Part shown: positions 1 through 64,000 of the stretch, piece after piece
How positions within the stretch are numbered: position 1 is the stretch's first letter
How the letters are laid out: each line of letters opens with the position of its first letter
DNA from: Candidatus Dadabacteria bacterium
GTDB lineage: Bacteria; Desulfobacterota_D; UBA1144; Nemesobacterales; Nemesobacteraceae
Direction of reading: 5' to 3'
NCBI GenBank assembly: GCA_026706695.1
Contig: JAPOYE010000047.1
Span: 1,760 to 65,759, forward strand
Length of the DNA stretch: 64,000 bases
Program-made: the position numbers and the translations under genes
The notes under the pieces: model-generated
Told to the model about the DNA's origin: nothing
The model's database searches: none
What the model saw: the letters and a program-made list of their open reading frames with translations, nothing else

Positions 1-168
1 TCCATGGGTTTTGTGAACAAGGTCGCGCTTCTTTCAGAAAGGGCAGACCACCACCCCGACATCCTCATACGGTGGAACAAGGTTTCCATCACCCTTTCAA
101 CCCACAGCGAAGGCGGAATCACGGAAAAAGACCTGAGTCTGGCGGGGGAAATAGAAAAGGCGCTCTGA
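1..168 (+). CDS. pterin-4-alpha-carbinolamine dehydratase (PCD/DCoH), C-terminal part; 5' end outside window
   Basis: Frame +1 is open from base 1 to TGA at 166-168. It reads FVNKVALLSERADHHPDILIRWNKVSITLSTHSEGGITEKDLSLAGEIEKAL*, which has the DHHP...V.I.L.TH core typical of PCD proteins. Absent from the ORF track because no start codon lies in the window. Confidence 0.7.
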   Translation, partial: SMGFVNKVALLSERADHHPDILIRWNKVSITLSTHSEGGITEKDLSLAGEIEKAL

Positions 169-196
169 CGCGAGTTCCACGCGCCGTCCGGGAAAG

Positions 197-463
197 CTAG
201 TCCGCATCCCTTATTTCGTAATCGTCCTCTCCGAGGGTAATGGTATCCCCTCCAGGTCCGCCCACGCGGGGATCGGTTTTTCTGCCCCTGCCCGGAAACA
301 GCTTCCTCAAAAGCGAGGCTCCTGCTCCGAGAACTCCTAGCGCAACCAGAGCCAGAACGCCGAAAAACGCGAAAAGGCAGACGGCCACGACCACGAAAAG
401 TGCAATGAAGGGAAGAGAGAAAAACGGAACTCTTCCCCTGCGAATGTAGATTTTTCCAGCCAT
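197..463 (-). CDS. small membrane protein, function unknown
   Basis: 88-aa ORF with one long hydrophobic stretch (FFSLPFIALFVVVAVCLFAFFGVLALVALGVLGAGA) and a charged C-terminus. No family recognised. Confidence 0.4.
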   Translation of the reverse strand: MAGKIYIRRGRVPFFSLPFIALFVVVAVCLFAFFGVLALVALGVLGAGASLLRKLFPGRGRKTDPRVGGPGGDTITLGEDDYEIRDAD

Positions 464-485
464 TAAGACACCTTATTCAATATTA

Positions 486-3341
486 TCACCGACCGCAGCA
501 CCTTTTGTATTTCTTGCCGCTGCCACAGGGACACGGGTCGTTCCGACCAACCTTCTTCTGCGTTCTCCTGACCGGGGTCTTGGCCTTTTCTTCAGCCCCT
601 TCTCCCCGCCCGAGCACCATTTTCTTCTCCTCAAGCTCCCTTCTTCTCTCAAGTTCCTCGATCTGCTCTTCGCTCGCGGGCTGTATCCTGAAAAGATTGG
701 AGCAGACGTCCATCCTGAACTTGTCCATCATGAGGGCAAACATGTCGAAGCCCTCTTTCGTGTATTCCCGAAGGGGGTCTTTCTGCGCATATCCCCTGAG
801 TCCCACCCCTTCCCTCAGGTGATCCATGTTAAGAAGATGATCCTTCCAGAGATAGTCTATGTGCTGAAGCATGACGTAGCGTTCGACCTGCGAGAGGTTT
901 TCAGAACCTATCCTCTCCTCTTTTTCCCGGTACGCGGCGGTCAGTTTTCCGGTGACTTCTTCCGTTATGACTTCGCCGTCCGCCTTGCCGGAGGCTTCTA
1001 TCTCGATCTCCGTTCCGAAAATCCTCCCGATAACTTCGCAGAGCTCGGAGAAATCAGATTCCGGGCGGTCATCCCGCCCCGCCAGGTAACTGCCCACGGA
1101 TTCCCGAACGATGTCTTCTGAAGACGTAAAAAGCATCTCTCTCAGGCTCTCGCCGCCCTCGAGAATTTCGCGGCGCTGCCTGTAGACGACGTCTCTTTGC
1201 GTGTTGAGAACATCGTCGTATCTCAGGAGATGCTTGCGGATGTCAAAATTCCTTCCCTCGACCTTTTTCTGGGCGTTCTCAATCGACTTGCTTATCATCG
1301 AGTGCTCAATCGGCTCTCCTTCCTCCCACCCGAGCTTGTCCATGACACCCGTTATCCTCTCCGAGGCGAAAATGCGCATCAGGTCGTCTTCAAGGGAAAC
1401 ATAGAATCTTGAAGATCCGTCATCTCCCTGTCTTCCCGCCCTTCCCCTAAACTGGTTGTCTATCCTCCTCGCCTCGTGTCTTTCGACCGAAAGGATATGA
1501 AGCCCGCCGAGTTCCTTAACTTTCTCCTTTTCAGAATCGCAGATCGATTTCGCCTCGAAAAGCGCTTCCTCGTGCTGCTTTGGATCTGCTTCCTCGGGCT
1601 GGACCCTGAACTCTTTCCTGAGAATATCCATTGCAAGGAACTCGGGGTTTCCGCCGAGCAGTATGTCAGTTCCCCTCCCCGCCATGTTGGTCGCTATGGT
1701 TATGGCTCCTATCCTGCCCGCCTGGGCGACAATCTCGGCCTCTTTCCCATGCTGCTTGGCGTTAAGCACGTTGTGGCTAAGACCCATCTTCTCAAGGTAG
1801 GCGCCCAGTTTTTCCGACTGCTCGATCGATGATGTGCCGACAAGCACCGGCCGGCCGGCGGAATTCATTTCCTTTATCTCAGCGCACGCGGCGTTGAACT
1901 TCTCGCGCTCGGTCCTGTAGACAACATCTTCGTAATCCTTCCTTATAAGCGGCTTGTGGGTCGGTATCACGGTGACGTCAAGATCGTATATGTGGCTGAA
2001 CTCAAACGCTTCCGTGTCGGCGGTACCCGTCATACCGGCAAGCTTTCTGTACATCCTGAAATAGTTCTGGATCGTTATGGTGGCCATCGTTTGGTTCTCG
2101 CTTTCGATTTCCACCCCTTCCTTGGCCTCAACCGCCTGGTGAAGCCCGTCGCTCCATCTGCGCCCCGGCATGAGCCTCCCCGTGAACTCGTCGACTATCA
2201 CAACCTTCCCGTCCTGCATCATGTAGTCGACGTCGAGGCTGAAAAGAGCATTGGCGCGAAGCGACTGGTTAACGTGGTGGAGAACCTTGAGGTTGACAGG
2301 GTCGTAGAGATTCGGGACGTCGAGCGCCCTCTCCGTCTTGGAAACCCCCTCCTCGGTAAGATCCACCTGCCTTGTTTTCTCGTCCACCGTGAAATCGGTC
2401 TTCCCGGAAAGCGTCTTCACCACCTTGTCCACCTTGTAGTAAAGATCGGTCGAGTCCTCCGAAGGTCCCGAGATTATAAGCGGGGTTCTCGCCTCGTCTA
2501 TGAGAATGCTGTCGACCTCGTCCACTATGGCGAAATTGTGGCCGCGCTGAACGTAGCTCTCAAGGGAGAACTTCATGTTGTCGCGCAAGTAGTCGAAACC
2601 GAACTCGTTGTTGGTTCCGTAGGTAACGTCCGCCTGATAGGAATCCTGCCTGGTTGAAGGCTCGAGGCAGGTCTTGAAGGAATTTATGATGTCGAGGTTT
2701 TTTTCGGGAAGAACGTCGTTTGCCAGATACTCGTTTGGCCACGCGGTCAGGTTTTTCTCTACCGACTCTTCGGCCCGCTTGGGATCCTCCCAGGCAAGCA
2801 CGTAGGAGGCATCGTGATTTATAACTCCCACCTTCATGTCCAGGACCATAAAAATCGGCGACATCCAGGTGGCATCCCTGGCGGCCAGGTAATCGTTTAC
2901 GGTGATAAGGTGGGAGCCGAGCCCGGTGAGGGCGTTTAGGTAAAGGGGCAGGACGGCGACCAGCGTTTTTCCTTCCCCGGTTCTCATCTCGGCTATTCTG
3001 CCTCTGTGAAGAACCATCCCCCCTATCATCTGAACGTCGAAATGCCTCATGGCTATCGTTCTTCTCGACGCTTCCCTCACGGCGGCGAACGCCTCCGGCA
3101 GTATATCCTCAAGAGCCCTCTCCATCTCAGCGAAATACTTCTCGTCGGACGGGCTTCCGTTTGTGCCGAGACGGGAGTGTATCAGTTCCCGGAATTGCGA
3201 GGTCTTTGCGCGAAGTTCCGCCGTGGGAACCTTAACCAGCGTTTCTTCAAGGTCGTTTATCCTTTCTGCCAGAACGCCGAGCTTCTTCACCTCTCTTTCG
3301 TTCTGCGAGCCGACTATCTTTTTCAGGACGTAAGAAATCAT
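486..3341 (-). CDS. secA: preprotein translocase ATPase SecA
   Basis: 951 aa. Motor motifs MRTGEGKTLVAVLP and DEVDSILIDEARTPLIISG, plus the C-terminal zinc finger CPCGSGKKYKRCCG. Confidence 0.97.
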   Translation of the reverse strand: MISYVLKKIVGSQNEREVKKLGVLAERINDLEETLVKVPTAELRAKTSQFRELIHSRLGTNGSPSDEKYFAEMERALEDILPEAFAAVREASRRTIAMRHFDVQMIGGMVLHRGRIAEMRTGEGKTLVAVLPLYLNALTGLGSHLITVNDYLAARDATWMSPIFMVLDMKVGVINHDASYVLAWEDPKRAEESVEKNLTAWPNEYLANDVLPEKNLDIINSFKTCLEPSTRQDSYQADVTYGTNNEFGFDYLRDNMKFSLESYVQRGHNFAIVDEVDSILIDEARTPLIISGPSEDSTDLYYKVDKVVKTLSGKTDFTVDEKTRQVDLTEEGVSKTERALDVPNLYDPVNLKVLHHVNQSLRANALFSLDVDYMMQDGKVVIVDEFTGRLMPGRRWSDGLHQAVEAKEGVEIESENQTMATITIQNYFRMYRKLAGMTGTADTEAFEFSHIYDLDVTVIPTHKPLIRKDYEDVVYRTEREKFNAACAEIKEMNSAGRPVLVGTSSIEQSEKLGAYLEKMGLSHNVLNAKQHGKEAEIVAQAGRIGAITIATNMAGRGTDILLGGNPEFLAMDILRKEFRVQPEEADPKQHEEALFEAKSICDSEKEKVKELGGLHILSVERHEARRIDNQFRGRAGRQGDDGSSRFYVSLEDDLMRIFASERITGVMDKLGWEEGEPIEHSMISKSIENAQKKVEGRNFDIRKHLLRYDDVLNTQRDVVYRQRREILEGGESLREMLFTSSEDIVRESVGSYLAGRDDRPESDFSELCEVIGRIFGTEIEIEASGKADGEVITEEVTGKLTAAYREKEERIGSENLSQVERYVMLQHIDYLWKDHLLNMDHLREGVGLRGYAQKDPLREYTKEGFDMFALMMDKFRMDVCSNLFRIQPASEEQIEELERRRELEEKKMVLGRGEGAEEKAKTPVRRTQKKVGRNDPCPCGSGKKYKRCCGR

Positions 3342-3445
3342 GCGCCGAAGCGGTCTCCTTTAGCTAACGGTTCCCGGAACGTCCGGGAACAGCTCTCCTA
3401 AAACAGTCTAATAATCCGTGGGAAATAGACAAGGAATTTCTGGCT

Positions 3446-6400
3446 TCAGGCGTCAAGCTTCACGCTTACGACCCTCGAAGCGGCGGTACCGTCCGCGGTT
3501 ATTCCTATAAGCGCGTCGGCCTCGTGCATGGTTTTTCTGTTATGCGTGATGACGGCCACCTGGGAATGGGCCGCTATCTCGCTCAGGATCTTGTTGAATC
3601 TCACCGTGTTCACTTCGTCAAGCGCGGCGTCTATTTCATCTAGGAACACAAAGGGAACGGGCTTTACCAGGCATGCGGAGATTATGACCGCTATGGCCGA
3701 AAGTGCCTTTTCCCCTCCCGAGAGCAGGTTTATCGGCTGGAAGCGCTTTCCTCCGGGCCTGATCATGACCTCCACTCCGGTTTCAAGCAGGTTTCTGGGA
3801 TCCGTAAGCTCAAGGCGAGCCTCTCCGTTTTCGAAAAGCTTGCAGAAGGTTTCGCTGAATTTCCCGTTTACGGTCTCAAACGCCTCCCGGAACCTTGAAA
3901 CTGACTCCCTGTCAAGCTTCCTTATAGCGCCTTCGAGGTAATCAAGCGCCCGGGCGAGGTCGTCGGTCTGGCGCTGGAGAAACCCGTTTCTCTCTTCAAG
4001 CTGCTCGTATTCCTCGGGCGCGAGCAGGTTCACGGGACCGAAATTCTCTACGCGCCGCCGAAGCGTCTTAAGTTCCCTCTCCGCATCGGGTATCGAAACA
4101 TGGGAGAGATTCGGGCTTTGCGAGACATCGGGCGTAGCATCGCCGAATGTCTCCGCGTACCGTTCGCTCAGATACTCAAACTCATCCTCCGCACGCTCAA
4201 GCTGCGCCTGGGCCGAGGCAAGCCGCTCTCTTCGCGAGGAAAGTTCTTGTGATGCGGCCTCGAATTCCTCTTCGCTTCTGCGGAGATCCTCCGCGTAGTG
4301 CGACACCCTTTCCCTGAGTTCCCCGAAGGACTCTTCTCTTAAGCCTAGGTCGCTGCAGATCTTCTCAAACTCCTCTTCCGCCTGGCGTCTCGACAGGGCA
4401 AGCGCTTCGCTCTCCTGTTTTTTAAGTTCCCCATCCTTTGTTCTAAGGGAAAGCTTCTCGTTTATGACCGCCTTTATTCTCTCGGCTTCCGATATCTCGT
4501 GCTCAAGGGCCTTTTCCCTTTCAAGAACCCCGGCGTTCTCTATCCTGAGTTTCGTTACTTTCTCCTGAAGAGCTTTTTCCTCCTCGGCAAACCCGAGAGC
4601 CCGTTTTTCGATTTCCCCGTATTTTGATTCAAGGGCGCTTCTTTGGCCGTCAAGCTGCTCTATAAGCGACTCCATCTCCTCGACGGTGCGGTTTTTGCTC
4701 CCCAGCTTGCGCTCAAGCTCGTCGCGCTGCACCTCAAGGTTCCCGATTCTCGTCCCCATCTCTTCTATCCTGGTCTCCGCGTTCGAGCGGTCCTTTGCGT
4801 TCTCAACCGAGCTTATCTCGCAGCGCCGAAGAAGTTCCTCTACCTGCCCCCGGCGGCTCTCAAGCGCATCCATCTCCTCTCTAAGCGTCCTGCAGACAGA
4901 TTCCAGTTTCTCTATGTCGGCCAAAAGGGTCTGTGTCTGCCCCTCAAGCTCCTCGATTTCCCTTTTTCTCTCAAACACCCCTGCCAGGGATTTTCCGCCC
5001 GTCACGGCCCCTTGGGAATCGACGTAGTCTCCCTCGAGGGTGGCGAAGCACGCGCCGTTTCCCGTCCGGTCCTTAAGCCTGATGGCTTCCCGCAGATCGG
5101 AAGTGACGTAAACTTCCTGCAGCATCGAGTCAACAAGGCTTTTCTCTATCACTTTCACGTCAAGGAGGCTGTTAAGGGAGGTCGCATCCGGCTTGCCGTT
5201 TCCGCTGGCCCTGCCGTTTCCGTTTGCCGAGCCGTTTGCCGCGAACCGTTCGGTTGCCGGTATGAAGGTTCCCCTTCCCGCGTCAAACTCCCTTAGGAGC
5301 TCGACCGCGGCGACCGCCTCCGTGCTCCCTTCGACCACTATCCAGTTGAGTTTTTCCCCGAAGGCCGCCTCGACCGCTCTTTCGTAGTTTCTCGGGACGG
5401 AAACGAAATCGGAAACAACCCCCAGCACGCCCCTCTGCTTGCGCTCGAGCACGAACTTGCGCGTGGCGTCAGGAAGCCATTCGTAGTTGCTCTGTATTTT
5501 GTTAAGGGCCTCCACCCTGGAGACGCAGTCTTTTTTCCTGCCTTCAAGACCCCTCAGTTCGCCGAGTTTTTTCTCATGCTCAACCCTGAGATCGTAAAGA
5601 CGCGAATCGATTTCTTCTTTTTCTTTGGTGGCCGAGGTAAATTCGTCTTTTATTTCCCCTTCCCGGCGGCGGAGCGAAGCAAGTCTTTTCTCGCACTCGA
5701 GTTTTTCAAGTCCCAAGGCGGAAACCTCCCCCTCAAGCACCTCTTTTTTCTCCTCAAGCTCCTCAAGCTCCTTTGAGAAAGCACCTATCGTGCTTCCAAG
5801 CGAGCTTCTTCTGGTCATCACGTCAGAGACCAGGTCTGCAGTTTCCTCAAGTTCCTTTTTGTTCTGTTCCCATTCGCTTTTTAAGGTCACAAGGTTCTGT
5901 TCCTCGCGCGAAATCTCCTCTGAAGCGGAAAGACGCGTGGTTTTAAGTTCTTCTGACTGGAGCCCGGCGCGGCTGCTTCTCTCCTCCATCTCCGAAACTT
6001 CGCGCCCGAGGCTCTCTATCTCGGCTTCAATGTTCGTTACGTAGCTTGAAATCCCGGCGATCTCCCGTTCGATCGAGGCCCTGCGGTACTCGTTTTCCCT
6101 TTTCTGCGCCCGAAGCTCGTAGATCTCCTTCTCAAGGGACCCCAGATCCTGGCCCGAAACGGAATTTTTCTCCTTCGCCTCTTGAAGCAGCCCGCGCTTT
6201 TGCTCAAGCTCGGCATCTGCCGAGCGGACGAACTGTTCCGCCCCGAGCTTTTTCTCAAGAAGCGCTTCCTTGCGCTGCTGCGAGCCTGAGAGCTTGGCCG
6301 AGAGAACATCAAATTCAAGCGAGCGGGCCCGCCCGGTGAGCTCCTCGTACTCTCTGGCGCGCTTTGCCTGAAGCGCCACGGACTCAATACGGTCCGAAAC

Positions 6401-6982
6401 CTCGCGCTTCATATCAAGGACGCGGGAGAGGTTCTCCCTGGTCGACTCTATCCTGCTTCTGGTTTCCTTTCTTCTGAGCTTGTACTTCTCGGTCCCCGCG
6501 ACTTCCTCTATGAACTTTCTTTTCTCATCGGGCTTCGAAAGTATGAAGGATTCGACCTGGCCCTGTTCGACAATCGAATAGGCCCTCGCACCCATTCCGG
6601 TGTCAAGAAGCATCTCGGTTATGTCCTTGAGGCGGCACTTGACCCCGTTTATGCTGTATTCGCTCTCTCCCGAGCGGTAAAGTTTCCTCCGGATTCTGAC
6701 TTCCTCAAAACCGAAGCCCTCGACCTCCTCAAGGACCAGGGACACGTCGGCCATGCCCAGGGGCTTGAGCTCGGCGCTCCCGTTGGAGATAACGTCTTCC
6801 ATGCCCCCCGCGCGCAGCTGTCTCGGGTTGTGTTCGCCGATTACCCACCTGATGGCGTCGAGAATGTTGGATTTTCCGCAGCCGTTGGGACCGACTATCG
6901 CGGTTATACCCTCGGAGAAGTCTATTCTCGTCTTCAGGTAAAAAGATTTAAAACCTGCTATTTCAAGTGCTTTAATTCTCAT
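3446..6982 (-). CDS. smc: chromosome segregation protein SMC
   Basis: Walker A GPNGCGKSNILDAIRWV, long coiled coils with a central hinge, signature LSGGEKALSAIAV and Walker B VFLDEIDAALD. Start moved to the ATG at 6980-6982 (MRIKALEIAGFKSF), the canonical SMC N-terminus; the track start at 7036 adds 18 atypical residues. Confidence 0.95.
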   Translation of the reverse strand: MRIKALEIAGFKSFYLKTRIDFSEGITAIVGPNGCGKSNILDAIRWVIGEHNPRQLRAGGMEDVISNGSAELKPLGMADVSLVLEEVEGFGFEEVRIRRKLYRSGESEYSINGVKCRLKDITEMLLDTGMGARAYSIVEQGQVESFILSKPDEKRKFIEEVAGTEKYKLRRKETRSRIESTRENLSRVLDMKREVSDRIESVALQAKRAREYEELTGRARSLEFDVLSAKLSGSQQRKEALLEKKLGAEQFVRSADAELEQKRGLLQEAKEKNSVSGQDLGSLEKEIYELRAQKRENEYRRASIEREIAGISSYVTNIEAEIESLGREVSEMEERSSRAGLQSEELKTTRLSASEEISREEQNLVTLKSEWEQNKKELEETADLVSDVMTRRSSLGSTIGAFSKELEELEEKKEVLEGEVSALGLEKLECEKRLASLRRREGEIKDEFTSATKEKEEIDSRLYDLRVEHEKKLGELRGLEGRKKDCVSRVEALNKIQSNYEWLPDATRKFVLERKQRGVLGVVSDFVSVPRNYERAVEAAFGEKLNWIVVEGSTEAVAAVELLREFDAGRGTFIPATERFAANGSANGNGRASGNGKPDATSLNSLLDVKVIEKSLVDSMLQEVYVTSDLREAIRLKDRTGNGACFATLEGDYVDSQGAVTGGKSLAGVFERKREIEELEGQTQTLLADIEKLESVCRTLREEMDALESRRGQVEELLRRCEISSVENAKDRSNAETRIEEMGTRIGNLEVQRDELERKLGSKNRTVEEMESLIEQLDGQRSALESKYGEIEKRALGFAEEEKALQEKVTKLRIENAGVLEREKALEHEISEAERIKAVINEKLSLRTKDGELKKQESEALALSRRQAEEEFEKICSDLGLREESFGELRERVSHYAEDLRRSEEEFEAASQELSSRRERLASAQAQLERAEDEFEYLSERYAETFGDATPDVSQSPNLSHVSIPDAERELKTLRRRVENFGPVNLLAPEEYEQLEERNGFLQRQTDDLARALDYLEGAIRKLDRESVSRFREAFETVNGKFSETFCKLFENGEARLELTDPRNLLETGVEVMIRPGGKRFQPINLLSGGEKALSAIAVIISACLVKPVPFVFLDEIDAALDEVNTVRFNKILSEIAAHSQVAVITHNRKTMHEADALIGITADGTAASRVVSVKLDA

Positions 6983-7238
6983 GGGAGAATCGCGGCCCGG
7001 CATCGCTGCGTTCACGCGCGCCGCCGCCCGTTTCACGCAAAATCCTCGCCGTAACCGGGAAAGTTAAAGCTCCCGCATGCGTATTATAGAAGCCCTGACA
7101 GGGCCAGAATCCTGAAGAAAGCTGCCGGGATAATGCTTTCGGCAGTACGTGAAAAAGATTCCTTATCGATCAAGGCCTTCCGGTCAATATGAATTATACC
7201 ACAATATCTAGAGGATTTACAACTTCCCGGTCGGGAAA

Positions 7239-8831
7239 TCACCCTCCTTGGGAAAGAAGGTTCTTGTTGGGTGAGATCTTGGAGCTTTCTCTGAGGTTCT
7301 CAAGCAGGCGTTCAACCACAAGCATCTTTCGCAACGAGACCTCCTGGCGCCTAAGAGAATCCCTCTCGTTCCCGAAGTACCCGCTGTCGGCGGGCTTTGT
7401 CTTCGCAAGCGACACTATGTAGAAAGTCTCCCCCGACTTGTAAACACGATTGGGGGTAGGACGGTTGCTTCTCAGCCCGAAGACATCTGAAATGAAATCC
7501 CCCGATTCGACGTCCAGAGGATCCTCGGACCTTGAGAAAAAACCGGTGCGCTCCACCGAAAGACCCATGGACTTGGCCACCCCGGAGAAACCTTTGCCCG
7601 AGGCGGTTATTTTCGCGAGACTGTTCCCAGCGGATTCCCTGGCCCGATCGACGCCCTTTTCCCTTTTTAGGGCCTCGACAATCTCCCCGCGCGCGGACTC
7701 AATTCCCGACCGCTTTGAGGATTGAACCCGGGTTATCTCGAAAAACCAGGTGAAATCCCGAAGCACCACGTTTGAAAGCCTTTTTTTCTTTACCGAAAAG
7801 GCCTCTCTTCTTATGGCGCCGGGGATGTCTCCGCCCGCGCCTCCGAGAGTAAACTCCGCGGTTTCTTTCACCTCAAGCGAGCTTTTTTCGGAAAGAAGGT
7901 CTGAAAAGGAACGTCTTTTCCGGAGAAACTCCTCAAGGAACTGGTTGTAGAGAAGCTTTGATTTGCCCTCTACAAGCTGCTTTTTTATCTCCCCCTTTAC
8001 GTCGTCAAATGGTTTCGGGGTCCCTTTGGAAAGAAATTCCTCCGGGTAAGTAGTGTAGTAGGCCTCGATTTCCTCGTCGGAAACCTCGGCATCCTCGGTG
8101 AAATCCCCGGGAGTGAGCTTTACGTAGCGCGCCGCGCGTTTCTCCGGCTCCCAGAAAAGATCGGTGTTTTTTCTGTAATACCGGGCGATCTCCTCTTCGC
8201 TCGGTTTCTGGCCCTCAAGGTAATCCCGGGCCGCAAACGAGACGTAGTGAAGATCGATTTTCTCCTCGCGCGTCCTGTAGATGCTCAAAAGCTCCTCGTC
8301 GCTTGCCGTTACGGAACTGTCAAGAACTGAAACGAGCTTCTCCACAAGGAGATCTTCCCTGTAGGAATCCTCGAAATCCTTCACGGTGCGGTTAAGCCCC
8401 CTTGAAATAAAGTCCCGGTAGCGTTCAAACCCCACGAAAGCGCCGTCCACCTGGAACCCCGGATCGTTTCTTATTGCGTCTGAAAGCTCCTCCTGGCTTA
8501 CCCTGATCCCCAGTTCTTCGGCCTTCTGGGCGAGAAGCTTCTTGTTGACCAGCGAGTCGATCACGGAAAAATTCACGTATTCGAAAAGCTCGTCCGAGAT
8601 CTCCTGGTCGCTGCGGCGCAGGCGGTCAAGCATCGAGTCCCTGAGATTATAGAACTCCGCGAGGGAAACCTTGTCCCCGTTTACCTCTACCGCAGCTCCG
8701 CCGCTTGGGCCTCTACCCCCTATACTTATTCCTCCCACGTATCCGAAGCCGATAACGAAGGTAAGGGCGAGCAGCAGAAGCAGGGCCTTGGTGAGAAGGC
8801 CTTGCCTGTTTTTTATGATATCGAATGCCAA
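7239..8831 (-). CDS. PpiD-like periplasmic chaperone (SurA N-terminal domain protein)
   Basis: 530 aa with an N-terminal membrane anchor (ALLLLLALTFVIGFGYVGG). It continues with the SurA_N-like region VNGDKVSLAEFYNLR...VIDSLVNKKLLAQKAEELGI. No clear rotamase signature seen. Confidence 0.7.
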   Translation of the reverse strand: MAFDIIKNRQGLLTKALLLLLALTFVIGFGYVGGISIGGRGPSGGAAVEVNGDKVSLAEFYNLRDSMLDRLRRSDQEISDELFEYVNFSVIDSLVNKKLLAQKAEELGIRVSQEELSDAIRNDPGFQVDGAFVGFERYRDFISRGLNRTVKDFEDSYREDLLVEKLVSVLDSSVTASDEELLSIYRTREEKIDLHYVSFAARDYLEGQKPSEEEIARYYRKNTDLFWEPEKRAARYVKLTPGDFTEDAEVSDEEIEAYYTTYPEEFLSKGTPKPFDDVKGEIKKQLVEGKSKLLYNQFLEEFLRKRRSFSDLLSEKSSLEVKETAEFTLGGAGGDIPGAIRREAFSVKKKRLSNVVLRDFTWFFEITRVQSSKRSGIESARGEIVEALKREKGVDRARESAGNSLAKITASGKGFSGVAKSMGLSVERTGFFSRSEDPLDVESGDFISDVFGLRSNRPTPNRVYKSGETFYIVSLAKTKPADSGYFGNERDSLRRQEVSLRKMLVVERLLENLRESSKISPNKNLLSQGG

Positions 8832-8982
8832 CGGGGTTTTCCTTGAAAAGACGAACTAAACTCTATATGAGCCGGTATCAACTTTCAAGCCGTCGCAGCG
8901 GGCCGCGCGGTCCCCGGCTTGACACGGATAAGGGGCTCAAATAGCTTACAGGTGAAATATCCGGGAGCACGGAGAAACTCAG

Positions 8983-9936
8983 ATGATAACGGCACTTGGC
9001 GGCGGAAGCGGAGCCGCGAAATTCCTCAAGGGACTCACGGGGATAATTCCCCTGTCGGAACTTACCGTAATAGTGAACACCGCGGATGACATGGACCTTT
9101 ACGGAATGAGGGTCTCTCCGGACATAGACACCATAATCTACAGGCTCTCGGGAAGCATAGACGAAAAAAAAGGGTGGGGGCTCCGCGGCGACACGTTCGA
9201 GTTTCTGGGCGCCGCCGCGAGGTTCGGTTTTCCGACATGGTTCGGGCTCGGGGACAGGGATCTCGCCACTCACCTGTTCAGAAAAGCCGTCACCGACGGG
9301 GGCGGGACCCTCAGCGAATCCACTTCAAAGATAGCGCAGCGCTTCGGCCTCGGGGAAATGCGCATACTGCCAATGAGCGATGACAGGGTCGAGACATGGA
9401 TAGAGACGGACGCGGGCGAAATGCACTTCCAGGAATACTACATAAAGCACGCGATGCGCCCCGAGGTTCGCGGGGTCAAGATAAAGGGCGCACGCGAGGC
9501 TTCCGCGGCCCCGCTGGTTCTTGACTCGATAGACGGCGCCGACCTGGTGATCATATGCCCGAGCAACCCCATAATCAGCATAGGGCCCATACTCGAGATA
9601 AAGGAAGTTAGAGAAAGGCTAGTCGGCGCGCCGGGACTCAAGGTCGCCGTGAGTCCCCTTATGCGCGGAAAACCCCTTAAGGGTCCGGCGGACAAACTCA
9701 TGAGGGGGCTTGGAATGGAAGCTTCTTCGACTCAGGTGGCCAGGCTTTACGCCGATTTTCTGGACGTGCTCGTGATTGACCGCTCGGATGCGGGAGAGGC
9801 GGCCGCCATAGAAGCTCTCGGGGTAAGCGTTTTAGTGACGGACACCGTAATCCCCGACGAGCAAAGCTCGATGCGTCTTTCGCAGGAAATTCTTAATTTT
9901 ACAGAATCTTTGGGACAGCGGCGCGCTTCACCCTAG
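8983..9936 (+). CDS. cofD: 2-phospho-L-lactate transferase (CofD/FbiA family)
   Basis: 317 aa. It aligns by eye along its length with archaeal CofD: GGGSGAAKFL, VNTADD, SPDIDT, LGDRDLATH, ILPMSDD, MHFQEY, ICPSNPIISIGPIL, AVSPL..G.PLKGPA.KLM. Confidence 0.85.
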   Translation: MITALGGGSGAAKFLKGLTGIIPLSELTVIVNTADDMDLYGMRVSPDIDTIIYRLSGSIDEKKGWGLRGDTFEFLGAAARFGFPTWFGLGDRDLATHLFRKAVTDGGGTLSESTSKIAQRFGLGEMRILPMSDDRVETWIETDAGEMHFQEYYIKHAMRPEVRGVKIKGAREASAAPLVLDSIDGADLVIICPSNPIISIGPILEIKEVRERLVGAPGLKVAVSPLMRGKPLKGPADKLMRGLGMEASSTQVARLYADFLDVLVIDRSDAGEAAAIEALGVSVLVTDTVIPDEQSSMRLSQEILNFTESLGQRRASP

Positions 9937-9943
9937 GGAGCGA

Positions 9944-10879
9944 TCAGGAATCCTCCTTTTCTTCTCTCCACTGCTCATAATGTATTATGCCGTAGAAAAA
10001 GAACTGGGGTATACCCTTTACTTCCGGTGAATCGCAACTCGTCCGGAGCCTTGCTCCGTGGTTCATGACCACCGTGTTTATGCCATAAACCGTGGTGTCC
10101 CCCTCCACTCCGAACTCAACCGATGTATAGTCCTCCTGATCCTTCTCGAATTGCCACCTTATATCGTAAATGCCGAGTTTTTCTATCTCCTTCCTCAAGA
10201 AATAGTCGGAAACCTGCGAAGTCTGGGAATAACACGACCTTCCCCTGAAGCAGTCAAGAAATATCTCGCCGCGAAGGTGAGAGGAAACCACATCATCGAG
10301 ATTTCCGCCGTTTACCCTCCCGTAATATATCCCCTCGGGAAGCATGATCATGTTGGCGGCGAAGCGGTGGCCCCCTACATGGCTGGTTCTCCACGCGGAA
10401 ATCCCCTCTTTTTTTAGAAGTTCCTTGTAAACCCCCGATCCCGCGACCGCACAGCATCCGTCGTGGGCTCCGTGGGTGCAGACCAGAGCGAGCCTCTCTT
10501 CGCAGGAGAATTTTTCTATCTCCCCGGTGCTGACAAGCTCGGGGAGATCTATCGAGAGGAGGTCTTCGTATGTTTCTATTTCGAATCTGTAGAGTTTCGG
10601 GGAGAATTCAGAAGAGTGGGCGTAGTAAAAAGCAAGGTTTCCCTTGCTTGGCCCCGGCCCCCCTATCAGCTGAATCCTGGATTCCTCAAAAGACGAGAGA
10701 AAGCCTCCAAGATGCTCCTTTACCTCCTCCGGCACCGCGCTTTCCGGAAAAGCATCCCTTTTCCATACCCCGGAGTACTCAAGCAAAAACCAGTTTTTCA
10801 CCTCAAGAGCGGTTCCGTAGAGATGTTCTCCGCTTTGGGAAGACATCTGGGAACATGTAAGTGTTTTTTCGTCGGTCAT
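9944..10879 (-). CDS. sucrase/ferredoxin-like (thioredoxin-fold Fe-S) family protein
   Basis: 311 aa with LVCTHGAHDGCCAVAGSGVY and HVGGHRFAANMIMLPEGIYYGRV, the motifs of the Suc_Fer-like family. Confidence 0.6.
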   Translation of the reverse strand: MTDEKTLTCSQMSSQSGEHLYGTALEVKNWFLLEYSGVWKRDAFPESAVPEEVKEHLGGFLSSFEESRIQLIGGPGPSKGNLAFYYAHSSEFSPKLYRFEIETYEDLLSIDLPELVSTGEIEKFSCEERLALVCTHGAHDGCCAVAGSGVYKELLKKEGISAWRTSHVGGHRFAANMIMLPEGIYYGRVNGGNLDDVVSSHLRGEIFLDCFRGRSCYSQTSQVSDYFLRKEIEKLGIYDIRWQFEKDQEDYTSVEFGVEGDTTVYGINTVVMNHGARLRTSCDSPEVKGIPQFFFYGIIHYEQWREEKEDS

Positions 10880-10880
10880 C

Positions 10881-12173
10881 TCATCCTCCTTGGCCCTGCC
10901 CGGCGTTTTTTGCCCTAAGCACCGTCAGGAATTCCCCCTTCGGCACCAGATAGAAGAACTTTCCCCAGTTTTTCATCACACCCGCGTGCCGGGAGGCATC
11001 TTTTCCCTCCCCCCAGAAAAGGTCGACGCGCCGGGCCCCTTTTATGGCTCCCCCGCTGTCGTGGTTAACGACAAAGCGGGAAACCGGTTCCCACTGCGAC
11101 GGCTCGACTGAAGAGGAAGTTTCGAAGACCGGTCTCTCAAACTCCATGAACGCCAGAGCTCCCCTGGGGAAAAAAACCTTGTCGGTCGCTATGGTCCTGC
11201 CGTCGACGACTTCCGTTCCGAAAGAGGTTTCGGGTTTCCCCGGAAGTCCGCGGAAGAAAATGTAACTCGGGTTTTTGTAAAGGATATTCATCCTCTCCGC
11301 GTAGGAGAGGGATCTCAGGTGGCTTTCTATGGCCCAGAGGCTCATTTTTTCCTTCGGAATCCACTCGAAGAGAAATTTCCCTATTGCCACGTAATCGTGT
11401 CCGTTCTGGGCGGCGTAGCCCACGACCCGCTCCTCTCCGTCCGCGAACCTTATTTTACCCGAGCCCTGAATCTGAAGAAAAAACGCGTCAACAGGGTCTA
11501 CCCACGCGATCTCAAGCCTTTTCCCCCGGAGCTTTCCCCCGGAGTCTATTTCGCTTCGCGAGTAATAGGGAACCAGTTCGGACGTCCTGCCGGGACCTCC
11601 GGGGGCAACCCTGCCGTAGAGGGACTGAAGCTTTTCCCAGGCGATCTTGTCCTCCTCAAGAAACGAAAGTCTCTCGAACCGCTCGACGAACCTGTCTATC
11701 CTCAAGCGCACCAGGTCGTCGGGAATCCCATAGAGCGGCTGGGTGTGCTGAAGTGTCCTGGTTCGGGAAGCGGAGAGCACCGGAGAAAAGTAAGAGGTTA
11801 TAAAAACCTTGCCCCAGGGTTTTCCCGGAAAGCCGTAGAAATCGAAATTTTCCCTTACGTCCTTTATGAAATCATCCTTGGTAACGCCCGCCTCAAGCTT
11901 GGCGAGAAGATAACCGAGTGCAAGTGCGTAGTCTCCCGCGGAGACGGTTTTTTGTCCGAAAACGAGTTGGGAGTCCTTTTTCTGCGAAAGTTTCTCGACG
12001 CTTGCGCCGATGGATTCCTTCAGTCCCTCGGGGAAAAGGTCGTCGTCCATCTCGGGAAATGCGGGAACCGCCCGCATGGACTCGGGGCCCGGAATCTCCG
12101 GAGGTCTCTCGCAGGAAAGGTAGAGAAAGAGCAGGAAAACGGCTGACAGGACAGCTGCGGTTCTTTGGTTCAT
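10881..12173 (-). CDS. mltA: membrane-bound lytic murein transglycosylase A (MltA family)
   Basis: 430 aa. Lipoprotein-like signal (LLFLYLSC), an MltA domain and a C-terminal 3D-domain motif HDSGGAIKGARRVDLFWGEG. Confidence 0.8.
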   Translation of the reverse strand: MNQRTAAVLSAVFLLFLYLSCERPPEIPGPESMRAVPAFPEMDDDLFPEGLKESIGASVEKLSQKKDSQLVFGQKTVSAGDYALALGYLLAKLEAGVTKDDFIKDVRENFDFYGFPGKPWGKVFITSYFSPVLSASRTRTLQHTQPLYGIPDDLVRLRIDRFVERFERLSFLEEDKIAWEKLQSLYGRVAPGGPGRTSELVPYYSRSEIDSGGKLRGKRLEIAWVDPVDAFFLQIQGSGKIRFADGEERVVGYAAQNGHDYVAIGKFLFEWIPKEKMSLWAIESHLRSLSYAERMNILYKNPSYIFFRGLPGKPETSFGTEVVDGRTIATDKVFFPRGALAFMEFERPVFETSSSVEPSQWEPVSRFVVNHDSGGAIKGARRVDLFWGEGKDASRHAGVMKNWGKFFYLVPKGEFLTVLRAKNAGQGQGG

Positions 12174-12389
12174 TTAAACCTGTTGGTTCTCTAAAGGAAA
12201 AATATACGACGCGAAACGCCCGCTAATCAGGATAAATTTATACCTTGTTACATGCGGCTTACGCAAAAATTCTGCGTCTCCGTTCTCTGCCGGGACGGAT
12301 ATTTTTCTGAAAAGACAGGGTAAAATAAAAATTTCGGGACAGTCTGGCCGCAGCAACCTGCGGTTTTTTGCAGTCAAGAAACGGAAAAA

Positions 12390-13334
12390 ATGAAGCGGAA
12401 ATTCCTTGGCATAGATATAGGGGGAACCAATATCAGGGGGAAAGTCATCTCCGAGGAGGGAGGCACGCTCGGCGAGAGAAAAACCCTCTCGGACGCCCAC
12501 ATGGGCATCTCCCGGCTCATGGAGAACCTGGCCGACTTCATAGAAGGATTTGCCGGGGAAGGGCTATCCGCAATCGGGATAGGAGTACCGGGGACCGTTG
12601 ACCGCGCAAGCGGCACTCTTGTCCAGGCCCCGAACATAGCAAACACCAGGGATTTCCCGTTTACAGAAGTCCTTTCGGAGAAAATCGGAACCGCAACCCC
12701 CGTTTTTATACAAAACGACGCTTCCTGCGCGGCTCTCGGTGAATACCGGGCGGGGGCGGGCAGAGGATCAGGCTCGATGGTAATGATAACCTTGGGAACA
12801 GGGTTCGGGGGCGGAATAATCCTCGACGGCAAGCTCTGGCCGGGGGAAGACGGCTTCGCCGGAGAGGTGGGGCATATAACGATTAACCCGTCGGGACCCA
12901 TTTGTGGCTGCGGCGCGAGGGGCTGCATTGAAACCTACGTTTCTCAGGTAGCGATAAAGAGAGTCGTCCGCGAGCACCCGGAACTCCGCGAAAGGCTCGC
13001 CGGTACCGAAGAATCAGCCCTCCCCGAGCGCCTGGCGGAGCTTGCGCGCGAAAAAGACCAAGCGGCCATCTCGGTATGGAACGATTTCGGGGCGAACCTG
13101 GGGGTGGGAATATCAATTCTCGTAAACATCCTCGACGTAAAGACGGTGGTAGTGGGCGGGGGGCTTTCGGGGGCCTGGGAACTTTTTATCGGGAAAGCCC
13201 TCGAGGAAGCCGAAAGAAGGTGTCTTGGGGGAGCCCAAAGGGGACTTCAGGTAAAAAGAGCGGCCCTGGGAGACGATGCGGGGGTGCTGGGAGCGTGTTA
13301 CGTGGCCGAAACCGGGCTCGGGGAGAGATCCTAG
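12390..13334 (+). CDS. ROK-family glucokinase
   Basis: 314 aa. FLGIDIGGTNIRG N-terminal ATP motif and the ROK Cys cluster GPICGCGARGCIETYVS. Confidence 0.8.
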   Translation: MKRKFLGIDIGGTNIRGKVISEEGGTLGERKTLSDAHMGISRLMENLADFIEGFAGEGLSAIGIGVPGTVDRASGTLVQAPNIANTRDFPFTEVLSEKIGTATPVFIQNDASCAALGEYRAGAGRGSGSMVMITLGTGFGGGIILDGKLWPGEDGFAGEVGHITINPSGPICGCGARGCIETYVSQVAIKRVVREHPELRERLAGTEESALPERLAELAREKDQAAISVWNDFGANLGVGISILVNILDVKTVVVGGGLSGAWELFIGKALEEAERRCLGGAQRGLQVKRAALGDDAGVLGACYVAETGLGERS

Positions 13335-14743
13335 GAGGCCCGGAGACTTTTCGCAAGGTCAAGCAGCTTCTGCGAAGAACCGCGAATCCTTATCCTGAGC
13401 CACGGACCCTTGGTTTCATCCGCTTTGAACCTGTTATCCATTCTTAAACCGCCCACCCAGACTATTCCATCGCGGGTTTCGAAAACCGGCACTTTTTTTC
13501 TAAGAAATCTAGGTATTTTCTCGTCAATGAAGAAATCCTTGAGCTTCTTGGCTCCCTTCATTCCGAGCGGAACGAACCTGTCTCCTTCGGAAAAGCTCCT
13601 GAGCGTTACGGGAAAACCGACTTTTTCGGGCGCGAAGTGCCCGACATCGGCCGCGCCCCAGAGGGAGGCGTCATCCGTAAGCTCAACAGTGACCTCAAGA
13701 TCCCGGGAGATCCTGTGGGTACCGTGGTTTTTTATCTCGGTTTGCGGGAACTCGCGAAATTTCTCCTCGCGCGTGAAAAAGAAAACCCCGTGCCCCGCGT
13801 GAAAAACGACTCCGCCGGGAAGGTTTACCTCAGCAGAGGGCTCCCCGGAGCCAAGCACTTCGTCAATCGCGAAAAGATGCTTGGCGGAAACCGAGTTCAG
13901 GTCCCCCTTTACGGCCAGAATCGATTTTCTCATTACCGAGAACCTGATCGCCGGGGGCTCGCGAAGAAGTTTTTCCGTGTCTCCGAGCACGCCTCCTGCC
14001 ACAACGCGGGCAATCTCCCGAAATCTTTTCTCGCCTTCGGCCGAAATGAAATCCGCTTCCGCGGCGCAGACCGCCGCCACACGGGAGAGAACCTGCTCGA
14101 CGGCCGGATTATAGCTCTCAAGCAGGGGAATAAGTTCGCTCCTTACCCTGTTTCTCAAAAATTCGTCCGAACTGTTGGTAGAATCCTCCCTCCAGGGCTC
14201 TCCTTTTGACTGGAGGTACTCGATGACTTCATGCTTGGTGACGTTTATGAGCGGGCGTATTATGTTGCCGACCGAGGGTCTTATCCCGGCAAGCCCTCGG
14301 GAACCGCTTCCCCTTATGAGCCTCATTATGACCGTCTCCGCCTGATCGTTAAGCGTGTGCGCCGTGGCGATCCTCTGGGCAGAATATTTCGTCAGAACAT
14401 CGTTGAAAAAGCCGTAGCGAAGCTCCCTGGCGGCGTCCTCGAGTGAAAGTCCGTGTTTTTTTCTGAAGCCCTCCGCGTCTACCCGCACGCATTCAAACGG
14501 AAAGCCGAGCCGCTTGGCCGCTTCCCTGACGAACTCGGCGTCTTCATCCGACTCGGCGCCCCTTAGCCCGTGATTGACGTGGGAAACGATCACATTTGTG
14601 CCCGGATAAAACTCCCGCAGGTCCCAAAGGGCAAAGAGAAGCGCCATGGAGTCTGACCCCCCGGACACTCCCGCGACGATCACGTCCCCGGGAGCGATCA
14701 TTCCGAAGGAATCAACCGTTTTTCTTATCTTGGCCAGAAACAT
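13331..14743 (-). CDS. tilS: tRNA(Ile)-lysidine synthase
   Basis: 470 aa with the PP-loop SGGSDSMALL and a TilS substrate/C-terminal domain. An internal ATG at 14701 would remove the 32-nt overlap with the upstream gene. Confidence 0.9.
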   Translation of the reverse strand: MFLAKIRKTVDSFGMIAPGDVIVAGVSGGSDSMALLFALWDLREFYPGTNVIVSHVNHGLRGAESDEDAEFVREAAKRLGFPFECVRVDAEGFRKKHGLSLEDAARELRYGFFNDVLTKYSAQRIATAHTLNDQAETVIMRLIRGSGSRGLAGIRPSVGNIIRPLINVTKHEVIEYLQSKGEPWREDSTNSSDEFLRNRVRSELIPLLESYNPAVEQVLSRVAAVCAAEADFISAEGEKRFREIARVVAGGVLGDTEKLLREPPAIRFSVMRKSILAVKGDLNSVSAKHLFAIDEVLGSGEPSAEVNLPGGVVFHAGHGVFFFTREEKFREFPQTEIKNHGTHRISRDLEVTVELTDDASLWGAADVGHFAPEKVGFPVTLRSFSEGDRFVPLGMKGAKKLKDFFIDEKIPRFLRKKVPVFETRDGIVWVGGLRMDNRFKADETKGPWLRIRIRGSSQKLLDLAKSLRAS

Positions 14744-15449
14744 CGGAGTCGCTTTGAGAAATCCCGGCGGAAACTATGAGCCGAAACGCGTCTTCCACGG
14801 AAATATCCAGCTCCTGCAGGTCCTCTTCCGGAACCATAATGTAAATGCCGCTTGTCGGATTCGGCGTCGTGGGGACAAACAGGCTGACAAGATTATGGTC
14901 CGTCACGTTATGGTTCCTCCTGGCCTCCGTAACTCCCGTTACGAAAGCTATGGCATGAATCCCTTTTCTCGGGTACTCGACCAGCACGACCCTACTCATG
15001 CTCTGCATCTGGGAGGTGAAAAAAAGCGTCTGCACGACCTGCTTCACGCTCACGTAGAAAGTTCTCGCAAGCGGAATCTTCGAGATAAGAGACTCGCCGA
15101 ACAGAATCATCCTCCTGCCAACGAAGTTCCTGGTCACAGCCCCCAGGAAAATGATCAGCAGTAGCGTGGCAAGGATCCCTATGACAAAAGAGATTCCCTG
15201 AAACACGTAGGGCGGAACATCTATGAAGTGGCGGAGTATCCCGGCAGGGCCGGTGCTGAAAAAGAAAAGCATCCACTTTATCAGCTTGTAGAGGACGAAA
15301 ATGGTCACCCCGAAAGGGACGATAATCAGGATGCCGGCAATGAAGCTCTGCTTGAAAAAAGAAGATTGAGGAGGTTTTGAGTCTGGTATTTTAATCCCCC
15401 CGTTTCTGGTCAATCTTTTTCCTGAGAAACCTGCTGGGTTTGAAAACAA
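14712..15449 (-). CDS. DUF502-family membrane protein
   Basis: 245 aa, two N-terminal TM helices and the conserved block RNFVGRRMILFGESLISKIPLARTFYVSVKQVV. The 5' end overlaps ihfA by 59 nt, so the true start is uncertain. Confidence 0.6.
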   Translation of the reverse strand: MFSNPAGFSGKRLTRNGGIKIPDSKPPQSSFFKQSFIAGILIIVPFGVTIFVLYKLIKWMLFFFSTGPAGILRHFIDVPPYVFQGISFVIGILATLLLIIFLGAVTRNFVGRRMILFGESLISKIPLARTFYVSVKQVVQTLFFTSQMQSMSRVVLVEYPRKGIHAIAFVTGVTEARRNHNVTDHNLVSLFVPTTPNPTSGIYIMVPEEDLQELDISVEDAFRLIVSAGISQSDSDVSGQDKKNG

Positions 15450-15678
15450 CTGTCAGACGGGAAGGTATGTCTACTTCCTCTCCAGTGGAAGGGTTTCTTC
15501 CTATACGGGATTTCCTTCTCGTGACCCTGAAGGTTCCGAACCCTGGGAGTTTCACCTCTTCACCGGCTATAAGCTTCTCTCTCATCAAGTCGAAAAAAAA
15601 GTTTACTATCTCAGCGGATTCCCTTCTCGAAAACCCTATTTCCTCGTATAAAACGCCTGCCAGATCCTTCTTTGTCAT
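15391..15678 (-). CDS. ihfA: integration host factor alpha subunit (HU/IHF family)
   Basis: 95 aa with GFGTFRV..R..R.GRNPSTGEEV.IP...V.FKPS. It sits directly downstream of pheT, as in the classical pheST-ihfA arrangement. Confidence 0.8.
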   Translation of the reverse strand: MTKKDLAGVLYEEIGFSRRESAEIVNFFFDLMREKLIAGEEVKLPGFGTFRVTRRKSRIGRNPSTGEEVDIPSRLTVVFKPSRFLRKKIDQKRGD

Positions 15679-15693
15679 GAAAAGCCCCCCTTT

Positions 15694-18108
15694 TTAGATC
15701 GAACGCAATTCGGCCCCTATTGTTTTTTCCAAACTCTTAAGAACATCCTGCTGAACCCTGTTAGCATCCTCGTCGGTAAGGGTCCTTTCCCTGTTTCGAA
15801 GAATCAAGGAAAGTGCAACACTCTTTTTTCCTTCTTCAAGGGAATCTCCCTTGTAAACGTCAAACACCCAAGCGTTTTCTATTATACCGGAATCCGCTTT
15901 TTTTATAACCGAAAGAATTTCCCGCACCGGAACCGTATCATCGACCACAAGCGCTATGTCGCGACGAAGAGAGGGAAATTTGGGAAGGGGGGAGAATTTC
16001 CTCTCGAAACTCGTATAGACGACCGAGAGAAGCGACAGGTCGAGTTCAAGCACGTACACGCTTTCGCTTATCTCGAGTTTTTCCAGAAGATGGGGATGAA
16101 GCTCCCCTACCATCCCCAGAACGTTTCCGTCGACCAGTACGGCGGAGGATTTTCCGGGCCAGAGGAATCCATGATCGGGGGAAACGGACTCAAACTCTAT
16201 CCTTGAATCCACCGAAAGGACCTCCAGGCTCCTTTCAAGCACGCTTTTTATGTCAAAGAAGTCGAATTTCTCCCCGTCCCATATCTCTGGTGCCCTTTTT
16301 CCGGTGGCAATCGCCGCGAATTTCTTCACTTCGTTCGGCAACTGGTCCATGTCCTTGGGGTAAAACACCTTGCCGGACTCGAAAAGTCTTACGTCCTGAT
16401 TCTGCCTTGAGAGGTTGAGTCTCACGTTTTTCACCAGGGAGGGAAGAAGACTCATCCTCATCTCCGAAAGCTCCCGCGATATCGGGTTCATAATGCGGAT
16501 CGACTCCTCAAAGCCGAACGTCCTGAGAAGTTCGGGAGACTCGAAACTGTAGTTTATAGCCTCAAGAAAACCGTAGGAGACGAAAATGTCCCTGAGTCTT
16601 TTCTCCATGACGGTTATCACGCTGGGTTTTCTGGCTACCATGGGAACCTCCGGCAGGACGGAGGGAATGTTGTCATAACCCAGAAGACGGGCGACTTCCT
16701 CGACTATGTCCACCTCGCGCTCTACGTCCACCCTGAAAGTCGGAACCCGAAGCAAAAGCTCCCCGGCAGAGATGCTCAGAACTTCAAACCCGAGACTCTC
16801 GAGAAGTTCCGCTATCTCCTGGGAATCGGTGGATATGCCGACCAGATTGCAGACCTTGTCAACCGACATGGAGATCTCCCTTGGGCTAACCGGTTCGGGA
16901 TACACGTCGATAATCCCCTTGGCAACTGTTCCCCCGGATAAGCGGTTTATAAGCTCGGCGGCGCGGTCAAGCGCAAACGAAACGTTGTTTATGTCTATGC
17001 CTTTTTCAAACCTGCTCGAAGATTCGCTCTTGAGACCGGTTCGCTTGGACGTTTTCCTTATCCCTACGGGAGAAAAGTAAGCGGATTCAAGCAGAACATT
17101 GCTCGTCGCATCTTCTATTTCGGTGCCGGATCCGCCCATGACTCCTGCAAGCGCGACGGGATGATCCCCGCTGCAGATAAGCAGATCCTCGGCGAGCAGC
17201 TTTCTCTCGACCCCGTCTAGCGTTTCTATCGTTTCCCCGTCACTAGCTTTTCTGACGGAGATCCGACCCCCTTCAAGCTTGTCGTAATCAAAAGCGTGAA
17301 GCGGCTGTCCCTGCTCAAGCAAAACGAAGTTCGTAACGTCAACGACATTGTTAACGGAGCGGATTCCGCAGTACTCAAGCCTCTCCTGAAGCCACGCGGG
17401 AGAAGGACCGATTCTGACTCCTTCAATGAGCCGGCAGCAGTACCTGGGGCACGCCTCCGCGTCCTCAACAACTACGGCGGCCCTCTCCGAAATGCTCTCC
17501 CCCTGCTCTTTTAAGGAGAAAACCGGTTTCTGAAGATTCTCGCCCAGTATTGCCGAGACTTCTCTCGCGATCCCGAAAATACTCATGCAGTCAGGACGGT
17601 TAGGGGTAATTCCCACCTCGAAGATAACGCCGTCGTAACCGATCTGCTCGTTCATGCTGGTTCCAAGTTCTGCCTTGGGCGAAAGAATCATTATCCCGTC
17701 TTCGTCGCCCGAGAGACCCATTTCATCCGCGGAACACAGCATTCCCTCGGAATTCTCCCCGCGGATATTGGAGCGTTTTATCTTAAGGCCTTCCGGAAAC
17801 TTCAAGGTAGCGGGAAGAACGGTTCCAGCCCTGGCAAAAGCGACCTTGTCCCCTTTTTTCATGTTGTCCGCACCGCAGACAACCGTGTAGGGGGTTTCTC
17901 CGTCCGTAATCTCGCAGACGCTCAGCCTGTCGGCGTTCGGATGCTTCTCGATGCTGCTTATCTGGGCAACGCAGACATCGGCAAGAGCCTTGCCCTTGTC
18001 TTCAAGCGCTTCAAGCTCCAGGCCCGCCATGGTAAGCATTTCTCCCAGCTCTTCCGGAGAAACGTCGATTTTGAGGTAGTCGGTAAGCCATCCAAGAGGA
18101 AAAATCAT
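15694..18108 (-). CDS. pheT: phenylalanine--tRNA ligase beta subunit
   Basis: 804 aa with the full PheT layout: N-terminal tRNA-binding domain, B3/4, B5, core and a C-terminal FDX-ACB domain. Confidence 0.95.
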   Translation of the reverse strand: MIFPLGWLTDYLKIDVSPEELGEMLTMAGLELEALEDKGKALADVCVAQISSIEKHPNADRLSVCEITDGETPYTVVCGADNMKKGDKVAFARAGTVLPATLKFPEGLKIKRSNIRGENSEGMLCSADEMGLSGDEDGIMILSPKAELGTSMNEQIGYDGVIFEVGITPNRPDCMSIFGIAREVSAILGENLQKPVFSLKEQGESISERAAVVVEDAEACPRYCCRLIEGVRIGPSPAWLQERLEYCGIRSVNNVVDVTNFVLLEQGQPLHAFDYDKLEGGRISVRKASDGETIETLDGVERKLLAEDLLICSGDHPVALAGVMGGSGTEIEDATSNVLLESAYFSPVGIRKTSKRTGLKSESSSRFEKGIDINNVSFALDRAAELINRLSGGTVAKGIIDVYPEPVSPREISMSVDKVCNLVGISTDSQEIAELLESLGFEVLSISAGELLLRVPTFRVDVEREVDIVEEVARLLGYDNIPSVLPEVPMVARKPSVITVMEKRLRDIFVSYGFLEAINYSFESPELLRTFGFEESIRIMNPISRELSEMRMSLLPSLVKNVRLNLSRQNQDVRLFESGKVFYPKDMDQLPNEVKKFAAIATGKRAPEIWDGEKFDFFDIKSVLERSLEVLSVDSRIEFESVSPDHGFLWPGKSSAVLVDGNVLGMVGELHPHLLEKLEISESVYVLELDLSLLSVVYTSFERKFSPLPKFPSLRRDIALVVDDTVPVREILSVIKKADSGIIENAWVFDVYKGDSLEEGKKSVALSLILRNRERTLTDEDANRVQQDVLKSLEKTIGAELRSI

Positions 18109-18592
18109 AAATTCACCCGGCGAGTTAGGTTACACGGTATAAAAAACTGGTCAACAGTTAACCTGCTGAAAACAAAAGATTATTTAAGAAATTAAAAATA
18201 ACCCCCAAACAATCATGACCAAACCCGGGGGACCGCGCAACCGGTCCCGCAAACAGGCGGGCATTTTAACCGGCTGAAGAGAAAAAACGCGGTTCCCGAG
18301 ACGGGCAAAGAAGCGCGCGCCCCGCGTAAAATTCTCGGTAAACTTCTTAACTGTTAACAAATTATTAAAATTTCGTTTGGAGTTTCTTAATTCACTGATA
18401 TGAAACACTTTTTCTTGTCGATAGATTGTGAATGGAATTCCCCGAACTCTGCAGGCCGTACTCTAACTCCCTTGAATAATTGAATAATTCTCCAAACGGC
18501 CCGATTCCTCTCACTCGTTCCGCCGAGTGCCCTGTGAAATGTTTGGAACTCATAAACCTAGATTGACAGGTCTTTAAGGATAAGGAGGTAAC

Positions 18593-18743
18593 AATGCCTA
18601 AGACCCAAACTTTCCCTGTACGGACTGCTTGAATACTTCAATATGGAAGAGAAGGCAATGAAGCACATGGAAGCGATACGGTGGGAAGAAACAAGCACAA
18701 AAACTTCCTTAAATGGTTGTAATTCTCACAGCGATTTGATTTA
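18593..18743 (+). pseudogene. possible N-terminal remnant of an IS1595-family transposase (frameshifted, truncated)
   Basis: Strong RBS AAGGAGG 6 nt before the ATG at 18593, then a stop after 12 codons. The next frame (from 18615) reads LYGLLEYFNMEEKAMKHMEAIRWEE.., resembling the L.eF...FptEe.C..yLe..RW start of the IS1595 Zn-ribbon domain. It then degenerates and stops at 18743. Confidence 0.3.
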
Positions 18744-18845
18744 ATGCCTTGTGGAGGGAGCAAGGGCCTGAACCATCCTTGGAATCCAGAACCTAGTAAG
18801 CAGCTCTGGGTTTCGGCGCTCTCCGCATCTAACCTAGTGACTTAT

Positions 18846-19709
18846 ATGATGAAATTTGCTGTTCTGCTTCTTGCGCTCTTTCTTCTGTCCTGCGTGGGAT
18901 CCGAGGGAGAATCGCCTTCGGAGCATAGACTGGACGGAGTTCTGCGCACAGACGCTCTCGGCAACCCGATTGAAGAGGGAGTCAACTATTACGGCTGCCC
19001 ACGAGGCGGATGGGTCAAGGATCTCAGGGACTGCCCGAAGGCTCCCTACCTTGAGACCTGCAGGCCCGAGGAAATAGAGCAAGTGACAGACGAACAGATA
19101 GAGGAATTTCTGCTGTGGTTCAGCCGAGACGTCGTGCGATGGGCCTCGGCTCCGACGGTGCGGCTCTCCCGCGATCTCCCGGGCCACGTGCGCAGAGCGG
19201 TCATGGAGGCAATCTCCAGACTTAACACCGTGCTCCCCGACCCCTACGACATGAGGATCGGACAGGATGCCACAGATCCCGCCGAGCGCGTTCCCCGGGG
19301 GGAGATCCACGTCCACTTCGGATACACTCCCCAGTGGACCTGGCCCGACGGCTCGTTCATAGACCCCGAGCGCACGGGACTGTTCGGCATCGCGGGATAC
19401 AACTCGGATGAGGACGGCCTCATTCACTCCCGCATATGGATAGGTGCGAACGCGGAGCAAAGCCCCTGTCCCGGACGTCAGGACGACGAACTCCTGAGAA
19501 AGGTGGCCCTCCACGAACTTCTCCACGCCCTGGGTTTTCCGGGACACGTGCCTTGGCCCCGATACGATACCATCATGGACTCGCAGATTGGCTGCAATCT
19601 CATGGACTCATTTGAAGAGGCGACTCTGCCCATGCCTCTTGACTGTGCGGCACTTCGGAAGATCTATTCGCTTGAAATAGGAACTCCGGTTGAAGACATT
19701 GCCGACTGA
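18846..19709 (+). CDS. lipoprotein with metzincin-type zinc-protease motif
   Basis: Start placed at MMKFAVLLLALFLLSC (signal peptide plus lipobox Cys). Contains HELLHALGFPGH, i.e. HExxHxxGxxH. No closer family recognised. Confidence 0.6.
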   Translation: MMKFAVLLLALFLLSCVGSEGESPSEHRLDGVLRTDALGNPIEEGVNYYGCPRGGWVKDLRDCPKAPYLETCRPEEIEQVTDEQIEEFLLWFSRDVVRWASAPTVRLSRDLPGHVRRAVMEAISRLNTVLPDPYDMRIGQDATDPAERVPRGEIHVHFGYTPQWTWPDGSFIDPERTGLFGIAGYNSDEDGLIHSRIWIGANAEQSPCPGRQDDELLRKVALHELLHALGFPGHVPWPRYDTIMDSQIGCNLMDSFEEATLPMPLDCAALRKIYSLEIGTPVEDIAD

Positions 19710-19806
19710 AAAACCCGAGTACAATAGGCCCGGCCGAAAAAAAGATTCGCAATATTCCTGAATGTCGTTAAACAACCCTTGTCAACTTAAGTATATAGTT
19801 CCCTAA

Positions 19807-19822
19807 TGTTTCACGTGAAACA
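19807..19822. promoter_or_regulatory. parS (ParB-binding centromere site)
   Basis: TGTTTCACGTGAAACA is a perfect 16-bp palindrome matching the widely conserved parS consensus TGTTNCACGTGAAACA. The palindrome extends to AATGTTTCACGTGAAACATT. Confidence 0.8.
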
Positions 19823-19835
19823 TTCAGTTCCGTTT

Positions 19836-21230
19836 CTACTTTCCAATGCAGAATCTGGAGAAAATTCTGCCCAGAAGATCTTCCGTGGTGACTTCTCCCG
19901 TAATCTCGCCGAGCGAATTCATTGAGTTTCGCAGCTCTATCGAGAGGATCTCCGGATATTCGTTCCGCCCAAGAAGCTCAAGAAACATGCGCAGCTGGCT
20001 GCGGGCCTTCTCCATGGATTTTTTGTGGCGAAGGTTCGTAAGTACCAGTTCCGAGGCATCTGAGGCATGAGGCGAGCCCGAAAGGGTCTCAAACATGGCC
20101 TGCCTGAGCCGCCCTATCCCCTCTTTTGCGAGTGCCGAGGTTTCAACCGGCTTTTTTCGTCCAAGAATCCTCCGCAGCTTCGATCTTTCCAGCTTTTCCT
20201 CAAGATCCATCTTGTTGATCACGACAAGATGCTTCTTTTTGGCGGCGGTCTTGAGGATTTTTCTGTCCAAGGCATCAAATTCCGTGCTCTGGTCCAAAAC
20301 GACGAGCACGAACTCGGATTCCTCGGCTTTCTTCAAGGAAAGCTCCACCCCGAGCCTTTCTATCCGGTCTTCCGTGTCCCTTATGCCGGCCGTATCAGTT
20401 ATAACGAGGGGGATCCCCCCGATATTTATCCTCTCTTCGATAAAATCCCTCGTGGTTCCTGCTATAGGGCTCACTATAGCCCTCTGAGTCTCAAGCAGGC
20501 AGTTAAGAATGCTCGATTTCCCGACGTTAGGCTTGCCCAGTATTACCATCGTCACCCCGTCTCTGAACATTCTGCCCGTGTCGTAGCTGTCGATGAGCAC
20601 CGAAAGTTCTTTTTCCACGGACCCAGACGCTTCCTTGAGGCGGTTTTTCGCAATGGGGTCTATATCTTCCTCGGGAAAATCGAGATTCGCCTCTATTTCC
20701 GCCAGAACGTCAAGAATTTGATCCTTAAGTTCGTTAACCTTGCCCGAAAGGGTCCCTTCAAGCTGAGCCTCGGCGTACCGGAGACTCTGTTCGGTCTGGG
20801 CGCTTATAATGTCAGAAACCGCCTCGGCCTGCGCCAAGTCCATTTTCCCGTTAAGAAACGCCCTCTGGGTAAACTCGCCCGGGGCAGCGAGGGTCGCCCC
20901 GAGGCCGATCAGAATTTCAAGTATCTTCCGGGGAACTATATATCCCCCGTGAGAATGTATCTCGGCCACGTCCTCCCCCGTATACGTATCGGGGGAACTC
21001 ATAACCACACACAGGGCTTCATCCACCGTCCCGCCCGTTTCGGGGTCGATTATCTTCCCGAAACAGAGTTTTCTCTCGGAAAAACCCGTGTTCCCCACGG
21101 GAACGAAGATTTTCCTCGCGATCGAGTGAGATTCACCACCGCTTATACGGATTACGGCCACTCCTCCCTCTCCGGGCGGGGTGGAAATGGCGGCTATGGT
21201 GCTTTCGCGCTCGGGCACAAGTGATGACAT
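19836..21230 (-). CDS. mnmE: tRNA modification GTPase MnmE
   Basis: 464 aa. G-domain motifs GKPNVGKSS and DTAGIR, and the C-terminal CIGK tetrapeptide. Confidence 0.95.
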   Translation of the reverse strand: MSSLVPERESTIAAISTPPGEGGVAVIRISGGESHSIARKIFVPVGNTGFSERKLCFGKIIDPETGGTVDEALCVVMSSPDTYTGEDVAEIHSHGGYIVPRKILEILIGLGATLAAPGEFTQRAFLNGKMDLAQAEAVSDIISAQTEQSLRYAEAQLEGTLSGKVNELKDQILDVLAEIEANLDFPEEDIDPIAKNRLKEASGSVEKELSVLIDSYDTGRMFRDGVTMVILGKPNVGKSSILNCLLETQRAIVSPIAGTTRDFIEERINIGGIPLVITDTAGIRDTEDRIERLGVELSLKKAEESEFVLVVLDQSTEFDALDRKILKTAAKKKHLVVINKMDLEEKLERSKLRRILGRKKPVETSALAKEGIGRLRQAMFETLSGSPHASDASELVLTNLRHKKSMEKARSQLRMFLELLGRNEYPEILSIELRNSMNSLGEITGEVTTEDLLGRIFSRFCIGK

Positions 21231-21293
21231 GAAAGAGAATTTACCATATAAAGCCGCATTCGGTCAGAGGAAAAAAGCTAAAAAAACCCCGAA

Positions 21294-21309
21294 TGTTTCA
21301 CGTGAAACA
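21294..21309. promoter_or_regulatory. parS (ParB-binding centromere site), second copy
   Basis: Identical TGTTTCACGTGAAACA. The 23-nt string AATGTTTCACGTGAAACATTCAG is shared with the copy at 19805-19827. Confidence 0.8.
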
Positions 21310-21353
21310 TTCAGGGCAAATTGAGGAGGATTTTCAAAAAAACCGTTAAAACT

Positions 21354-22037
21354 CTATTTTTCGAGACTCTTAAGCGTGTCCATGGCAATGCTGGTGTGCG
21401 CATAACAGGAACCTGCGGTCATGACCATGGCAACGTTTATGGCCTCAGCCATCTGCTCCGCAGTCACTCCGTCTGTATGCGCGTCCTTCACGGTTCCCCT
21501 TATACAATAAGGACATTTAGTCGCATGAGCACATGCAAGGCCTATTATTCCCCTCTTCATTTTTTTACTGAGGGCTCCATCGGCAAAGATTTTCTTGTGA
21601 AGCTCCATGAAGTGGGGAGAAATATCGCCGCTGCACTCCCTGAAACTGGCAATCTCCTTCGCTATGTCCTTTTTGAAGAAATGTCCCTCGGTAAGAGGGA
21701 TGCCGCTTTCGAGGGTGTCCCAAGCTTCAAAAGCCAGGCTTGAAAACGCGAAAGGCCCACCCATGTTGAGCCTAAGTCCCACGTATATCGATTCGACTAT
21801 TTCCTGGTCGCTTGCTCCCTCTTTTTTGCTGGCTCGAACCCTTGACCTTATGCAGTAAGGACAAGCCGTAATATGCGCTACGGCTACCGCGATGAGCTGT
21901 TTTTCCTTTGCGGTGAGAGCTCCGTCGGTAAAAACCGAATCATGATAAGCCATCCAAGAGTCGTAAAGATCCGGGTTCAGTTTTCTGAGATGAGCTATAT
22001 CCCCACCGATCTGGGCCTTCATTATAGTATCAGACAT
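21354..22037 (-). CDS. carboxymuconolactone decarboxylase (AhpD-like) family protein, tandem domains
   Basis: 227 aa with two CMD-type CxxC motifs (ACPYCIRS, KCPYCIRG). Confidence 0.75.
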   Translation of the reverse strand: MSDTIMKAQIGGDIAHLRKLNPDLYDSWMAYHDSVFTDGALTAKEKQLIAVAVAHITACPYCIRSRVRASKKEGASDQEIVESIYVGLRLNMGGPFAFSSLAFEAWDTLESGIPLTEGHFFKKDIAKEIASFRECSGDISPHFMELHKKIFADGALSKKMKRGIIGLACAHATKCPYCIRGTVKDAHTDGVTAEQMAEAINVAMVMTAGSCYAHTSIAMDTLKSLEK

Positions 22038-22207
22038 ACCGGTTATACCTCTCGTTGATTATTAGTTTCCCCGTCTTTTAAAGAACTGCGCTTGACCTAA
22101 GCACAGAAACTCCAAATCCTCGCGCGTAGAGTAACTGCTTCAGACCGGAAAATCAACAGGCCGGGCACCTGTGGAGACAGGTTTTGCCCAGACGGCAGGG
22201 ATGCAGG

Positions 22208-22837
22208 TTACATTTCGTCGATTAAGCTCATCCACTCGTCAACTAAGTGCACCCACTCTTTTTTAAGAACGAGCCGTTTCCCTTGGCTGACCGCATCCTT
22301 TATAGGAGAAAGGGATTTCTTGGTCTTAGCCAGAAGTACGGCTCCTTCAAATTGAGAAAGCATGAACCTGGCCAGTTCCCCCGGATCAATATCCTCGTGA
22401 AAAAACCCCTGTTCCATCCCTCTTCTTAAACATCCCCCAATCAAGATTTCGAGTTCCTGGTAATAGTTCTCCAGAGCAGAACGGAATTTCTCGTTGATGG
22501 AACTCTGTTCTAATGCTATGTTTCCGAAAAAAGAGCCCCCATATATGGACTGCTCGAGAAGATGGCGGTGAGAAGAAAACGCCCTCTTGTAACAGTCCAG
22601 AAACTGTTCAACAGGACTGAGATCGGTTTGCATAATTTCCGAGATTTCACGGATCTGCTTTTCGGCAAGTTTCGTGAGAACACTCAATCCCAACTCTTCT
22701 TTGCCTTCGAAGTAGTAGTAGAAATTGCTCTTGGAAACGCCTGCTTTCTTTATGAGCATATCTATGGAAGTCCCGTCATACCCATAGAAATGGAAAAGTT
22801 CGGTGGCGGCCTCCATGATTTTATCTTTATTGCTCAT
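22208..22837 (-). CDS. TetR/AcrR-family transcriptional regulator
   Basis: 209 aa with the N-terminal HTH FHFYGYDGTSIDMLIKKAGVSKSNFYYYF. Confidence 0.85.
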   Translation of the reverse strand: MSNKDKIMEAATELFHFYGYDGTSIDMLIKKAGVSKSNFYYYFEGKEELGLSVLTKLAEKQIREISEIMQTDLSPVEQFLDCYKRAFSSHRHLLEQSIYGGSFFGNIALEQSSINEKFRSALENYYQELEILIGGCLRRGMEQGFFHEDIDPGELARFMLSQFEGAVLLAKTKKSLSPIKDAVSQGKRLVLKKEWVHLVDEWMSLIDEM

Positions 22838-22928
22838 AACGCTTAGTTGCCCCTAGTACTAAAGGTACTAAAACTAAACCCTTAAAAGAATCTGTTGTCA
22901 AGGGCTCTTTGAATAAATTGAGAAGTGA

Positions 22929-24056
22929 TTACAACATGATACGCAACGGTCGGTCCTTATCGAGTTCGGCCAGTTCTTCGGGTGAAAGACCCTTTGACTG
23001 GAGCAGAACCTTGAATTTTCTCCCCATGAATTCAGGCATAAAAAGCGTCTTGGCCGCAAGACGGTCTCCCTGGTTCCGGGGTTTGTCGTATGTCTTGAAA
23101 ATTTCGAGAATTCCCCAGTCAACAAGAAACTGCCCCTGGGTTGCATACTTGACGGTGGCAAGACCCAAGGTATCACCGACCCTCATAAGTTCGGAAAAAT
23201 TAACGTCAGCTGTTATATCCTGCTCTCCAACCCTCGTGTAGGGGTCGGAACTCAGTTCATGGCGATAAAAGCACCTGAAGGTGCCTTTTCGTCTTGCGGG
23301 AGAGTAAAGCTCGGGAGCGAGAGATCCATAGTCAATGCATAGAACAAACCCTTTTTGAAGCGCCTCTCCCACCTCGGCAAGCCATTTCCCCGCCAGCAGA
23401 CAAGCTTCCGCCTCTTCTCCTCGGTCATATCCTTCCAGATATCGGTTTGAAAAGTCATAAATCCCTTCCGCTTCGGGATTCCGGAGAACTTCCTCGATTT
23501 CCCCGTTGCGAAGAGAGAGAAAAACCTCCCGGATTTCCTCTCCGTCCGACCTAAGTCTGTGAAAGGGCAGAGAATCCAGAAATTCGTTGGCAATCACCAC
23601 TCCGCGGAATCCGTCTTTCCCGATCTCCTGAAGATCGTTTATCCACCGAACCTTTCCGCGGTGCCCCTCGAGCTTTTCCCTGGCCGCGAGCACCGCTGCA
23701 GGGCTTGCTTCGCTCATCACGTAGTCGGTCTTTGAGTAAAGCCCAGGGTGGTTCCGGCTAAGGTCCTCGAGTATATCAAGGGCAAGCTGCCCGCCAGAGG
23801 CCCCGAATTCCACGACGGTGAAACTTTCCCCTTCCAGCAGAAGCGACGCCTCGGCAAGGAACCGCGAGATAGTCTCCCCGAAAGAGCGGTGAACCGATGG
23901 AGCGGTGTAAAAATCACCCTTTTTCCCGATCCTCGCCTTCCCCGATGAGTAATAACCGTGCCCCGGGTGAAAAAGGGACAGTTCGACAAATCTGCGGAAG
24001 GAAATCGGGCCGGATTCCCGTATCTCCTCTTTTATAATTTCCAAAAGGGTATGCAT
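22929..24056 (-). CDS. SAM-dependent methyltransferase, MidA/NDUFAF7 (DUF185) family
   Basis: 375 aa with the PISFRRFVELSLFHPGHGYYSSG N-terminus and the VVEFGASGGQLA SAM motif. Confidence 0.75.
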   Translation of the reverse strand: MHTLLEIIKEEIRESGPISFRRFVELSLFHPGHGYYSSGKARIGKKGDFYTAPSVHRSFGETISRFLAEASLLLEGESFTVVEFGASGGQLALDILEDLSRNHPGLYSKTDYVMSEASPAAVLAAREKLEGHRGKVRWINDLQEIGKDGFRGVVIANEFLDSLPFHRLRSDGEEIREVFLSLRNGEIEEVLRNPEAEGIYDFSNRYLEGYDRGEEAEACLLAGKWLAEVGEALQKGFVLCIDYGSLAPELYSPARRKGTFRCFYRHELSSDPYTRVGEQDITADVNFSELMRVGDTLGLATVKYATQGQFLVDWGILEIFKTYDKPRNQGDRLAAKTLFMPEFMGRKFKVLLQSKGLSPEELAELDKDRPLRIML

Positions 24057-24506
24057 TTTTCCTCCGCCACGGAAAATAACAGTCAGGAGATAAAATTACA
24101 CAGGTTTTCCATACTTTAAAAACAAGCTGAAATCCTTCCTTATCGCCCGAAAAACAAGGAAAAAGAACACATTACGGCGGATAAAAAAGATCTGGTACCG
24201 GCTAGTATCATTTCACACAGGGCTAAAAGAGACCTTTGCGGGCCGAAAAAAATTATCAAGCAATTTCAGATAGTTAGACCTGCTAAGACGCCGAGCACTA
24301 AAAAATTCCACAATCTATCAACAGAAAAAAATTGTTTGATATCAAGCAATTACGAAAATCTGGAGCTTCTCAAGGTTTCTGGCATGGTGCAATCTTCAAA
24401 AAGGCACGAGAGCGGGATCCTGCATTCACTATCAACTGGGGGATACGGGCTGATTGCGCCCGAAAAACAACCGGAAACAGCCGCCAGTCCGAGATTTTAC
24501 GCCGGT

Positions 24507-25343
24507 TTACTTGCTCGAGAATCTTTTGCCGATACTGGCAAAGGCGTTATGGCTGTGAATGCTTTCGTAGTTAAGAACCCTGAGTTGGTAAGAGTCGAAA
24601 CTGGGGTTGCCATGGAGTTCCGAAGCTATATTTCTCACGACATCCTCAACAAAGCACGGCTTGTTGTAAGCGCTCATTGTAACGTGGCGCTCATCTTCCC
24701 TTTTTAAAAGCGGGTAAAGCGGGGAAGAGGCCCCTCTTTCCGCAATCTCTATTATTTCCTCAAGGCATATCTCTATCGGGTCGTTTTCCTTCTTTCCTTC
24801 GTGCGTAATGGTTATGAAAACCTTGGAACGCTGGTTGTGAGCCCCGTAATCGCTTATCTCCTTGCTGCAGGGACAAAGGGTTTTGACCGGAACCACTACG
24901 CTCTGGGTAAGGCGTATGCCCTCCGGGTGCATTTCGCCGTGGTACGTGCATTTGTAAGGCTGTGGGGATATCTTGCCGCTTACAGGGGCATGCCGGTTGA
25001 AAAAGTAATCAAACTCTATTTTGACGTCGGAATCTTCCGAGCCCTGCCTGTCGCAGAGGGCGATCAGGAAAGAAGCCATATTTCCCAAGGAGAAGGACCC
25101 GTTGAAATCAAGGGCAGTCTCAAGCAGACGGCTCATGTGAATTCCCTTCTGGTCGGGGCCGAGGTTAACGCTCAGGCTCAGGGAAGCCTGAATATTCTGG
25201 TCCTTCTCAGAATCGATCTCGCAGCCTTTTATCTTAAGCGGAATCTTGAGGTCGCAGACGCCGACTCTGTCTATGGAGATATTCCTGTAGTCCTTTCTCG
25301 CCTGTATGTCTTCAATAGGCTTTTCTTCAAGTTTCATTTTCAA
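24507..25343 (-). CDS. folE2: GTP cyclohydrolase I type 2 (FolE2/MptA family)
   Basis: 278 aa with KGIHMSRL and CPCSKEISDYGAHNQRS, characteristic of FolE2. Confidence 0.85.
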   Translation of the reverse strand: MKMKLEEKPIEDIQARKDYRNISIDRVGVCDLKIPLKIKGCEIDSEKDQNIQASLSLSVNLGPDQKGIHMSRLLETALDFNGSFSLGNMASFLIALCDRQGSEDSDVKIEFDYFFNRHAPVSGKISPQPYKCTYHGEMHPEGIRLTQSVVVPVKTLCPCSKEISDYGAHNQRSKVFITITHEGKKENDPIEICLEEIIEIAERGASSPLYPLLKREDERHVTMSAYNKPCFVEDVVRNIASELHGNPSFDSYQLRVLNYESIHSHNAFASIGKRFSSK

Positions 25344-25463
25344 AGCATTTTCCTCTTTGTTCGATAGAGTAACTGCCGCAAATCAAAGGCGGGTTCTTCT
25401 CAGGACGGGGAAGAATACCACAATGAAAACCCTTTGCAACAACCAGAGCCCTCAACGGGGTCT

Positions 25464-25802
25464 TCAGCGAAGTTTGGGATTGTCCGAGTGCCGCTTCCCG
25501 TCTCTCTGTGTTTTCTTCTCAAAATTCTTTCTCAAAACCTCCGTAAGATCAACTCCCGTCTGGTTCGCTATACATGTTAAGACGAAGAAGACGTCTGCAA
25601 GCTCGTCTCCGAGTTCCCGGCGATTTTCATTCCCCTTGAAACTCTGCTCCCCGTATGTCCTGGACATGATTCTCGCCACCTCTCCCACTTCCTCGACAAG
25701 CTGCGCGAGGTTGGTAAGCTCGGAGAAGTACCGCACTCCCACTTCCTTTATCCACTCGTCAACTTCCCGCTGATACTCCCTGACCGTTATCTCGCCAGAC
25801 AT
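25464..25802 (-). CDS. MazG-like nucleotide pyrophosphohydrolase
   Basis: 112 aa with LVEEVGEVARI...LGDELADVFFVL, the EExxE/D metal-binding helices. Confidence 0.8.
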   Translation of the reverse strand: MSGEITVREYQREVDEWIKEVGVRYFSELTNLAQLVEEVGEVARIMSRTYGEQSFKGNENRRELGDELADVFFVLTCIANQTGVDLTEVLRKNFEKKTQRDGKRHSDNPKLR

Positions 25803-25865
25803 AAAACCACCCTCGGCTTCTTAGCGCCCGCAACAAATCCTAAAGTTTTTTCCGTCCCCTTAATT

Positions 25866-26681
25866 CTACCACCCGAACTCTGAAAGAAGCGATTCCCTCA
25901 TAACCTCGTAACTACGAGAAACAGAAGGCATCGCGTCGCCGCCCACCCCGCTTACATAAACAATACCCGCAACAGCGTTGGTAAGAAAAGCGTAATCACT
26001 TGACAGAAGCTCCTCAAGGGGAAATTTCCCGCAGACGGGCTCATAGCCAAGCCGCCCGGCTGAACGCAAAACGATTTCCCTGGTCACCCCAGGCAAAACG
26101 GGGCACTCAGAAGACGGGGTGAAAAGCCTTTTCCCTCTGGTCCAGAAAACATTGTGGCACGAGGTCTCGGCCACCCTGCCGTCGGTATCGAGAAAAAGGG
26201 CTTCGCCAAAACCCCTCTCAATAGCCTCTCTCTTCGCCACGATATTTCCCAGATAGTTAAGCGTCTTGTGCGAAAAAAGGCTGCTCTGCGGGGGTCTTCT
26301 CTCGCTGCAGACCCAGAGAGAGAGGGCATCCGGGCTCTGCGCACGGGGTCTTACGGACACAAGAAGCGAAGCCGCCCGGGGACGTGAGTGATAAACCGCG
26401 CCCCCTTGGGCGAGAAGACAAGCTTTTACGTGCAGATCACCCCCGGGGGACGCTCCCACGGCATCCTCGATTCTGAGCCTTACCCGGGATTCCGGGGGAA
26501 ACGGGATGCCGAGAAAAGAGGCTCCCTTTCTCATTCTCTCAAGATGCATGGAGAGGAAAACAGGCGGGGATCCCTTCCACCTGAAGCTCTCGAAAACCCC
26601 TTCTCCGTAAAAAAGAGCACGGAGCGCAGGCACATCCTCAAGCCTTTTCCCGTCGAGAAAGAAAAGTTCCTCCATATCCAA
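25866..26681 (-). CDS. pabC: aminodeoxychorismate lyase (class IV aminotransferase fold)
   Basis: 271 aa, class IV PLP fold (YGEGVFESFR, LPGVTRE). Immediately downstream of pabB. Confidence 0.7.
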   Translation of the reverse strand: MDMEELFFLDGKRLEDVPALRALFYGEGVFESFRWKGSPPVFLSMHLERMRKGASFLGIPFPPESRVRLRIEDAVGASPGGDLHVKACLLAQGGAVYHSRPRAASLLVSVRPRAQSPDALSLWVCSERRPPQSSLFSHKTLNYLGNIVAKREAIERGFGEALFLDTDGRVAETSCHNVFWTRGKRLFTPSSECPVLPGVTREIVLRSAGRLGYEPVCGKFPLEELLSSDYAFLTNAVAGIVYVSGVGGDAMPSVSRSYEVMRESLLSEFGW

Positions 26682-26684
26682 TGA

Positions 26685-27908
26685 TTATAGCACCTGTCGG
26701 GACGCGATTGATGTGAGGGCCTTTGCCTTGAGTTCCGTCTCCCCGTATTCGTCGTCCGCTTTCGAATCCCACACAATTCCGCCTCCGAACCAGAAATCCA
26801 CCCCCTCGGAACTGTTCACCCCGGTGCGGATCGCGACGCTCATGGTAAAGTCCCCGCTCGGAGAGAACAGGCAGATCGCTCCGCAGTAAGGGCCCCTTTC
26901 ATGGGGCTCAAGGCTGTCTATTATGCGGATAGCTTCCCTTTTCGGGGCCCCGGTAACGGATCCGGGGGGAAAAGTGCTGGCAATTATTTGAGAGAGTCCG
27001 ACTCCCGGGCGAAGGCGCCCCTCGATTTCGGACTCCATCTGGAAAAGCGTACTGTAGCGGCGGACAGTAAAAAGCTCCCTTACCCCTATGGAGCCGTACC
27101 CGCATATCCTCCCGAGGTCGTTTCTCATGAGATCAACTATCATGAGGTTCTCGGCCCGCTCCTTGGGCTTTTTCCCGAGTGTCTCGGCAAGCTCCCTGTC
27201 GCGTCGTGGGTCGGGATCCCTGCGGACGGTCCCCTTTATGGGTCTCGTGGTAATGCTGTCGCCCCTTCTCCTAAGAAAAAGCTCCATGGAGCCGCTTACA
27301 AGCTCAAAACCCGGAAAACCGATAAAGGCGGCGAAGGGAACGGGCTGGGCACGGTAAAAATCCAGAAACCACGAAAGCGGCTCACCCAGGGGTTTGAAGC
27401 GGAACTTTCGCGAAAGGTTCACCTGATAAACGTCTCCCGCCGCTATATGCTCCTTTATCGCCGAAATCTTCCGGGCGTATTCTTCCCTCTCAATATTCGA
27501 GCGGGGAAGGGGCCCGGGACCTGCCCTCTCCCGCGGGAAGGCGGAGAGAACTTCTTCCCAGGGGGCTGTGTAAAAACTGTCTTCTTCGTAAAAATGGAAA
27601 AAAAGGAAAGGGAGCTTCTCCCTCTGCTTTGCGTCCGAGGTAGGAACCCCGGGAGTCGTGTAGCTTAGGTAGTCGTAGCTTATGTAGCCGAGAGCCGTGT
27701 ATCCCTCGGCAGCCAGTTTCTCGACCAAACCGAGAGGGTCTTCCGAGAAAATCTCCTCCCCGGAGCGGGAAAACACCTTGGTCCCGTCGCTCGAGAAGCA
27801 GAGGGTGAGGGCAGGATCGCCGAAAATCCCGGCCGTGGCAGAGGAACCCGAATCGAACCATCCTGCGCCCGAGTCTATCAAAAGGGACTTTGGTCTGTGA
27901 AGCTTCAT
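26685..27908 (-). CDS. pabB: aminodeoxychorismate synthase component I
   Basis: 407 aa with the chorismate-binding C-terminal motifs [19 protein letters not shown] and GGGIVWDS. Confidence 0.85.
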
Positions 27909-27957
27909 CGCCTCCTCCCTTTGAGACTCAAAGCCCGTCGAGCACCTGGGAACGCGC

Positions 27958-29958
27958 TTACGACGGGGGAGGCGCGTCGGCTTTAACCGAGCGGTTAAGG
28001 ATTTCGGCTATGTCCTGGACGCCGATCTCCTCCTCCTTGCCCTTGAATCGCGCGGCGTCGTCAAACATCGTGTTGCAGAAGTAGCACGCCGTCGCCAGGG
28101 TGTCGGGGTTAATGTCCGCGGCCTCGTCGAAGCGGTTCCAGTTAACCCTGGGAGCCTCTTCCTCCATCCAGATCTTTCCGCCTCCGGCTCCGCAGCAGAA
28201 ACTCTTTGTCCTGTTCCTCTTCATCTCCACCAGATCGATCCCCGGAATGCTTTTCAGTATCTCCCTTGGAGAATCGTAGACGTTGTTGTAGCGGCCGATG
28301 TAGCAGGAATCGTGGTATGTTATCTTCTCCTCGATCGGAGCGTCGGGGTTAAGTCTGCCCTCCTGGATGAGCTGCAGGAGAAAATCGGTGTGGTGGACGA
28401 CCTCGTAGTGCCCGCCGAACTGCGGATATTCGTTCTTCATGGTGTTGAAGCAGTGGGGACAGTTTGCGAGAATCTTCTTCACCTTCAATTCATTCAGAGT
28501 CTCGATGTTCTGGACGGCGAGCATCTGGTAGAGGGCCTCCTCTCCGAGCCTTCTTGCGGGGTCACCCGTGCAGGTCTCCGCGGGGCCCATGACGGCGAAA
28601 TTAACTCCCGCAATCTTAAGCAGGGTCACTATCGCCTTTGAGACTTCCTGGCCCCTCGGGTCGTAGCCCCCGAAGCACCCAGTCCAGTAAATCACGTCAA
28701 ATTCGCTTGCGTTCTCGGCCGAGACTCCGAGGATGGGAACTTCCATCTCGGAAAGCCAGGCGCCGCGGTCGGCCTCCGGGAATCCCCAGGGGTTTCCGTT
28801 GTTCTGAAGCTTCTGAAGGGTCCTTGTGGCGGTTCCGCTCATGCGGCCCTCAAGGGTAAGGAACCTTCTCATGTCCATTATCTTGCCCATCTGGTCAATG
28901 AAAAGCGGGCACTGCTCAACGCATGCGTTGCACGTGGTGCATGCCCAGAGCTCCTCGGGCGTCACCCACTCGGTGTCGGGAAGATCGGGCTGCTCTTCCT
29001 GGGGTTTTCCGGCGAGTATGTCCTTCCCCTCGCTTGAGACGTAGTGGCGAAGCTTAACGACGATGTCCCTCGGAGAGAGCACCTTCTCGGTGTTCCACGC
29101 CGGGCAGTTATCCGTGCACCTTCCGCACTCGGTGCAGGTATAGGCGTCAAGTATGTCCTTCCAGCTGAAATCGGCTATCTTCGAGGAGCCGAAGTGGTCA
29201 AGATCCTCGGGGATTTCCTCGAAATCAAGCTTCGAGAGCTGCCCGCGGGGCTTCAGGCTCTGGAAAAAAACATTGAAAACGGCCGTAAGAACATGGCTGT
29301 GCTTGGAGTAGGGAAGGTAGTTGAGAAAGGAAAGCACTATGAGAATGTGGAACCACCAGAAAAACTCCTTCCAGAAAAAGGTGCTCCCGGTGCTCATGCC
29401 CTCGTAGAGCCCGGAAAAGGCCCCGGACACCGGCAACATCGCTGGACTCGTCTCGGCAAGCGCTATCCTCGCCCCCGTGGTGAGAAAGGCGGTGATCATG
29501 AGGCCGAATATAAGACCCAGTATCACGACCGCGTCGGGACCGTTAACCTCCCTTCTTCTCCCTATGGTGAGCCTGTTTATTATGCCCATGCCTATGGCCA
29601 CAAGAACCAGGGCCTGCACTATGTCAAGGATCAGCTCGTAGACTCCCCCCATGGTTCCCGGGAAAAAGTGAAATCCGGGAACAACGCCGCTTACGAGCAT
29701 CTCCACCGTCCCCACCGTTATTATGACGAACCCCCAGAAGATCATGGCATGTTCTATGCCGGCGAAACGGTACTTGAAAAGCCTCCTCTGGCCGAACACG
29801 TAGACGATGACCTTCCTTATCCTCTCGGGAATGTTGTCAAACCTGTTGTCTTCCTTTTTTCCGAGAGTGACAAGTTTTAAGAGAAGGCGGATGTTGTAGG
29901 CGAAAAAACCGAAGGCCGCTATAAGCAGCAGAAGCATTATCACGGATTTAGGGTTCAT
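27958..29958 (-). CDS. membrane-anchored (Fe-S)-binding oxidoreductase (NarI-like TM domain + 2x[4Fe-4S] + CCG domains; HdrD/GlpC-like)
   Basis: 666 aa. About 6 N-terminal TM helices, ferredoxin motifs CTECGRCTDNCP and CTTCNACVEQCP, and C-terminal CCG motifs (CCGAGGG). Confidence 0.75.
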   Translation of the reverse strand: MNPKSVIMLLLLIAAFGFFAYNIRLLLKLVTLGKKEDNRFDNIPERIRKVIVYVFGQRRLFKYRFAGIEHAMIFWGFVIITVGTVEMLVSGVVPGFHFFPGTMGGVYELILDIVQALVLVAIGMGIINRLTIGRRREVNGPDAVVILGLIFGLMITAFLTTGARIALAETSPAMLPVSGAFSGLYEGMSTGSTFFWKEFFWWFHILIVLSFLNYLPYSKHSHVLTAVFNVFFQSLKPRGQLSKLDFEEIPEDLDHFGSSKIADFSWKDILDAYTCTECGRCTDNCPAWNTEKVLSPRDIVVKLRHYVSSEGKDILAGKPQEEQPDLPDTEWVTPEELWACTTCNACVEQCPLFIDQMGKIMDMRRFLTLEGRMSGTATRTLQKLQNNGNPWGFPEADRGAWLSEMEVPILGVSAENASEFDVIYWTGCFGGYDPRGQEVSKAIVTLLKIAGVNFAVMGPAETCTGDPARRLGEEALYQMLAVQNIETLNELKVKKILANCPHCFNTMKNEYPQFGGHYEVVHHTDFLLQLIQEGRLNPDAPIEEKITYHDSCYIGRYNNVYDSPREILKSIPGIDLVEMKRNRTKSFCCGAGGGKIWMEEEAPRVNWNRFDEAADINPDTLATACYFCNTMFDDAARFKGKEEEIGVQDIAEILNRSVKADAPPPS

Positions 29959-30191
29959 CTAGTTTCTCCGAAGCAAGACATGGAAAAAGCAGCATGAATT
30001 ATATTGAATTCGCGGGGTTTTATCAAGCCGGGAGGAGAGTGCCGGCTTCCTCTTCCATGGTGCTGAAAAGGTGGCATCCGAATCTGTTCGGCAGAAAACA
30101 GATTCCCTGTTTCGCTACCCGGGACGTGCTCTCCCGGGCCAAATTTAACCTTTCCGGCGCCTCTCCCTCCGCCGCGCACACAGACCCCGGG

Positions 30192-31544
30192 TCAGGAGCC
30201 TTGCGTTGCGCCAAGACGCCTTCCCACCGAAGCCGCAAGAAACAGAACCGCTGCGATCAGAAACAGATTAAAAGTCCCGGCCTCAAGCTCGTTTCCGCTT
30301 CCGGAAGCAATCGCGCATCCTCCGCCTCCGCCGCTGCCGTCGCTGCCACCGCTACCCCCCTGTTCCGACCCCGGGTAAATACCGGAACCGAGAACATACT
30401 TCGTACCCCCTTCTATGCCGAAATCTGTACGTATGAAATACCCGATCTTGACCGATGTGCCGGGGGAGCGGCCGGGGATGGGGTTCCCCGCCTCACAAAA
30501 CACATCTTCATCTTCCGGGGACGGCCCGGAAGCAGGTGCTGTCTCTTCACAGAGCACCTCGTCACCAATAACAGTCGGATCTTCCCAAAGGTAAGTGAGG
30601 AAACCCTCTCCCGGGGTATCGTCTTGCCTGTCTACCTCTTCTAAAATGCGTTTGGCAACTTCAACTCCGTTGTCATCCACAAGACGCAACGACCTGTCTT
30701 GAAGCTGCGGGGAGTTTCCGTTAAAAATCCCGTACATCTTATCCGTACCGGTAACTATATAGAAATATATGGAACCCGACTGCCAGGGCGGTTCCCTCCA
30801 GCACGGCATAAGCTGAATCATTCTCATCAGCGGAAGCCTTCCCCGGGAGTTACCAACCTTGGCAAACTCCTCGGTAATGTGCGCCTCAACCCCCTCCAGG
30901 TAACGCACTAGGCTTGACTCGTCATTCACCATGTCGGCGCTAAGCCAGCCCTTTCCGGAGAGATCGGGACACGCGTCAAGCGACTTGGAATGATCCGCTT
31001 CCCTCAGCTCATGATCAAATCCGCCAACGTGTATAAAGGAATCCCCTGCTTCGCCCGTATCGGAATCCCCAACGGCGCAGATATGCCTGCCGCCTCTCCC
31101 GGTCCTGTCGTCCTGAACGCAGACCACCTCGTCACCCGCTCCTTCCGCCATGTCCATCAGTCTCCGGAAAACCGGGATGCCTCTCAAGGATCCGCTCAGG
31201 GCCCCGGGATGCCTCCCATGAAAAAGTATGATGTCGCCTGACTGAAAAGGAGCGTCGGTCGCTTCCCCGCCAGTGGACTTGTTAACGGTAATTACGTACG
31301 TGTCGCCGTGGCGCCATACTCCGTTATTGTTTCTCAAGGCGTTTCGGAATTCTACTCGACCCTCATCACTTGTGACCCGCGGCTCCCGGTGCTCTTTCAT
31401 GTGCAGCAAGAAATTTCTCATATCGTCCATGTCTCCCGCGCTCGCCTCCTTGGCAGTTACGCCATGGTGCGCAAAAGCGGGCGAGGTGGCGGAAAAAACA
31501 ATTGTACAAAAGAAAAGCAGGGTGAGCGCAGCAAATTTTTTCAT
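30192..31544 (-). CDS. secreted protein with two Cache-like (sCache_2-type) modules and a C-terminal sorting-signal-like tail
   Basis: 450 aa with signal peptide MKKFAALTLLFFCTIVFSATSPAFA. Module 2 reads like sCache_2: WQSGSIYFYIVTGTDKMYGIFNGNSPQLQDRSLRLVDDNGVEVAKRILEE...GEGFLTYLWEDP...KIGYFIRTD...KYVLGSGIY. Module 1 is more divergent. The tail is GGSGGSDGSGGGGGCAIASGSG...FNLFLIAAVLFLAASVGRR. Confidence 0.5.
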   Translation of the reverse strand: MKKFAALTLLFFCTIVFSATSPAFAHHGVTAKEASAGDMDDMRNFLLHMKEHREPRVTSDEGRVEFRNALRNNNGVWRHGDTYVITVNKSTGGEATDAPFQSGDIILFHGRHPGALSGSLRGIPVFRRLMDMAEGAGDEVVCVQDDRTGRGGRHICAVGDSDTGEAGDSFIHVGGFDHELREADHSKSLDACPDLSGKGWLSADMVNDESSLVRYLEGVEAHITEEFAKVGNSRGRLPLMRMIQLMPCWREPPWQSGSIYFYIVTGTDKMYGIFNGNSPQLQDRSLRLVDDNGVEVAKRILEEVDRQDDTPGEGFLTYLWEDPTVIGDEVLCEETAPASGPSPEDEDVFCEAGNPIPGRSPGTSVKIGYFIRTDFGIEGGTKYVLGSGIYPGSEQGGSGGSDGSGGGGGCAIASGSGNELEAGTFNLFLIAAVLFLAASVGRRLGATQGS

Positions 31545-31839
31545 GATTCAAAATCCCTCTCTTTTTGCCAATACAAGCTATAAGTTCCGGTCAACTGCGG
31601 ACCTCAATTCTTTGCCAGTTGATAATAACCGGATAGTCTTAAAAACGGAATTGAGACAAATTAATTCCTGTAATTTTAGATTCTTGCTTGATCAGGTCCG
31701 TGAATATCAGGGTTCTGCAGAGTTTGTCGGTTTTGCGGTGATTTTTGGGGAACAAGTGCCCGTATGCGGGTTCGGGAATCCAGAAACGCCGTTACGGACG
31801 GGCGCCGGAGGCTCAAGCGATAAAAAGGAGTAACAAAGA

Positions 31840-34368
31840 ATGATTCATAAGTCTTATGAGGCAATTAACCGGGTTGTACCTTGGAATATGATCCTTGCAG
31901 TGCTTATCCTGGCGACGGGCCACTCCATGGCCTGGGATGCATCCGCAAGAGAAGGGAACCTTGTCGGTAACCGGCCGTATTCCGAAGCGATATCCGGCAG
32001 TCTGCACCCCGTGAAAGTTATCACCCGCAGGGACATTGAGCTCTCAGGCGTAAAGAGGATGAGGGATCTGTTGGGTCGGTCGGCTTTTAACAATTTCGGC
32101 ATTGCAAGGCCGTTGCGCACTCTGACCCTGATTAACGGGCGTCGGGTCTCAGACGCCGGGGTTGACACAGACACCATTCCGATCGCGGCTGTCGAACGCA
32201 TTGAAATCTTCGCTGACAGCACAAGCGCCCTGCATGGCGGGGGAGCGGTCGGCGGCACCATAAATATCGTTCTCAAGAAAAACTATGAAGGCCTTGATAT
32301 CCAGCTAAACGCCGGGCGTCCCCGCGGTGAGGGCGCCGATTCCGAACACTTAAGCGTTCTCTGGGGCACAAGCGTTGGAGAGGGAAATCTTACTGTCGGG
32401 GCGGATATCTTCCGGCGGGACGAGGTACGCGACATCGACCGAGATTACAGCCGTGCCAGATATCAGGCCGGAGGTTCCTTCGCCGACACCGAAGGAGTGT
32501 CGTCTCTCGGCAACACGGTTTTCCTGGTAAAAGACGACGGAGGACGGGTCTCGGGAGCGCTGGGCGACTGCGACGAAAGCGTGTATACGGGGGAACTCAC
32601 GGATCCTCCGGGCGGATTTTTCGGCACCGTCTGCGGGTTTGCCTATGCGGACATCGCGTGGCACCTGGATCGCAGGCAGGATGACCACGCGTTTATGAAT
32701 TTCAATTATCCGGTAGGCGACGCAGCCGATATATACATTGAGGGACGCATAACCAGGGAAGAGCTAAGGAACCTGTGGGCGCCGGATCCGAACGTTTTCT
32801 CCCTTGCGCCGGATGAGGCGCTGAGAAACACCCTCATTGAAAGTGGAAACTTTGAAGGTCTTGACGAGAGCAATTTCCCCGAAAGTATCACGGTAGGCCA
32901 CCGTTTTCTGGGGCACGGCAACCGCCTGTGGGTTTCGGACCTTGTAGATTATGATATTACGCTGGGGCTGCGAGGGGACATTAAGGACAACATAAGATAT
33001 GACGGCTATGTTCACTACAATCGCTATGACTATGGCGTAGATGGCCATACGTTCATTAATGAACCCGTAATAAACGCCGCTATTGAGAGCGGAGATTACG
33101 ACATCCAGAATCCGCTTTCCGAAGCCGAAGAGCACAGAGCCGCGATCAGCGAGAGCAGCGTGCGGAGCGAGTCCAAATACGAAGATGAACACCTTGAGGC
33201 GGGGGTGGCGCTTGACGGCCCGCTGCTTGAGCTCATGGGCAACAAGCTTCGCTGGAGCGCCGGTCTGCAGGTCGCTAAAGTGGAGCAAAGCAATTCCAGA
33301 GAATATTTTAATCTTCGTGGTGAGCCGGTTAACGCGGACGATGTATTGGGGGGATCTTCGCAGTCGCTTATGGCCGATCGTCGGCGCCTCTCAGCTTTCG
33401 GCGATATTCTGGTGCCTTTGGGAGATGCGGTGGACGTGTCGTTTGCCCTCCGCCACGATGATTTTGATGATGTCGGGGGAGCCTTTTCGCACAGGATAGC
33501 GACGCTTTACCGCGTAATACCCAATATCGCGTTGCGCGCATCATGGAGCGGGGGAGCGCGAGCGCCCGGACTTGCAGCCCTGCATGTGGAGGAATTTGTC
33601 TACTACCCGTATGTATGCGACGCTGACACGCCGACTCCCGATTGTCCCAGGGACCAAGTGCGGGTGGTCACAGACAGTAACCCGGAACTGGAACCGGACG
33701 AGGCCGAAAGCCTTGGCGCCGGTGTCTCCGCGGGCTGGGGTCCGTTCTCAGCCGACTTTGACTGGTTTCGTCTTCGTCTTCAGGAAACACCGGCCACTTT
33801 GAGCACGCAGTTCGTCGTCAGCCTGGAGAGAAGCGGGAGGCTTAGCGAGTATCCGGGACTGAGCGTGACGCGTTCTGACGGTCGATTAACAGAAATCCGC
33901 AACCCGCTGACCAACAGCGGAGAGACTGACATGGACGGGTTCACGGTTCGGCTCGGCGGCGATCTGAAAACCGATCTGGCGAATTTCATGCTCAATGCCA
34001 ACTGGATCAGGATAACGAATTACGAGAGGCGCGTAGGAGTGGAGACGCAGCCCGGAGATATTCCGCGCAACCGTATTCATGTTCTGCTCCGCGCAGACCG
34101 AAACGACCTGACAGCGCAGTGGAACATGCACGCGGTTACGTCTTTCCGGAACGAAACCGACACTAAAACCTTCAGAAGGTGGATAGGGCACGATATCGCG
34201 CTTAGCTGGAGAAACGCTTTTGGCTTTAACTGGTTCGAGCTCACGGGAGGCGTTATGAATATCGGCAACGAGGGCCAGTCCCGTCCTGATTCCGATGAGG
34301 ATCACATATTGTATCTGGATTCGATCCTGGGACGCACGTTGTTTCTAACCGCAAAGTTCGAGATCTGA
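31840..34368 (+). CDS. TonB-dependent outer-membrane receptor
   Basis: 842 aa with a signal peptide and plug-domain motifs (VKVITRRDIELSG, RIEIFADSTSALHGGGAVGGTINIVLK). A long beta-barrel region ends in an aromatic-rich terminal strand (LFLTAKFEI). Confidence 0.85.
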   Translation: MIHKSYEAINRVVPWNMILAVLILATGHSMAWDASAREGNLVGNRPYSEAISGSLHPVKVITRRDIELSGVKRMRDLLGRSAFNNFGIARPLRTLTLINGRRVSDAGVDTDTIPIAAVERIEIFADSTSALHGGGAVGGTINIVLKKNYEGLDIQLNAGRPRGEGADSEHLSVLWGTSVGEGNLTVGADIFRRDEVRDIDRDYSRARYQAGGSFADTEGVSSLGNTVFLVKDDGGRVSGALGDCDESVYTGELTDPPGGFFGTVCGFAYADIAWHLDRRQDDHAFMNFNYPVGDAADIYIEGRITREELRNLWAPDPNVFSLAPDEALRNTLIESGNFEGLDESNFPESITVGHRFLGHGNRLWVSDLVDYDITLGLRGDIKDNIRYDGYVHYNRYDYGVDGHTFINEPVINAAIESGDYDIQNPLSEAEEHRAAISESSVRSESKYEDEHLEAGVALDGPLLELMGNKLRWSAGLQVAKVEQSNSREYFNLRGEPVNADDVLGGSSQSLMADRRRLSAFGDILVPLGDAVDVSFALRHDDFDDVGGAFSHRIATLYRVIPNIALRASWSGGARAPGLAALHVEEFVYYPYVCDADTPTPDCPRDQVRVVTDSNPELEPDEAESLGAGVSAGWGPFSADFDWFRLRLQETPATLSTQFVVSLERSGRLSEYPGLSVTRSDGRLTEIRNPLTNSGETDMDGFTVRLGGDLKTDLANFMLNANWIRITNYERRVGVETQPGDIPRNRIHVLLRADRNDLTAQWNMHAVTSFRNETDTKTFRRWIGHDIALSWRNAFGFNWFELTGGVMNIGNEGQSRPDSDEDHILYLDSILGRTLFLTAKFEI

Positions 34369-34458
34369 TACGCACAGCTGTTTTTTTCTAACGAGCTGCT
34401 GCTGGTAAAAAGACCTGACCCTATATAGAAACGTTTTCTTTTCGAAAAAACTACGTTC

Positions 34459-35076
34459 GTGTATTCTTACAGGAACGTGAAGATCTTTCTCTACTACGAC
34501 TACATCTGCCCTTTCTGCTTTCTGGCCACGGAGAGGGTGCTTGATCTCGCAAGGGAGTTCAGCCTCGAAGCGGAGTGGCTCGGCGTCGAGATTCACCCCG
34601 AGTACCCGGCCGAGGGAAAAAGACGGAAAAAGACGGAGAGGACCATCCGTATCTCGGAAACCCTTGATAACGTGGCCGCCGAGGCCGGAGTGGAGATAAA
34701 GCTCCCGGGATTCGTAACCAATTCGAGGCTCTGCCTTGAGGGAGCGGAGTTTGCGAAGGAGAAAAACAACTTCTTGGAGTTTCACAAGGCCTGCTACACG
34801 GCCTATTTCAGGGAGGGAAAGAATATAGGTCTTCTCGAAACCGTTCTCGAGGCGGGCGAGAAGGCGGGTCTTTGCCCCGAGGAACTCTCAGAATCTCTTC
34901 GGAAAAGAAACTTTTCAGAGAAAATAGAAAAGAACATGGAAAGCGCCCGGGAGAACATGGTCCTCGGCGTCCCTACCCTTTACCTTGGTGAACTCAGGAT
35001 ACACGGGATCCAGCCGCTTGAATCATACAGAAAACTTATAGAAAGGGAACTCCTGCGGGAGCAGCCTCTTCACTGA
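34459..35076 (+). CDS. DsbA-family (FrnE-like) thiol oxidoreductase
   Basis: 205 aa with the CPFC active site in the FLYYDYICPFCFLA context. Confidence 0.75.
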   Translation: MYSYRNVKIFLYYDYICPFCFLATERVLDLAREFSLEAEWLGVEIHPEYPAEGKRRKKTERTIRISETLDNVAAEAGVEIKLPGFVTNSRLCLEGAEFAKEKNNFLEFHKACYTAYFREGKNIGLLETVLEAGEKAGLCPEELSESLRKRNFSEKIEKNMESARENMVLGVPTLYLGELRIHGIQPLESYRKLIERELLREQPLH

Positions 35077-35110
35077 CCTGCAAACCCCTAGGAAATATCG
35101 GCAAAGCGGG

Positions 35111-36364
35111 TTATTCCCCCGTTCGCAGGTGAACCTCGCTTATCATCCTCGGGGTTGAGGAAACCACCGTGAAAGTTTTTCTTTCGAAAACTATCACGGT
35201 TCCGGGGGCGGGAATCGAGCCGTGTGTGTAGAGAAGGAATCCTGCCAGCGTCTCGTAATCCTCTTCCTCCGGAATGGCAAGCCCGAGGCCGTCGTTAAGC
35301 CGTCCTATCTCGACCGTGGGGTCTATGAGATACTGCCCGGCGCCGAGCCTTCTCCACGGGGTCTCGCCGGTGTCGTACTCATCCTCTATCTCCCCCACCA
35401 CCTCTTCGATTATATCCTCGAGGGTTATGATTCCCACTGACCCCCCGTACTCGTCAACCACAACGGCCATTCCGGCGCGTCCCCCCTTCATCTCGTCCAT
35501 AAGTTCGTTCACAAGCTTTGATTCCGGAACGTAGAAGGGAGGAAGGGCGTATTGCTCGACGTTCTTGTCAAGATCCTGCTCGCCGAGAACGTAAAACGAG
35601 TTGAGTATGCCGGTTATGTTGTCGACCCGGTCGCTGAAAATCGGAATTCTCGAGTGGCTTTTTTCCGCTATGAGCCTCCTGACGTCGCGAAGCGTGGACC
35701 TTCTCTCAAGCGCGTCCACCCTGACAAGCGGGATCATTATCTCTCCGACCGTGGTCTCGGAGTAGCCGAAAATCCTGCGAAGAACCCTTCTTTTGTAGTC
35801 CGAGCTCGGTTTGTCCTCGTCTTCTTCCATCACGTCCTCAAGCTCCTCGCGGGTTATGGAACTCATGTTCTGGCCCGGACGGTTCAATATCCCCCGGGTA
35901 AAGAGGTTGACGAAGAAAAGCACCGGGTAGAAAAGCTTGGAGAAAACCCAGAGCGGATAGATGATCCAGAGCACTATGGAGTTCCGCTTGCTCTCGAATA
36001 CCGCCTTGGGAACCACCTGGCCGAAAACGACGATGAGCGGGGTGAGCACGGCCACCGTGTAGAGACCGCTTCGCTGCCCGAAGATCTCCTCGAAATAAAA
36101 GGTGAGCACCAGGGTGTTTATTATGAGCGAAAGGTTAACCCCTATGAGGGTGGTGCCGATGAAGCTTTCGATCTTCGAGTGGGCGTTAAGAACCAGCCCC
36201 GCAGCGGCGGAGCCTTCATCGGCGAGGGACCTCATCTTTATCTTGTCGCAGGAGATGAGTGCTATTTCCGAACCGGCGAAAAACGCCTGCAGAATCAGAA
36301 ACAGCAAAATAAGAAGGACCACTAACTCAATGGACATCGCCGCGCGCCTCCTTGTTAACGTCAA
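35111..36364 (-). CDS. CNNM/DUF21 - CBS pair - CorC_HlyC family membrane protein (hemolysin-family / putative Mg/Co efflux)
   Basis: 417 aa: N-terminal 4-TM DUF21, CBS pair, and C-terminal CorC_HlyC (TLAGFLLYTHGSIP). Confidence 0.85.
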   Translation of the reverse strand: MTLTRRRAAMSIELVVLLILLFLILQAFFAGSEIALISCDKIKMRSLADEGSAAAGLVLNAHSKIESFIGTTLIGVNLSLIINTLVLTFYFEEIFGQRSGLYTVAVLTPLIVVFGQVVPKAVFESKRNSIVLWIIYPLWVFSKLFYPVLFFVNLFTRGILNRPGQNMSSITREELEDVMEEDEDKPSSDYKRRVLRRIFGYSETTVGEIMIPLVRVDALERRSTLRDVRRLIAEKSHSRIPIFSDRVDNITGILNSFYVLGEQDLDKNVEQYALPPFYVPESKLVNELMDEMKGGRAGMAVVVDEYGGSVGIITLEDIIEEVVGEIEDEYDTGETPWRRLGAGQYLIDPTVEIGRLNDGLGLAIPEEEDYETLAGFLLYTHGSIPAPGTVIVFERKTFTVVSSTPRMISEVHLRTGE

Positions 36365-37664
36365 CCCTTATCTCGGAAATCCTTTTCCCTTCCCTGCTCT
36401 TTACCGTGAAAACCAGTCCGCCGAACCCTATTTTCTCTCCTTCGGCGGGCAGCCTCCCGAAAAGATCGAATACGAAACCGCCCATGGTCTCGTTTTCCAT
36501 CCGAAGCGGGATCACGGCCTTCTCCAGTATGTCTCCCAGGTTCCGAAGCCCCGCCGAGCGCGCGACCGAGAAAAGGTAGTCGTCGTTGAATTCCTCTATC
36601 TTCATTCCCCCGGGAATCGTGATCGCTCCCCCGCGGACCGCGGGCGCAATCCTGTCGGGCACCGACCTTTCATCCTCTATCTCTCCGAAAAGCTCCTCCA
36701 GTATGTCTTCCATGGTCACCAGCCCGTCGAACCTTCCGTACTCGTCGACAACTATCGCTATGTGAATCCTGTGCATCTGGAGCTCCCGCAGAAGCGCCCC
36801 CGCGGGCTTGGAGCGGGGGATGAAATACGGCTTCCTCAGGCACTCGCTCACGGTGGCCGCAAGGTTGTGCTCGGTAAAATTCCACTTAAGAAGATCCTTG
36901 CCGTAGAGAACGCCCACTATGTTGTCCTTCTCCTCGTAAACCGGTATCCGGGAGCGGCCCATCTGGCGAACCCGTCCCACGGCCTCTTTGACCTCAATAT
37001 CGTGGGGAAGCGTGAAGCAGTCTATGGCAGGAGTCATTATCCTGTGGGCAGGCAGGTCCTCAAGCCTGAAAAAGCCGTCGGCAAGGTATTTTTCAACCTC
37101 GTTGAGCACTCCCTCGTCCCTCCCCATTCCCACCAGGACTTCAAGCTCGTCAGAGGAAATGTCGTTCCCCTGCGCGCGGTGTCCAAGGCCCGCCCCGAAG
37201 GCCCTTATGAAAAAACCGGAGACAAACAGGATCGCCCACCTGATCGGGGTGACCGCGACGTGGAAGGAATAAAGGGGAAGGGCAACCGCCTTCGAGATCG
37301 TTCTCGGGAACTTCACCCCGGCGGTCTTGGGAACGATCTCACCGAACACAAGGAGCGTGGGAGAGGCTATGGCCAGGGATATGAGGGCTACTGTCTGCTC
37401 GGGGGTGTCCTGGAGATATTCTCTCGCCGTGAGAGCTATTACGCTTGAGTAGGCTATGTTGAATATCTCGTCGGCCAGAAGAACCGTAGTGATTAGCTTG
37501 TGGGAATTGGAAAGGAGCTTCCCTATGGCCGCAGAAACTCTGCCTCCCTGCTTCGATATGCTTTCTCTCTGCGGACGGCTGAGGGAGAAAAGCGCCCCCT
37601 CGCTGAAGCAGAAAAACGCTGAGCAGCACAGCAAAAAAAGAATCAGAATGAAATTTTCGCCCAA
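36327..37664 (-). CDS. CNNM/DUF21 - CBS pair - CorC_HlyC family membrane protein, paralogue
   Basis: 445 aa with the same architecture. Its 3' end overlaps the start of the downstream paralogue by 38 nt. Confidence 0.85.
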   Translation of the reverse strand: MGENFILILFLLCCSAFFCFSEGALFSLSRPQRESISKQGGRVSAAIGKLLSNSHKLITTVLLADEIFNIAYSSVIALTAREYLQDTPEQTVALISLAIASPTLLVFGEIVPKTAGVKFPRTISKAVALPLYSFHVAVTPIRWAILFVSGFFIRAFGAGLGHRAQGNDISSDELEVLVGMGRDEGVLNEVEKYLADGFFRLEDLPAHRIMTPAIDCFTLPHDIEVKEAVGRVRQMGRSRIPVYEEKDNIVGVLYGKDLLKWNFTEHNLAATVSECLRKPYFIPRSKPAGALLRELQMHRIHIAIVVDEYGRFDGLVTMEDILEELFGEIEDERSVPDRIAPAVRGGAITIPGGMKIEEFNDDYLFSVARSAGLRNLGDILEKAVIPLRMENETMGGFVFDLFGRLPAEGEKIGFGGLVFTVKSREGKRISEIRVDVNKEARGDVH

Positions 37665-37688
37665 AAAAATCTTACCCCCGTGGATGAA

Positions 37689-38666
37689 TCAGCAGAAGTG
37701 CTCAAACCCCGCGGTATCGTAAAAAACCTCCTCTCCCCCTTCGTCGAAAAACCTTATTTTTCTCCCGGCTGTAACAGAACCGATTTTCGAGATGGCAATC
37801 CCGCAGAGACGCGAAACCTCCTCTATCGAGGCGCGGTTCTGCGAAGAAGAGGTGAAAAGAAGCTCGTAGTCCTCCCCGCCGGAGAGCGCGAGGCGGTAGC
37901 CGTCCTCCGAGAACCTGCCGCAGAGGGAAAGAAATCCGGGGGAAAGCGGAAGGCTCCCGAGGCTTATCTCGGCCCCCAGCCCGTGGTCGGAAGTCAGCTT
38001 CTCAAGGTCGCAGAAAAGCCCGTCGCTCACGTCTATCATCGAAGAGGCTATCCCGCGTTTCGCGACCATCCTGCCAACCTGGAGGCGCGGCGTGGGCTCG
38101 ATGTGTCTTGAAACGGCGCCCTCGCATCCGTCAATCCCGCAATCACCCGAGAGGGCCCTCAGGCCCAGGGCGGAATCCCCCAAGGTTCCGGTCACGTATA
38201 TGTCGTCTCCCTCAGAAGCCCCCGAGCGCAGGACGATATCGTCGCTTGATGCCTCCCCAAGCGCCGTCATGTTTATGAAAACGGTTTGGGATTCCGAGAG
38301 ATTCCCTCCTATAAGGCAGACATCAAACTCCCGGCAGCCCTCTGCCACCCCTTCCGAGAGATCCTCTATGAACTCCATTGAGTCCGCGCTACGACAGCCG
38401 AGGGAGCAGAGAAGGTACCTCGGCACCGCTCCCATCGCCCCTATATCGCTCACGGCGACGCAGACCGCCTTCCTGCCGAGCTGCCTCGGGGTCTGGGTTC
38501 CCAGGCGGAAGTGAACGCCTTCGACAAGGGTGTCCGTCGAGGCGACAAGGCATGCTTTGTCTCTGATTTTTACAACAGCGGAATCGTCCCCTATCCCCGT
38601 CAAAACTTCTTTCTGAGTAGCCTTGAACCTGTTGGCCAAAAATCTCAAGGCGTCTTCTTCACCCAT
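37689..38666 (-). CDS. thiL: thiamine-monophosphate kinase
   Basis: 325 aa with GIGDDSAVV....STDTLVEGVHF and the AIR-synthase-like fold. Confidence 0.9.
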   Translation of the reverse strand: MGEEDALRFLANRFKATQKEVLTGIGDDSAVVKIRDKACLVASTDTLVEGVHFRLGTQTPRQLGRKAVCVAVSDIGAMGAVPRYLLCSLGCRSADSMEFIEDLSEGVAEGCREFDVCLIGGNLSESQTVFINMTALGEASSDDIVLRSGASEGDDIYVTGTLGDSALGLRALSGDCGIDGCEGAVSRHIEPTPRLQVGRMVAKRGIASSMIDVSDGLFCDLEKLTSDHGLGAEISLGSLPLSPGFLSLCGRFSEDGYRLALSGGEDYELLFTSSSQNRASIEEVSRLCGIAISKIGSVTAGRKIRFFDEGGEEVFYDTAGFEHFC

Positions 38667-38909
38667 TTGCAGTTAGAAATTGTATTGTAAACGCAGTTGC
38701 GTGTCAATTGAGCTGGGGCATCCAAAAAAAATTTTTTCTCCCCTGTACACAGGCACAGAAGCGGGGTTTCGGGCGGATGGAGAAGCTGTTTTTCTTGACA
38801 CTAAAAACCGATGCAATTAGAATTAAATTCCACTTTCCGAAGGGTGGGTTGGGATCTTTTCTGAAGTATCCGTTTTAGGGTTGTTCTTTGCTTTTCAGGA
38901 GAAGAGCTG

Positions 38910-40331
38910 TTGAAAAAGACAGAGGAAGTTGCGCACGACAACCTAGCTGCTGAAAACTACAAATCGGAACAAAAAATAGAGTTTGACTGGGACGCCGTTC
39001 TCGAAGGCGTCAAGAAAGACCTTTACTTTCCCCCCTCATGGCTGTTTTCCATAAAAGTCGCAAAAATCGAGGGGAAGATGGTCACGCTTGAGGCGAAAAC
39101 CCACTTCCAGGCCCTCTGGGTAAAAAACCACTACCTGCAACTGATAAACGACGCTGCCCGCAACCTCTACGGAAAAGAAGGCTTCCAGGTAACCATAGAT
39201 GCGGGCGAGGAGAACTCCGTTGCCCGGGAAAGCAGAAAAGACAGGGTCCTGGACAACGGGGGAATCAGAGAACCGCACGATCCACAGACAGCAAGCTTTT
39301 TCAGTTCATCCAACACGTTTGACAACTTTGTCGTCGGGCCCAGCAACCAGTTCGCCCACGCCGCCTCATACGCCATAGCGGAGAACCCGGGAATGGCCTA
39401 TAACCCTCTTTTCATACACAGCGGAGTGGGCCTCGGGAAGACCCACCTCCTCCACTCCATCGGGAACCACATACTCAAAAAGTACGGAACCCGCCTGAAT
39501 ACCTTCTGCATCTCGGCCGAGCACTTCACAAACGGGGTGGTGCAGAGCATAAAAACAGGTTCGATGGACAAGTTCAGGAACCTCTACAGACTGAACTGCG
39601 ACGTCCTGCTGATAGACGACATACAGTTCATCGCCGGCAAGGACAGCACGCAGGAGGAGTTCTTTCACACGTTTAACTCCCTCTACACCGCAAAAAAGCA
39701 GATCGTCATAACTAGCGACAAGCCGCCGAGCGTGATGAAGAACTTCGAGGAGCGCCTGAAATCCAGGTTCGAGTGGGGGCTTACGGCCGACATACAGCCG
39801 CCGGAAGTTGAGACTAAGATAGCCATCATAGAGAGAAAGGCCGAGGAGGAACAGATCGAGATTCCGGCCGACGTGGCTTCGTTTGTGGCCCAGAACGTCC
39901 TCTCCAACATAAGGGAGCTTGAAGGCTCAGTGAACAAGCTCTTTGCCTACTCCAAGATGTTCAGAGAGAGAATAACCCTTGAACTGGCAAAGCAACTCCT
40001 CAGCAATCTGGTAAAAAAAGAGGCCCCGAAAATAATAACCATAGACCTCATCCAGAAAGAGGTAAGCTCCTTCTTTGAACTCACCGTGAAGGACCTGAAA
40101 TCCAACCAGAAGCAGAAAAAAGTTTCTGAGCCCAGACAGATAGCGATGTTCCTTTCGAGAAAATACACCTCGTCGTCGTTCCCGGAAATAGGGAACAGGT
40201 TCGGAGGGAAAAACCACTCCACGGTGGTCCACGCAGTAAAAAACGTTGAAAAAAAGATCGGAAGGGATCCTTCGGTCTCAACCGCCGTCACGGCGCTCTC
40301 AACCACCCTCGAGAAGTTCATCACATCCTGA
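38910..40331 (+). CDS. dnaA: chromosomal replication initiator DnaA
   Basis: 473 aa. AAA+ motifs GVGLGKTHLLHSIG and LLIDDIQF, sensor motifs, and the C-terminal DNA-binding helix GGKNHSTVVHA. The track uses a TTG start; the exact start is uncertain. Confidence 0.97.
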   Translation: MKKTEEVAHDNLAAENYKSEQKIEFDWDAVLEGVKKDLYFPPSWLFSIKVAKIEGKMVTLEAKTHFQALWVKNHYLQLINDAARNLYGKEGFQVTIDAGEENSVARESRKDRVLDNGGIREPHDPQTASFFSSSNTFDNFVVGPSNQFAHAASYAIAENPGMAYNPLFIHSGVGLGKTHLLHSIGNHILKKYGTRLNTFCISAEHFTNGVVQSIKTGSMDKFRNLYRLNCDVLLIDDIQFIAGKDSTQEEFFHTFNSLYTAKKQIVITSDKPPSVMKNFEERLKSRFEWGLTADIQPPEVETKIAIIERKAEEEQIEIPADVASFVAQNVLSNIRELEGSVNKLFAYSKMFRERITLELAKQLLSNLVKKEAPKIITIDLIQKEVSSFFELTVKDLKSNQKQKKVSEPRQIAMFLSRKYTSSSFPEIGNRFGGKNHSTVVHAVKNVEKKIGRDPSVSTAVTALSTTLEKFITS

Positions 40332-40494
40332 ACCAGCCAGAAAACAGCCTGTCAGAGAAAACTGAAAATGCTGTGCAAGAACCCTTGTTTCCGCACAGTT
40401 ATGGAACGAACAAAAAGAGAGGGTGTGAATACCTGTTGGGAAAAAGAAAAGTTATAAACACGGTCCTTAACCGAAAAGTCGAGGGGTTCTAGGG

Positions 40495-40520
40495 GATTTC
40501 ACTGATTTCACCCTTTTCAC
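40495..40520 (+). repeat. three direct 8-mers at 9-bp phase: GATTTCAC / GATTTCAC / CTTTTCAC
   Basis: Read directly: 40495-40502, 40504-40511 and 40513-40520. The TTTCAC core equals the inner part of the parS half-site TGTTTCAC. Confidence 0.85.
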
Positions 40521-40526
40521 AACAAT

Positions 40527-40544
40527 TACTACTACTGCTACTGG
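40527..40544 (-). repeat. trinucleotide tract TACTACTACTGCTACTGG (minus strand C-CAG-TAG-CAG-TAG-TAG-TAA), DnaA-trio-like
   Basis: Read directly. On the minus strand four of six triplets are 5'-TA(G/A)-3', the DnaA-trio consensus. The AT-rich AAAAGCTTTAAAGCTTATTAAAGATAGAAA follows. Confidence 0.45.
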
Positions 40545-40712
40545 AAAAGCTTTAAAGCTTATTAAAGATAGAAACAGTAGCGGAAAAGCACCGGGGCTTG
40601 TGATTTATGGTTTTGTAGGGAAAAGTGGTTATTATCATACGGAGAAGCTGTTTACATATAAAGGAATAAAGAAAAGAAGCTTTTTTCCGAAACCGGAGGT
40701 TTTTCTCTCAAG

Positions 40713-41873
40713 ATGATGTTTAAAATCAAAGGCGGAGATTTTTCAAGAAAGCTGGGAATGATCCAGGGAGTCGTGGAGAAAAGAACGACCATGCCGATTC
40801 TCTCCCATGTTCTTATGAGTTCTACAGACAAAGGCCTGTTTCTGGAAGCTACCGATCTTGAAAACACGGCCACGGTTTTCTGCGATGTCGAGACTGAAGG
40901 AGAGTTCAAGATGGCGGTTCCCGCGGGGATCCTTTCGGATCTCGTGAGGGAGATCAAGGAAGAAGAGGAAATTTCGGTCACCGCTACCGAGAACAACTGG
41001 ATCGAGGTGGTTACCAGCTCGGGTTCTTTCAAGATAGCGGGGCTCGCGGCCGACGATTTCCCCAGGATACCCGAGGTTTCTTCGGAGAACCTGTTCCAGT
41101 TTTCCTCCGAGAGGTTTGAGGAGATGATATCCAAGACGGTCTTTTCTGTCTCCGATGATGAAATGAGAAGAAGCCTCTCAGGAGTTTTTTTCGAAAAAAG
41201 AGGGGAGCAGACACTCAGGCTTGTCGCCACTGACGGTCACAGACTCAGCTTTGTCGATGAAAAAATAGAGAACCTCAACCTGCCGAAGGATATTCTGGTT
41301 CCCAAAAAAGCGGTTATGGAGATGAGAAGACTTCTTCGCCTCTCTAAGGAAGTCAGGGTCGGGAGCAGCGGAAACTTCTTCGTTTTCGAGTTAAACGACG
41401 AAAACCTTGTTTTCATTTCCAGGGTGATTGACGCTGAATTTCCGGACTACATGCAGGTGGTTCCGGTCTCGACGAAAAACACGGTCACGGTCGATGCATC
41501 CAAGCTTCTGGTTGCGCTCAGGCGGGTTTCCCTTTTTTCCGCGGACAACGTGAGGGGCGGGGGCAGGTTCGTGGAAATGGCCTTCGGCGAAGGGAGGCTG
41601 CTTCTAGGTGCCTATCTTAACACCGGCGAGGGGAAAGAGAGCATACCGGTTGAGTATTCAGGGGATGAGGTGAAGCTTGGTTTTAACTTCACGTATTTCC
41701 AGGATGTTCTTGATGCCGTGGGATCTTCGGAAGTGATAATAGGTTTTTCCGGCCACAAAAACCCGGTTTACTTGGTTCCCTGCTCGGAAGGCGAAAAGCA
41801 GGACGGCTACGTGAACGTGATAATGCCAATGGAACTTGACGCCAGAGCGGCGGAGGGGCAGGCGAGGGAATAA
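40713..41873 (+). CDS. dnaN: DNA polymerase III beta sliding clamp
   Basis: 386 aa with the N-terminus ...VEKRTTMPILSHVLM, a three-domain clamp length, and the expected position after dnaA. Confidence 0.95.
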   Translation: MMFKIKGGDFSRKLGMIQGVVEKRTTMPILSHVLMSSTDKGLFLEATDLENTATVFCDVETEGEFKMAVPAGILSDLVREIKEEEEISVTATENNWIEVVTSSGSFKIAGLAADDFPRIPEVSSENLFQFSSERFEEMISKTVFSVSDDEMRRSLSGVFFEKRGEQTLRLVATDGHRLSFVDEKIENLNLPKDILVPKKAVMEMRRLLRLSKEVRVGSSGNFFVFELNDENLVFISRVIDAEFPDYMQVVPVSTKNTVTVDASKLLVALRRVSLFSADNVRGGGRFVEMAFGEGRLLLGAYLNTGEGKESIPVEYSGDEVKLGFNFTYFQDVLDAVGSSEVIIGFSGHKNPVYLVPCSEGEKQDGYVNVIMPMELDARAAEGQARE

Positions 41874-41889
41874 TCCTCGTACCTTTAAG

Positions 41890-43356
41890 ATGCTAGGTGG
41901 ATTCATCGGAGTCGATTTTTCCGGCGGGAAGGTCAGGACCGTAACCGTAAGAAGGGGACTCAAGGGGACTGAAGTCCGCAAGGCCTCCTCCACCGGGGGG
42001 CTTGGGAGCGGCGACACGTCGGCTTTTTTCAAAGACGAAATTTCTCTCGGGACCAGAGCCGTTACCGGAATCTGCTCTTCCCCGCTTCTTCTCAGGGTTC
42101 TCAAATTTCCTTTCACCGATTCAAAGAAGCTCAGGGGGGTTTTCCGCTTCGAGCTTGAGAACTCAACCGGGTTCACCCTGGGAGAGGACGTGCTGTCCGA
42201 CTACCACGAGGTGAGGAAACCGGAAGGGGCCGAGATCATCGTTCCCGCTTTTGAGAAGGGGGCGTTTGAGGACTATCTGGGCTCCCTGCGGGAGTCTGGT
42301 GTGGATCCGGACCAGGTGACTTTCACGCCGGTTGCGTTTTCTTCTCTGGGGGAACTTATTGAAGGGTCGAGACCGCTTCTCCTTATAGACGCCGACCAGG
42401 ACCACCTCAATTTCTCGTTTTTTGACGAAAGCGGGCTCAGCAGGGTGAGGAACTGCGACGACGCACTCGAGAGAATGAAAAAATCCCTTGCCGCGGATGA
42501 CCTCGACTTGGAGCAGATAAACAGCGACGAGGAGAAGAGGAAGGGGTTTCTTGAAAACTGCCGCTTCATCACAGAAGAGATAAGAAACACCATACGCTAC
42601 TTTGAGGGAGAGACGGGAGAGGAGGTAAAGAACCTGGTTCTCACCGGAGGGATATGCGAGGTGGATGGAGTTACAAAAGAACTTACCGAGCAGCTCGGCC
42701 GGGAAGTGAAAAGAATTTTCATAGAGCAGCTCGGCCACAATGACTCTCCTTTTTTCGCAAGGGCGTATGCTCTTGCGCTTTACGGAGGTTCCTCCGGCAA
42801 GGGAGGAAGACTCAACCTGAGAAGGGACGGATACAGGCCGCGGGGGATGGCGGGGGGTTTGTTAAAGGAATTTCGGGTTCCCGTCGCCCTGTGCGCCGCC
42901 CTGCTTCTTGTGTTTGTTTTTGGGCGCGTGACGGAAGTGGTCTCCGCCAGGAGCAAGATGAGTTCCATACGCTCCGAGATGGAGATGGATCTCAGGAGGG
43001 AGTTTCCACAGGCCGCGGGGACGCAGGACCCGGTTGCTTTTTACAGGGGGAAGCTTGAAGTCATCAACCGAAAGCTCGACATACTGAAGCAGGTAAGAGG
43101 GGCCCACAGCCCGCTAGAGGTGCTGACGGCGGTTTCCGCCGCCATTCCTAGGGACGTGAGTTTCTCCGTTGACGAAATAAGGATCGAGGACGGGGGCAAG
43201 GCCAAGATATGGGGCAGGAGCGATTCCTACGAGGAGATAGCGTCGATAGAGAAAGCCTTCTCGGAGTCCGGCAGCTTCACCCAGGTGAAGATGGGACAGG
43301 TCGGAAAGGCCATCAGCAGCGGTTTGAAATTCGAAATATCAATGGTCGTCAGGTGA
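41890..43356 (+). CDS. GspL-like protein (PilM-type actin-like cytoplasmic domain + TM + PilN/GspL periplasmic domain)
   Basis: Start set at MLGGFIGVDFSGGKV, 16 nt after the dnaN stop. It has an actin-like fold pattern (IGVDFSG..., LLLIDADQDHLNFSFF, LVLTGGICEVDG), a single TM segment (VALCAALLLVFVFG) and about 150 periplasmic residues. Confidence 0.55.
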   Translation: MLGGFIGVDFSGGKVRTVTVRRGLKGTEVRKASSTGGLGSGDTSAFFKDEISLGTRAVTGICSSPLLLRVLKFPFTDSKKLRGVFRFELENSTGFTLGEDVLSDYHEVRKPEGAEIIVPAFEKGAFEDYLGSLRESGVDPDQVTFTPVAFSSLGELIEGSRPLLLIDADQDHLNFSFFDESGLSRVRNCDDALERMKKSLAADDLDLEQINSDEEKRKGFLENCRFITEEIRNTIRYFEGETGEEVKNLVLTGGICEVDGVTKELTEQLGREVKRIFIEQLGHNDSPFFARAYALALYGGSSGKGGRLNLRRDGYRPRGMAGGLLKEFRVPVALCAALLLVFVFGRVTEVVSARSKMSSIRSEMEMDLRREFPQAAGTQDPVAFYRGKLEVINRKLDILKQVRGAHSPLEVLTAVSAAIPRDVSFSVDEIRIEDGGKAKIWGRSDSYEEIASIEKAFSESGSFTQVKMGQVGKAISSGLKFEISMVVR

Positions 43357-43358
43357 AA

Positions 43359-43991
43359 ATGAAGGAGCTAGTGCAAAGACTGGTGCAGGGACTCAAATCC
43401 CTTCTCTCGGCGGTTCTGGGAAGAGCCGAACCCTTGGCGCGAAGGGTAAGGGAGCTCATAGACAGGGGAGAATTCTCCGCGAGGGATATCCGCGCCCTCA
43501 AGATAGCCGCCGCAGCCCTTGCCGTTTTCATACTCTTTTCCGCCTACAGGGCGGTTTTCCCCGGGGGTTCCGAGGTAAAAAGCGAGGTAAGCCAGGTGAG
43601 ACTGCAGCTAAGCGAGATGAGGTCCATTAAGGAGGAGTACCGCTACTCCAGGGATCTCCTGGCCGAGTTTAGCGGTTCGATGAAGGAGGAGAGGGATGCG
43701 CTTATTTCGGTTGCGGAGAAAGCGCTCGTCAGAAACGGCATAGACCCCCGCTCATTTTCCATAAAGGGAACAAACCCGTCGGTTAGGGGAAAGGGAATAA
43801 ACCGGGAAAGAGCAGTCCTGGTCAAGATAAACAAGGTGCCCGTCCCAAGGGTGTTCAACGTTCTCTATACCTTTCAGAGAAGCAAGACCATACTCAAGGT
43901 CTCGGACCTTAGGATAAAAACCAGGTTCGACAACCCCAACCTGACTGACGTTTCGTTCCGACTATCCACTTTTTCTTTCAGTGAATCGTGA
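43359..43991 (+). CDS. GspM/PilO-like bitopic membrane protein
   Basis: Start at the ATG at 43359, 2 nt after the upstream stop. Cytoplasmic N-terminus, one TM segment (LKIAAAALAVFILFSAY) and a ~130-aa periplasmic domain. Assigned by architecture and position. Confidence 0.45.
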   Translation: MKELVQRLVQGLKSLLSAVLGRAEPLARRVRELIDRGEFSARDIRALKIAAAALAVFILFSAYRAVFPGGSEVKSEVSQVRLQLSEMRSIKEEYRYSRDLLAEFSGSMKEERDALISVAEKALVRNGIDPRSFSIKGTNPSVRGKGINRERAVLVKINKVPVPRVFNVLYTFQRSKTILKVSDLRIKTRFDNPNLTDVSFRLSTFSFSES

Positions 43992-44908
43992 GCGGAGAAA
44001 AGATGAAGATAAAGACCAGAATCAAAATACCGGAGAAACTCTCCGTCCGTCTCTACATCGGGGTTTTCTTCGCGTTTTTTCTGATTTTTCTTCTTCTGGG
44101 GTTTCCAAGGGACTCGGTCGAAAGAAGGATCATCTTCGAGATACAGAGCAATTCCCCGGTTCCGGTTCTGATAGGGGATGCGGACCTGAGGGGTCTTTCC
44201 TCGATTGAGCTCAGGGACATCCGAGTGATGCTCGGGGAAAGGGAGCCGCTTGTGATTGACAGGGCCAGGGTGAGCGCCGGGCTTCTGTCCGTTATTTTCT
44301 CCGATGACACCCGGATTTCCTTCTCCGTCGATGCCTACGGCGGGAAGATAGACGGCAAGGTTTCACAGAACATGAAGAAAAAAAGCGTCACAAGCGCGGA
44401 GGTGGACATAAATTCCGTCGAATCCTCGACCGTTTCACGTCTTTTTCTGGGGGACGGAGGGATTTCCGTCAGCGGGAAGATAGACGGGACCATAAAGCTT
44501 ATCGGGGAGGGGGAAAGCGGAGGGATATCGAAGATGGAATACCTGGTGTCCTCTCCTTCTTTTTCGGTTGCCATAGGCAAGGTGCAGGGGTTTGAGGTGG
44601 GGGAGGAGTACAGGAACCTGAGCGTCGTGCTTCGCGGCACCGCCAACCGCTTTGAATCGCGGGTCGAGAAGCTTTCCCTCACGAACCCGCAACTATCCCT
44701 GCAGGCGGAGGGAAAAGCCCCGTCTCCGCTTCGCTTAAGAAAGGGGGCCGCCCTTGATCTCTCCGTTACATTCAGGCCTTCTCCGGAGGATGTGAAGCTT
44801 GCTCTTGTCGGCAGTTTTCTTGGTTCCCGCGGAGACGGTAGCTTCTCCGGAAGAATCCGGGGAACGCTTGCGGAGCCCAGGATTTTAAAGGGGAACGGAG
44901 GCAGTTAA
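43988..44908 (+). CDS. GspN-like membrane protein
   Basis: 306 aa with a 4-nt overlap with the upstream gene, an N-terminal TM segment (LYIGVFFAFFLIFLLLGF) and a beta-rich periplasmic domain. Assigned by size, topology and order only. Confidence 0.4.
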   Translation: MSGEKMKIKTRIKIPEKLSVRLYIGVFFAFFLIFLLLGFPRDSVERRIIFEIQSNSPVPVLIGDADLRGLSSIELRDIRVMLGEREPLVIDRARVSAGLLSVIFSDDTRISFSVDAYGGKIDGKVSQNMKKKSVTSAEVDINSVESSTVSRLFLGDGGISVSGKIDGTIKLIGEGESGGISKMEYLVSSPSFSVAIGKVQGFEVGEEYRNLSVVLRGTANRFESRVEKLSLTNPQLSLQAEGKAPSPLRLRKGAALDLSVTFRPSPEDVKLALVGSFLGSRGDGSFSGRIRGTLAEPRILKGNGGS

Positions 44909-44997
44909 GAGCCCCGTTTTTACCCCCCTGCGGGCTATTTGACTTTGCCCTACCCCCTCGCTATCCTTCTCAAAAATATTCTCCTTAAGACTGGATA

Positions 44998-46083
44998 ATG
45001 GACTCCAAAAAAGAACTTTCCGACGTAAGAAAAAAAATAGACGCCATTGATTCCGAGCTGCTTGAACTTGTAAACAAGCGGGCCGAGCTTGCGATAGAGG
45101 TAAGCGCACTCAAGAAAAAGGATCTTTTGGGAATTTACGACCGGAGCAGGGAAAGCGAGGTGGAGGGCAAGATAGCGGAAACCAACACCGGCCCCCTCTC
45201 CGACGAGGACGTCCTTCTTATTTTCAGGGAGATAATATCACGCTGCAGGTCCCTTCAGCACCAAGAGAAAGTCGCCTACCTCGGACCCGCGGGCAGCTTC
45301 TCAAACCAGGCGGCGTTTCGGAAGTTCGGTGCCGCCTCGGAGTTTTTTCCCGTAAACAGCCTCGAAGATGTGTTCGAGGAAGTGCACAGCCAGAGGGCCG
45401 ATTTCGGCATAGTACCCGTCGAGAACTCGGTTGAGGGCTCGGTGGGGGACGTGCTTGACATGCTCGTCCGGTGGGACCTTGACGTCTCGTCCGAGTGTTT
45501 CGAGCGTATTGAACACTTCCTGCTCTCCATTGATGGAGACGCCAGTAAAATAAGGACCGTGGCCTCGCATCCCCACGCCCTCGGGCAGTGCAGGAAATGG
45601 ATTGCCTCGAACCTCTACGGCGTCGCGCTTCTTGAGACCCCGAGCACCGCGGCGGCGGCGAAAATAGCCGCGAGGGACGAGAGCGTCGCCGCGATCGCAA
45701 GCGAGTTCTCAGGGTCGATATACAACCTGAAGACAATACAGAGCTACATAGAGGACAGCCCGCGCAACACGACCCGGTTCGTGGTGGTGGGAAGGGAGAA
45801 ACCTCCCCCGAGCGGAGAAGACAAGACTTCGATCGCCTTTTCCGTCAAGGATGAGCCGGGAGCGCTTCACGCGACATTTTTTCTCCCCTTTTCCGAATCC
45901 GGCATAAACCTCACCAAAATCGAGTCCAGACCCTCGCGCGACGGGCAGTGGGAGTACGTGTTTTTCGCCGACTTCTCGGGACACCGCGAAGAGGAGGCTG
46001 TAAAGGAGGCCCTAGAGAGGGTGGAAGCCAACTGCGTTTTCCTCAAAGTGCTGGGATCCTATCCCGCCGAAACACCGGGATGA
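44998..46083 (+). CDS. pheA: bifunctional chorismate mutase / prephenate dehydratase
   Basis: 361 aa: N-terminal CM_2 (IRKKIDAIDSELLELVNKRAELA), a PDT domain (VAYLGPAGSFS) and an ACT domain (ESRP). Confidence 0.9.
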   Translation: MDSKKELSDVRKKIDAIDSELLELVNKRAELAIEVSALKKKDLLGIYDRSRESEVEGKIAETNTGPLSDEDVLLIFREIISRCRSLQHQEKVAYLGPAGSFSNQAAFRKFGAASEFFPVNSLEDVFEEVHSQRADFGIVPVENSVEGSVGDVLDMLVRWDLDVSSECFERIEHFLLSIDGDASKIRTVASHPHALGQCRKWIASNLYGVALLETPSTAAAAKIAARDESVAAIASEFSGSIYNLKTIQSYIEDSPRNTTRFVVVGREKPPPSGEDKTSIAFSVKDEPGALHATFFLPFSESGINLTKIESRPSRDGQWEYVFFADFSGHREEEAVKEALERVEANCVFLKVLGSYPAETPG

Positions 46084-47195
46084 AGGCGGGCTTGGCGGAC
46101 GAACCCCCCATGGAACCAAGAGCAAGCGTAAAGAACCTTATTCCCTATATTCCGGGAAAGCCGATCGAGGAGCTCGAGCGGGAACTCGGAATCCGGGGCG
46201 CGGCCAAGATGGCTTCGAACGAAAACCCCCTCGGCCCCTCCCCGCTTGCGAAAAAAGCGCTTTCAGAACACGTCTCGAAGGTAAACCTTTATCCAGACGG
46301 GGGCTGCTTTGAGCTCCGCCGGAAACTTTCCGAGAAGCTTGGGGTTCCCGAGGACACGATAGTAATCGGCAACGGCTCGAACGAGGTGATAGAGATCGTC
46401 GCAAGGACCTTTCTCGAGCCCGGGGACGAGGCCATCTACGGACGCCACGCGTTTATCGTTTACCCGATCGTCACCCAGTCGCTCGGGTGCTCGCACGTCG
46501 TCTCCCGGATGCCGGATCTTGTACACGACCTAAAGGACATGCTTTCCCTAGTGACCGAGAAAACGAAAATCATCTACATCGCGAATCCGAACAACCCCAC
46601 CGGGACGATAGTGAGAAGGGATGAGCTCGAGTGGTTCCTCGAGCGGGTTCCCGAGAATATTTTAATACTCGTGGACGAGGCCTATTTCGAGTACGTGGAC
46701 GACCCCGAGTATCCGGACACGCTTCGCTACCACTCGGTCCGCGAATCGCTCGTGACGGTGAGAACCTTCTCCAAGATTTACGGTCTTGCGGGGCTCAGGG
46801 TAGGCTACGGGGTTGCGTCAAGGGAGGCGGTTTCCTACATGGACCGGGTAAGGGAGCCGTTTAACGTGAACTCGGCCGCGCAGGCGGCGGCCTGCGCAGC
46901 GCTTGACGACGATAGACACGTCGCCCGCTCAAGGGAGCTTAACCGCACAGCAAAGGAGTATTTGCGCGAGAAGCTGGGCGAGCTCGGGGTCAGGTACACG
47001 GAGTCTCATACAAATTTCCTTCTCGTGGATCTCGAGAGGGATCCGATGCCGGTTTACGAGGCGCTTCTTCGCGACGGGGTCATAACGAGACCGGTGGGCG
47101 GCTACGGACTTAAAACACACCTGAGGGTAAGTTTCGGCCTCGACAGCGAAAACGAAAAATTCATTGAATCGCTTGGGAGAATTCTCGGAAGATGA
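46080..47195 (+). CDS. hisC: histidinol-phosphate aminotransferase
   Basis: Start moved to the ATG at 46080 (ATGA overlap with the pheA stop). Contains IPYIPGKP, SNENPLGPSP and the PLP lysine context TFSKIYGLAGLRVGY. Confidence 0.9.
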   Translation: MKAGLADEPPMEPRASVKNLIPYIPGKPIEELERELGIRGAAKMASNENPLGPSPLAKKALSEHVSKVNLYPDGGCFELRRKLSEKLGVPEDTIVIGNGSNEVIEIVARTFLEPGDEAIYGRHAFIVYPIVTQSLGCSHVVSRMPDLVHDLKDMLSLVTEKTKIIYIANPNNPTGTIVRRDELEWFLERVPENILILVDEAYFEYVDDPEYPDTLRYHSVRESLVTVRTFSKIYGLAGLRVGYGVASREAVSYMDRVREPFNVNSAAQAAACAALDDDRHVARSRELNRTAKEYLREKLGELGVRYTESHTNFLLVDLERDPMPVYEALLRDGVITRPVGGYGLKTHLRVSFGLDSENEKFIESLGRILGR

Positions 47196-48046
47196 CTTTT
47201 AAAAAAGTAGCGGTGGTGGGTCTCGGGCTGATAGGAGGCTCCCTTGCGGCTGCCCTTCGCGAATCGGGGGAAGTTGGGGAAGTCTTCGGGGTCGAGCGGG
47301 ACGCGGAGTCACTCCGCTTCGCCCTTGAAAACGGAATCACGGACTCAGGCGCTTCCGAAATCGGCCCCGGCATGTCGGAGTCAGAAATAGTTGTCGTTGC
47401 TACCTATGTCGACACCATAGCGCAGGTGGCCGGGGAAGTTTCCGGATTCGTTTCCCCCGGCACGGTGGTTTGCGATGTGGGAAGCGTAAAGGCTTCTTTG
47501 GTAAGGGAAATGGAAAAGGGCCCCCGGAATATCCGCTTTGTCGGAGCCCATCCCATCGCGGGGAGGGAAACATCCGGCGTCATGGAGTCTGACCCCGGTC
47601 TTTTTTCAGGGAAAAGATGCGTTGTCACTCCCACGGAAAGCACAAACCCCGAAGCTCTTTCCATGGTGAAAACACTTTTTTCGCTCATTGGAAGCGAGGT
47701 GGTCGAGATGAATCCCGAATCCCATGACGAGATCTTTTCGCTTGTAAGCCATCTTCCCCATGCGGTCGCCTACTCGCTTGTGAGCGCGGTGGCTTCTGGG
47801 GGAGGAGACAGAAACCTTTTTGATTTTTCAGGCGGGGGCCTTGCCGACTTCACTAGGATCGCCGGCAGCTCCCCCGAGATGTGGGCCGGTATTTTTATCG
47901 AGAACCGCGAGGCGCTGCTGGGCGCCATCCGCGGCTTCGCGGGAAAGCTCGGGGAAATTGAAAAAGCCATCGCCTCCGGTAATGTAGAAGATCTGACAGT
48001 TCTTTTGAAGGAAGCCTGGGATTCAAAGAAGAATCTCGGGGAGTGA
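47192..48046 (+). CDS. tyrA: prephenate dehydrogenase
   Basis: 284 aa with the Rossmann motif [14 protein letters not shown] and HPIAGRE. Confidence 0.85.
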
Positions 48047-48053
48047 GAAGATA

Positions 48054-48449
48054 ATGTCTGAGAAGATAGAGAAAACGGATGAGCAGTGGCAGGAGGAGCT
48101 CTCCCCCGAGGAGTTTCTTGTCACGAGGAAGAAGGGCACCGAGAGGGCCTTTACCGGAAAGTACCACGACCATCACAAAAAGGGCATGTATACCTGCGTG
48201 TGCTGCGGGCAGAAGCTTTTCCGTTTCTCAGAGAAGTTCGATTCCGGCACGGGATGGCCGAGCTTCTGGGAGCCCGTCTCGCAGGAGAACATAGAGGAGA
48301 AGACCGATCATTCCCACGGGATGACGAGAACGGAGGTTCTCTGCTCAAAGTGCGACGCACACCTGGGACATGTTTTCCCCGACGGCCCCAAGCCCACAGG
48401 GCTTAGATACTGCATAAATTCTGCCTCTTTGGATTTTGAAGAAGAGTAG
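48054..48449 (+). CDS. msrB: peptide-methionine (R)-S-oxide reductase
   Basis: 131 aa with zinc CxxC pairs ([18 protein letters not shown]), GWPSF and the catalytic RYCINS. Confidence 0.95.
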
Positions 48450-48457
48450 CAGGGAAG

Positions 48458-48529
48458 TGGCGACGGGTGGGTTCGAACCACCGACACAGGCCTTATGAGA
48501 GCCCCGCTCTACCCCTGAGCTACGCCGCC
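48458..48529 (-). tRNA. tRNA-Met (anticodon CAT), elongator-type; tRNA-Ile2 (lysidine) identity cannot be excluded
   Basis: Hand-folded cloverleaf. Acceptor GGCGGCG/CGTCGCC (one G-U), D arm GCTC-AGGGGTA-GAGC, anticodon arm GGGCT-CTCATAA-GGCCT, T arm GGTGG-TTCGAAC-CCACC, discriminator A. CCA is not encoded. Confidence 0.85.
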
Positions 48530-48641
48530 CCCTAAAAAAAGGTAATTCGAAAAGCAGGAAATTATACCGGAACCCCATGAGGATTCAACGCACGGACACG
48601 AGGGTTCAGGGGAAATTGACGTAGCCTCGGTTCTGCCTAAA

Positions 48642-49346
48642 TCAGCCGGCCGCCGCCCCGTTTTTTCCCGCTTCTTCCTTTATTAGTCCCAGTTCCAGAA
48701 GCTTCCTGTAGGTCTTGGTGTGGGAGCCGTGGTGGGAGAAGGTCTCTATGTCCCCGGGCTCGTCAATGTCGATGCTGATATTGAAGTTTCTGTAGACGTC
48801 GCAGGGCACGTATCTACGCTCGGCCTCCTCCCTGTGTTTCCTGAAACTGTCGTTTCCGAACATCGAAGGTATGCTGTCGGGAGGCTTTCTCAGTATTGCG
48901 TTTGTGCCGAACTCATCTTCTGAGGGAACGAGGATCACGGATTTGCCTTTCTTCTCTTTCTCAAGGACGGAATCGAGGTCCTCACCGGTTATTAAAGGGG
49001 CGTCGCCCGGGATTACGAGCACGGACTTTGCGCCCATTTTTCTGCAGACCTGGATCGCAAGATCAACCGAAGAGCTCTCCCCGAGCTGGCTCTCCTCCCT
49101 TATTACGTCAAACCCTTCCTCAAGGGCCATTTTCTCCGCTTTCCTGTCGAGAGTAACGACGACCTTGTTATCAGCGAGCTTCGATTCGCCGACCGCGGAG
49201 AACACGTCTTCCAGCATCACGTAGGCAAGTTCGGTTCTCTGCTTGTTGCTGAGCACCGATGCAAGCCTTTCGTTTGCCCTTGAAAGATCTTTTACGGGAA
49301 CCAATATGAATTTCAAAACTGCTACCTCGCTGTGGCGGGTCTCCAA
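48642..49346 (-). CDS. cofC: 2-phospho-L-lactate guanylyltransferase (CofC/FbiD family)
   Basis: 234 aa. ILVPVKDLSRANERL start, VIPGDAPLIT, GTNAIL and DIDEPGDIE, matching the CofC pattern (PvK..AKSRL, D.P.l, GTN, DiDtpeDl). Confidence 0.75.
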   Translation of the reverse strand: METRHSEVAVLKFILVPVKDLSRANERLASVLSNKQRTELAYVMLEDVFSAVGESKLADNKVVVTLDRKAEKMALEEGFDVIREESQLGESSSVDLAIQVCRKMGAKSVLVIPGDAPLITGEDLDSVLEKEKKGKSVILVPSEDEFGTNAILRKPPDSIPSMFGNDSFRKHREEAERRYVPCDVYRNFNISIDIDEPGDIETFSHHGSHTKTYRKLLELGLIKEEAGKNGAAAG

Positions 49347-49423
49347 CCACGCACTATTGTATCAATAAAAGTATCGCTTGAAAAACAGAAAAGCCGAGGG
49401 ATTCTGAAGTGTTGCTTCGGGCA

Positions 49424-49452
49424 TTGACATTTGTCACTTGACACATTACACT
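49424..49452 (+). promoter_or_regulatory. sigma70-like promoter with overlapping operator palindromes upstream of higB
   Basis: TTGACA (49424-49429), a 17-nt spacer, then TACACT (49447-49452). The spacer contains TGACAttTGTCA and TGTCActTGACA inverted repeats. The GTG start lies only 6 nt after the -10. Confidence 0.4.
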
Positions 49453-49458
49453 GCTTGA

Positions 49459-49737
49459 GTGATTAAATCGTTTCGTCATCGTGGTCTAAAGGCTTTATAT
49501 AGAGGTGAACGTCCGGCGAAAATCGCGCCTGAGCACATTGCAAAACTTAAGCGTATACTGACTGTGTTGGACCAAAGCAGTGGACCAGAAGATATGAATC
49601 TGCCCGGCTTCCAGTTGCACCGACTCAAAGGTTCGTTAAAAGGTTATTATGCTGTTTCAGTTTCGGGCAACTGGCGGGTCACGTTCCGGTTCAAAGATGG
49701 CGATGCTGTGGATGTCAATTATTTGGATTATCATTGA
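49459..49737 (+). CDS. higB: HigB toxin (RelE/ParE superfamily)
   Basis: 92 aa: MIKSFRHRGLKALY...LPGFQLHRLKGSLKGYYAVSVSGNWRVTFRF..GDAVDVNYLDYH, the typical HigB/plasmid-maintenance-killer pattern. GTG start. Confidence 0.85.
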   Translation: MIKSFRHRGLKALYRGERPAKIAPEHIAKLKRILTVLDQSSGPEDMNLPGFQLHRLKGSLKGYYAVSVSGNWRVTFRFKDGDAVDVNYLDYH

Positions 49738-49768
49738 ATGGTCCATATGTGATTAAAGGAGAAAAATT

Positions 49769-50092
49769 ATGGCAATGAAAGATCCTGTACATCCGGGCGT
49801 TATCGTACGCGAGGATTGTATGGAACCCTTGAATCTATCGGTTACCGAGTGCGCAAAAGTGCTTGGGGTTGCACGCCAGACGCTTTCCAATCTTGTCAAT
49901 GCAAAAGCATCCGTTTCCGTTGAAATGGCCTATAGATTGTCGAAGGCATTTGGTTCGACTCCGAGAACTTGGCTTGGCATGCAGTTGGCATTTGATCTTG
50001 CCCACACGCAGGAGTTAGAAGAGAAGATCAAGGTAAAGCGTGTTTCTGTAGAGCGTGGATCAAAAGCGAGGACGACTCCGCAGTCGGGGTAA
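49769..50092 (+). CDS. higA: HigA antitoxin (XRE-family HTH)
   Basis: 107 aa: VHPGVIVRED.MEPLNLSVTECAKVLGVARQTLSNLVN....VSVEMAYRLSKAFGSTPRTWLGMQ. Confidence 0.85.
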   Translation: MAMKDPVHPGVIVREDCMEPLNLSVTECAKVLGVARQTLSNLVNAKASVSVEMAYRLSKAFGSTPRTWLGMQLAFDLAHTQELEEKIKVKRVSVERGSKARTTPQSG

Positions 50093-50212
50093 AACAGAGA
50101 ATCCGGTTCGCACACGCTATCTTGGGCTTTATTGACAATAAAAGACCCCTGTATATAGAATGATTAGCGGAAACTAGCCGCTACGCCGCGAAGAAAGGAG
50201 CCCAGTCTAACA

Positions 50213-50800
50213 ATGACCCGCAAAGCCGTTTTAAAAAGAGAAACATCCGAAGTCAGCGCCAGCGTCGAGCTTGATCTCGACGGAACCGGGAAATTCGATA
50301 TCTCGACGGGGGTGCCGTTTTTCGACCACATGCTGAGCCAGCTCGCAAAGCACGGCTACTTCGACCTCACGGTCAAGGCCGAAGGGGACATCGACGTTGA
50401 TTTCCACCACACCGTGGAGGATGTCGGGATAGCGCTCGGGGAAGCTTTCTCAGAAGCCCTGGGCGACAAGAGGGGAATCACTAGGTACGGGCACGCCGTA
50501 ATCCCTTTTGACGACGCGCTTGTTGTTGTGGCAGTCGATCTCAGCGACAGACCCTGCTTTGTTTTCAAGGGGGAGATTCCCGCTGGCAAGGTCGGGGACT
50601 TTGACTCGGAGCTTGCCGAGGAGTTCTTCAAGTCCCTCACGAACTCGCTTCGCTGCAACCTGCACATCGAGTTTCGCCACGGAACGAACCTGCACCACAT
50701 AATAGAGGGCATGTTCAAGGCTCTGGGAAGATCCATGGATGTAGCCTCGGCGCTTGACGGGCGCCGCGACGATATTCCCTCGACCAAGGGGACGCTCTAG
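50213..50800 (+). CDS. hisB: imidazoleglycerol-phosphate dehydratase
   Basis: 195 aa with HHTVEDVGIALG and HHIIEGMFKALGR motifs. Confidence 0.95.
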   Translation: MTRKAVLKRETSEVSASVELDLDGTGKFDISTGVPFFDHMLSQLAKHGYFDLTVKAEGDIDVDFHHTVEDVGIALGEAFSEALGDKRGITRYGHAVIPFDDALVVVAVDLSDRPCFVFKGEIPAGKVGDFDSELAEEFFKSLTNSLRCNLHIEFRHGTNLHHIIEGMFKALGRSMDVASALDGRRDDIPSTKGTL

Positions 50801-51420
50801 TGATTTCCATAGTGGATTACGGGATGGGGAACTTAAGAAGCGTCGAGAAGAGCTTTACCTCCCAGGGCATAGAGGTCCGCGTTACCGAGGACCCGGGCGA
50901 CATAGAAGGCTCAAGCGGCCTCGTGGTTCCCGGGGTCGGGGCTTTCGGCGACTGCGTGAGGAACCTTCGCGAGCGCTCCATGACCGGCCCAATAAAGGAT
51001 TTTATCGAAAGCGGGCGGCCTTTTCTGGGCATATGCCTCGGCTTCCAGGTCCTGTTCGAATCAAGCGAAGAGGCTCCCGGAGAAGAGGGCCTTGGGATCC
51101 TCAAAGGGAAGGTCGTTCGGTTCCGTGTCGAGGAAAAGAAACTGAAGGTGCCCCACATGGGCTGGAACAGGGTGAGCGCGCCCGAGCAGACTCGCATACT
51201 CGAGGGGATACCGCAGCAAAGCTGGTTTTACTTCGTTCACTCCTACCACGTGGTTTCGGATGAGCCCGGCGCGGATGTTCTGCTTTCCGACTATGGGGGC
51301 GAGTTCGAGGCGGGGGTCATATCGGGAAATCTTTCCGCCTTCCAGTTCCACCCTGAAAAAAGCTCCGACTACGGGCTCATGATCTTGAGGAACTTCTCGA
51401 AGCTCTGCCTTGAGAACTGA
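50800..51420 (+). CDS. hisH: imidazole glycerol phosphate synthase, glutamine amidotransferase subunit
   Basis: 206 aa with IVDYGMGNLRSV, the GICLGFQ nucleophile elbow and HSY. Confidence 0.95.
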   Translation: MISIVDYGMGNLRSVEKSFTSQGIEVRVTEDPGDIEGSSGLVVPGVGAFGDCVRNLRERSMTGPIKDFIESGRPFLGICLGFQVLFESSEEAPGEEGLGILKGKVVRFRVEEKKLKVPHMGWNRVSAPEQTRILEGIPQQSWFYFVHSYHVVSDEPGADVLLSDYGGEFEAGVISGNLSAFQFHPEKSSDYGLMILRNFSKLCLEN

Positions 51421-53411
51421 TCCTTCTCCATTCCGTAGACCGCCTCGTAAGCGGCGTAGCTCCTTATGATTTTCTTTACGTAGTTCCTTGACTGCTCAAA
51501 GGGGATTTCCTCTATGAACTCGTCAATGTCGAGCGTCCCGTTTTTCTCATACCACGTCTTGGCGCTTGTGGGGCCGCCGTTATAGCCGGCTAGGCTTATG
51601 GCGAAGTTGCCCTCGAAGATCTCAAGCAGCCAGCTCAGGTAATAGCATCCCAGTTCAAGGTTTATGTCGGGAGAGAAAAGCTGGGAAGCCTGGAAATTGC
51701 TAAGACCCGCCTTGGGTGCCGTCTCAAGAGCCGTCGAGGGAAGCAGCTGCATGAGCCCCCTGGCGTCGGAAACCGAAACCGCCTCCTTGTCAAAATGGCT
51801 TTCCTCTCTTATGACGGAATAGACCAGGAACTCATCAAGCGTGTATTTGCGCGAAAAAACCTTCACCCGCTCCTCAAAGCCCTTCGGGAAGGAGAGGCGG
51901 AGCGCCTCGGGGGACCTGACGCCGTTTGCCAGGGTTATTGAGGTTTTGTAATCCTGTGCCTGCAGGTAAAGCGAGGCGAGGTAGAGGCGCTGCGCGCGCG
52001 TTTTCGCCCGGGGCCGCAGAAGCTCGGCTTCCCTAAGGGCAAGATCGTATACCCCGGCCTTGACGAAGAAAAGAAATTTCTCGAGCGCGGGATTTTTCCC
52101 GAAAGGGTTTCCCGACCAGGCAGCGGCGGGAGGCGGGGTGTGAAGCAGGTTTTCCCCGAGCCTCATCTTCGCGAGAGCCGAGTAGTAGGTGATTTTCGGG
52201 GATCCGGCGAGTTCTCCAAGCGCGAACAGCGCCCCGGGCTTGTCTCCCGCCCGCTCGGATGCCCTAGCGTACCAGTAAAGAAAGCGCTCCCGGTCCCTCC
52301 CCTTCGCCCAGGCGCGGTCGGAGAAAGCCTCAGCGGCCTTTTCGTACTCCTTTTTACTATAGTGCATCCACCCGAGGTTCCACGCGCTTTCCCGGGCCTC
52401 TTCCCTTCCGGGGTATTTCTCGATAACGAGGCGGTAGAGCCGGTGGGCCTCTTCAGGCTCGTTGCGCAGGTGGCGAAGCCTCGCAGCCTTAAGAAGCGAC
52501 TTGGACGTCCAGGAGCTTTTGGGGTTTAGCCTGTGGAGTCTCTCGAAAACGCCTATGGCCTCCTCTTCTTTCTCCATGCTCATGAGAGTCACGCCCCTCC
52601 AGTAAAAGGCCTTCGGGGAATCAATCCCCGAGAATACCTTCAGGGCTTCTGGAAACCGGGAAAGCCTGTAGAGGCAGATGCCGGTTTTCGTTCTTACCGC
52701 GTTTGTTCGCGGCGCTCCGGAGAAGGCCTCAAGCGCCCCCTCCCAGTTGCCGGCCTCGAACATGACGTCCCCTCTTTTTTCAAACTGCTGCGGCGAAGGG
52801 GTAAAGACTTTTCCGTTTTTCTTGTGAAGCTCGAATGCGTAATCCGAGAAGCTTACCTCCGGGTGCTCTGCCCATATCCTCTCGAATATCTCGGAGGCCG
52901 CGGGGAAGTCTCCCTGTCTCTCCTTTATTTCGCCGAGGTTTTTCAGGTAAACGGCTTTTTTCCACCTGCTGTCGGTCCGCTGGGCAAGATGGGAGTATGT
53001 TTTTTCCGCCTCCGCGTGACGATCGTTCTCGAGGTGGATGTCAGCAAGCCGCTCACGGGCGTCATGGCCGATCGCCGAGTCCGGGTGGTGTTTCAGTATC
53101 TTCAGGAAAAGCGCCTCTGCCCTCTCCTTCTGCCCGAGGCCTAAAGCCGCCTCCGCTTCGTAGTAAAGCAGATAATCCTCTATAAAGATGAGCTTATCCT
53201 TTATCTCGGCGAGAGCCCCGTGCACCTCGGCGTGCTGCCGCTCCCGGGCGTGGCAGTGAACCTTGAGAAACCACGCCTCGAGGGTTTTCTCGGTGGATTG
53301 CAGGACTTTTTCGCAGTCGACGTGGTTGGCGCGCGCGCCCTCGGCCGCGGCGGCGAGGAGAAGCAGGGCAAGGAGAAAGACGCTGAGAGCTGCTTTTTTC
53401 GGATCCATCAC
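51369..53411 (-). CDS. soluble lytic murein transglycosylase (Slt70-like: superhelical repeat domain + SLT catalytic domain)
   Basis: 680 aa with a signal peptide and TPR-like repeats. The catalytic block is IREESHFDKEAVSVSDARGLMQLLPSTA ... YNGGP. Confidence 0.85.
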   Translation of the reverse strand: MMDPKKAALSVFLLALLLLAAAAEGARANHVDCEKVLQSTEKTLEAWFLKVHCHARERQHAEVHGALAEIKDKLIFIEDYLLYYEAEAALGLGQKERAEALFLKILKHHPDSAIGHDARERLADIHLENDRHAEAEKTYSHLAQRTDSRWKKAVYLKNLGEIKERQGDFPAASEIFERIWAEHPEVSFSDYAFELHKKNGKVFTPSPQQFEKRGDVMFEAGNWEGALEAFSGAPRTNAVRTKTGICLYRLSRFPEALKVFSGIDSPKAFYWRGVTLMSMEKEEEAIGVFERLHRLNPKSSWTSKSLLKAARLRHLRNEPEEAHRLYRLVIEKYPGREEARESAWNLGWMHYSKKEYEKAAEAFSDRAWAKGRDRERFLYWYARASERAGDKPGALFALGELAGSPKITYYSALAKMRLGENLLHTPPPAAAWSGNPFGKNPALEKFLFFVKAGVYDLALREAELLRPRAKTRAQRLYLASLYLQAQDYKTSITLANGVRSPEALRLSFPKGFEERVKVFSRKYTLDEFLVYSVIREESHFDKEAVSVSDARGLMQLLPSTALETAPKAGLSNFQASQLFSPDINLELGCYYLSWLLEIFEGNFAISLAGYNGGPTSAKTWYEKNGTLDIDEFIEEIPFEQSRNYVKKIIRSYAAYEAVYGMEKDQFSRQSFEKFLKIMSP

Positions 53412-54217
53412 CTTGAGTTCTCCGTGGCCAGAAGGTCTCTTATGCCTTCCCCGAAGAGATTAAAGGAAAGCGCCGTTATGAAAATCGCGATGCTTGGAAA
53501 CACTATAAGGTGGGGGAAAGTCCTTATTCCCTGCCACCCGGTGCTCGCAAGCGTGCCCCAGCTCGCCTCAGGCGGAGATATCCCGAGGCCGAGAAAGCTG
53601 AGGGTGGATTCCGTGAGGATTGCGTAAGGAACTGAAAACGTGACGGTGACTATGAGGGGACTTAGCGTGTTCGGAAGTATGTGCCTTGCGAGAATGGTAC
53701 GCGGCGAGGCCCCGAGCGCCCTTGCGGACTCAACGTACTCAAACGACTTTATCTGCAAAACACTTCCCCTCACTATCCTCGCGACCCTCATCCACGACAT
53801 CACCCCGAGAGATATTACGATGCCCGTAATCCCCGTTCCGATAACGAGCGTCAGAAGGACTATCAGCAGAAGGTCCGGGACGGCGTAGAACACGTCGACC
53901 GTGCGCATTATAAGCTCGTCCGTTTTCCCCCCGGCGTATCCCGAGACCGCTCCGAGAACCGTTCCGATGACAAGCGCCATCGCGGCGGTTCCGACGGCGA
54001 CCGCTATCGATATCCTCGAGCCGTGGATTACCCTGCTCAGAAGATCGCGTCCCTCCTGGTCCGTTCCCATGAGGTGCACGGAATCGGGGGCGCGAAGCGC
54101 GTTTGCGAAATTCGTCTGGTCGTACTCGTAGGGGGAGAGGGCGGGCGCGAAAATCGCGACCAGAATTATAAGGAATATTATCGTTCCCGTGATTATTATC
54201 TGGGTTTTTACGTACAT
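53408..54217 (-). CDS. ABC transporter permease (DppC/OppC type)
   Basis: 269 aa with HLMGTDQEGRDLLSRVIHGSRISI and the EAA-loop region ESARALGASPRTILARHILPN. No cognate binding-protein or ATPase genes are adjacent. Confidence 0.85.
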   Translation of the reverse strand: MYVKTQIIITGTIIFLIILVAIFAPALSPYEYDQTNFANALRAPDSVHLMGTDQEGRDLLSRVIHGSRISIAVAVGTAAMALVIGTVLGAVSGYAGGKTDELIMRTVDVFYAVPDLLLIVLLTLVIGTGITGIVISLGVMSWMRVARIVRGSVLQIKSFEYVESARALGASPRTILARHILPNTLSPLIVTVTFSVPYAILTESTLSFLGLGISPPEASWGTLASTGWQGIRTFPHLIVFPSIAIFITALSFNLFGEGIRDLLATENSR

Positions 54218-54238
54218 GCTGTTTTGGGCCCGGGACGC

Positions 54239-54634
54239 TCAGGCGTCCTTTCTGTGTGAGGCCCGGACTACCGTCTTTATTCCGCCGCGGACGTTGAAGT
54301 CGCCCGTCACCTCGACCGACCTCGGATCGCACGCGGAGACGAAATCGTTGAGGATCCTGTTCGTCACGTGCTCGTGGAACTCGCCCGTGTTCCTGTAGGA
54401 GAACATGTAGAGCTTAAGGGACTTAAGTTCCACGCAGAGCCTGTCGGGCACGTACTTTATTGTGATGGTCGCAAAGTCCGGCTGTCCCGTTTTCGGGCAA
54501 ACGCAGGTAAACTCGGGACACGATATCTCGATTTCGTAATCCCTCTCCGGGTTTTTGTTCTCGAAAGTCTCGAGGATTTCCGGGCTCGGTTCGTCCATTG
54601 GCCAGAAACGCCGCGCGGCCTTTGCGGGCGCCAC
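54239..54634 (-). CDS. queF: NADPH-dependent 7-cyano-7-deazaguanine reductase
   Basis: Contains [17 protein letters not shown] and the YRN..EFHE motif of type I QueF. The true start may be the internal ATG at 54598 (MDEPSPE). Confidence 0.9.
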
Positions 54635-54746
54635 CTCCGTATCCGCTTAATTTATCAGATGTCAGCCGGTAATCAACCCCGGCCGCGGGAGTTTGCTTTG
54701 GTTTGACACCGCGGAGTTTAGAGTCAATAATCTTTTCTCCGCATTC

Positions 54747-54820
54747 TGGGGCATCGTATAACGGCAGTACAGCGGACTCTGGATCCGCTAGTCTAGGTTC
54801 GAATCCTAGTGCCCCAGCCA
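54747..54820 (+). tRNA. tRNA-Gln (anticodon CTG), CCA encoded
   Basis: Hand-folded: acceptor TGGGGCA/TGCCCCA, anticodon arm GCGGA-CTCTGGA-TCCGC, T arm CTAGG-TTCGAAT-CCTAG, and 3' GCCA. Confidence 0.9.
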
Positions 54821-54966
54821 GCTTTTCGTCTTTGACAATTTTGGTTTCTGTAAAAAATGGGATTTAGCAAGCAGAACATATCTGCAAATATAGAAATTTG
54901 GCCACTTCTATATTCTTTTCAGCGTTATTGTCAAAGGGCTTTGGGAAATCAAGCCTAAATCTAGTC

Positions 54967-55048
54967 ACAGATTATATTCTGTAATTTTATCCTTGACTTA
55001 CAGCTTTTATCCTGTTAACATTGGTTTTACTTACAGAATATAGGCTGT
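54967..55048 (+). promoter_or_regulatory. promoter flanked by two similar 16-bp palindromic operators upstream of the HTH gene
   Basis: ACAGATTATATTCTGT (54967-54982) and ACAGAATATAGGCTGT (55033-55048) flank TTGACT (54993-54998), a 17-nt spacer and TAACAT (55016-55021). Confidence 0.4.
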
Positions 55049-55051
55049 GAT

Positions 55052-55501
55052 ATGACAAACAAATTTAAGTATATGCAATTGCAGACGCTGGATGACCACC
55101 TTTCCAGAGTGAATGTTTGCGACCGTCCCTCTGGCGGTTGGATTCGTGCTGTCCGCACCTCGCTTGGCATGAGCGTTCGTCAGATGGCGGAACGTATAGG
55201 CATCACACAGCAATCCGCCGCTCGTTTGGAGAAAAACGAGATCAATGATGCGATTACACTTAGGTCGCTTCGCAAGGCGGCTGAAGCATTGGATTGCAGG
55301 CTCGTTTATGTTTTTGTTCCAAATGATGGCTCCTTGCGGAACATCGTGCGCAAGCAGGCGCTCAGAAAGGCTCGTGATATCGTTGATCCTGTGGACCACA
55401 GCATGATGCTTGAAGCGCAGGATGTAGGCGACAGGCAGGAGAAAACCGCCCAAATCGCTGATGAGTTGGTGCGCAACCCTGCCATCAGTCTGTGGGACTG
55501 A
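55052..55501 (+). CDS. 'mobile mystery protein A' (XRE-type HTH)
   Basis: 149 aa: RPSGGWIRAVRTSLGMSVRQMAERIGITQQSAARLEKNE...ITLRSLRKAAEALDCRLVYVFVP matches the remembered TIGR02612 pattern. Confidence 0.75.
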   Translation: MTNKFKYMQLQTLDDHLSRVNVCDRPSGGWIRAVRTSLGMSVRQMAERIGITQQSAARLEKNEINDAITLRSLRKAAEALDCRLVYVFVPNDGSLRNIVRKQALRKARDIVDPVDHSMMLEAQDVGDRQEKTAQIADELVRNPAISLWD

Positions 55502-55502
55502 A

Positions 55503-56026
55503 ATGGTTCAGTATCGTTATACAGAGGGCCAGACCCCGCTTAGCGAGGAAGAGAAGGAACATCTCGTTCCCACCATATTAATGCGTGAAGATCTGGACCG
55601 TTTCGAGCGGAGAAATTTATCCTGAACCTTCATAAGCGCATGTTCGGTCGTGTCTGGAAATGGGCAGGTCAGTACCGAAAATCCGACAAAAACATCGGCG
55701 TCAACTATTCCCTCATCCAGACCGAATTTCGCAAGTTGCTGGACGATGCCGCTTATTGGCTGGAACACAATACCTACGGTGTTACTGAACTGGCCGTTAT
55801 TTTTCATCACCGGTTAGTGAAAATTCACCTTTTTCCGAACGGCAACGGCCGACACGCGCGCTTGCTTGCCGATGTAATAGTTGCCAAATATGGTGGTGAA
55901 AAACTCACATGGGGCGGTGGTGCCGACCTCACTGCGTCTGAAGATGTCCGCGAACGCTATATTGCGGCACTGCGTGAGGCTGACTCTGGTATCTATGATT
56001 CCCTGATTTCGTTTGCTAAGTCGTAA
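55503..56026 (+). pseudogene. 'mobile mystery protein B' (Fic/DOC family), split by a frameshift near 55589-55625
   Basis: The ATG at 55503 (TGAaATG coupling) gives 40 codons, then TGA at 55623-55625. The second frame is open from 55589 and continues ..FILNLHKRMFGRVWKWAGQYRKSDKNIGV...HHRLVKIHLFPNGNGRHARLLAD, which carries the Fic motif H.F.NGNGR..R. The two parts together are about 175 aa, a normal length for this family. Confidence 0.7.
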
Positions 56027-56062
56027 TTCATTAGAAACTAACCATGTAAAGGAGTTACCGAA

Positions 56063-56245
56063 ATGTCTGGACACAAGCTGTCACCTGAGAACGGAGAAAA
56101 ACAACCCGCTCGGGTCGAGCCTAAAGATGAGGCTGAATCCAGTTTTTTCTCACGTATTTCCGGTTCGTTAAAGGGTACTGTAACTATCTCACCGGGTGTG
56201 GACTTGACCTTGCCTGTCGGCAGGGAATGGGACATCACTGAATAA
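56063..56245 (+). CDS. small hypothetical protein (antitoxin-like C-terminus?)
   Basis: 60 aa with a good RBS (AAGGAG 7 nt upstream). The C-terminal GSLKGTVTISPGVDLTLPVGREWD resembles the tails of some small antitoxins. No partner gene is present. Confidence 0.35.
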   Translation: MSGHKLSPENGEKQPARVEPKDEAESSFFSRISGSLKGTVTISPGVDLTLPVGREWDITE

Positions 56246-56271
56246 ATAAAGGCGGATTGCCCGAAGCAACA

Positions 56272-57177
56272 TCACTCCATTATCTCGAATCGGAATATGT
56301 CCGGCCTTGAGAAATGCCCCACGGAGTCTATTACGGTCTTTGCCCTTATTATCTGGTCAAGCTCGATCTCCGCGTAGAGAATCTCTTCCTTTCCGTATAC
56401 GGGGCCGATTATGTACTGTCCCCTGGGGTTTATTATGCCGCTTCCCCCGGGGTAATCCCAGATCGTATGCTCCTTCAGGGGAAAGGAGTCGGGAATCATA
56501 TCCTCTTCTATGAAACCGGCTGAGATTATGACGAACACCTGTCCCTCAAACGCGTACTGTCGGCTCGCGAAATCCATCGTGTCCTTAACGAACGAGTGTC
56601 CTCCCCAGAGACCCACGTGCACCTGCTCCCCCTTGGTGAACATCGCGTACTTCTCAAGGGTCATGTGGTGCTCGTAGCAGAAAAGTCCCCCTATTTTCCC
56701 GATTTCGGTGTCAAACACCCTCACGTCCTCGGCGGTTCCGTTCGCCCATACGCATTTCTCGCTGTCAATCGACATCAGCTTTCTGTGCCTTCCGAGAAGG
56801 GAGCCGTCCTTGCCGAAGTAGAGTATGGTGTTGTAGAGGGTTCCTCCCTCTTTTTCGTTAACCCCTATTACGACGCAGGTCTTGGCCCGCTTCGCCGCAT
56901 TGCCGATTCTTTTGGTGTCCTCCCCGGGAACCTCGACCGAGTTTCTGTGTAGCTCGACGTGGGCGTCCATGGTGAGCTTTTTCTCGGCCCCGAACCCGAG
57001 ATCCTTCGGCCAGTAGGGATAGGTGGGTATGAAGGCCTCGGGGAAAACCACGAGTTCAGCCCCGTTTCCCGCTGCTTCCTTTATAAGCCTGAGGACCTTG
57101 TCGACCGTGCCCTTTCTGTCGAGAAAAACGGGAGCTGCCTGCACCGCAGCCGCCGTGAAGGATTTTCCGTTGCTCAT
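56272..57177 (-). CDS. nitrilase / carbon-nitrogen hydrolase family protein
   Basis: 301 aa with AAVQAAPVFLD...ELVVFPEAFIPTYPYW (catalytic Glu), RKLM (Lys) and GGLFCYEHHM (Cys). Confidence 0.85.
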   Translation of the reverse strand: MSNGKSFTAAAVQAAPVFLDRKGTVDKVLRLIKEAAGNGAELVVFPEAFIPTYPYWPKDLGFGAEKKLTMDAHVELHRNSVEVPGEDTKRIGNAAKRAKTCVVIGVNEKEGGTLYNTILYFGKDGSLLGRHRKLMSIDSEKCVWANGTAEDVRVFDTEIGKIGGLFCYEHHMTLEKYAMFTKGEQVHVGLWGGHSFVKDTMDFASRQYAFEGQVFVIISAGFIEEDMIPDSFPLKEHTIWDYPGGSGIINPRGQYIIGPVYGKEEILYAEIELDQIIRAKTVIDSVGHFSRPDIFRFEIME

Positions 57178-57199
57178 AATGGGTTATTATACAACGGAA
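57158..57199. repeat. 42-bp direct repeat, copy A (nitrilase codons 1-7 + 22 nt upstream)
   Basis: AAGGATTTTCCGTTGCTCATAATGGGTTATTATACAACGGAA is 40/42 identical to 58104-58145. Confidence 0.95.
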
Positions 57200-57272
57200 C
57201 TCAGGGAAAATGCAGATTCATTTTGAGTTTGCGTCTCTCTTTGGAACCAGAGCATGACCCTCCCGCCTGCGT

Positions 57273-57590
57273 TTAGTGGTCAGGGGAAACAAGGGTTACG
57301 TGGTCACCTTCAATTTTCTCCCGGAATCTCTCCGGCATGTCATCCCACACGAACAGGTCCACCCGAAACGGAAGATCGCTCTGTTCAAGAGCTTCCCGAA
57401 GATCGCCGACCTGTCTTCTCTGTCCGCTTCCGGCAAATACCACCATGTCGAGATCCGAACTCTTTTTCGCGGCAAGCCTCGCGCGGGAACCGTATACCCA
57501 GACGCGGGTATTCGGAAGATGCTTTTTAAGCAGCGCAAGAAGAACGCCGCGCTGCTCAGAAGAGATATCAATAGCTTTTACTGTTTCCAT
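57273..57590 (-). CDS. MNT-type nucleotidyltransferase antitoxin
   Basis: 105 aa with the minimal nucleotidyltransferase motif VYGSRARLAAKKSSDLDMVV (GS-x10-DxD). Confidence 0.85.
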   Translation of the reverse strand: METVKAIDISSEQRGVLLALLKKHLPNTRVWVYGSRARLAAKKSSDLDMVVFAGSGQRRQVGDLREALEQSDLPFRVDLFVWDDMPERFREKIEGDHVTLVSPDH

Positions 57591-58000
57591 GTTTCTCCGC
57601 TCATTGTTTCGTAAAGACCTGTGGCATCGTCAATAAAGCTGCTTATGATTCCAAGGCATCTTCTGGCCTTTCCCTCATCATAGTCATGGCTTGTATTGAT
57701 GCGGCTGTTTGCGTAATCAAGCCATTTTTCGATCGGTGAGGGGAGAAGGTTGTTTTCAAAGGCCAGTCTGAAAACAGGTTTCGGGCTGTTTGGGGCATCT
57801 GGAACGCCGAGTTCCTCTGCGAGGTGGCGTCTCAGCACCTTCCATAGGCAGTCGTAACAGACCTCAAACCTGTGTATGACCGACTCGGCCACAGCTTCCC
57901 GCATTATCGAATCCAGGTCAGAGTTCTCTATGGCACGGTAATTTCCGTACTGTTCCTCAAGGCGTTTCAGGGAATTTTGAAATTTGTCGTATTCAATCAT
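57578..58000 (-). CDS. HEPN-domain toxin (HI0074 'nucleotidyltransferase substrate-binding protein' family)
   Basis: 140 aa with the HEPN RxxxxH motif RINTSHDY. It overlaps the downstream MNT gene by 13 nt. Confidence 0.85.
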   Translation of the reverse strand: MIEYDKFQNSLKRLEEQYGNYRAIENSDLDSIMREAVAESVIHRFEVCYDCLWKVLRRHLAEELGVPDAPNSPKPVFRLAFENNLLPSPIEKWLDYANSRINTSHDYDEGKARRCLGIISSFIDDATGLYETMSGETWKQ

Positions 58001-58103
58001 GAAAACGATCCTTCATTGCCAAGTCCTGTCTTCCCGGCGAAGCTCCTCGTGACTGCGGTGGAGGATTTCGGAAAGAACCTGAAGCCGGACTCCACCTATC
58101 ATA

Positions 58104-58145
58104 AAGGATTTCCCGTTGCTCATAATGGGTTATTATATAACGGAA
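58104..58145. repeat. 42-bp direct repeat, copy B
   Basis: AAGGATTTCCCGTTGCTCATAATGGGTTATTATATAACGGAA. On the minus strand it starts a 36-codon ORF (58013-58123; MSNGKSF + unrelated tail) that ends 12 nt before the HEPN ATG. Confidence 0.95.
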
Positions 58146-58189
58146 GTTAAAAAAAAGCAGGGTTTCTGACCCGAAGCGAGGGGGTAAAA

Positions 58190-58954
58190 ATGGCAAGACT
58201 TGATGGAAAAACGGCGCTCATAACGGGCGGGGGAGAGGGAATAGGAAAAGCTACGGCGCTTTTGTTCTCAGCAGAAGGCGCCAACGTGGGCATAATGTCG
58301 AGAACCGCGGAGAGGCTTGACGAGGTGGTTTCTGAGAACCCGGGACCCGGGGAGATAAGGGCCTATCCGGGTGACGTTTCCATAGAAGAGGACGCAAAGA
58401 GGGTGGTAGAGGCCTTCTACGGAGATTTCGGAAGGGTCGACATACTGTTTAACAACGCCGGGATACTTGAGGGCGGCACTGTGGTGACTACCTCTAACGA
58501 GGTTTGGGACCGCACGATCGACATAAACGTGAAGGGGGTCTTTCTCGTAAGCAAGTACGTGGTTCCGCTCATGGCCAAGCACGGCGGGGGCTCCATAATC
58601 AACAACTCAAGCGTGCTCGGCATCGTGGGGATGGAGGGCTGCGTGGCGTATAATGCCTCTAAGGGAGCCGTGAGGCAGATAACGAGGAGCATGGCCCTTG
58701 ATCACGCGAAGGACAACATAAGGACAAATTCCGTCTGTCCCGGCTACATAAAGACCAAGATGGACCCCGAGTTCATGGGGAACCCCCCGGACGCGGAGGA
58801 GCAGCTCGACGCGATAGCGGCCGACATGATTCCCCTTGTTAGAAGGGCCGAGGCGGAGGAGGTGGCCCACTCGGTGCTCTACCTGGCTTCGGACGAGGCC
58901 CGGTACGTTACGGGTTCCGATCTTGTTATAGACGGGGGCTGGACCACGCTTTAG
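58190..58954 (+). CDS. short-chain dehydrogenase/reductase (SDR)
   Basis: 254 aa with TGGGEGIGKA, NNAG and the catalytic YNASKGAV. Confidence 0.9.
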   Translation: MARLDGKTALITGGGEGIGKATALLFSAEGANVGIMSRTAERLDEVVSENPGPGEIRAYPGDVSIEEDAKRVVEAFYGDFGRVDILFNNAGILEGGTVVTTSNEVWDRTIDINVKGVFLVSKYVVPLMAKHGGGSIINNSSVLGIVGMEGCVAYNASKGAVRQITRSMALDHAKDNIRTNSVCPGYIKTKMDPEFMGNPPDAEEQLDAIAADMIPLVRRAEAEEVAHSVLYLASDEARYVTGSDLVIDGGWTTL

Positions 58955-59010
58955 GTGCGGCGGGGGAGAAACTTTTAGAGAACAAACCAGAGACAAAGGA
59001 GGGATTTTCA

Positions 59011-59892
59011 ATGGAAGTTTTTGAAGCAATGGGCACGAGGAGAAGCTTTAGGTTCTATAAGCCCTGGAAGGAGGTTGAGAACTGGAAAATACAGAAGATG
59101 CTCCAGGCGGCGCGGTACTGCTCCTGCCAGGGCAACTGCAACTCGACCGAGGCGATAGTCATAGACAAAAGGACCTATCCCCCGGAGAAATTCGAGAAGA
59201 TAGTTGAATGCGGATCCGCGTTTAACGAGATTCACCTGCGCCAGGCCCCGATTATCGTTGCGTGGCTGATAAACCTGGACGCCTGGTACAAGGAGCTCAT
59301 ACAGACCTTCCAGGTGCTGTTTCCCGCGAGGGCCATAACCGCCGCTCACGGCTGGACCTACAAGATACTTACCGAGAACACCTATCCGAGGCTAATGAGT
59401 TTTCCCAAGGACAGGGCGGAGGATCTTCTGAGGGTCGAGGCGGGCCAGGCAATAGCGAACGCCATGCTCGCGGCCACTGACCTGGGACTCGGGTGCTGCC
59501 TTATAGCCACGGGCAGAAAGCCGGCAGAGTTCCCGAAGGTTCTCGGGACTCCGGAGAACATAGTCCCTATCTGGCTCATGACGGTGGGATATGCGGCCGA
59601 GGACCCCGGGCAGAGACCGAGGAAAAGGTTCGACAGGCTCTATCACTCAAACGAATACGGAACTCCGCTTGCCGAGGACCAGGACGTGCGGAAGGAGCTT
59701 GAGGGGGAGAAACTCATACAGCCCATGGATCCGCTTCCGGGGAGGGAGGAGGAGCTTCGTCACATATGCAGGATGTTCGGTTTCACGGAAGATATGTGCG
59801 ACATGCCGAAGGAGAAGGTACTTGAGATGTACGAGGAGGACTCTCCCTATTACGGGGAGCTTCCCCCGGGCCTTGAGGAAAGAGGGGTCTGA
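59011..59892 (+). CDS. nitroreductase-family protein
   Basis: 293 aa with the RRSFRFYK N-terminal FMN motif and the later GLGCCLI block. It carries an extra ~90-aa acidic C-terminal extension. Confidence 0.75.
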   Translation: MEVFEAMGTRRSFRFYKPWKEVENWKIQKMLQAARYCSCQGNCNSTEAIVIDKRTYPPEKFEKIVECGSAFNEIHLRQAPIIVAWLINLDAWYKELIQTFQVLFPARAITAAHGWTYKILTENTYPRLMSFPKDRAEDLLRVEAGQAIANAMLAATDLGLGCCLIATGRKPAEFPKVLGTPENIVPIWLMTVGYAAEDPGQRPRKRFDRLYHSNEYGTPLAEDQDVRKELEGEKLIQPMDPLPGREEELRHICRMFGFTEDMCDMPKEKVLEMYEEDSPYYGELPPGLEERGV

Positions 59893-59920
59893 GAAAAAAC
59901 CATATATAATAAGGAGAAGG

Positions 59921-59965
59921 GCGCAGCTATCTTCGGGGTTTCTCCCGAGGGGGCTGCGCTTTTTT
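59921..59965 (+). terminator. rho-independent terminator after the nitroreductase gene
   Basis: GCGCAGC (59921-59927) pairs with GCTGCGC (59953-59959), with further inner pairing (CTTCGGG/CCCGAGG). Six T residues follow (59960-59965). Confidence 0.7.
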
Positions 59966-60266
59966 GTGCTACTGCTTTTTGTACTCGCACTTGCGGAGAT
60001 TCTGTTTTATGTGTGCCACCACTTGTGGTCTCCATTGTGGCAATAAATCCTTTGCCAAAAAACTTATTGCCAAAAAATCCTTTGTCAGGCAGATAATGGA
60101 AAGCCATCCTGTCCTGACTGAAACCATGGAACCGCTCTGGCACGCGGTGCGGGCGGAGACGGGCGAAGAACTCGAATCCCTGCCCGCGGAGATCACTCAA
60201 GCCGTAATTGATATAAGGAAGAGGTTCTCGGAGAAAAAAAAGATGTTGCCAGGAACAACGCCGCTA

Positions 60267-60356
60267 TCAAGCCGATAGATTTCCCCTATTTCCTGTGCTC
60301 GCACTTACAGAGGTTCTGCCTTGACCGCCGCCTTCCATGTAGATTGCGACATTCAC
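60267..60356 (-). pseudogene. truncated N-terminal remnant of the partner gene (DUF4276-like?)
   Basis: The GTG overlaps the preceding stop (GTGA). It reads VNVAIYMEGGGQGRTSVSAS.. and stops after 29 codons. The (Y)(V/M)EGGG start is, from memory, typical of DUF4276-type proteins that follow such ATPases. Confidence 0.25.
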
Positions 60357-60556
60357 GGGTTTGCGCCCAGCTCGCCCATTCGCCAAAGATCCCCAAGCGC
60401 GTAATCCTCCAGCCAGTGCGCGAGTTTGGCGGAGTCGAGATGTCGTAGCGTCGTTCCCGCTCCGGATCGCTCGCAGGCGACTACCGTATCCGGCTTGGGG
60501 AAGGTATCGGCTTGAAGCGATTCTGAATAGCATGTCGGCGCAAGCGTTCCAATACC
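60353..60556 (-). pseudogene. C-terminal remnant of an ATPase-like gene (no start codon)
   Basis: 67 sense codons, open directly after and in frame with the stop of the upstream 679-aa gene. They read ..ERSGAGTTLRHLDSAKLAHWLEDYALGDLWRMGELGANP*. From memory this resembles the C-terminal tails of AAA_21-type ATPases from two-gene defence-island modules. No ATG/GTG/TTG start is available. Confidence 0.3.
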
Positions 60557-62596
60557 TCATAGCAGGAACTCTGATTTCATATTTTCGACAAAGTCTGGAC
60601 CGCAATGGTCAAATCCAAAGAGTTGGAGTATCGGGCAAGCCAAATCTGACACAACCGTCGCCCACTCATCTTCAAGTTTCTCCACGGCGCATGTTTTCTC
60701 TGTAGTGAGTTTGTCCGCTTTCGCTACGCGACGCAGGGAATAATAAACTGAACGATTGAAATCAGAAATTTCCCGGTTCCCGAGGCCCATCCAGGTGCAG
60801 CGGAAACTCACTTGGGATGCCGTTTTAAACTCTTTTGCCAGCAACATCGCGTGAGTGACCAGTTCCGCCGTCTCCCGGATAACTGTTTCGGGAGACAGCC
60901 AGGTGCCAGCACTTCGGCTAAGCTCTTCAACGCTGTCTGGCCTGTCTTCCCTGTAGGCCCTAATCAGGCTCATGCGTCCATCGGGCGCGACGCGCTGAAG
61001 TTCCGGAAACCAGAGACCCGCGCCGTGTGGTTCGACATCGTTAATCATAAAATTGCCCTCAAGCAAGTATTCTCCTTCGTCCGATTCCTTTGGTCGGGGT
61101 GCCGGTTTGATTTTCTGCAGGAATTTCGGGTCAAACATGCTCCAGCCTTTCCACACCGTGGTGCGGACTCCGTTAACCACTTTTTCCAAGACTTGGAGAA
61201 ACGGCCGCGGAGAAAATTTTTTCTCGTCTGGAGAGATCAAGTAACTCAGCTGGTAGCGATTATCTTTTAGCGACGGCCAGATAGAACCTTGAGCCTTGGA
61301 AAGCAGGTCAAGGAAACGCTTCTCCGTTTCTTCATGCCAAGTCTCCAGCCGTTGTCTTGTGGCAGGCACTTCTCTTTCCGGCGTTCCTGGAACTCTACTC
61401 GAGTGCAGCCGCACCATGAAACGTTCGTGTTTTTCAATGAGGTCGGGGTTGGAACCGTTATGTTCTTTCATCCCTTTTATGATTTTCCGTGATACCCCCA
61501 TCCCAAGATTTTCCATGTATCCGTAATCTCGCATGAAATCTTTGAGCAGTGGATTTCTGGAAGACCGAGCTCCGTCGCGCATGCTCTCCGGTGTTATCCC
61601 GTTCGGGAGCTTTCCGGGCGAGGTTATTTCCAGTCTGTCACTATAAACCGCCAGTTCAATGTCGGTACCCGATAGAAGGTAGTCTCTGTGTGTCAAGGCG
61701 TTTACTATGGCTTCCCTGACGGCATCCTCAGGGTATGTTGGCCTTTCCACGCGGCGAGCACCGTCTTCAAGAACGGCCGATACGGAGGTGTTGCGCCGGA
61801 CGAAATCCACGGACTGTTCTACTAGGCCCGTTTCCAGAAGGTTGCCCTTGCTGTCCATAAGCGGGGCCATGGCTCCTCGAAGCTGCTTCCGTTCTCTTGT
61901 AGCGTATTCTTTTTCCGTTCCTGCAAACGCCACGGCGTTGATGCCTGCCTGCGGCAGATATCGGTTCGGCGTTGTTCCGAACAGCAGCATACCGCCGACC
62001 GTTACTACATCTTCGTCCATAATTTCCATGTTTGAAAGCAGGGTAATCCATCCCGCGTCGTCATCTGGAAAGTCCCGCTGGAGAATACGCCCGAAGTAGT
62101 CTTTAAGCCGACGACGGTCCAAGTCGTTGATTGTCGTTCCCGAAATCGGTCGGGAGTCGACGCGCAACATATGTCTTTGCTGGAACAGACGACTCATCTC
62201 CTCAAGAGTTGGTTCACGGCTTTGGGAACCAACTCTTATATAACAGACCGTTCTGTTATTGTGCCAGCGGCTGTGTGCGTAAAGACCCTGAGGAACGCGT
62301 ACGACCGCAACATTTTTGCCTGGTTCTACTTCTTCAATGATTTCAAAATACGGGATTATAGCCGGCCTGATTTTGTCTCTGCACGTGTTCATCACCCATT
62401 CTTCAAGACCCTCTCGGACAAGGCCCGTGACGCTTCCGTCATCTTCAACGCCGAGAAGCACGATGCCACCCTCAAGATTGGAAAAAGCGACAAGTTCTTT
62501 CGCGAGATCGTGGTTTTGCAGGGTGTCGCGTTTGAACTCAACGCCTGAATTCTCACCGTTGGCAATAATTTCCAGAAGTTCTGTTCGTGTTATCAT
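60557..62596 (-). CDS. AlbA_2 (Schlafen-type) + HATPase_c_4 domain protein with unassigned C-terminal domain
   Basis: 679 aa. N-terminus: TELLEIIANGENSGVEFKRD...AFSNLEGGIVLLGVEDDGSVTGL. Middle: VREAIVNALTHRDY..GTDIELAVYSDRLEITSPGKLPNGIT...SRNPLLKDFMRDYGYMENLGMGV. Residues ~410-679 carry no recognisable motif. Confidence 0.8.
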   Translation of the reverse strand: MITRTELLEIIANGENSGVEFKRDTLQNHDLAKELVAFSNLEGGIVLLGVEDDGSVTGLVREGLEEWVMNTCRDKIRPAIIPYFEIIEEVEPGKNVAVVRVPQGLYAHSRWHNNRTVCYIRVGSQSREPTLEEMSRLFQQRHMLRVDSRPISGTTINDLDRRRLKDYFGRILQRDFPDDDAGWITLLSNMEIMDEDVVTVGGMLLFGTTPNRYLPQAGINAVAFAGTEKEYATRERKQLRGAMAPLMDSKGNLLETGLVEQSVDFVRRNTSVSAVLEDGARRVERPTYPEDAVREAIVNALTHRDYLLSGTDIELAVYSDRLEITSPGKLPNGITPESMRDGARSSRNPLLKDFMRDYGYMENLGMGVSRKIIKGMKEHNGSNPDLIEKHERFMVRLHSSRVPGTPEREVPATRQRLETWHEETEKRFLDLLSKAQGSIWPSLKDNRYQLSYLISPDEKKFSPRPFLQVLEKVVNGVRTTVWKGWSMFDPKFLQKIKPAPRPKESDEGEYLLEGNFMINDVEPHGAGLWFPELQRVAPDGRMSLIRAYREDRPDSVEELSRSAGTWLSPETVIRETAELVTHAMLLAKEFKTASQVSFRCTWMGLGNREISDFNRSVYYSLRRVAKADKLTTEKTCAVEKLEDEWATVVSDLACPILQLFGFDHCGPDFVENMKSEFLL

Positions 62597-62599
62597 GTC

Positions 62600-64000
62600 T
62601 CAGAATCCGTACTTGGAGCGACGCATCTCGAAAGCGTCCTTGCCGCCTTCCAGAATTTCTTCAACCAATTCTCGAACCAGCTGAGAATCAATGGAACCCA
62701 TATGCTCAGTTGCTATATCTGCTTGACCCGTCTCAGCTTTACCCGATACGTCTAGGCCGAGGATCAGTTCGGCATCGCCTAGAACCGGAATATTTGCATT
62801 GTGGGTAGAGAACACGAACTGTCGGCGCTGTTTCTCCGTGCGCATGATCGGCACTATGCTTTCGGTGATGAAGCGGTTATCAAGATCATCCTCCGGCTGA
62901 TCAACAACAAGCGGGGAATTTGATTCAAGCAGGAGCAACAGAAGTATGGCCGTGGCCTTCTGACCCGTGGAAAGTGATTGTAGCTTCTGCCATGTCTCCG
63001 GTTCCCCCTCTGCTGCCGTGTTCAGTTCGATCTCGGTTATAGTCGGAAGTTCCAATTCTTCAATCCTCATGAACAGACCGGGACCGGCTTTTGCTATCCG
63101 CGCCGCAGCCCTTGGGGGAAACCGATATTTTTCCATGAGTGCTTCTTTGCCCTTTCGGCATTGCTCGGCGAATTCCTGGAGAGACAACTGATCAGTTTCT
63201 CGCAGTTTCTCGAAGGCAGCGACGAGTTTTCCCCCAACTTCCCTCAATAGCTGTTCAAAAGGGTCGTAGTTTCCGGCCATCTTGACATCAACCCGTACTC
63301 GGCCATGCAGTTTTTTTGAAACTTTTCTGGACGCCTTGGCAATCTCACGATATTCGCTGTTCTTGAGGTCTTCCCATTCCGAGAGAAGTTTTCGGCGGTC
63401 CGACTCGTATGCGGACAGGTTACGCTTAAGAGTTTTGGCTTTGTCTTTTAAAGGACGCAACTCCTCGATTTGATGTCTCAACTGTATGAACTCGGCACCA
63501 TCAATTTTTGATTTCTGGAGATCCCGCAATAGCTTTTCGTAAGTTTTTTCGATAGCATTTCGTTTTTGCTCCCAGCGCGATTTGATTTCTGCTATCGCCT
63601 TATCTGTTTCGGAGACGGCCTTGGCAAATCGACCAGCAACTTTGGCGAGGTTTCCGCTCAGGGATCCAAGAACCGTTTTCGTTTCAAGCAAGATCTCGGC
63701 GTTCGGCAATCCTTCAAGTGCTTTATCGGAGACGAAGGCCATGTCGATCGGAAGTTCCTCCATCAGTTCACTGTAAAGCGTGCGTATCGGTTCCAATCGC
63801 TCTTTAGCCTCGGAAAACAAGCGTTCCTCCCGGACCAGCATACTTTTTTCTTTGAGTCGCTCCGCAAGCCCAACCTTCACAAAGCGCTTTTGCGTTTCTT
63901 CAAGACCGGGCAGTTTTGCCAGTCGTTCATCAAGCGCTTCTATCTCGCGCCGCGCATCCAGTATCCGGTTTCTAGATCTCTCCAGCTCCAAGCGGAGTTT
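62600..64000 (-). CDS. SMC/Rad50-like coiled-coil ABC ATPase, C-terminal part (5' end beyond window)
   Basis: Frame open to base 64000 (>=466 codons). About 330 aa of charged, heptad-rich sequence is followed by LSTGQKATAILLLLLLE (signature-like), PLVVDQPEDDLD (Walker B/D-loop) and FVFSTHNANIPVLGDAE (H-loop). The stop lies 3 nt before the ATG of the next gene. Confidence 0.75.
   Translation of the reverse strand, partial: KLRLELERSRNRILDARREIEALDERLAKLPGLEETQKRFVKVGLAERLKEKSMLVREERLFSEAKERLEPIRTLYSELMEELPIDMAFVSDKALEGLPNAEILLETKTVLGSLSGNLAKVAGRFAKAVSETDKAIAEIKSRWEQKRNAIEKTYEKLLRDLQKSKIDGAEFIQLRHQIEELRPLKDKAKTLKRNLSAYESDRRKLLSEWEDLKNSEYREIAKASRKVSKKLHGRVRVDVKMAGNYDPFEQLLREVGGKLVAAFEKLRETDQLSLQEFAEQCRKGKEALMEKYRFPPRAAARIAKAGPGLFMRIEELELPTITEIELNTAAEGEPETWQKLQSLSTGQKATAILLLLLLESNSPLVVDQPEDDLDNRFITESIVPIMRTEKQRRQFVFSTHNANIPVLGDAELILGLDVSGKAETGQADIATEHMGSIDSQLVRELVEEILEGGKDAFEMRRSKYGF

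Follow-up and report, generated by a model that had tools for sequence, protein, structure and literature searches.

Two tightly coupled genes lie on the minus strand at the end of the window (the whole 64,000-nt stretch of Candidatus Dadabacteria DNA analysed here). The upstream ORF is open to the window edge and covers the C-terminal 466 residues of an ATPase. This part consists of a coiled-coil arm and an ABC C-lobe with the signature LSTGQK, the Walker B motif VVDQPEDDLD, and the H-loop STHN, as the preliminary description of this DNA had read it. The coupling that it had noted is also confirmed: the junction reads TTC TGA gac ATG from the end of the first gene to the start of the second, which encodes a protein of 679 aa. 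The coordinates are collected in Table 1.

Table 1. Features of the locus and of its neighbourhood in the window
Feature	Position	Strand	Remarks
trlF, 3' part	62600..64000	-	Codons 425-890 and TGA stop (62600-62602); ORF open at window edge
trlF/trlG junction	62594..62602	-	TGAgacATG: stop, 3 nt, start
trlG, long form	60557..62596	-	679 aa and stop
Schlafen/AlbA_2 domain of TrlG	62213..62554	-	Residues 15-128; Pfam PF04326, 71.3 bits (cutoff 25.3)
Catalytic-type motif E15-x4-E20-x-K22 of TrlG	62531-62554	-	D52 in same domain
HATPase_c_4 module of TrlG, GHKL / "minimal histidine kinase"-like	61406..61669	-	Residues 310-397; Pfam PF13749, 82.4 bits
C-terminal domain of TrlG	60560..61366	-	Residues ~411-679; short Pro/Thr/Gly-rich linker after residue ~405
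tRNA	54747-54817
Mobile-mystery-protein A/B pair	55052-56026
Nucleotidyltransferase pair	57273-58000

The complete ATPase of 890 aa was recovered from a metagenome scaffold (L001:2718-5390). Its Walker A head, which the preliminary description had placed beyond position 64000, is located there, together with a PHP-like N-terminal domain that this description had missed. The further upstream genes that it had expected are not: no additional system genes were found beyond 64000 on this scaffold or in the sister genomes. The next gene encodes a cytochrome c, separated from the ATPase gene by a gap of ~100 nt in L001, L005, and L091, and it is kept in synteny across the sister genomes. Therefore, the operon consists of two genes, flanked by the cytochrome c and a nitroreductase.

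Judged by sequence, the gene pair is trlF-trlG; these two genes form the core of a locus already described, the Temperature Restricting Locus (TRL), whose small upstream regulator is missing here. The full-length ATPase scored 509.7 bits (model positions 2-944) on NCBIfam NF045780 (TrlF_fam_ATP), a curated NCBI equivalog model for TrlF with a cutoff of 350 bits. The window fragment alone scored 281.4 bits, because TrlF is truncated at the window edge. The pairing, which had been taken for one without a name, was described as trlR-trlF-trlG of Photorhabdus laumondii (Hapeshi et al. 2020, PMC7554251). In that organism, the operon is induced upon a shift to 36 °C, and it is TrlG that stops growth at this temperature: growth was restored by spontaneous point mutations in trlG and by deletion of the whole operon, and the screen yielded no trlF mutants (PMC7554251). 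The AlbA_2 and HATPase_c_4 domains of Photorhabdus TrlG cover residues 14-128 and 298-365 (PMC7554251), compared with 15-128 and 310-397 in the window protein. The window TrlG is 45% identical to a TrlG from a V. parahaemolyticus plasmid and 32% identical to that of Y. ruckeri pYR3. Both homologues adjoin annotated TrlF genes, and both plasmids have been named as carriers of TRL loci (PMC7554251).

The window locus and the Photorhabdus TRL share the two core genes, their order, and their tight coupling. A PHP/"histidinol phosphatase"-annotated ATPase passing the NCBIfam TrlF model, an AlbA_2 and HATPase_c_4 TrlG that is often misannotated as recG, and a patchy, mobile distribution are also common to both. 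However, the clade of the window proteins is an environmental and distant one, and the window TrlG has the additional C-terminal domain of 270 aa. A trlR-type small gene upstream of trlF is absent from the window's lineage (L001, L005, and L091); an RHH-type small gene occupies this position in 32 of 85 loci, none of them in this lineage. It should be mentioned that the temperature phenotype is on record for P. laumondii alone.

Pfam assigned AAA_21, SMC_N, and AAA_23 to full-length TrlF, and the PHP match was weak (21.4 bits; cutoff 26.4). A profile search against the PDB gave a weak alignment with the PHP protein 3e0f (E=0.15), which covers D68-H69, E94, H102, and H156. In TrlF, an invariant Q26-x-N28 takes the place of the HxH metal-binding motif that is canonical at the N-terminus; nuclease activity of TrlF is uncertain because of this replacement. 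The AF2 model of TrlF was poor (pLDDT 54.9). Among the PADLOC models, the best match of TrlF was Ppl (122.1 bits, in two partial stretches), and TrlF scored 158.6 bits on NCBIfam NF042955 (Ppl_antiphage), far below the cutoff of 1000 bits. The anti-phage exonuclease Ppl, to which TrlF is distantly related, is its closest characterised relative. Ppl is said to have been reported by Gao and coworkers in 2020 as a single-gene anti-phage system of E. coli. It is a PHP exonuclease/NTPase switched on by nucleotide depletion and 3'-OH ends (PMC12904381). In both proteins, an N-terminal PHP-type domain (putative in TrlF) precedes an ATPase of the ABC type that has a coiled coil inserted. However, Ppl works alone, whereas TrlF is paired with TrlG and carries Q-x-N instead of the PHP HxH motif. 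Membership of TrlF in Ppl was rejected on the score and on the presence of a trlG partner in 79 of 80 loci. No close relatives of TrlF were found in viral contigs.

In the 679-aa protein, the AlbA_2 and HATPase_c_4 domains were found by Pfam as had been proposed; PADLOC v2 had no model covering the trlF-trlG pair. Residues 1-405 show 60-77% identity to TrlGs of ~400 aa encoded downstream of TrlF. Across 75 TrlGs, E15 and K22 are conserved in 100%, D52 in 99%, and E20 in 96%, the rest having Asp; this corresponds to Ex4(E/D)xK, the RNase motif of prokaryotic Schlafens (pSlfn) as defined in PMC13056530. Residues 251-372 match an uncharacterised protein in the PDB (3lmm_A, E=1.3e-9). TrlG is predicted to combine a nuclease of the prokaryotic Schlafen type with a GHKL-like HATPase_c_4 module. 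For pSlfn nucleases of other architectures, tRNA cleavage leads to phage defence (Perez Taboada et al. 2026, PMC13056530). TrlG shares with them the Slfn/AlbA_2 domain, its motif, and the association with defence islands. In contrast, the validated examples, DUF262-Slfn and Slfn-Ig-like, are single genes, and a PHP/ABC ATPase partner is not mentioned in the main text of that paper. The Slfn-"HisKinase" architecture, which TrlG has as well, is the commonest class, accounting for 34% of pSlfns, and those of its members that were assayed did not protect against the phages of the panel used (PMC13056530). Schlafen-minimal-HisKinase(-wHTH) RNases also occur in BREX and BREX-related loci, and those in BREX operons were read as a backup suicidal effector (Rakesh & Krishnan 2026, PMC12839542). 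They have the same combination of Slfn and minimal kinase-like module as TrlG. However, a wHTH is described and a TrlF partner is unmentioned there, whereas the window TrlG has the different 270-aa domain instead of a wHTH.

Residues ~405-679 gave no match in Pfam, NCBIfam, or PADLOC, in agreement with the preliminary description. What is new at this locus is this rare mobile domain fused to TrlG, the pair itself being already named. A representative search among 1.84 billion proteins gave 228 matches. Within TrlGs, the domain is limited to four close clusters, and it was missing from all 80 TrlF loci examined. Elsewhere, it is fused behind Slfn, HTH+Slfn, or TIR, or stands alone in defence islands; about one in two complete members of the family is a stand-alone protein. 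Its dN/dS of 0.12-0.22 indicates purifying selection. The structure prediction and search had been suggested for this region: the AF2 model is confident (pLDDT 85.6, pTM 0.88) and shows an alpha/beta fold with the order beta-alpha-beta4-alpha, but Foldseek found nothing at E<=1e-3 in the PDB or among the viral structures of BFVD. The top matches, all non-significant, were TATA-binding proteins (PDB 1qna_A, E=0.047, TM 0.17-0.23; BFVD, E=0.014). The order of secondary structure is presumably compatible with a TBP-like fold. A "TBP-like" class of fusions, to which the domain may belong, accounts for 1.5% of pSlfns (PMC13056530).

The domain probably has a sensory or regulatory role towards the nuclease, because elsewhere it stands alone or behind Schlafen or TIR effectors. 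In pSlfns, the variable C-terminal domains have been proposed as sensors (PMC13056530). The domain might instead be a second effector or enzyme, which would make the long TrlG a dual-effector protein. The invariant residues H421, Y452, R535, R546, E550, D551, H582, and R608 (A1 numbering + 399), polar or aromatic, might form an active site, and the share of stand-alone members points in the same direction. However, attachment to two unrelated effectors, a Schlafen RNase and TIR, is the usual pattern of a sensory or regulatory domain, and Foldseek revealed no catalytic fold. In addition, the extensions present at this point in other TrlGs are unrelated to it; one of these is Ig-like/CarboxypepD_reg-like and resembles the Ig-like phage sensor of RorSlfn5 (PMC13056530). 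The dual-effector arrangement therefore seems rather unlikely.

The start of trlG follows the trlF stop by 3-9 nt in 79 of 80 species-representative loci, which span about a dozen phyla; homologues of the two genes thus co-occur, with tight spacing. Carriers comprise at least 259 species-representative genomes and many IncC-type resistance plasmids, and the pair is found on conjugative plasmids. Its distribution is patchy, with ~70% identity between unrelated phyla, and no conserved third gene was found across the loci compared. The pair is located between pglX and pglZ of BREX-1, on the IncC plasmid pNDM10505 between the type I R-M genes hsdR and hsdS, downstream of type III Mod/Res genes, and between hmaB and hmaC. 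Hence trlF-trlG is a self-contained, horizontally mobile pair, repeatedly within restriction-type defence operons. In the window's lineage, the chromosomal slot is a defence hot spot with gene turnover: HEC-01A/B replaces trlF in the sister genomes L004 and L089, trlF is split by an IS in L090, and GajB and DruA genes are adjacent to the slot in sister genomes. HEC-01, a cassette of an ABC ATPase and TOPRIM found in Hma systems (Payne et al. 2024 preprint), is likewise an ABC-ATPase-based two-gene cassette. However, its ATPase family is unrelated, its partner is a TOPRIM protein, and it is absent from the window. The defence-island setting suggested earlier for an SMC/Rad50-like ATPase and Schlafen operon is borne out by these embeddings and by this turnover. 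In L004, L089, and L090, trlG is intact without a functional trlF, so any functional dependence between TrlF and TrlG is putative.

A defence role of the TRL is well supported by this context. We consider, with a probability of about 70%, that the TRL is an abortive-infection-type defence module made up of a TrlF monitor, a TrlG RNase effector, and an added C-terminal sensor. Like Ppl, TrlF would be a monitor of nucleotide state or DNA ends, and it might degrade DNA. TrlG, once released, would act as a toxic RNase effector shutting down translation. The 270-aa domain, gained in the window's clade, would provide an added sensory or regulatory input on the TrlG nuclease. A more specific form of this model is tentative, and we regard it as possible but doubtful: the TRL may be a widespread anti-phage system of two components that has escaped recognition, with a Ppl-like PHP/ABC ATPase that senses DNA ends and nucleotides and licenses a Schlafen tRNase. 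Temperature restriction in Photorhabdus would then be a misfiring of this immune module at 36 °C, and the C-terminal domain a new sensor fold common to TIR and Schlafen effectors, through which the window variant would have a second trigger, independent of the first. In the literature, no phage test of the TRL was found; the recorded phenotype is temperature-dependent growth arrest only. Further points against a defence module of this kind are the missing protection by the HisKinase-type Schlafens assayed, the weak PHP match, the Q-x-N of TrlF and its poor structure model, the intact trlG next to no functional trlF in three sister genomes, the lack of a PADLOC v2 model for the pair, and the lack of close TrlF relatives in viral contigs.

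This phenotype could mean that the TRL is a physiological thermoregulatory locus, halting replication above a set temperature as a niche adaptation with no role against phages or plasmids. The sole experimental data, namely induction at 36 °C and growth of the trlG mutants and the operon deletion (PMC7554251), agree with this explanation. However, the patchy spread, the carriage on conjugative plasmids, and the embedding in BREX, R-M, and Hma operons are typical of mobile immune cargo and not of conserved physiology; the exchange of defence genes at the slot also speaks against thermoregulation, which we consider improbable. Quite improbable, too, is a toxin-antitoxin or addiction pair stabilising mobile elements, with TrlG as the toxic RNase and TrlF as its neutraliser. 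Growth inhibition by TrlG and the lack of trlF mutants in the Photorhabdus screen (PMC7554251) would be in line with such a pair, as would the tight coupling and the frequent location on plasmids. On the other hand, the sister genomes with trlG alone are hard to square with an essential antitoxin, and a coiled-coil PHP/ABC ATPase of 890 aa would be an atypical one. The undescribed SMC-type, Lamassu/Wadjet-like ATPase-sensor and effector with more genes past the window edge, as first envisaged from the SMC/Rad50-like head and coiled coil, is very improbable and was rejected, since the matches are low and confined to the N-terminal ATPase head (LmuB 41.8 bits at best, JetC 11.2 bits), Ppl is closer, LmuA or JetA/B/D-type partner genes are absent, the pair already has a name, and a syntenic cytochrome c gene lies upstream of the ATPase gene.

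The locus joins three lines, the temperature restriction of the insect pathogen Photorhabdus, the Ppl exonuclease, and the newly recognised bacterial Schlafen tRNases; no paper connecting them was found. If the TRL is an abortive-infection module, this would explain why a mobile, patchy pair stops growth of Photorhabdus at mammalian body temperature, and a common cassette would be added to the defence catalogue. The Slfn-HisKinase class would gain a partner, perhaps one needed for visible activity. The C-terminal domain, a small and cleanly bounded family with a confident model, no known relative in fold, and attachment to two different immune effectors, is a good candidate for sensor discovery.

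The lower GC content ascribed to the block is marginal: the four 1-kb bins over the locus show 0.50-0.53 against ~0.54 for the window, but nine other bins are equal to or below them. Decayed ATPase-module fragments had been reported nearby; no significant match to TrlF or TrlG was obtained elsewhere in the window. For the tRNA-linked islet and the two TA cassettes listed in the preliminary description, the analysis gave a tRNA and two gene pairs (Table 1).

The gene pair at the window edge is the cassette known as the Temperature Restricting Locus (TRL); it lacks trlR, and its TrlG bears a rare C-terminal domain. Exact matches to the 679-aa protein were found on three metagenome scaffolds, and on one of these, L001, the ATPase is complete (890 aa). 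The full-length ATPase scored 509.7 bits against the NCBIfam model NF045780 "TrlF family AAA-like ATPase" (curated cutoff 350), with the whole model covered, and its head gave SMC_N, AAA_23 and AAA_21 matches in Pfam. The name goes back to Hapeshi et al. (2020; PMC7554251), where trlR-trlF-trlG is the TRL of Photorhabdus laumondii, TrlG is an AlbA_2 and HATPase_c_4 protein misannotated as recG, and V. parahaemolyticus and the Y. ruckeri plasmid pYR3 are named as carriers. The TrlG part of the window's protein is 45% identical to the V. parahaemolyticus protein and 32% to the pYR3 protein, and each of these two genes adjoins a gene annotated "TrlF family AAA-like ATPase". The pairing is therefore the named locus, and the view of the preliminary description that it had not been described does not hold. 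In Photorhabdus, the operon is induced upon temperature up-shift, and growth at 36 C was restored by spontaneous missense, nonsense or IS-insertion mutations in trlG or by deletion of the operon; no trlF mutations arose (PMC7554251). A Lamassu or Wadjet system is rejected: the model matches were weak and confined to the head, and the partner genes are absent.

The sequence-level reading of the two ORFs was borne out. In the product of the ORF open to the window edge, a long coiled coil precedes an ABC C-lobe that has LSTGQK, VVDQPEDDLD and STHN. The junction, read directly as TTC TGA gac ATG, leaves three bases between the stop and the start, in agreement with the proposed coupling. Pfam assigned residues 15-128 of the 679-aa protein to SLFN_AlbA_2 and residues 310-397 to HATPase_c_4, and the last ~270 residues matched nothing in Pfam, NCBIfam or PADLOC. 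Further system genes had been considered possible past the window edge, but on L001 a cytochrome c gene, then Rdx and then a LeuA-like gene lie upstream of trlF. The flanks of trlFG on L001 are the same in five related genomes, which means that the operon consists of exactly two genes. The lower GC of the block is marginal: its four 1-kb bins are at 0.50-0.53, but nine other bins of the window are equal or lower. No significant TrlF or TrlG fragments were found elsewhere in the window.

Coordinates of the features in the window and in related loci
Locus	Position (strand)	Feature
Window	62600-64000(-)	trlF, cut by window edge
Window	60557-62596(-)	trlG, long form
Window	59964-60278(+)	104-aa ORF (89 aa as called on L001, L002)
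Window	57273-58000(-)	overlapping pair: 105-aa minimal nucleotidyltransferase-like ORF, 140-aa HI0074-family NTase substrate-binding protein
Window	54747-56026	small mobile islet at tRNA
Window	54747-54817(+)	tRNA gene
Window	55052-55501	mobile mystery protein A
Window	to 56026	mobile mystery protein B (Fic-like)
L001	2784-2804	TrlF residues 23-29
L004	8008-9827	HEC-01A/HEC-01B pair
L089	8066-9903	HEC-01A/HEC-01B pair
L089	11843-11989	decayed second trlG copy
L091	12067-12446	decayed second trlG copy
L090	5356-9997	trlF split by DDE transposase, short trlG
L066 (Azospirillum endophyticum)	9768-11654	unrelated 628-aa ORF after trlF, no Pfam match; then DDE transposase
L088 (Vibrio phage 10N.286.54.E11_PE001, PQ189346.1)	1343-3959	TrlF-like protein split over two genes (PHP part, ATPase part)
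L098 (E. coli IncC plasmid pNDM10505, NC_019069.1)	1414-12177	trlF-trlG within type I R-M operon
L022	9677-11410	TrlG with unrelated extension
L026		TrlG with unrelated extension
L072	4598-6124	TrlG with unrelated extension

One genome per species was scanned with the TrlF alignment, which gave 259 confirmed relatives, and the best 80 of these were taken for analysis of their neighbours. In 79 of these 80 loci, trlF is followed on its strand by a TrlG homologue (60-77% identical), the start of which lies a few bases past the TrlF stop. The best 80 span Acidobacteriota, Alpha- and Gammaproteobacteria, Binatia, Latescibacterota, Nitrospinota, Nitrospira, Rhodothermales and others, and both proteins are each about 70% identical across the surveyed phyla, which points to horizontal spread. 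No conserved third gene was found at the TrlF loci; 32 of 85 loci have a small RHH-type gene immediately before trlF, but those of the window's lineage do not. The single locus without trlG among the best 80, L066, may have an alternative partner or be disrupted. A TrlF scan of viral contigs gave no match. A few records of phages and satellites hold more distant TrlF-like genes. The split genes of L088 lie next to an integrase, in an element of 14 kb and Vinavirales type, and full-length relatives that are more distant are found in Yersinia phage vB_YenM_42.18 and Listeria phage records.

The reading as a defence-type operon is plausible and is now on much firmer ground. Restriction-type systems repeatedly contain the trlFG cassette. 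It is flanked by pglX and pglZ within a BREX-1 operon on a V. parahaemolyticus plasmid, and on the NDM-carrying pNDM10505 it lies between hsdR and hsdS/hsdM, inside a Tn7-like element and beside a Tn7-like tnsD. Many plasmids of 160-300 kb in Klebsiella, E. coli and Proteus carry near-identical copies of the pNDM10505 cassette. In several genomes the cassette is located downstream of type III Mod/Res genes, and between hmaB and hmaC. Among the plasmid records with a TrlG homologue, 41 of 73 are conjugative.

In addition, the slot between the cytochrome c and nitroreductase genes turns over in the window's lineage, as a defence hot spot does. It holds trlF and the long trlG in the window and in L001, L005 and L091; an IS-split trlF and the short trlG in L090; HEC-01A/B, a cassette of an ABC ATPase and a TOPRIM protein, with the short trlG in L089; and HEC-01A/B with the long trlG, followed by a GajB fragment, DruA and IS elements, in L004. 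In both L004 and L089, the HEC-01 pair (PADLOC 508 and 227 bits) occupies the trlF site and trlG is intact: the ABC-ATPase cassette immediately before the Schlafen gene has been exchanged for a different one. In L090, the transposase separates an 811-aa N-terminal part of trlF from a C-terminal remnant, and the trlG downstream is intact. This means that intact trlG can persist without trlF. It should be mentioned that L091 and L089 carry a decayed second trlG copy just downstream of the intact one (pieces of residues 38-85 and 202-330, 41-69% identical), which suggests past cassette replacement by recombination.

The best PADLOC match of full-length TrlF was Ppl (122 bits), its nearest characterised relative, a PHP 3'-5' exonuclease/NTPase activated by nucleotide depletion and 3'-OH ends (PMC12904381). 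On the NCBIfam Ppl model, however, TrlF scored 158.6 bits, far under the cutoff of 1000. The N-terminal PHP match was weak as well (21.4 bits, under the Pfam cutoff). Residues 23-29 are an invariant C-A-L-Q-V-N-P family-wide (alignments A2-A4), so that Q-x-N stands at the position of the usual metal-binding HxH, whereas the later PHP motifs (DH, E, H, H) are kept. Judged from these residues, the PHP site of TrlF may be altered or inactive. Foldseek with the poor full-length model (pLDDT 54.9) returned SMC/MukB/JetC/Rad50 heads, with PHP entries lower, which is consistent with a PHP fold and not decisive; the PHP assignment is a tentative one.

TrlG has the Schlafen catalytic motif Ex4(E/D)xK, and E15, E20, K22 and D52 are 96-100% conserved over 75 family members. 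Perez Taboada et al. (2026; PMC13056530) showed bacterial Schlafens that bear this motif to be tRNases activated by phage; in that paper, domains fused to prokaryotic Schlafens (pSlfns) are put forward as sensors, and Slfn-'HisKinase' is the commonest architecture (34%), the tested members of which gave no defence in the published panel. Slfn-minimal-kinase RNases embedded in BREX loci are described as backup suicidal effectors (Rakesh & Krishnan 2026, PMC12839542). A PHP/ABC ATPase partner is absent from the main text of both papers, and no phage test of TRL was found in the literature; searches on TrlF and TrlG led only to the 2020 paper and one paper that cites it. TRL would seem to be an abortive-infection-type module, in which TrlG would be a toxic RNase effector and TrlF would monitor DNA or nucleotide state, possibly as a nuclease. 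A toxic TrlG fits its role as the growth-arresting component in Photorhabdus. TRL, Ppl and the bacterial Schlafens are linked here, and the link is directly testable.

The C-terminal domain is the unusual part of the locus. It is present on TrlG in only four 90%-identity clusters, the window's protein and the proteins P0001-P0003, and is absent from all 80 TrlF loci surveyed (best 80 of 259). Long and short TrlGs are collinear to about residue 405; a Pro/Thr/Gly-rich linker follows, and then either a stop or the domain. Its dN/dS of 0.12-0.22, against 0.09-0.14 for the rest of TrlG, indicates purifying selection. Read-through into a neighbouring gene is rejected as the origin of the long form, since neither the short-form sister loci nor the 80 TrlF loci hold remnants of the domain. 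An ordinary wHTH is likewise rejected: HTH matches are absent, and the confident AF2 model (pLDDT 85.6, pTM 0.88) has a mixed alpha/beta fold. A fold search in PDB and BFVD gave no significant match; the weak top matches were TATA-binding proteins. A 'TBP-like' fusion class, possibly this domain, is given at 1.5% of pSlfns in PMC13056530.

An exhaustive search of 1.84 billion representatives gave 228 relatives of the domain. Among the 83 complete proteins within the best 150 of these, the domain stands alone in 40, follows a Schlafen domain with the catalytic motif in 31, and follows other modules, TIR and HTH+Slfn among them, in 12. Neighbours of such proteins include ApeA together with a type II R-M pair and, on Rhizobium plasmids, DUF4365 and DUF4238 genes; P0242 (Slfn and C-domain) stands alone amid housekeeping-type genes. 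Other TrlGs are extended at this point by unrelated sequences. That the domain is joined to two different effectors, and that the extensions at one site vary, suggests a sensor or regulatory role. It forms a clean new family found on Schlafen and TIR effectors, and it is directly testable. Two Marinacidobacterales genomes have a beta-rich TrlG extension of ~175 aa with a weak CarboxypepD_reg (Ig-like) match, and one proteobacterial MAG has an unrelated tail of ~100 aa.

Among the neighbours of the operon, the tRNA, the mobile-mystery-protein pair and the nucleotidyltransferase pair were confirmed. The 104-aa ORF, between trlG and the nitroreductase gene, is convergent with trlG and has no Pfam match. 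Mobile mystery proteins A and B, directly after the tRNA gene, are both above the TIGRFAM cutoffs. The HI0074-family match of the 140-aa protein is slightly below its cutoff (55.1 against 55.8 bits); with its partner it forms a putative MNT/HEPN-type TA cassette, which is kept at the same place in the sister genomes L005, L090 and L091.
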